Shown here: positions 1 to 27,508 of the stretch, piece by piece
Layout of the letters: each line of letters starts with the position of its first letter
How positions within the stretch are numbered: the stretch's first letter is position 1
Assembly (NCBI GenBank): GCA_041917975.1
Contig: JAYRWN010000222.1
Coordinates: 1 to 27,508, forward strand
DNA: 27,508 nt
Origin: Saprospiraceae bacterium
GTDB taxonomy: Bacteria > Bacteroidota > Bacteroidia > Chitinophagales > Saprospiraceae
Direction of reading: 5' to 3'
Made by a program: the position numbers and the translations under genes
The notes under the pieces: model-generated
Database searches by the model: none
Seen by the model: only the letters and a program-made list of their open reading frames with translations
Told to the model about the DNA's origin: nothing

Positions 1-9
1 AACAAATTA

Positions 10-3000
10 TCAATTTTCCAACGAAAATATTTCTTTCAACTCCTTATTACTTAAATTCCCGATCCAGTTTTCACCTGCTGAAATTGTCAAGTTAGCCAGG
101 GCCTTTTTATTCTGCATCATTTCATTGATCTTTTCCTCAAAAGTATTTTTAGTTATAAAGCGGTGTACAAACACATTCTTCCGTTGTCCAATGCGATAAG
201 CGCGGTCAGTGGCTTGTGCTTCGACCGCCGGATTCCACCATAAATCATAATGAATGACATGCGTTGCCGCCGTAAGGTTCAACCCCGTACCTCCGGCTTT
301 AAGGGAGAGTATGAATATTTTGTAAGCATGATTATGTTGAAAATTCTCAACCATTTCATTGCGCTTCTTGACGTTACATTGACCATGTAGAAATAATGGT
401 TCATCGCCATAACGTTTAGTAATGAAGTGTTTTAGAATTGTCCCCATCTCAGTGAATTGCGAAAAAAGTAAAACTTTTTCTCCGCTCTCTATGATACTAT
501 CCAGCGTATCAAATAACAACAGTATTTTGCCACTGAGTCCTTCATCATACCGCTTATTCTTCAAATATTGAGCTGGGTGATTACAAATTTGTTTCAAAGC
601 CAGGATCATTTGCAATACCAATCCTCGTCGTACAAATAAACTCTTATGGTCGTTGGATTTTATACTTTCAATATCATACAATGCTTTTTGCAGAGTTTGA
701 TTATATAATGCCGCCTGAGCCGGAGTAAGCAGAGCAAAATTATCCATTTCTATTCGCTCAGGCAAATCAGCAATAATGGACTTGTCTGATTTTAGGCGTC
801 GCAGCATAAAAGGTGAAATAACTTTCTTTAGTTTCTCTGCCAAAGTGATATCATTGTACCGCTCAATGGGGATACTGAACTGCTCGGCAAATTCTTTATT
901 AGAACCCAATAGCCCGCGGTTACTGAAGTCCATGATACTCCATAGCTCGCTTAACCTATTTTCCACCGGAGTACCGCTCATGGCAATATAATTATTTGCC
1001 GGAATACTTTTTACGGCCTTGGTTTGTTCTGCATTCAGATTTTTAATATTCTGGGCCTCATCGATGATCACCACAAACCAGGTACGTTTTATGAACTCAT
1101 TCAGATCGCCGCGAATTGTACCATAGCTGGTAATCACAACATCATACTCACCCTGCATTGGAAGCTTGCGGCCACTGCCATGATAAACAAAAGAGTTCAG
1201 TTTCGGAGCAAATTTCTCAATTTCATTTTCCCAATTACTGATCAATCCGGTAGGAGCTACAACCAGGGCTTTACCTTTATTTAACCACCCCTCCTCCTTA
1301 TATTTCATAATGGTGGTAATGACCTGTAATGTTTTACCCAACCCCATATCATCAGCGATTACTGATCCAAAGCCGATTTTGGCATTGCGATACATCCAGG
1401 AATAACCACGGGTTTGATATGGTCGTAACAAGGCCAAAATACCTTTGGGCAATGGAATCTGTTGATAATTAGTCAAATCGGCAATCATTTTTCTTATCTG
1501 AGGGGTCATTTCAATTTTAGCTCCCCGATATTCTTCGCTGATAGCCGCCTGAAGAAGGTAGAATGAATTTAATTTAGTACCACTCTTAAAATGCTGGTCA
1601 ATTTTCTCCAGATCATTTTTATCAACATAGATATATTGTGATTTATATTTCAGTAATCCATCCGATTTTTTTGTTAAGTCCATAAAATCGGAATAACTAA
1701 GCAGTCGGTCCCCAATCGCTATTTGCCAATCAAAATCGAGGAGTTGTTCCAAGCGCAAAAAGCCTATTCCTTTCTGGGCTTTGGGTTTAATATACAAGGT
1801 GGGTTTTGGTTTTAATATATTTTTTAAAGCAATTGGCAACAGGACTTCGATATTTAATAATTGAATTGCCGGAATAACCTCTGAAAGAAAAGCGGAGAAA
1901 GTTTGGTTATCCATCCGCATGGGTCTCAATCCTCCGGTATTTATGTATTTATCCAAGCCTTTGACATAGGTACTAAGTAATGCCAGATTCTGTAATACTT
2001 CATATCTAATGTTTGCATGTTTTTTTTCACTCAGTAATCTATTTAATGGATAAATAGTTTTTTCCGCCTTTCTGTCAACCATATTGACCATTAAATCAAA
2101 ACTTTGGCCTCGGGTTTCGTCTACAACCAGTTGAGGTATCCATTGGCCCAAAGAAAGAAAATAAATATTCAACCAGGTTGTTATACCGCCACTTAAAGCA
2201 TTTTCACCAGGTCCGTCAAACGACTGGGGTATATTTTTAAAAAACAAAGTGGTGAATTTGTCCTCTTCCGGAGGCTCTGTCAATAAAGGGATTAGTTCTC
2301 CCAGTATCACACTTAATAAATTTAGACTGCGCTGATGATGTATCTCAAAATAGTCTTTGCCATCGGTCCATAAAAATAAGTCTGCCGGGAGTATCTCATC
2401 CAGTTGCTCAACTAAATCTCGAACTTCGGCATTCAGAATAACCGGAAGCCAGCGGATCTTAAAATGATCATCATCCACTTTTATCAATTGAGGTATGATG
2501 GCACCTTTGGCGATCAGATGCAGGGCTAATCGGTAAGCGCTGTCTAATGCGGCAATATACGGTTGAAAGTCATCCACTCGAAAATCTTCCAAGAAGGTCA
2601 ATGCACACAACAGGTCAGGGACGCTCACTTTGTTTTCATTAATGTATGCGCTAGTCCGGCCAAACCTATCTATGGTCACGGTCAGATCGGTAAAATGATC
2701 AATGGCTTGGGTCTCTTTTCTACCGGACCACAGCCTAATTAGGTTAATTTCTTTTTTGATTATTTTATCAGCGTGCCGCACCAGCCTGTTCATGACCGTT
2801 TGATAGGTAGCTTTGAAATCAGCCGAACCAGAATAGAATGGGGGTTTTGATGACAATAAAGCGCTTAAAGGATCATTGAGTTGTGGAATAGAAGTAAAAT
2901 TTATTTTCCTGTATGCTTTTTCAGGGTCGTTATACTTTTGAGCAGTATAATGATCAGGATAATGCAAATGAAACAATGATGGTACTTCTGAATGATTCGA

Positions 3001-3522
3001 TGGAATAATTACACCATATTTTTTCATTTTTTCCACCAAATCCAATTTGTGCAACTTAAAAATCAGAAATGGATCATTGTCAATCTCAGTGCTGACCATA
3101 TAAATTACTGCGGCAAGGTGTTTACATGGTACAGCCCAATCAGGACAGCTGCAGCGCATTTTGTAGTCACTCCATTGTTTAGGAAACACACGCAGGTTGG
3201 CTTGGAGCGCAAGCTTAAGAATTCCTTGGTCTAATTCTTTGTTTAATAATTTGGCGATTAAAGCCGGTTTCTGAGCAAGTTCATCCAGAAATAATCTTAA
3301 TTCCGGGTTGAAAAAAGGCGGGATAATAATTTGTACATTGTATGGCATTGGCTGCCGGCCTTTGACCTTGGCTGAAATAATATTATCAACTATTTGTATA
3401 GATTTTACCGAGCCGTTGCGCGCATACCGGCTTCCCCGGACCAAACGGTTAGAGTAGTCAATGTTCTCCAGGGCATTTAAAAACTTTTCACCCCACCAGG
3501 TATTGCCGAAATAACTTGACAT
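10..3522 (-). CDS. SNF2-family DNA/RNA helicase with an N-terminal SWIM zinc-finger domain (1170 aa, complete)
   Basis: The N-terminus carries a SWIM-type CxC...CxH motif (CSCPDWAVPCKHLAAVIYM). The central/C-terminal SNF2 ATPase motifs are: LADDMGLGKT (motif I, P-loop), DEAQNIKN (DEAH-like motif II), LSGTPVENRLSELWSIMDF (SNF2 motif III) and a helicase-C block (LLFSQFTEMGTILKHF ... GGTGLNLTAATHVIHYDLWWNP...QATDRAYRIGQ). The ATG start is at 3522 and the stop is inside the window. Confidence 0.85.
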   Translation of the reverse strand: MSSYFGNTWWGEKFLNALENIDYSNRLVRGSRYARNGSVKSIQIVDNIISAKVKGRQPMPYNVQIIIPPFFNPELRLFLDELAQKPALIAKLLNKELDQGILKLALQANLRVFPKQWSDYKMRCSCPDWAVPCKHLAAVIYMVSTEIDNDPFLIFKLHKLDLVEKMKKYGVIIPSNHSEVPSLFHLHYPDHYTAQKYNDPEKAYRKINFTSIPQLNDPLSALLSSKPPFYSGSADFKATYQTVMNRLVRHADKIIKKEINLIRLWSGRKETQAIDHFTDLTVTIDRFGRTSAYINENKVSVPDLLCALTFLEDFRVDDFQPYIAALDSAYRLALHLIAKGAIIPQLIKVDDDHFKIRWLPVILNAEVRDLVEQLDEILPADLFLWTDGKDYFEIHHQRSLNLLSVILGELIPLLTEPPEEDKFTTLFFKNIPQSFDGPGENALSGGITTWLNIYFLSLGQWIPQLVVDETRGQSFDLMVNMVDRKAEKTIYPLNRLLSEKKHANIRYEVLQNLALLSTYVKGLDKYINTGGLRPMRMDNQTFSAFLSEVIPAIQLLNIEVLLPIALKNILKPKPTLYIKPKAQKGIGFLRLEQLLDFDWQIAIGDRLLSYSDFMDLTKKSDGLLKYKSQYIYVDKNDLEKIDQHFKSGTKLNSFYLLQAAISEEYRGAKIEMTPQIRKMIADLTNYQQIPLPKGILALLRPYQTRGYSWMYRNAKIGFGSVIADDMGLGKTLQVITTIMKYKEEGWLNKGKALVVAPTGLISNWENEIEKFAPKLNSFVYHGSGRKLPMQGEYDVVITSYGTIRGDLNEFIKRTWFVVIIDEAQNIKNLNAEQTKAVKSIPANNYIAMSGTPVENRLSELWSIMDFSNRGLLGSNKEFAEQFSIPIERYNDITLAEKLKKVISPFMLRRLKSDKSIIADLPERIEMDNFALLTPAQAALYNQTLQKALYDIESIKSNDHKSLFVRRGLVLQMILALKQICNHPAQYLKNKRYDEGLSGKILLLFDTLDSIIESGEKVLLFSQFTEMGTILKHFITKRYGDEPLFLHGQCNVKKRNEMVENFQHNHAYKIFILSLKAGGTGLNLTAATHVIHYDLWWNPAVEAQATDRAYRIGQRKNVFVHRFITKNTFEEKINEMMQNKKALANLTISAGENWIGNLSNKELKEIFSLEN

Positions 3523-3938
3523 CCTAAAAATCCATTAATTATCGGCTTAAATATACATTTTATTTCTATATGTATTTCTAACTCATTCTTGTCGTTTTAG
3601 GAAAAATGCCATTAATGGGGCGGAAGACTGATCTCTGGGTAGTCGGTTATTTATATTCGTACCTTATCCATTATATCTTGACCACTTTCGACCAAATATT
3701 TTTGGTGGCCAATTTTATTTTTCGCAATAGGAAATAGTTTTCCTTCCAGCCAAATGAATTTGGCTAACCAATTTGCTTTAAATTTTGCTACGCTCACACC
3801 CATATTCTAACTCTCCCTTAGTCGGTTCCGGCTTGGTCGGCTTAACTTACGGGTATCTTTACTTCATAAATTCCATTTGTCTGACCTGGAATCAAAAGAG
3901 CGCAATCCAAAGAATGGAAAATTAAACAATGATATCCC

Positions 3939-4265
3939 TTACGACTCAAACACCAGCCATAGTCCGGCTACAATGATTGTGGCTCCGATAGTGGTTAAGC
4001 CATATAACATGAAATCACCCATACCCGGGGTTAATTGTAACAAGGTAACCATACAACTGATAAAACATAACACGGCGCCTATACCAACCACCACAAATCC
4101 CGTACTTTGCCGTGCAGAGCGTTTAGCTTGCTGCCAGGAATGGACTAATTCCTGAGCACGAGGTTCTTCCACCCCGCTTTGAATTAACAAGCTAAAAACC
4201 TCCTCTTTAGGTTTCCCGTTTTTATACATGGCCTGTATGGTATCCTGATCGACAGTCGCAGACAT
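3939..4265 (-). CDS. small hypothetical membrane protein (108 aa, two predicted TM helices)
   Basis: ATG start. The C-terminal half has two hydrophobic stretches (FVVVGIGAVLCFISCMVTLL and LYGLTTIGATIIVAGLWLVF). I recognise no family motif. The overlapping plus-strand ORF 3877..4155 is judged spurious. Confidence 0.45.
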   Translation of the reverse strand: MSATVDQDTIQAMYKNGKPKEEVFSLLIQSGVEEPRAQELVHSWQQAKRSARQSTGFVVVGIGAVLCFISCMVTLLQLTPGMGDFMLYGLTTIGATIIVAGLWLVFES

Positions 4266-4388
4266 AATTTTATTTTATTTCCATTTCCGAACATTAAGTT
4301 ACATTTATTTTTATTTTTTCACAATTTTATCCCCTATTTTCTCTATCATGACAATTTAAATTCGGAGAAATAATTAAATTTTTTATCA

Positions 4389-5531
4389 GTGCATTTTTTA
4401 CATCTCCTCTTATTAGTTTATGTCCAGCTCATGCAGAATGGCTATGGTTACCCCGAACATAAATTGGGAAGCCAAGTTAAAGAAGTAGTTCTGTGGACTG
4501 CCGGACAAGGCGGTTACCACACTTACCGCATTCCCGCCTTGATAGTTACCCCAAGAGGACATGTGTTAGCTTTTTGCGAGGGCCGAAAAAATGGTCCGAC
4601 CGACGCCGGGGACATCGACCTGCTGGTCCGTAAATCCACCGACTATGGTCGCACCTGGACAGCCTCCACCTTGTTATGGAATGATCAAAACAACACCTGT
4701 GGCAACCCGGCGCCTATCGCAGACCACATCACTGGTGTCGTTTGGTTATTAGCGACCTGGAATCTAGGGTCTGACCGTGAACCAGACATCATTGCCGGAA
4801 AAAGTGAAGATACCCGCCGTATCTATATTCTCTCCAGTGCTGATGATGGGCAAACCTGGTCACCACCACGGGAAATTACCGCCAGTGTGAAAAATCCGGA
4901 TTGGACCTGGTACGCCACCGGACCCGGAAGTGGGATTCAAATGCAGCAAGGCCCTCATCAGGGCCGGTTGATACTGGGTTGTGACCACATAGAGCGTTTG
5001 ACACATCATTATTATTCACACATCATCTTTAGCGATGATCATGGCGCCACTTGGCAACTGGGCGGGAGCAGCCCACAGCATCAGGTGAACGAATGTGAAG
5101 TGGCCGAATTATCCGGAGGCCGATTATTACTAAACATGCGTAATTATAACTCTGAGAGAAAAAATCGCCAGATCGCGTTCAGTAACGATGGTGGATTGAC
5201 CTGGGCAGGACAACGATTTGATACCAGTCTGGTCGATCCGATCTGCCAGGCCAGCCTGTTTTCTTATCAGGACCTAAAAAAACAAGAGGAGCTCAAAGTA
5301 TTATTCTCTAACCCGTCCAGTTTGCGTCGAGAAAACATGACTTTACAGATCAGTAAAGATGAAAGTGCTTCCTGGAGTAAAAAAATTACCTTATACCCCG
5401 GTCCGAGTGCATATTCGGATCTCGCTGTTTTACCGAATAAAAAGGTGGCTTGTTTATACGAGCGCGGCCGTGATAACCCCTATGAAGAAATTGTTCTGAC
5501 CAGCATAAAATTAAAGGACACAAATAATTAA
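4389..5531 (+). CDS. exo-alpha-sialidase (GH33 family, BNR/Asp-box repeats)
   Basis: A YRIPAL...LAFCEGR motif matches the sialidase RIP motif. There are five Asp-box SxDxGxTW repeats (STDYGRTW, SADDGQTW, SDDHGATW, SNDGGLTW, SKDESASW). The annotated start at 4389 is GTG; an in-frame ATG at 4431 (MQNGYGYPEH...) is an alternative. No convincing signal peptide in either case. Confidence 0.85.
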   Translation: MHFLHLLLLVYVQLMQNGYGYPEHKLGSQVKEVVLWTAGQGGYHTYRIPALIVTPRGHVLAFCEGRKNGPTDAGDIDLLVRKSTDYGRTWTASTLLWNDQNNTCGNPAPIADHITGVVWLLATWNLGSDREPDIIAGKSEDTRRIYILSSADDGQTWSPPREITASVKNPDWTWYATGPGSGIQMQQGPHQGRLILGCDHIERLTHHYYSHIIFSDDHGATWQLGGSSPQHQVNECEVAELSGGRLLLNMRNYNSERKNRQIAFSNDGGLTWAGQRFDTSLVDPICQASLFSYQDLKKQEELKVLFSNPSSLRRENMTLQISKDESASWSKKITLYPGPSAYSDLAVLPNKKVACLYERGRDNPYEEIVLTSIKLKDTNN

Positions 5532-5577
5532 TGCTGGCCCTACAAAAATTGTTTAAGACCAACAAGTTTCATAAACT

Positions 5578-5958
5578 ATGGAAATAAAATTATCTAAAAC
5601 ATTTAAAGCCTCTGCTGAAAAACTTTATCAGGCTTTTTTAAATAGTGAGGAACATTCCAGGATGACCGGTGGAATTGCGGTCATCTCCCCTCAGGCTGGC
5701 AGTGTTTTTACGGCTTGGGATGGCTACATTTCCGGTAAAATTCTGGAATTAATCCCTTTCAAAAAAATCGTCCAGTTGTGGCGAACCACAGAATTCCCTG
5801 CTGACCAGCCGGATTCCAAAGTCGAAATAACTTTTACCTCCGTTCCCGAAGGAACAACAGTGACCATCATCCACAGTGAGCTAACCGATTCCGACAAACA
5901 CTATAAAAAAGGCTGGCAGGATTTTTATTTTAAACCCATGGCCAGGTATTTTAAATAG
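5578..5958 (+). CDS. SRPBCC-superfamily protein (AHSA1/activator-of-Hsp90-ATPase-homologue-like, 126 aa)
   Basis: Its size and a MEIKLSKTFKASAEKLYQAFLNSEEHSRMTGG...TFTSVPEGTTVTIIHSEL pattern are typical of bacterial AHSA1/polyketide-cyclase-like SRPBCC proteins. ATG start. Confidence 0.55.
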   Translation: MEIKLSKTFKASAEKLYQAFLNSEEHSRMTGGIAVISPQAGSVFTAWDGYISGKILELIPFKKIVQLWRTTEFPADQPDSKVEITFTSVPEGTTVTIIHSELTDSDKHYKKGWQDFYFKPMARYFK

Positions 5959-6039
5959 ACCTGAAAAATAGGTCGTATTTACTCAGCGCACTTCGGGTTA
6001 TATCATAAACCCATTTACTTGGATTTTTTTTGAATGTAA

Positions 6040-7136
6040 TTAGAATATGGCATAGTTTAATCCCAATCCATAGTTAAAAGAATTTACTGCACGTTGGTTG
6101 GATATGGCCGAATGAGCATAGGATAAATCTACAGCTAAACGCAATTGCGGGCTGAAATAACGGTAATAAGACAAACCAACTGTACCCCCAAGAGTCACAT
6201 TATCCATAGGGTTACTCCCGCTTATGGCTGATCTTAAAGTGAGTATATTGCGTGTGTCAGGATAATAAGCCAGGGAAAAACTCCCCAACCCTTGCCAAAC
6301 ATGACGGTTATATCTATCAGTGTCTTGAAACAACTGATAATTATATCCACCCTGGATGTGGTAATTTATTTGCCATTGCATATTGATGGGTAAAAATTTC
6401 TCATAACCGGCGTGCAGACCCAGTCCATAGGAATAATAATCGGTTTCTTTATGTAATGTCAATTGGGGCATGAACTGAAATCTCTGACCGGAAAAACGAT
6501 TTACCTGGGTGCTGTTCCAATACATATCTTGCAAACGGGTGAAATAACGGATGTCCCTGAGGGGATAGAGATTCTGTGCCGTCAAATACTGATCAATGCG
6601 ATCGAAATCCTCCAACATTTTTAAACGAAAATCATAAAAACGTGTTCGGGCAATATCAGCAAGCAAATGAGCTAAACCGTGCACCTGTTCACCGGAAAAT
6701 TTTCCGGGTTGTCCAGATAATTCTTCCATGGATTTTAACATATACCAGGCCCGCCATCCGGCGGTAACTTCCTCTACCCTACCCCATCCGAATAAATACG
6801 CTGCTCTAAAATCCCCCGAATAATAATCCTGATCTGGCTGCTGTTTATTACTTTGTAAGGTATTATTCGTATTTAATTCAAGGAAATACCGGGAATTTTT
6901 TTTTGATCATCACGGTAATAGTGGTTTTCTACCAATGACTGGCCATAAATTCCGCCAACGCTTGATTGATTAGTTTTATCGAAATTAATATTCACCTGGG
7001 CGCTAAGCACAGCCTGCAGTCGGGGTGTGTTGCGAAACTGATTATAATTTAGATTGCCATTTGCGGTTAAATGATTTGTTTTACCTTCAGGAGGCTGATT
7101 AAAATTTTGACCCTTGCTGAACAAATCCACATCCAA
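6040..7136 (-). pseudogene. frameshifted outer-membrane beta-barrel-like protein gene (two ORF segments, 6040..6741 and 6873..7136, separated by a 1-nt frame change in an A9 tract at 6896..6904)
   Basis: The C-terminus ends ...NYGLGLNYAIF with alternating aromatic/hydrophilic residues and a terminal Phe, which is OMP-like. Hand translation shows the frame of 6873..7136 (...YRDDQKKIPGISLN*) and the frame running into MLKSMEEL... (SKKNSRYFLELNTNNTLQSNKQQPDQDYYSGDFRAAYLFGWGRVEEVTAGWRAWYMLKSMEE) are both open across the T9 run at plus 6896-6904. One extra A fuses them. The upstream frame stays open to about 7283 but has no signal peptide. Further upstream (to ~7406) only short broken frames remain. 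Confidence 0.5.
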
Positions 7137-7666
7137 AGCATGATAGAATAGTTGTGGTAATTTAAAATCCCTCAGGCGAAAGGAGTCCAGACTTTGGGCA
7201 AAAAATAAACAGGGATGGGCGAATGGTCCGGCTCTTGGTACACCATCTTTAGACCATACGACCCACCACCTGCATATAATTAGTCAAGATTATGGCTCCA
7301 GGGGATTTTTGTGGACGTGATCCGTGTGTAGGCTCCGGTGAGACCTCTTTAGCTTATTAAAGGATTATTCACGCAGGAAATTGAAAAATGTTTTAGTTTT
7401 TTCATAGGTCATTTTTTAGAGAGTCGTTAAATCAAAGAAGGCGGTAGTTCAAGTGCAATGCGCAAGTAATTTAATTCATTATTGTACTCGTAGCAAGGTC
7501 CACAGCAGATTTTGAGAGTAGTTTAACACCATGGGCTTTTAGATATTATCAGAATGTTAATACCTTGATGCTTATTAACGAGTCAATAAAAAATTAGTCT
7601 GTAAATTTTCGGTTGCACACTGGTCCGGCAGTCTGGATTTTTGCTTGAAAAATAAAAAATATAATT

Positions 7667-8719
7667 ATGTCATCCTTGTTAACTCCGGAACGAATGTATG
7701 ACGCATTGTTAAACCGGAATAGCCAATATGACGGGTTGTTTTATGCCGCCATCACGACGACCGGCATTTTCTGCCGGCCCATCTGCCGGGCCCGCAAACC
7801 CAAGCCGGAGCATGTCCTTTATTTTCATTCTGCTTCAGCTGCTTTGTCTGCTGGTTTTAGGCCGTGTAAAGTATGCCATCCCCTGGCCGGCGCTGAGCCT
7901 ATTCCGGATTTGATTAACAAATTATTGCAAGAATTGGAGCAAAATCCAACGTGGCGTTACCCGGATGTGCTGTTGCGCAAAAATGGCTTTTCTCCCCATC
8001 AGATAAAACAGTGGTTTTTAAAAAATTATCAGCTGACTTTTCAGGCTTATTTACGCAGTCGCCGCATAGGTGCGGCATTTTTTGAATTAAAGGCGGGACA
8101 GAAAGTTACCGAAGCGGCTTTTAATCAGGACTATGAATCCCTCAGTGGATTTCAGGACCAATTTAAGAAGCTTACCGGGCAGTCCCCTTCACACAGTAAA
8201 CACCTGAATATGGTGACCATAAAACGCATCAGCACACCTTTGGGAGCGATGCTGGCCGCTTTCAGTAATCAGGGTTTATGCCTGCTGGAATTTATGGACC
8301 GCAAAATGTTAAAAACACAATTAAACACGGTGTCTAAACAATTAAATGCAGTCATCCTTCCAGGGGATGATGAACGATTTGCCCAACTGGAAACCGAGCT
8401 ACACGAGTATTTTCAGGGTCGTTTAGTTAAATTTAAAACTATTTTGCACCTGGTAGGCACCGATTTTCAACGGCAAGTCTGGCATGAATTGTTAAAGATT
8501 CCTCCCGGTCAAACCCGGTCTTATAAAGAACAAGCTAAAGCCATTGGCCAACCGGAAGCCATCCGGGCAGTCGCTGGCGCTAATGGCCAAAACCGTATTT
8601 CCATCCTCATCCCTTGCCATCGTGTCATCGGAGCAGATGGTCAATTGGTAGGTTATGGCGGAGGACTGCCCCGGAAAAAATATCTGTTGGATCTCGAAGC
8701 CAGCAAAACTACCGGATAA
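7667..8719 (+). CDS. ada: bifunctional Ada: methylphosphotriester-DNA methyltransferase/AraC-type regulator plus O6-methylguanine-DNA methyltransferase
   Basis: The N-terminal Ada zinc-binding domain FCRPICRARKPKPEHVLYFHSASAALSAGFRPCKVCHP is near-collinear with E. coli Ada. A central AraC-type HTH follows. The C-terminal MGMT active site is IPCHRVIGADGQLVGYGGGL (PCHR motif). Confidence 0.9.
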   Translation: MSSLLTPERMYDALLNRNSQYDGLFYAAITTTGIFCRPICRARKPKPEHVLYFHSASAALSAGFRPCKVCHPLAGAEPIPDLINKLLQELEQNPTWRYPDVLLRKNGFSPHQIKQWFLKNYQLTFQAYLRSRRIGAAFFELKAGQKVTEAAFNQDYESLSGFQDQFKKLTGQSPSHSKHLNMVTIKRISTPLGAMLAAFSNQGLCLLEFMDRKMLKTQLNTVSKQLNAVILPGDDERFAQLETELHEYFQGRLVKFKTILHLVGTDFQRQVWHELLKIPPGQTRSYKEQAKAIGQPEAIRAVAGANGQNRISILIPCHRVIGADGQLVGYGGGLPRKKYLLDLEASKTTG

Positions 8720-8755
8720 ATAGTCCGCCCCATTTTCTGTCCATAAACCCTACTG

Positions 8756-9979
8756 CTAAAGATGTTTGGCTAACTTACCTGCTTGTAAGGCCGGATGAAT
8801 GGTAGCCCCGCGTATCATTTTTGTCAGGCGGCGGTGATAAGCCACATCCTGCCACATGCCTGCAAATTGGGGTCCGGCAAAATTACTGGTCGCCACTGCC
8901 AGCCATTGTCCGGTCTGACAAACCCGCTGTACAGCCAGTTCACCCAATTCTTTAATGATAGACCAATCTAATCCTTCCCAATCCTTAAAATCAACGATGC
9001 CCCAACATTCCGTGGTGATCAAAGGCAACTGTGCTGCTCTGGCAGAAGCGGCTACCAGGTCAATTTCGTCCAATAACAATTTTTGCCAATAGCTTTTTCT
9101 TTCCTGATAGACCCGCAAATGATTTAAGGATAATCGCTGGTAACTGTCGTGGTTAAACCGGTCATAAGCATACCCCACGGCTTTATCGTATTCTCCCTCA
9201 TTGATTTGTGCCATCCAGGTATGATGTTCAAGAAGATCGAAGAATGACAGGTCGGTTTGGGCGTATAAAGCCGGTTGACCTCCGGTGAAGGAGAAACAAT
9301 AGGGTAATTCTGGAAATGCCTGCCGGACTTGACTAATAGCCGTACGCATATAGGTCAGAGATGTTGGGGTGTGCCAGTATCCCCAGGTTTTATCCGGCGG
9401 ATCATTCTTAAAAAATGGACACCATAGGTCTCCCGGCCACTCGTTACACAGGTCTACATACAAGATAACATCCAATAAATCGTCATCAGCAATGGAACGC
9501 AGTGTTTTAATCCAGTTTTGCGCCATGTCTTCAGGGCCCCGGATTAACATTCGCGCCTGGGTTGTATCTTCCCGATACCAGGAGGATAAACCGACTTTTA
9601 TATCCCGTTCTTTGCATTTGCGCAGGAAAGTATTCAAAGCCGGCTGGACTTGCACGGTAATTTTCTCAGGGCTACCCCATAACTGAACACTCCAAACCGG
9701 CACCAGGGTGTATTCCCGCTCAGCCTCCGGACCTACTAAATGGGGGTAGGCATCTATTCTGATTGCATTATACCCGCGGTCGGCCAATTCATCCAGCACA
9801 CGATCCCAATCCTCATAACCCGAACCGGGCCATCGCCGTTCCAGCCACGAAAAATCCCACATGGTAATCGACCGTGGTTGAAGGTTATTTGGCGCAGATG
9901 GCCAAGTAGAATTCAGAGATGTCATGGATGTTCCGGTAGATAAGACTGCCGCGTTATAAATGAATTGCCGACGATCCAT
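8756..9979 (-). CDS. Tat-exported glycoside hydrolase, clan GH-A (GH5-like/cellulase-like fold)
   Basis: The N-terminal twin-arginine signal is MDRRQFIYNAAVLSTGTSM. Candidate acid/base motif LCNEWPG and nucleophile motif ITTECWG are in the clan GH-A arrangement. It is the last gene of the minus-strand operon. Confidence 0.55.
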   Translation of the reverse strand: MDRRQFIYNAAVLSTGTSMTSLNSTWPSAPNNLQPRSITMWDFSWLERRWPGSGYEDWDRVLDELADRGYNAIRIDAYPHLVGPEAEREYTLVPVWSVQLWGSPEKITVQVQPALNTFLRKCKERDIKVGLSSWYREDTTQARMLIRGPEDMAQNWIKTLRSIADDDLLDVILYVDLCNEWPGDLWCPFFKNDPPDKTWGYWHTPTSLTYMRTAISQVRQAFPELPYCFSFTGGQPALYAQTDLSFFDLLEHHTWMAQINEGEYDKAVGYAYDRFNHDSYQRLSLNHLRVYQERKSYWQKLLLDEIDLVAASARAAQLPLITTECWGIVDFKDWEGLDWSIIKELGELAVQRVCQTGQWLAVATSNFAGPQFAGMWQDVAYHRRLTKMIRGATIHPALQAGKLAKHL

Positions 9980-9990
9980 ACTCTACACAT

Positions 9991-10770
9991 TTATGGGATA
10001 AAATTATTCCATACTTCTGCTGCGATTTCCGGATAAACCACAAAGTCAAATAAGGATGGATCATCCGTAAATTGAGTATAAATACGCTTATTATTGACGA
10101 TTCCCAGCTCCTCATATTGCCGGGGAGTTTTTATTTCCAGATCGCGATGGCGATAACGGTTATTGTGATGCCAGGTTACCCACCCCTCTTCTTCTAAAAA
10201 TGGGTGCCATGCCAATCCGCGATGCGCGCGTACGCCGTCGTAAATAAATCCGTAATCCCGCACGCACCACGCACCAAAGGTCAAGGGTTCGTCCGGCGCG
10301 GCACTAATGGTGGCATGTGCCCAATATGGCGGTACAATTATAATATCCCCAGGTACAGCATTCACGGCAAAGCAACGGCCCGGATCGTCTTTGGCTTTCT
10401 CCTGCATCAGGATGATGGCTTTGCCGGACCAGATCTCATACACTTCCGGTGTCGACCAGCCAGAATATTCTGAAGTTTTATGAATATGGCCCTGACTGCG
10501 CACCGGTTCTGCACCCAGTTTACCTGCCGCATAGGTCACGGCTCCATACAATAAATGATGTTGATGGATGAGGGCTTGATCAGCTTTCCGACCAACACCC
10601 ATAGCAATGGCATAGACAGGGTCAGGCCCTGAACAATGGGGATCAGCCAAACTTGCTCTGATCGCATCCAATGTGCGAAATTCCACTGTCGGGCCAAATA
10701 CATCCGTACCATAGTTAAATCCTAAAGGGGAAGCGGTAGGAGTAATGTCGAATCCGGGATTAAAGGTCAT
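9991..10770 (-). CDS. cupin-type glucose-6-phosphate isomerase family protein (cPGI-like, long 259-aa form)
   Basis: It carries the cPGI metal-site signature GHIHKTSEYSGWSTPEVYEIW (GHxH...E.Y) and VPPYWAHATISAAPDEPLTF, matching the archaeal PGI motifs TKGHFHA...EVY and VPPYWAHR...DEPFIF. The N- and C-terminal extensions make it longer than canonical ~190-aa cPGIs. Confidence 0.6.
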   Translation of the reverse strand: MTFNPGFDITPTASPLGFNYGTDVFGPTVEFRTLDAIRASLADPHCSGPDPVYAIAMGVGRKADQALIHQHHLLYGAVTYAAGKLGAEPVRSQGHIHKTSEYSGWSTPEVYEIWSGKAIILMQEKAKDDPGRCFAVNAVPGDIIIVPPYWAHATISAAPDEPLTFGAWCVRDYGFIYDGVRAHRGLAWHPFLEEEGWVTWHHNNRYRHRDLEIKTPRQYEELGIVNNKRIYTQFTDDPSLFDFVVYPEIAAEVWNNFIP

Positions 10771-10782
10771 AATAGTATAGTT

Positions 10783-12315
10783 TTATTCCAGGATAATACC
10801 TTTATCCTGATGTGTTAAATAATAATTTGTCACTGTAGTTATACTTTTCGCCGGCAGGGTAAGCAGAGGGTCTGCCTGCAAAGTCTGCGGCCTTGGATTA
10901 AGTTGGAAGTTTGGTTTGGCAAACATTGATTTAGACACTTGATAAACGTAGAGCAGTTTGGCAGATTGAGGGGACAAATGCAGATTAACCAGGAGTGGTT
11001 CATCGCTTAAATTGAGCAGAAAAACACTGAGATTACCGTGAGGGCTTTTTAAAGCTGCAGCCAGCAAAGTCTCGTCGTTAAATTCATGCTGGCAGGTTAT
11101 CACAGCGGAATATTTTGATAAAAAACGGGATAAAATACCAAAGCCGTAATAGGCTTCCGGTTCCGGCTCAATAATTTGATAATAGTCTTTTTGATTCCTG
11201 TTCCAGGTGCGAATTAACTGCCACTGTCCATCCAGATCACCACGATTGGTAAAACTCCAGCGGTTAAATCCATCCACACCGGCACGCATACCCCGGATGA
11301 CATCCTGAGCGTTAGATAAGGCAGCGGCAAAAGTAGCCTGACCAGGATGATCATCGCCATAACCCAACTGCATGTTACCGTATTCCGATAAAAAGAAGGG
11401 TTTATTTTGAGCATGCGCCCAGTTAGCCCAGCGCCTTAAATTTTGTTCACCCGCAGCGGTGACTCCATCATAAGAATGGATATCAATGGTGCCCAGATAT
11501 TGGGCAAAAGTTAATTTTTCGGGGTCAAATGGAGGCATACTGGTCCAATCCGGGCCAGAAATGGGTACCTGAATACCGCGTCGATCTAATTCTTGTTTTA
11601 ATCTTTTCCAGGCCTCGTCCAAGGTGCCCTGGCCATGTCCGTACTCCCACCAATAGCCCCAGGGCCCGCCGGGGGGTTCATTGGTCATACAAAAATATTT
11701 TATACACGAGTATTTTTTGACCTTGGTCAAATAGTCCAACATGGTAGCGATGCCATGGGCAAAATCATCAAGATTATGTGGAGCACTGATGAGTGGGTGG
11801 ACGCCAGGCCAGGCATTCCACGCCACATCGCTCCACATTTGTTGTAAAAACACATCCACCCCATTTTTTTCAGACCAGTTCAGGATCAGATATAAGGTCT
11901 GCATTTCGTCATTATCCCAATCAAATTTGCCGCGGCGAGGCTCATACATACCCTGACTTAATTCAACCCGTATAAAATTTAAACCCAGCCAGGCAGCATG
12001 CTGTTTTATTTGATTCCAGCCTGAATTATCGGTGACGGGAGGATTTCCACCGTAGGCACTTCCCCGTGGACAATATTCGCGGGCTGGATATTTATATAAA
12101 TGATTATTTAAGATGATTTCTTTGCTGAGGGCGTGCCAGGAAGCACCCATCCCACCACGCATGGTGTAAATGATTTCCGCTGTATTAATAGTTATTTGTT
12201 CCGGTACTGCATCCTTTTTCATCATAATCAGGGTACATAAATTAATACCAATCAACAATAAATTAATCATCGCAAAAAATATTAAGTTTTCACATAACCC
12301 TTGATCGTACCACAT
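10783..12315 (-). CDS. glycoside hydrolase, clan GH-A (GH5-like), with N-terminal signal anchor
   Basis: The N-terminus LIFFAMINLLLIGINLCTLIM is hydrophobic. Acid/base motif CMTNEPPGGPWGYWWE (NEP) and nucleophile motif FFLSEYGN are present. The ATG at 12315 overlaps the end of the upstream gene by 34 nt; an internal ATG at ~12270 is possible. Confidence 0.6.
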   Translation of the reverse strand: MWYDQGLCENLIFFAMINLLLIGINLCTLIMMKKDAVPEQITINTAEIIYTMRGGMGASWHALSKEIILNNHLYKYPAREYCPRGSAYGGNPPVTDNSGWNQIKQHAAWLGLNFIRVELSQGMYEPRRGKFDWDNDEMQTLYLILNWSEKNGVDVFLQQMWSDVAWNAWPGVHPLISAPHNLDDFAHGIATMLDYLTKVKKYSCIKYFCMTNEPPGGPWGYWWEYGHGQGTLDEAWKRLKQELDRRGIQVPISGPDWTSMPPFDPEKLTFAQYLGTIDIHSYDGVTAAGEQNLRRWANWAHAQNKPFFLSEYGNMQLGYGDDHPGQATFAAALSNAQDVIRGMRAGVDGFNRWSFTNRGDLDGQWQLIRTWNRNQKDYYQIIEPEPEAYYGFGILSRFLSKYSAVITCQHEFNDETLLAAALKSPHGNLSVFLLNLSDEPLLVNLHLSPQSAKLLYVYQVSKSMFAKPNFQLNPRPQTLQADPLLTLPAKSITTVTNYYLTHQDKGIILE

Positions 12316-14060
12316 ATCTGGCCTTCACTTAAGCCATAAGGCCGGATACTGTAAGAAATAATCCGGGCAGGAATAATTACGACTTCCGCATAATGTAAAA
12401 TGAACGGTTTAAATATCTCTTGCGGGCTTTCGATCACCACCTCAGCACCTTCTACCAGGCATAACACCTGCACACCGCCACCGGTATAATGAATAACGGT
12501 ATTGTCAAACCAATGCCTGCGGGTTTCAATAAATTCGCTGGCATGTAAACCAGTGCGCTCTTCTTTCCATCCTTCACCTTCCTGCACCAATTCCACTTGA
12601 TTAACCAAGTTCTTACCGGTCCAGGTCGTGGTGCGATCCCATTGAATAACGTTACGGCCATGTTCAAGATTGATGGGGCGTGGACGACCATCTAACCCCA
12701 GGCGCCCCCAGTCCCAGAGCTTAAAAGTAAAAATATACGGTGTAGCGCTGATTTCCAGAACCATGCTGTTTTTTCCTGAACAATGCACCGTCCCGGCAGG
12801 TATCAAAATATGATCATGTTTTTTCACCGGCCAGGTCTGCACGAATTTATCAGCATCAAAATGTATTTCTCCTGCTTGGGCCCTTTGCAAATCATCCATC
12901 AACGCAACTGGATCTGCTCCCTCTTTCAATCCCAAATACACCGTGGCATCTTCATCAGCGTCCATGAAATAATAACTTTCATCCTGCGTATAATGCCATC
13001 CGAATTTTTCCTGAATATATTCCGTGAGGGGATGAACTTGTAAACTAAGATTTCCACCATCCATGGTATCTAAAAAGTCAAAACGGATCGGAAACTCATC
13101 GCCGAAGCGTGCATAAACGGCTTCACCCAGCAATTCCTTAGTTTGAAAAAATACAACATTAATGGATGGAATTTCAATTAAACCATTTTTGAATTGTAAC
13201 AACAGACTATTCTCTTCCGGAACGGCATTAAAACACCAGGCATAATTAGGTGCGGACGGATCCAGTTCACACACCTCTTTCATCCATTGACCACCCCAGG
13301 GTCCGGGATCAAAAAACGGCACCACACTAAACGGTTGGCTCACCGCTTGCCTTAATCCCTCGCAAATGGCTTCACCGGAAATTAATTTCGGATGATTAGG
13401 CTGATTGGTATCCAATAAAAAATCGATGTGTTTAAATATTTTCTTTTTTAAACGATCACAAACCCGCCAATCCACAAAAAAGGCTTGTTTGTATAACAAC
13501 ATCCAGTCCGCGGTATGACGGTTTTGTACACCCAAATTGTCTACGGCATGGCGACGCATTCGTTGCTGAATTTCCCAGCGGCCCAAGTCAGCATAAATGA
13601 GGATATCCGCAGTTGGATAACATAAGGATGCTCCCGGTCCATATATGACCCACACCCCGCTTTGATGGCGATTTATTTCTTTTTCTAATTGGTTTAATTT
13701 CTCCGGTGCAAAAAAATCCCGCATGGTCAAGCGGGTGAGGTATCCGAAAATACGATCTTCGGTCACATCAGGCTGAACCAACCGGCGAATGTGCTCAGGT
13801 GAATGCATATAATCCGTGCTTTGAATAAAATAATTAGCGGACAAACCTCCCCGTATGGCCGGCAAAATTTCTTCATGTAGCACACCTTGGTACGTTTCAA
13901 TAACCACCACCTTTCTTGGTCCGGTCCGATAATGCACAGCCTGGTTAATTTGATGGACAATGTCTTCCCATCCGTGGTCGATACTCCAAAGACTTTCTTG
14001 CAAATCAATAGTTGGTTGTTTGTTGTACTGAACCGGAAAGGTTTTATATTTTTTGCGCAT
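12282..14060 (-). CDS. class I mannose-6-phosphate isomerase (PMI)-like cupin fused to an unrecognised ~240-aa N-terminal domain (592 aa)
   Basis: The C-terminal ~350 aa carry type I PMI motifs: DPGPWGGQW, NYAWCFNAV, the zinc-site motif LSLQVHPLTEYIQEKFGWHYTQDESYY (QVHP) and IPAGTVHCSG. The N-terminal 240 residues (VVVIETYQGV...VWVIYGPGASL...) have no motif I can assign. Confidence 0.6.
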   Translation of the reverse strand: MRKKYKTFPVQYNKQPTIDLQESLWSIDHGWEDIVHQINQAVHYRTGPRKVVVIETYQGVLHEEILPAIRGGLSANYFIQSTDYMHSPEHIRRLVQPDVTEDRIFGYLTRLTMRDFFAPEKLNQLEKEINRHQSGVWVIYGPGASLCYPTADILIYADLGRWEIQQRMRRHAVDNLGVQNRHTADWMLLYKQAFFVDWRVCDRLKKKIFKHIDFLLDTNQPNHPKLISGEAICEGLRQAVSQPFSVVPFFDPGPWGGQWMKEVCELDPSAPNYAWCFNAVPEENSLLLQFKNGLIEIPSINVVFFQTKELLGEAVYARFGDEFPIRFDFLDTMDGGNLSLQVHPLTEYIQEKFGWHYTQDESYYFMDADEDATVYLGLKEGADPVALMDDLQRAQAGEIHFDADKFVQTWPVKKHDHILIPAGTVHCSGKNSMVLEISATPYIFTFKLWDWGRLGLDGRPRPINLEHGRNVIQWDRTTTWTGKNLVNQVELVQEGEGWKEERTGLHASEFIETRRHWFDNTVIHYTGGGVQVLCLVEGAEVVIESPQEIFKPFILHYAEVVIIPARIISYSIRPYGLSEGQICGTIKGYVKT

Positions 14061-14081
14061 ATTTAATTAACTACCAGTTGT

Positions 14082-15026
14082 TTAAATAATCTTTGACCGG
14101 ACCAAATAATCCGCTCCATATAAGGCGGCAGAATCTACGTGTTTGGCCTGGAGGAGTTGTACCTTCCCCCAGGGAGTCCAGGCACGTTGATTTAAATTAG
14201 TTTGTAAAACGGGCAACAATAGGTGTGCCCCATGCATAATTCCACCACTTAAAACAATGACTTGAGGGTCGTATGCATGCACCAGGGAAACCAACACAGC
14301 AGACCAGGCTGAAAGACAATGGTGATAAATATCTAAAGCTACTTCGTCCCCACCTGCAACCCAATGCAATAAAGATTTAAAATCCAAAGAAGGGGCGGCA
14401 AATAAATGACTTTCTGTAAATTTTGCATGCGAGCGAATTAAATCGGGTAATCGCCAAGAAGACGCTTCTGCTTCTGCGCATCCATAGTTTCCGCATGTAC
14501 AACGTGAGCCGCGATGATTTATGACCAGATGACCGCCTAAATTTCCCGCCTGAAAATGCTTGCCAATTAATAATTCATTATTTATCAACACCGCCGACCC
14601 GATGCCGGTACCCAGAGTCATTAACACCACGTCACTATACCCTTTGGCTGCACCGTATTGCCACTCGCCGAGTAAAGCCATGCGCGCATCATTTAAGGCA
14701 AATAACGGCCAGCCCCATTGCTCCCGCGCCCAGGCCAGTAAATCAATTTCCGGCCCGTCATCATATTTTTTATTGGTGGACAAAATGCGTTGCTCGTCAG
14801 AATCGACTAATCCGGCAAACGCAAATCCTAGGCCAGACACCTGTGTGGGCAGCACTTGCGCTGAGTTTAGCAGTTCATCAATTGAAGAAACGATAGGCGG
14901 TAATTGATTTTTTAAGCCCGCGCCAGCATAAGCTTCAATATTTTTTTGCCCTATTAAATTCCCGGACTGCAGTAATCCGATTTTAATCACCGTTCCACCC
15001 AAATCTATACCTACGGTGTAATTCAT
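14082..15026 (-). CDS. ROK-family sugar kinase (glucokinase/mannokinase/fructokinase-like)
   Basis: The N-terminal ATP-binding motif is VGIDLGGTVIKIGLL. The ROK zinc-cysteine motif CTCGNYGCAEAEASS and GHLVINHRG are present. It is 314 aa. Confidence 0.85.
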   Translation of the reverse strand: MNYTVGIDLGGTVIKIGLLQSGNLIGQKNIEAYAGAGLKNQLPPIVSSIDELLNSAQVLPTQVSGLGFAFAGLVDSDEQRILSTNKKYDDGPEIDLLAWAREQWGWPLFALNDARMALLGEWQYGAAKGYSDVVLMTLGTGIGSAVLINNELLIGKHFQAGNLGGHLVINHRGSRCTCGNYGCAEAEASSWRLPDLIRSHAKFTESHLFAAPSLDFKSLLHWVAGGDEVALDIYHHCLSAWSAVLVSLVHAYDPQVIVLSGGIMHGAHLLLPVLQTNLNQRAWTPWGKVQLLQAKHVDSAALYGADYLVRSKII

Positions 15027-15040
15027 GTTCCGCGCGGTTT

Positions 15041-16363
15041 TTATTTAATCAGATGCGTTTCTAATTCTTCCAATGTTTTACTTTTTGTTTCAGGTACGTA
15101 AATCCAGACATAGACCAAAGTGACTACGCAGATTATGGCAAAAATGAGGAAGGTTATTCCTCCGTTTAATTTTTCCAACATCACTGGAAATACAATCGCG
15201 ACCACCGTACAAGCTACCCATAAACTTACCAGAGCTATGGACATGCCTTTACTGCGTAAACGATTAGGAAATAATTCTGCCACCACCACCCATAATGCCG
15301 GCCCCAGTGAAGCGGCAAAAAAAGCGATATAACCCAGGATAAAAATCAGGACTAACATGCTCTGGGTGTGGCCGGTAAAAAACAAATAAGATAATCCCAT
15401 CAAAGTAAGCGCCATTCCTGCTGAGCCGATGAGGATCAACCACCTTCGGCCCATCCGGTCAATTAAGACCATGGCCACCAGGGTGAAAATAAAATTAGTA
15501 CCTCCGACCGCTAAAGTCTGCAGTAAGGCACTGTCATTGGAGATACCTACACTGGCAAATATTTTCGGCGCATAATACATAATGGTATTGATTCCGGTTA
15601 TTTGTTGAAAAACCGAGAGAATAATTCCCACCCATAATAATTTACGCACCGGAGATTGCCATAATTCACTATAACTACCCTCTTCATGAGTACGCAATGT
15701 ATTTTCTATTTCCGCTAATTCGTTTTTGGCATTCAGCTCACCGGAGGTTTTTACCAATATTCTAAATGCGTCATGCGGCAACCCGCGCGCGACTAACCAG
15801 CGCGGGCTTTCAGGTACCAGGAATAAACTAAAAAATAATAAAATGGCCGGTAAAGCCATCACTAAAAACATCCAGCGCCAATTATTGTCACCGCTGTCGG
15901 CTAATAAATAATTACTAAAAAAGGCTATCAGAATACCTATGACAATCGCTAATTGGTTCAGCGAGACTAATACGCCGCGATATTTTGCCGGAGCTAATTC
16001 GGCTATGTACATGGGTGATAAAATGGAGGCCACGCCTACAGCCAATCCACCGATCACACGGGAGGTTATAAAAACAGGTAACGATTGGGCCACGGCACTG
16101 CCCAGGGCTGAGAATAAAAATAAAACTGCGGCACCCATCAGGACTTTTCGACGGCCATAAGCATCGCCCGCTTTGCCGGCTATAACTACTCCGGCAATAC
16201 AACCAAATAATAAACTACTTACTGTCCAGCCTAAACCGACTTCGCTTAAACCAAAATACGGCTGGATAAAATTTAATGTTCCGGAAATAACTGCGGTGTC
16301 AAACCCAAATAACAATCCGCCTAAGGCGGCCACAACTGAAATCAGGATAACGTATGCATTCAT
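15041..16363 (-). CDS. MFS sugar-porter family sugar:H+ symporter (XylE/GalP/AraE-like)
   Basis: Twelve TM-like hydrophobic segments. The sugar-porter signatures GRRKVLM, LVPESPRWL and PETKSKTLEE are present. Confidence 0.9.
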   Translation of the reverse strand: MNAYVILISVVAALGGLLFGFDTAVISGTLNFIQPYFGLSEVGLGWTVSSLLFGCIAGVVIAGKAGDAYGRRKVLMGAAVLFLFSALGSAVAQSLPVFITSRVIGGLAVGVASILSPMYIAELAPAKYRGVLVSLNQLAIVIGILIAFFSNYLLADSGDNNWRWMFLVMALPAILLFFSLFLVPESPRWLVARGLPHDAFRILVKTSGELNAKNELAEIENTLRTHEEGSYSELWQSPVRKLLWVGIILSVFQQITGINTIMYYAPKIFASVGISNDSALLQTLAVGGTNFIFTLVAMVLIDRMGRRWLILIGSAGMALTLMGLSYLFFTGHTQSMLVLIFILGYIAFFAASLGPALWVVVAELFPNRLRSKGMSIALVSLWVACTVVAIVFPVMLEKLNGGITFLIFAIICVVTLVYVWIYVPETKSKTLEELETHLIK

Positions 16364-16387
16364 ATCATTAGTGATAAATAAAACCTT

Positions 16388-16972
16388 TTAAGAGTGACTA
16401 TCTTTCATGTCTATTAAGCGTGGCCTTCCTTCCAGATCCAACAGCCTTGCTGAAAACCCATTTTGAGTTATTTCGTGGTAATTATAGCCGGCATCGGCGG
16501 GCCAGCAAGCACCCACTATTAATGCCTCGTCTCCCACATTTGCCAGGCGGTGGGCGGTTTCTCCCGGAATATAATGTAGGCTTCCTGGAAAGACTTGCTC
16601 GGCCCAGGTTTGCCGCTGGCGATTCATCAGAATTAAAAAACCTTGTCCTTGTACTCCCCAATAAAACTCACCCCGGTCACTTTGCGCATGAAAGTGGCCC
16701 TTGGTCATAAAATATTCCCGGCCCACTTTTCCGGGCATTACGGTGGACACACCAAAAAATAATCCCCCGGCGGTACCCTCTTTTACCGGCAACCACGTTT
16801 GTACTTTGTAAACAAGTTGGTCCGCTGAAATTTTGCTGACTTCGCTGGACTCCAGAAAATATTCTGCAAGCTCAGCAACCGTTCTTGTTTGTTGCACTAC
16901 CGGGGCGCCCAGCATGGTGAAGTCGTGTAAACTTAAGGTAACTGTAGGTGCAAATATTTTCGGATGATTCAT
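16388..16972 (-). CDS. cupin-type glucose-6-phosphate isomerase (cPGI, archaeal-type; 194 aa)
   Basis: The core PGKVGREYFMTKGHFHAQSDRGEFYWGVQGQG...SLHYIPGETAHRLANVGDEALIVGACWPADAGYNYHEITQNGFS is collinear with the Pyrococcus furiosus PGI core, recalled from memory as PGKVGKEFFFTKGHFHAKLDRAEVYVALKGKG...VVYVPPYWAHRTVNIGDEPFIFLAIYPADAGHDYGTIAEKGFS. The metal ligands are conserved. Confidence 0.8.
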   Translation of the reverse strand: MNHPKIFAPTVTLSLHDFTMLGAPVVQQTRTVAELAEYFLESSEVSKISADQLVYKVQTWLPVKEGTAGGLFFGVSTVMPGKVGREYFMTKGHFHAQSDRGEFYWGVQGQGFLILMNRQRQTWAEQVFPGSLHYIPGETAHRLANVGDEALIVGACWPADAGYNYHEITQNGFSARLLDLEGRPRLIDMKDSHS

Positions 16973-19197
16973 GGCATGAGCGGATTAATTTCACTATAGG
17001 AATACGCAGGTAGTGAGCCTATTTTTAAATAACGGCGACTTAATACCGGCTCACCTTGTGCAGGCTGATATTTCGCCACCAAGGTATAACCTCCTTTGGT
17101 TCGCGGTAGTTTGATCTGAATAGGTATTTTGGTCGTAATAAATGGGGCCAGTTTTATTTCCAATTCTTGGGCATATACTTTTTGCCCTGCTGGGTTATAT
17201 AAATGTACAGCAACCTGTCCTTGACTTAATTGTGCTTGATGGTTTAGGCCGTATAAATTAAAATGTAACATGGACCCAGGCCTATGTGGAGGAACATGCT
17301 TGGTATATCGCTCGTCGGTTAAATTTATAAAAGTTGCCGCCGGGGCAAATGCATGTTTAAACCAGTGGATGGTGGGTGAGGGTTTTAAATCACGAATTTG
17401 ATCGATAAACCAATCGCCGGTATAGCCATAATTATTAGCCAAATAACAAAAAGCCAATACGCCTGCAGCTTGAGTCCCTACCCGCAGCCATTCCGTTTCT
17501 AATTGTAACCAATACGCTTGAAACTCGCGATTTTGATCAGGGGTGGACTGTGGACCGAGATAATATTTATAAACATCCAATGTAAGTTTACTGGGCTGAC
17601 CATTGCGCCACAGCCAAACCCACCCATACTCATTGATAAGTTGGGCCGCTGAAGAAACTTCCATGCGCTGTATCATCTCCGGATGGTAATCAAGGTTACC
17701 AAGCGGGTAGGGATTTTTATTAAATAATTCCGGCGTCATCCAGGGCAAAGGACCTTGATAAGGATGTGGTTCATCCATTTCATCCAAAATCATATGGTCA
17801 CTGGTCATATATCCGGCATCCCAAATCCGGGTGGGGTCTAGCTCTTTTAGTTCGGGGATGAGTTGTTTTCCAATAAAATCATCCCAGTTTTCATTAATAG
17901 CATCCCAAATGACAATGCTGGGATGACTTCCATCACTCCAAATCCAATCGGTATATTCCTGCCGAATCTGTGCATCCCACCCGTGATTTTGCCAATACAG
18001 CCATTCATTTTGGAACATTATCCCCGCTTCATCCGCCAGATCATACCAAAAATCGGGTAAAATACCTACACAAACCCGCATAGCATTCCAGTGTAATTGT
18101 TTCGGATAATCCACTAATAATTTTTTGACCCAGGCGCGATCCCAAACTAAAGCACCACAATCCGGATCTTCAAAAAACCGGTGTAAAGTCAGGTTAGTCC
18201 CGGATAGAATAATTTTTTCTCCATTGAGGTAAAAATATTTTCCCTTGCGCGTAAAATCACGCATACCGAAATTTTTTACTACCTGATCTGACCTCATACC
18301 TTCAGTCAGTATTTGTACCTCCGCAGCATATAAAAAAGGTGCCTCTGGTGACCATAATTTAAAAGAATCCAAGGAAATGGTGCAGGCAAATTCGGTCTGA
18401 TTATCGCGTTTGGTTATGATCGGATGTTTGACTTGAGCGATCATTTTACCACTTAATTTTTCCCTGATTGTGACCAGAAACTGCGACGTATCATACATTG
18501 CATCACCATAATTAATCTGAGAAGGGTTAAAATTGCGTAACAAAGATTTGACAGTCACAGTTTTTCCTTGCACCGAAGGTAAAAGTAACGTGCGGTCAAT
18601 ACGAATGGCATGGGTAAATGATAGCTCTACATCATCCCAAATTCCCGGCAGGTAGTGTTCTTTTTCTTTATCCGTACTTCCGGCAGCCGCACTAGGTAGC
18701 CAAGCACGATCCCCTAACCTGATAAGTATTTCATTTTCCTCACCGTATTTTAGGGCTCGCAATGGAAATTCAACTGGGGTGTAACATGCCATGGACCCAC
18801 CAAGATCCTGGCCATTGACAAAGACCTGGGTGACATATTGGCTCTTTTTAATACTGATCACACCATATAAGTTTTTATAGTTGGCAGGTATAAATACCTT
18901 CCGTTTATACCAACTGTACCTTGGAGTATAATCCAGGGCCAGAAGATTATGGGCCATCTTAATTACTGTCTTTTCAGGTCGTCTAAAAAACTGTTCATAA
19001 TCATCAATGAGTGGAGAGGCCAGGTGAATTAAACCGGGAACCGGAATATTGCGCGTAAAAGCGAAGGGTGGAAATGCAGTGAAGGATTGCTCAAACTGCC
19101 AAACTCCATTGAGTTGAATGACCTGTCGCGGAGCATTAGTTTGCGCGCCCAGCTGTAGAGAAACAATGAGCAACCAGATAAATTTGACTCGGTGCAT
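16969..19197 (-). CDS. secreted glycoside hydrolase family 2 (beta-galactosidase/beta-mannosidase/beta-glucuronidase class)
   Basis: The signal peptide is MHRVKFIWLLIVSLQLGAQT. An N-terminal GH2 sugar-binding motif NGVWQFEQ and the acid/base region SHPSIVIWDAINENW (compare LacZ NHPSVIIWSLGNESG) are present. It is 742 aa and is the first gene of the operon. Confidence 0.8.
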   Translation of the reverse strand: MHRVKFIWLLIVSLQLGAQTNAPRQVIQLNGVWQFEQSFTAFPPFAFTRNIPVPGLIHLASPLIDDYEQFFRRPEKTVIKMAHNLLALDYTPRYSWYKRKVFIPANYKNLYGVISIKKSQYVTQVFVNGQDLGGSMACYTPVEFPLRALKYGEENEILIRLGDRAWLPSAAAGSTDKEKEHYLPGIWDDVELSFTHAIRIDRTLLLPSVQGKTVTVKSLLRNFNPSQINYGDAMYDTSQFLVTIREKLSGKMIAQVKHPIITKRDNQTEFACTISLDSFKLWSPEAPFLYAAEVQILTEGMRSDQVVKNFGMRDFTRKGKYFYLNGEKIILSGTNLTLHRFFEDPDCGALVWDRAWVKKLLVDYPKQLHWNAMRVCVGILPDFWYDLADEAGIMFQNEWLYWQNHGWDAQIRQEYTDWIWSDGSHPSIVIWDAINENWDDFIGKQLIPELKELDPTRIWDAGYMTSDHMILDEMDEPHPYQGPLPWMTPELFNKNPYPLGNLDYHPEMIQRMEVSSAAQLINEYGWVWLWRNGQPSKLTLDVYKYYLGPQSTPDQNREFQAYWLQLETEWLRVGTQAAGVLAFCYLANNYGYTGDWFIDQIRDLKPSPTIHWFKHAFAPAATFINLTDERYTKHVPPHRPGSMLHFNLYGLNHQAQLSQGQVAVHLYNPAGQKVYAQELEIKLAPFITTKIPIQIKLPRTKGGYTLVAKYQPAQGEPVLSRRYLKIGSLPAYSYSEINPLMP

Positions 19198-19354
19198 CGT
19201 GTTAATTATATCAAAAGCACTAAAGCAATCTCAATCCATGATCAATAGCGACAAATTAAACAATTATCTCTGCCCAAAGACAGCCTTATAGAATAATCAT
19301 CATTGATTCTGATTTAAATCATGCTGAGGAATTGCACCAAGGCCATAAAGAAAA

Positions 19355-19434
19355 AAATGAGAGTATCGGTGGTGCTCCTGACTATGTGGGTTATTGGGGC
19401 GGGGTTGGAAGGGGTTAACGAGATACTCTCATTT
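19355..19434. promoter_or_regulatory. 13-bp perfect inverted repeat (19355-19367 / 19422-19434) bracketing a canonical G-quadruplex motif (19388-19414) in the divergent GH2 / M19-like intergenic region
   Basis: Read directly: AAATGAGAGTATC ... GATACTCTCATTT are exact reverse complements ~54 nt apart. The loop contains GGGttattGGGGcGGGGttggaaGGGG, i.e. four G-tracts with loops of 7 nt or less. The surrounding ~500 bp is otherwise AT-rich. Confidence 0.35.

Positions 19435-27508: not shown

Follow-up and report, generated by a model that had tools for sequence, protein, structure and literature searches.

The stretch of DNA analysed here, from a Saprospiraceae bacterium and referred to as the window, is 27,508 nt long and contains a tightly packed operon of eight genes on the minus strand, which runs from 19197 to 8756, its neighbouring genes overlapping by 4 bp or lying 11-24 bp apart, and which is bounded at both ends by divergent or convergent genes. 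Two open reading frames, at 16388-16972 (194 aa) and 9991-10770 (259 aa) of the minus strand, encode cupins resembling the cupin-type phosphoglucose isomerase (cPGI); an earlier note on this DNA had placed them at these positions and within a single eight-gene sugar operon, and both statements hold. We call them the short and the long cupin. No SusC/SusD pair is found in the 27,508-nt window. The features are as follows.

19205-19234, minus strand: promoter-like site, TTGAGA-18-TG-TATAAT, 11/12 matches, the best of the region; a consensus match only
16969-19197, minus strand: divergent GH2 glycosidase, 742 aa, with an N-terminal signal-like sequence; Pfam GH2 domains; operon gene 1
16388-16972, minus strand: short cupin-type PGI-like protein, 194 aa; PF06560, 75.4 bits
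15041-16363, minus strand: transporter of the MFS sugar-porter family, 440 aa; PF00083, 418 bits; TIGR00879 over its cut-off
14082-15026, minus strand: ROK-family sugar kinase of an atypical subfamily, 314 aa; PF00480, 168 bits
12282-14060, minus strand: phosphomannose isomerase (PMI)-like protein, 592 aa, in two parts, an N-terminal alpha/beta domain and a type I PMI-like cupin
10783-12315, minus strand: GH5-like putative glycosidase, 510 aa as an open reading frame; weak PF00150, 27.1 bits
9991-10770, minus strand: long cupin-type PGI-like protein, 259 aa; PF06560, 79.2 bits
8756-9979, minus strand: PF12876 'cellulase-like' TIM-barrel protein, 407 aa, with a Tat-like signal; PF12876, 495 bits; last operon gene

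The promoter-like site (19234-19205) sits immediately 5' of the first gene of the operon.

The closest solved structures to the 742-aa GH2 protein are of the GH2 beta-galactosidase/beta-galactofuranosidase type, at only E~1e-13; the GH5-like protein, whose start is placed at ~12270 by gene callers (giving 495 aa, as in public assemblies), has no solved relative that we could find, and the sole solved relative of the PF12876 protein is 3gyc (E=1e-147), deposited as 'Putative glycoside hydrolase'. Among the NCBIfam equivalog models, those for XylE and GlcP score the transporter under their cut-offs, and every equivalog and subfamily model scores the ROK kinase far under its cut-off. The kinase does carry the zinc motif CxCGxxGCxE, as CTCGNYGCAE; the usual sugar-binding motif of ROK kinases is ExGH, and where its Glu would stand, seven diverse kinases of the cassette whose motif region was inspected have Asn, Ser or Cys.

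The PMI-like protein consists of an extra alpha/beta domain (residues ~1-240) and a cupin part resembling type I phosphomannose isomerases (~241-590). It had previously been called a class I PMI, a name that is borne out by homology and fold relative to solved PMIs and by a retained Gln/His/Glu/His zinc site, the ligand pattern known from the Candida and Salmonella enzymes; it is not borne out by the Pfam threshold (PF20511, PMI_typeI_cat: 14.4 bits, where the cut-off is 22; E=0.043), by NCBIfam, where the protein has no match, or by the additional 240-residue N-terminal domain. The AlphaFold model of this protein (pLDDT 58) is usable at the level of domains only.

The short and the long cupin

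Both cupins pass the gathering cut-off of PF06560, the Pfam profile for cupin-type PGI (20.7 bits), and in the same Pfam search neither matched any other isomerase family at E<=10, including the lyxose-isomerase family PF07385. The assignment to cPGI made in the earlier note is thus upheld, and membership in the lyxose isomerases or another cupin family can be ruled out for either protein, PF06560 being the sole match. Since the enzyme of Pyrococcus (PfPGI) scores 145 bits and a Salmonella plasmid cPGI 262 bits on this profile, the two cupins are, judged by profile score, genuine but peripheral members of the family.

In PfPGI the metal is bound by His88, His90, Glu97 and His136, and Y152 and H158 have been implicated in proton transfer (PMC6627849). 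The predicted counterparts of the metal ligands are present in both cupins, as had been claimed: H93/H95/E102/H141 in the short cupin, invariant among 59 aligned family members, and H95/H97/E109/H152 in the long one, invariant among 78. The short cupin finds the Pyrococcus and Thermococcus PGIs among solved structures (E=4.5e-31) and is 35% identical to PfPGI across 164 residues; its family, typically ~187-194 aa long, conserves the equivalents of Y52, T/S71, T85, G87, Y99 and Y160. An invariant Trp takes the place of Y152, while the equivalent of His158 is Tyr163 in the window copy and His in 161/179 family members. The long cupin, which has N- and C-terminal extensions, matches the same solved structures at only E=1.2e-9 and is 33% identical to PfPGI across 126 residues. 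It is the divergent copy, as the earlier note described it, and retains the equivalents of Y52 (as Tyr53), G87 and Y160 along with its metal site. Identity within its family stays at ~64% across phyla and over 100 alignment columns are invariant; specific to the clade are the changes T71V, T85S and K86Q as well as an invariant C169, R171, Y173 and F175, these four probably close to the pocket. An AlphaFold model of the long cupin was unusable (pLDDT 43), the alignment of sequences that are all ~64% identical being too shallow.

Two signatures of cPGIs were reportedly defined by Hansen and colleagues in 2005, TX3PX3GXEX3TXGHXHX6-11EXY and PPX3HX3N. The first is matched strictly by 29/179 members of the short family and by 166/179 when Ser and Thr are allowed to interchange, the window copy having Ser at the first Thr; the second is matched by none of the 179, which have P-[G/A/S]-x3-H-x3-N instead. 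The description of the short copy as canonical, motif for motif, is therefore right as to its good overall alignment and too strong as to the second signature, which reads P-G rather than P-P, and as to the Tyr at His158. In the long family the first signature is absent from all 198 members even in relaxed form, with Val at the first Thr and Ala at the Pro, and the second is matched by 2/198, PP-x3-H-x3-S being found in 194/198.

Loss of Tyr152 and His158 in the long protein was considered as evidence for a new activity and dropped, as both positions also vary in the alignment among a sister group of 250-290 aa and among the proteins from Salmonella and Sinorhizobium plasmids. Hansen and colleagues reportedly found the enzymes of Salmonella and Ensifer to be active PGIs, so that changes at these positions are weak predictors. 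The long cupin has a sister clade whose members are fused to, or clustered with, enzymes of 3-hexulose 6-phosphate.

The two cupins had been taken for a paralogue pair within one operon. Pairwise comparison gives only 27% identity between them (E=7e-8), so that each is closer to PfPGI (35% and 33%) than to the other; this excludes a recent tandem or paralogue duplication and indicates that the short and long cupins represent two anciently diverged subfamilies, which are inherited jointly as part of a cassette.

A cassette conserved across phyla

The cassette comprises the short cupin, the atypical ROK kinase, the ~590-aa PMI-like protein and the long cupin; an MFS sugar porter usually accompanies them. 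Of 42 long-cupin loci with at least 8 kb on either side, 41 contained the PMI-like gene, 38 the short cupin, 35 the ROK kinase and 29 the sugar porter; the recurrent order is short-ROK-PMI-like-long, with the PMI-like gene directly upstream of the long cupin in 41/42 loci. Its carriers include Bacteroides clarus, Dysgonomonas, Parabacteroides distasonis, Prolixibacteraceae, Cyclobacteriaceae, Saprospiraceae, Persicobacter, Verrucomicrobiota, Planctomycetales, Christensenella and Cohnella. Persicobacter has the four cassette genes and a regulator as a unit of their own, with reading frames that overlap; overlap between the ROK and long-cupin genes is also seen in Cohnella and P. distasonis. One seeming ROK-cupin fusion (P0431) is likely a gene-call artefact arising from such overlapping genes.

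At 90% identity the homologues form 2793 clusters for the long and 1542 for the short type, and 878 representatives are detectable at 50% identity. Species-level genomes that carry the long type number at least 573 and come from several phyla, and the earlier statement that such proteins are rare in bacteria was thus overstated. The two-cupin pairing is not special to this Saprospiraceae genome; it belongs to a widespread bacterial cassette, on which our literature search found no paper. Joint retention of the two cupins across phyla favours the earlier proposal that their roles are non-redundant.

The glycan-degradation loci that host the cassette differ by lineage, containing variously GH2, PF12876, GH5-like, six-hairpin GH63/GH78-like and GH38-like proteins and SusC/D pairs. 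Orthologues of the GH2 protein (55-65% identity) adjoin the cassette in ~16/84 loci and remoter relatives (27-31%) in ~10 more, and the GH5-like gene is found in just 6/84 related loci. P. distasonis has both a GH2 orthologue (58% identity) and, downstream of the cassette, a member of the PF12876 family, and a six-hairpin family of ~714 aa is common to Bacteroidota and Cohnella. An attempt to name the glycan from these neighbours failed, as no informative solved relative was found for the GH2, GH5-like and PF12876 proteins, a 713-aa protein of Cohnella or an 896-aa protein of B. clarus. GH38-like and MGH1/GH63-like enzymes recur beside the cassette, a hint that the neighbourhood is mannose-related. 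The recurring MGH1-like hydrolases might also hint at mannosylglycerate or glucosylglycerate as a substrate; this remains a hint because a glycerate kinase is not conserved in the cassette loci, and SusC/D pairs and carbohydrate-binding modules are present in many of them.

Proposed function and relation to known systems

We lean towards the view that the cassette is a cytoplasmic module which phosphorylates an imported hexose and isomerises it to fructose-6-phosphate, with the two cupins being non-redundant. Exported glycosidases would release the hexose or hexoses, the sugar porter would take them up, and the ROK kinase would convert them to hexose 6-phosphate, which three metal-dependent cupin-fold aldose-ketose isomerases would then channel to fructose-6-phosphate. 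Of the three, the short cupin is the likeliest glucose-6-phosphate/fructose-6-phosphate isomerase and the PMI-like protein the likeliest mannose-6-phosphate/fructose-6-phosphate isomerase, while the long cupin, with a substrate pocket that appears remodelled, may carry out a third, non-redundant isomerisation or epimerisation. The earlier note had suggested mannose-6-phosphate as a possible substrate of one cupin; the dedicated PMI-like gene just upstream of the long cupin in 41/42 loci argues for a third activity rather than that of a PMI. The accessory glycosidases vary while the cassette is constant, which would suit a module that funnels a common monosaccharide downstream of them. A combination of ROK kinase, PMI and GntR regulator is also the logic of the glucomannan (gmu) operon of B. 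subtilis. On the other hand, Bacteroides and Parabacteroides typically possess conventional pgi and manA, so that a funnel for glucose and mannose would be redundant there. As a further counterpoint to such a funnel, interconversion of glucose, mannose and fructose needs one C1-C2 isomerase fewer than three. A ROK kinase lacking the Glu of ExGH and a long cupin that is ~64% identical across phyla together suggest a substrate less usual than glucose or mannose. We speculate, tentatively and well short of an even chance, that the cassette degrades some hexose besides glucose, mannose and fructose along a route not described before. Its long cupin would then add a novel sugar-phosphate isomerase or epimerase activity to the cPGI fold, and the 742-aa GH2, PF12876 and ~714-aa six-hairpin proteins would release the sugar.

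A particular form of such a route, which we consider rather unlikely, would involve an allose/psicose-type or other C2/C3-modified hexose that is phosphorylated by the ROK kinase before the cupins shift the carbonyl or epimerise, going from aldose 6-phosphate through 2-ketose 6-phosphate to fructose-6-phosphate, with a logic like that of E. coli AlsK/RpiB/AlsE. It would account for a conserved core of a kinase and several isomerases with neither aldolase nor dehydrogenase, for a ROK family that lacks the ExGH Glu and matched no NCBIfam equivalog, for the exceptional constraint on a long cupin with a remodelled pocket, and for linked glycosidases that come nearly all from uncharacterised or very divergent families; the association of the sister clade with 3-hexulose 6-phosphate enzymes also places the branch next to carbonyl-migration chemistry. 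However, the characterised enzymes in the loci point to no candidate sugar, the metal site of the PMI-like protein is canonical, the GH38-like and MGH1-like neighbours indicate ordinary mannose or glucose, and the scheme is reached purely by inference.

Less probable is action of the long cupin on an unphosphorylated sugar, as in cupin-fold lyxose and mannose isomerases, where an imported aldose would be turned into a ketose and only then phosphorylated by the ROK kinase. The first residue of the cPGI signature, T71, is near-universal in the other aligned branches and Val in the long clade, K86 is changed to Gln, and in loci that lack the PMI-like gene, translation of the long cupin is coupled to that of ROK, all of which would suit this order of steps. 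Against it speak the lack of a Pfam lyxose-isomerase match at E<=10, the retained equivalents of Y52, G87 and Y160, the invariant R91, R132, R171 and R181, which could bind phosphate, and the usual place of the long cupin after the PMI-like gene and not after the transporter. It also seems distinctly improbable that the cupins are merely redundant PGI isozymes or the two parts of one heteromeric PGI: if they were simply redundant, one copy should often have been lost, but 38/42 loci across phyla keep the two; they share only 27% identity with different lengths and pocket residues, and two genes lie between them in most loci. Membership of both in PF06560, their intact metal sites and the dimeric state of cPGIs would agree with either arrangement, and a heteromer would in addition explain the near-constant co-inheritance of the pair.

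More widely, the current annotations, '(archaeal) glucose-6-phosphate isomerase' and 'class I mannose-6-phosphate isomerase', mask a tightly conserved unit of four to five genes. This unit occurs in hundreds of species, including the human-gut genera Bacteroides, Parabacteroides and Dysgonomonas and marine and sediment Bacteroidota, within polysaccharide utilisation loci whose glycosidases are themselves uncharacterised. Identification of its substrate would give a function to thousands of genes, help to find the glycans that are targeted, and reveal what a remodelled cPGI pocket is capable of; the distribution also corrects the picture of bacterial cupin PGIs as sporadic archaeal imports.

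With the PGIs of Pyrococcus and T. litoralis the two cupins share the Pfam family, the His/His/Glu/His site and the Glu-x-Tyr motif, but they score only about half as high as PfPGI on the family model (75-79 vs 145 bits). The short cupin differs from PfPGI by PG in place of PP, Trp at Y152 and, in this clade, Tyr at His158, the long one by a 5-residue insert before the catalytic Glu, its terminal extensions, T71V and K86Q; moreover, both belong to a cassette for sugar catabolism and not to central glycolysis.

Bacterial cPGIs of the Salmonella and Ensifer/Sinorhizobium types are reported to have been characterised by Hansen and colleagues. Both types likewise belong to PF06560, and the Salmonella type is also long (280 aa) and aligns with residues 50-244 of the long cupin, yet both are just 20-26% identical to the latter, lack the ROK/PMI-like/short-cupin context, and keep T71, P75, T85 and N140, all four of which are changed in the long clade. 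The Salmonella type lies instead in a ptsG-like/cupin/hxlB/hxlA cluster, and one relative is an HPS-cupin-PHI triple fusion.

A further related system is the gmu operon of B. subtilis, with the ROK kinase GmuE, the phosphomannose isomerase GmuF and the GntR-type regulator GmuR. Both systems place a ROK hexose kinase and a type I PMI in one transcript with enzymes that degrade glycans, in many cases under control of a GntR-family regulator, and release would be followed by phosphorylation and isomerisation to fructose-6-phosphate; in contrast to the cassette, the gmu operon has no cupin-type PGI genes, uses a PTS in place of MFS or SusC/D transport, and encodes a PMI of normal size (~315 aa) without the N-terminal kinase-like domain.

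An eight-gene operon in the window

Both cupin ORFs lie exactly where the earlier note had placed them (16388-16972 and 9991-10770), in a run of eight co-directional genes that extends on the minus strand from 19197 down to 8756, with genes spaced by 11-24 bp or overlapping by 4 bp. A strong promoter-like site, recognised by consensus match only, lies directly 5' of the GH2 gene; the operon is bordered by a divergent gene from 19698 and a convergent Ada homologue.

Genes of the operon, in order
Gene 1 (-): GH2 protein, 742 aa
Gene 2, 16388-16972 (-): short cupin, 194 aa
Gene 3 (-): MFS sugar porter
Gene 4, 14082-15026 (-): ROK kinase
Gene 5 (-): PMI-like protein, 592 aa
Gene 6, 10783-12315 (-): GH5-like protein (weak likeness)
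Gene 7, 9991-10770 (-): long cupin, 259 aa
Gene 8, 8756-9979 (-): PF12876 'cellulase-like' protein

Other genes of the window
19698-21215 (+): divergent neighbour, 505 aa; its sole match is weak and partial, between its C-terminal part and membrane dipeptidase M19 (36 bits)
7667-8719 (+): convergent, bifunctional Ada-like protein with Ada zinc-binding, AraC-type HTH and O6-methylguanine methyltransferase domains
10-3522 (-): SNF2-family helicase, large (1170 aa); it also carries SWIM zinc finger and DUF3670 domains
4389-5531 (+): BNR/sialidase-like repeat protein
21832-22932 (+): SPFH/Band 7 protein; GC content is at its lowest here (0.34 vs ~0.43 in the rest of the window)
24328-25791 (-): hydrolase with a T9SS C-terminal sorting domain, which supports a Bacteroidota origin of the window

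Two divergent cupin families

The earlier note had assigned both proteins to the cupin-type phosphoglucose isomerases (cPGI, PF06560), naming lyxose isomerase as a competing family, and the assignment holds: the short and long cupins score 75.4 and 79.2 bits on PF06560 (cut-off 20.7) and match no other family, the lyxose-isomerase family giving no match for either in a Pfam search even at E-values up to 10. The same model gives 145 bits for the Pyrococcus furiosus enzyme (PfPGI) and 262 bits for a Salmonella plasmid homologue; both window cupins are thus peripheral members. NCBIfam has a model for neither. Among solved structures, the Pyrococcus and Thermococcus PGIs match the short cupin at E=4.5e-31, but the long cupin no better than at E=1.2e-9. 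The earlier note had also read an intact His/His/Glu/His metal site in both, and indeed equivalents of all four PfPGI metal ligands (His88, His90, Glu97 and His136; PMC6627849) are kept in both and invariant within each family.

The short and long cupins share 27% identity across 105 residues (E=7e-8), compared with 35% (E=1e-35) and 33% (E=3e-13), respectively, to PfPGI. They are thus two old branches of the family and not recent paralogues; the earlier note had read them as paralogues within one operon. The short family retains Y52, T/S71, T85, G87, Y99 and Y160 (PfPGI numbering), has an invariant Trp at position Y152, and at H158 has His in 161 of 179 members and Tyr in the window's clade. 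The long clade retains Y52 (as Y53), G87, Y99, PPxW and Y160, carries the substitutions T71V, T85S and K86Q and a 5-residue insert N-terminal to the catalytic Glu, and has invariant C169, R171, Y173 and F175. Y152 and H158 of PfPGI are implicated in proton transfer (PMC6627849). In our alignment, however, a large sister group next to the long clade and the Salmonella and Sinorhizobium proteins vary at both positions too, so the loss of these two residues alone is no argument for a new activity; T71V sets the long clade apart more clearly, since Thr is near-universal there in other branches. Two cPGI signature patterns were reportedly defined by Hansen et al. in 2005. Of these patterns, signature 1 is found in the short family in relaxed form only (166/179), and signature 2 never, P-G/A/S standing in place of P-P; in the long family they match 0 and 2 of 198 members.

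A cassette inherited across phyla

The long type comprises at least 2793 homologue clusters (90% identity) and is encoded in at least 573 genomes when each species is represented by a single one, with ~64% identity across Bacteroidota and Firmicutes and more than 100 invariant columns. The window's eight proteins were compared by tblastn with 84 loci, and counts were taken from only those 42 whose flanks reach 8 kb or more in each direction.

Occurrence among the 42 loci
PMI-like: 41
Short cupin: 38
ROK: 35
MFS: 29
GH2: 13
GH5-like: 2
PF12876: 1

Most often the genes run short-ROK-PMI-like-long, and MFS may or may not be part of the run. Among the hosts are Bacteroides clarus, Dysgonomonas, Tannerella, Prolixibacteraceae, Cyclobacteriaceae and Saprospiraceae, as well as Verrucomicrobiota, a Planctomycetales isolate, Christensenella and Cohnella, the last with a ROK-long-short unit adjoining an ABC transporter. 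Persicobacter has a stand-alone unit of regulator, short cupin, ROK, PMI-like protein and long cupin with overlapping frames, and a Parabacteroides distasonis record reads AraC-short-ROK-long-MFS-PF12876-GH2-SusC-SusD, the cassette there being followed by a PF12876 and GH2 pair. Both cupins are thus co-inherited across phyla with the ROK kinase and PMI-like protein, embedded in glycan-utilisation loci. The feature is best described as a widespread cassette, predicted to act in sugar-phosphate isomerisation, around two divergent cPGI subfamilies, and not as an odd duplication confined to a single operon. We found no literature on it.

The accessory genes differ from lineage to lineage. A six-hairpin family of ~714 aa lies beside the cassette in both Bacteroidota and Cohnella (Firmicutes), with 31-41% full-length identity; it has a weak PF17389 match only, and no solved relative was found.

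Members of this family in related loci, among others
L001: 5816-7957
L025: 4527-6680
L021: 12865-17440

It is a candidate glycosidase family, so far uncharacterised, that may be linked to the cassette's sugar. Other neighbours are larger six-hairpin proteins with CBM35, GH38-like, GH31, GH43, GH127-like and MGH1/GH63-like enzymes, sulfatases, FG-GAP proteins and SusC/D pairs. The PF12876 and GH5-like proteins of the window are putative clan-A-like glycosidases for which we found no characterised relative, the sole PF12876 structure (3gyc) being deposited as a 'Putative glycoside hydrolase', function not given. A constant enzymatic core with variable glycosidases has the look of a downstream funnel for one common released sugar.

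Predicted function and other cPGI branches

We suggest that an imported sugar would be phosphorylated and isomerised to fructose-6-P, with the short cupin acting as PGI, the PMI-like protein as PMI, and the long cupin adding a third isomerase or epimerase activity that is not redundant; the co-retention of both cupins disfavours simple redundancy. The earlier note's observation is confirmed and its interpretation supported in part.

The sugar may be ordinary mannose or glucose, as the GH38-like and MGH1-like neighbours and the analogy with the B. subtilis gmu operon suggest. The surplus isomerase, the uncharacterised glycosidases and the atypical kinase hint at a less usual hexose. In ROK kinases the ExGH sugar-binding motif usually opens with Glu; seven diverse kinases of the cassette have Asn, Ser or Cys there (AGNLGGH in the window), the zinc motif is present, and no curated NCBIfam kinase equivalog reaches its cut-off for the window's kinase. 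Should the long cupin, or the cassette as a whole, turn out to handle a novel sugar, the feature would gain considerably in importance.

The family, held by the earlier note to be rare in bacteria, is far from rare there: when representatives clustered at 50% identity were searched exhaustively, 878 matched at E<=1e-3, the long clade shrinking to a handful at this clustering. The long architecture is not unique either, since the sister group next to it (24-35% identity) has 250-290 aa. One sister-group protein (P0504, 677 aa) joins three parts in a single chain, namely 3-hexulose-6-P synthase (HPS, OMPdecase), cupin and a SIS domain of 6-phospho-3-hexuloisomerase (PHI) type. Salmonella and E. 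coli plasmids carry a ptsG-like/cupin/hxlB/hxlA cluster adjoining resistance genes, as in the Salmonella IncI plasmid NZ_MT507880.1 (locus L090, 6177-9912), whose 280-aa cupin is the 262-bit homologue and belongs to a cPGI branch other than the window's. The cPGI branches are thus wired into different sugar-phosphate pathways.
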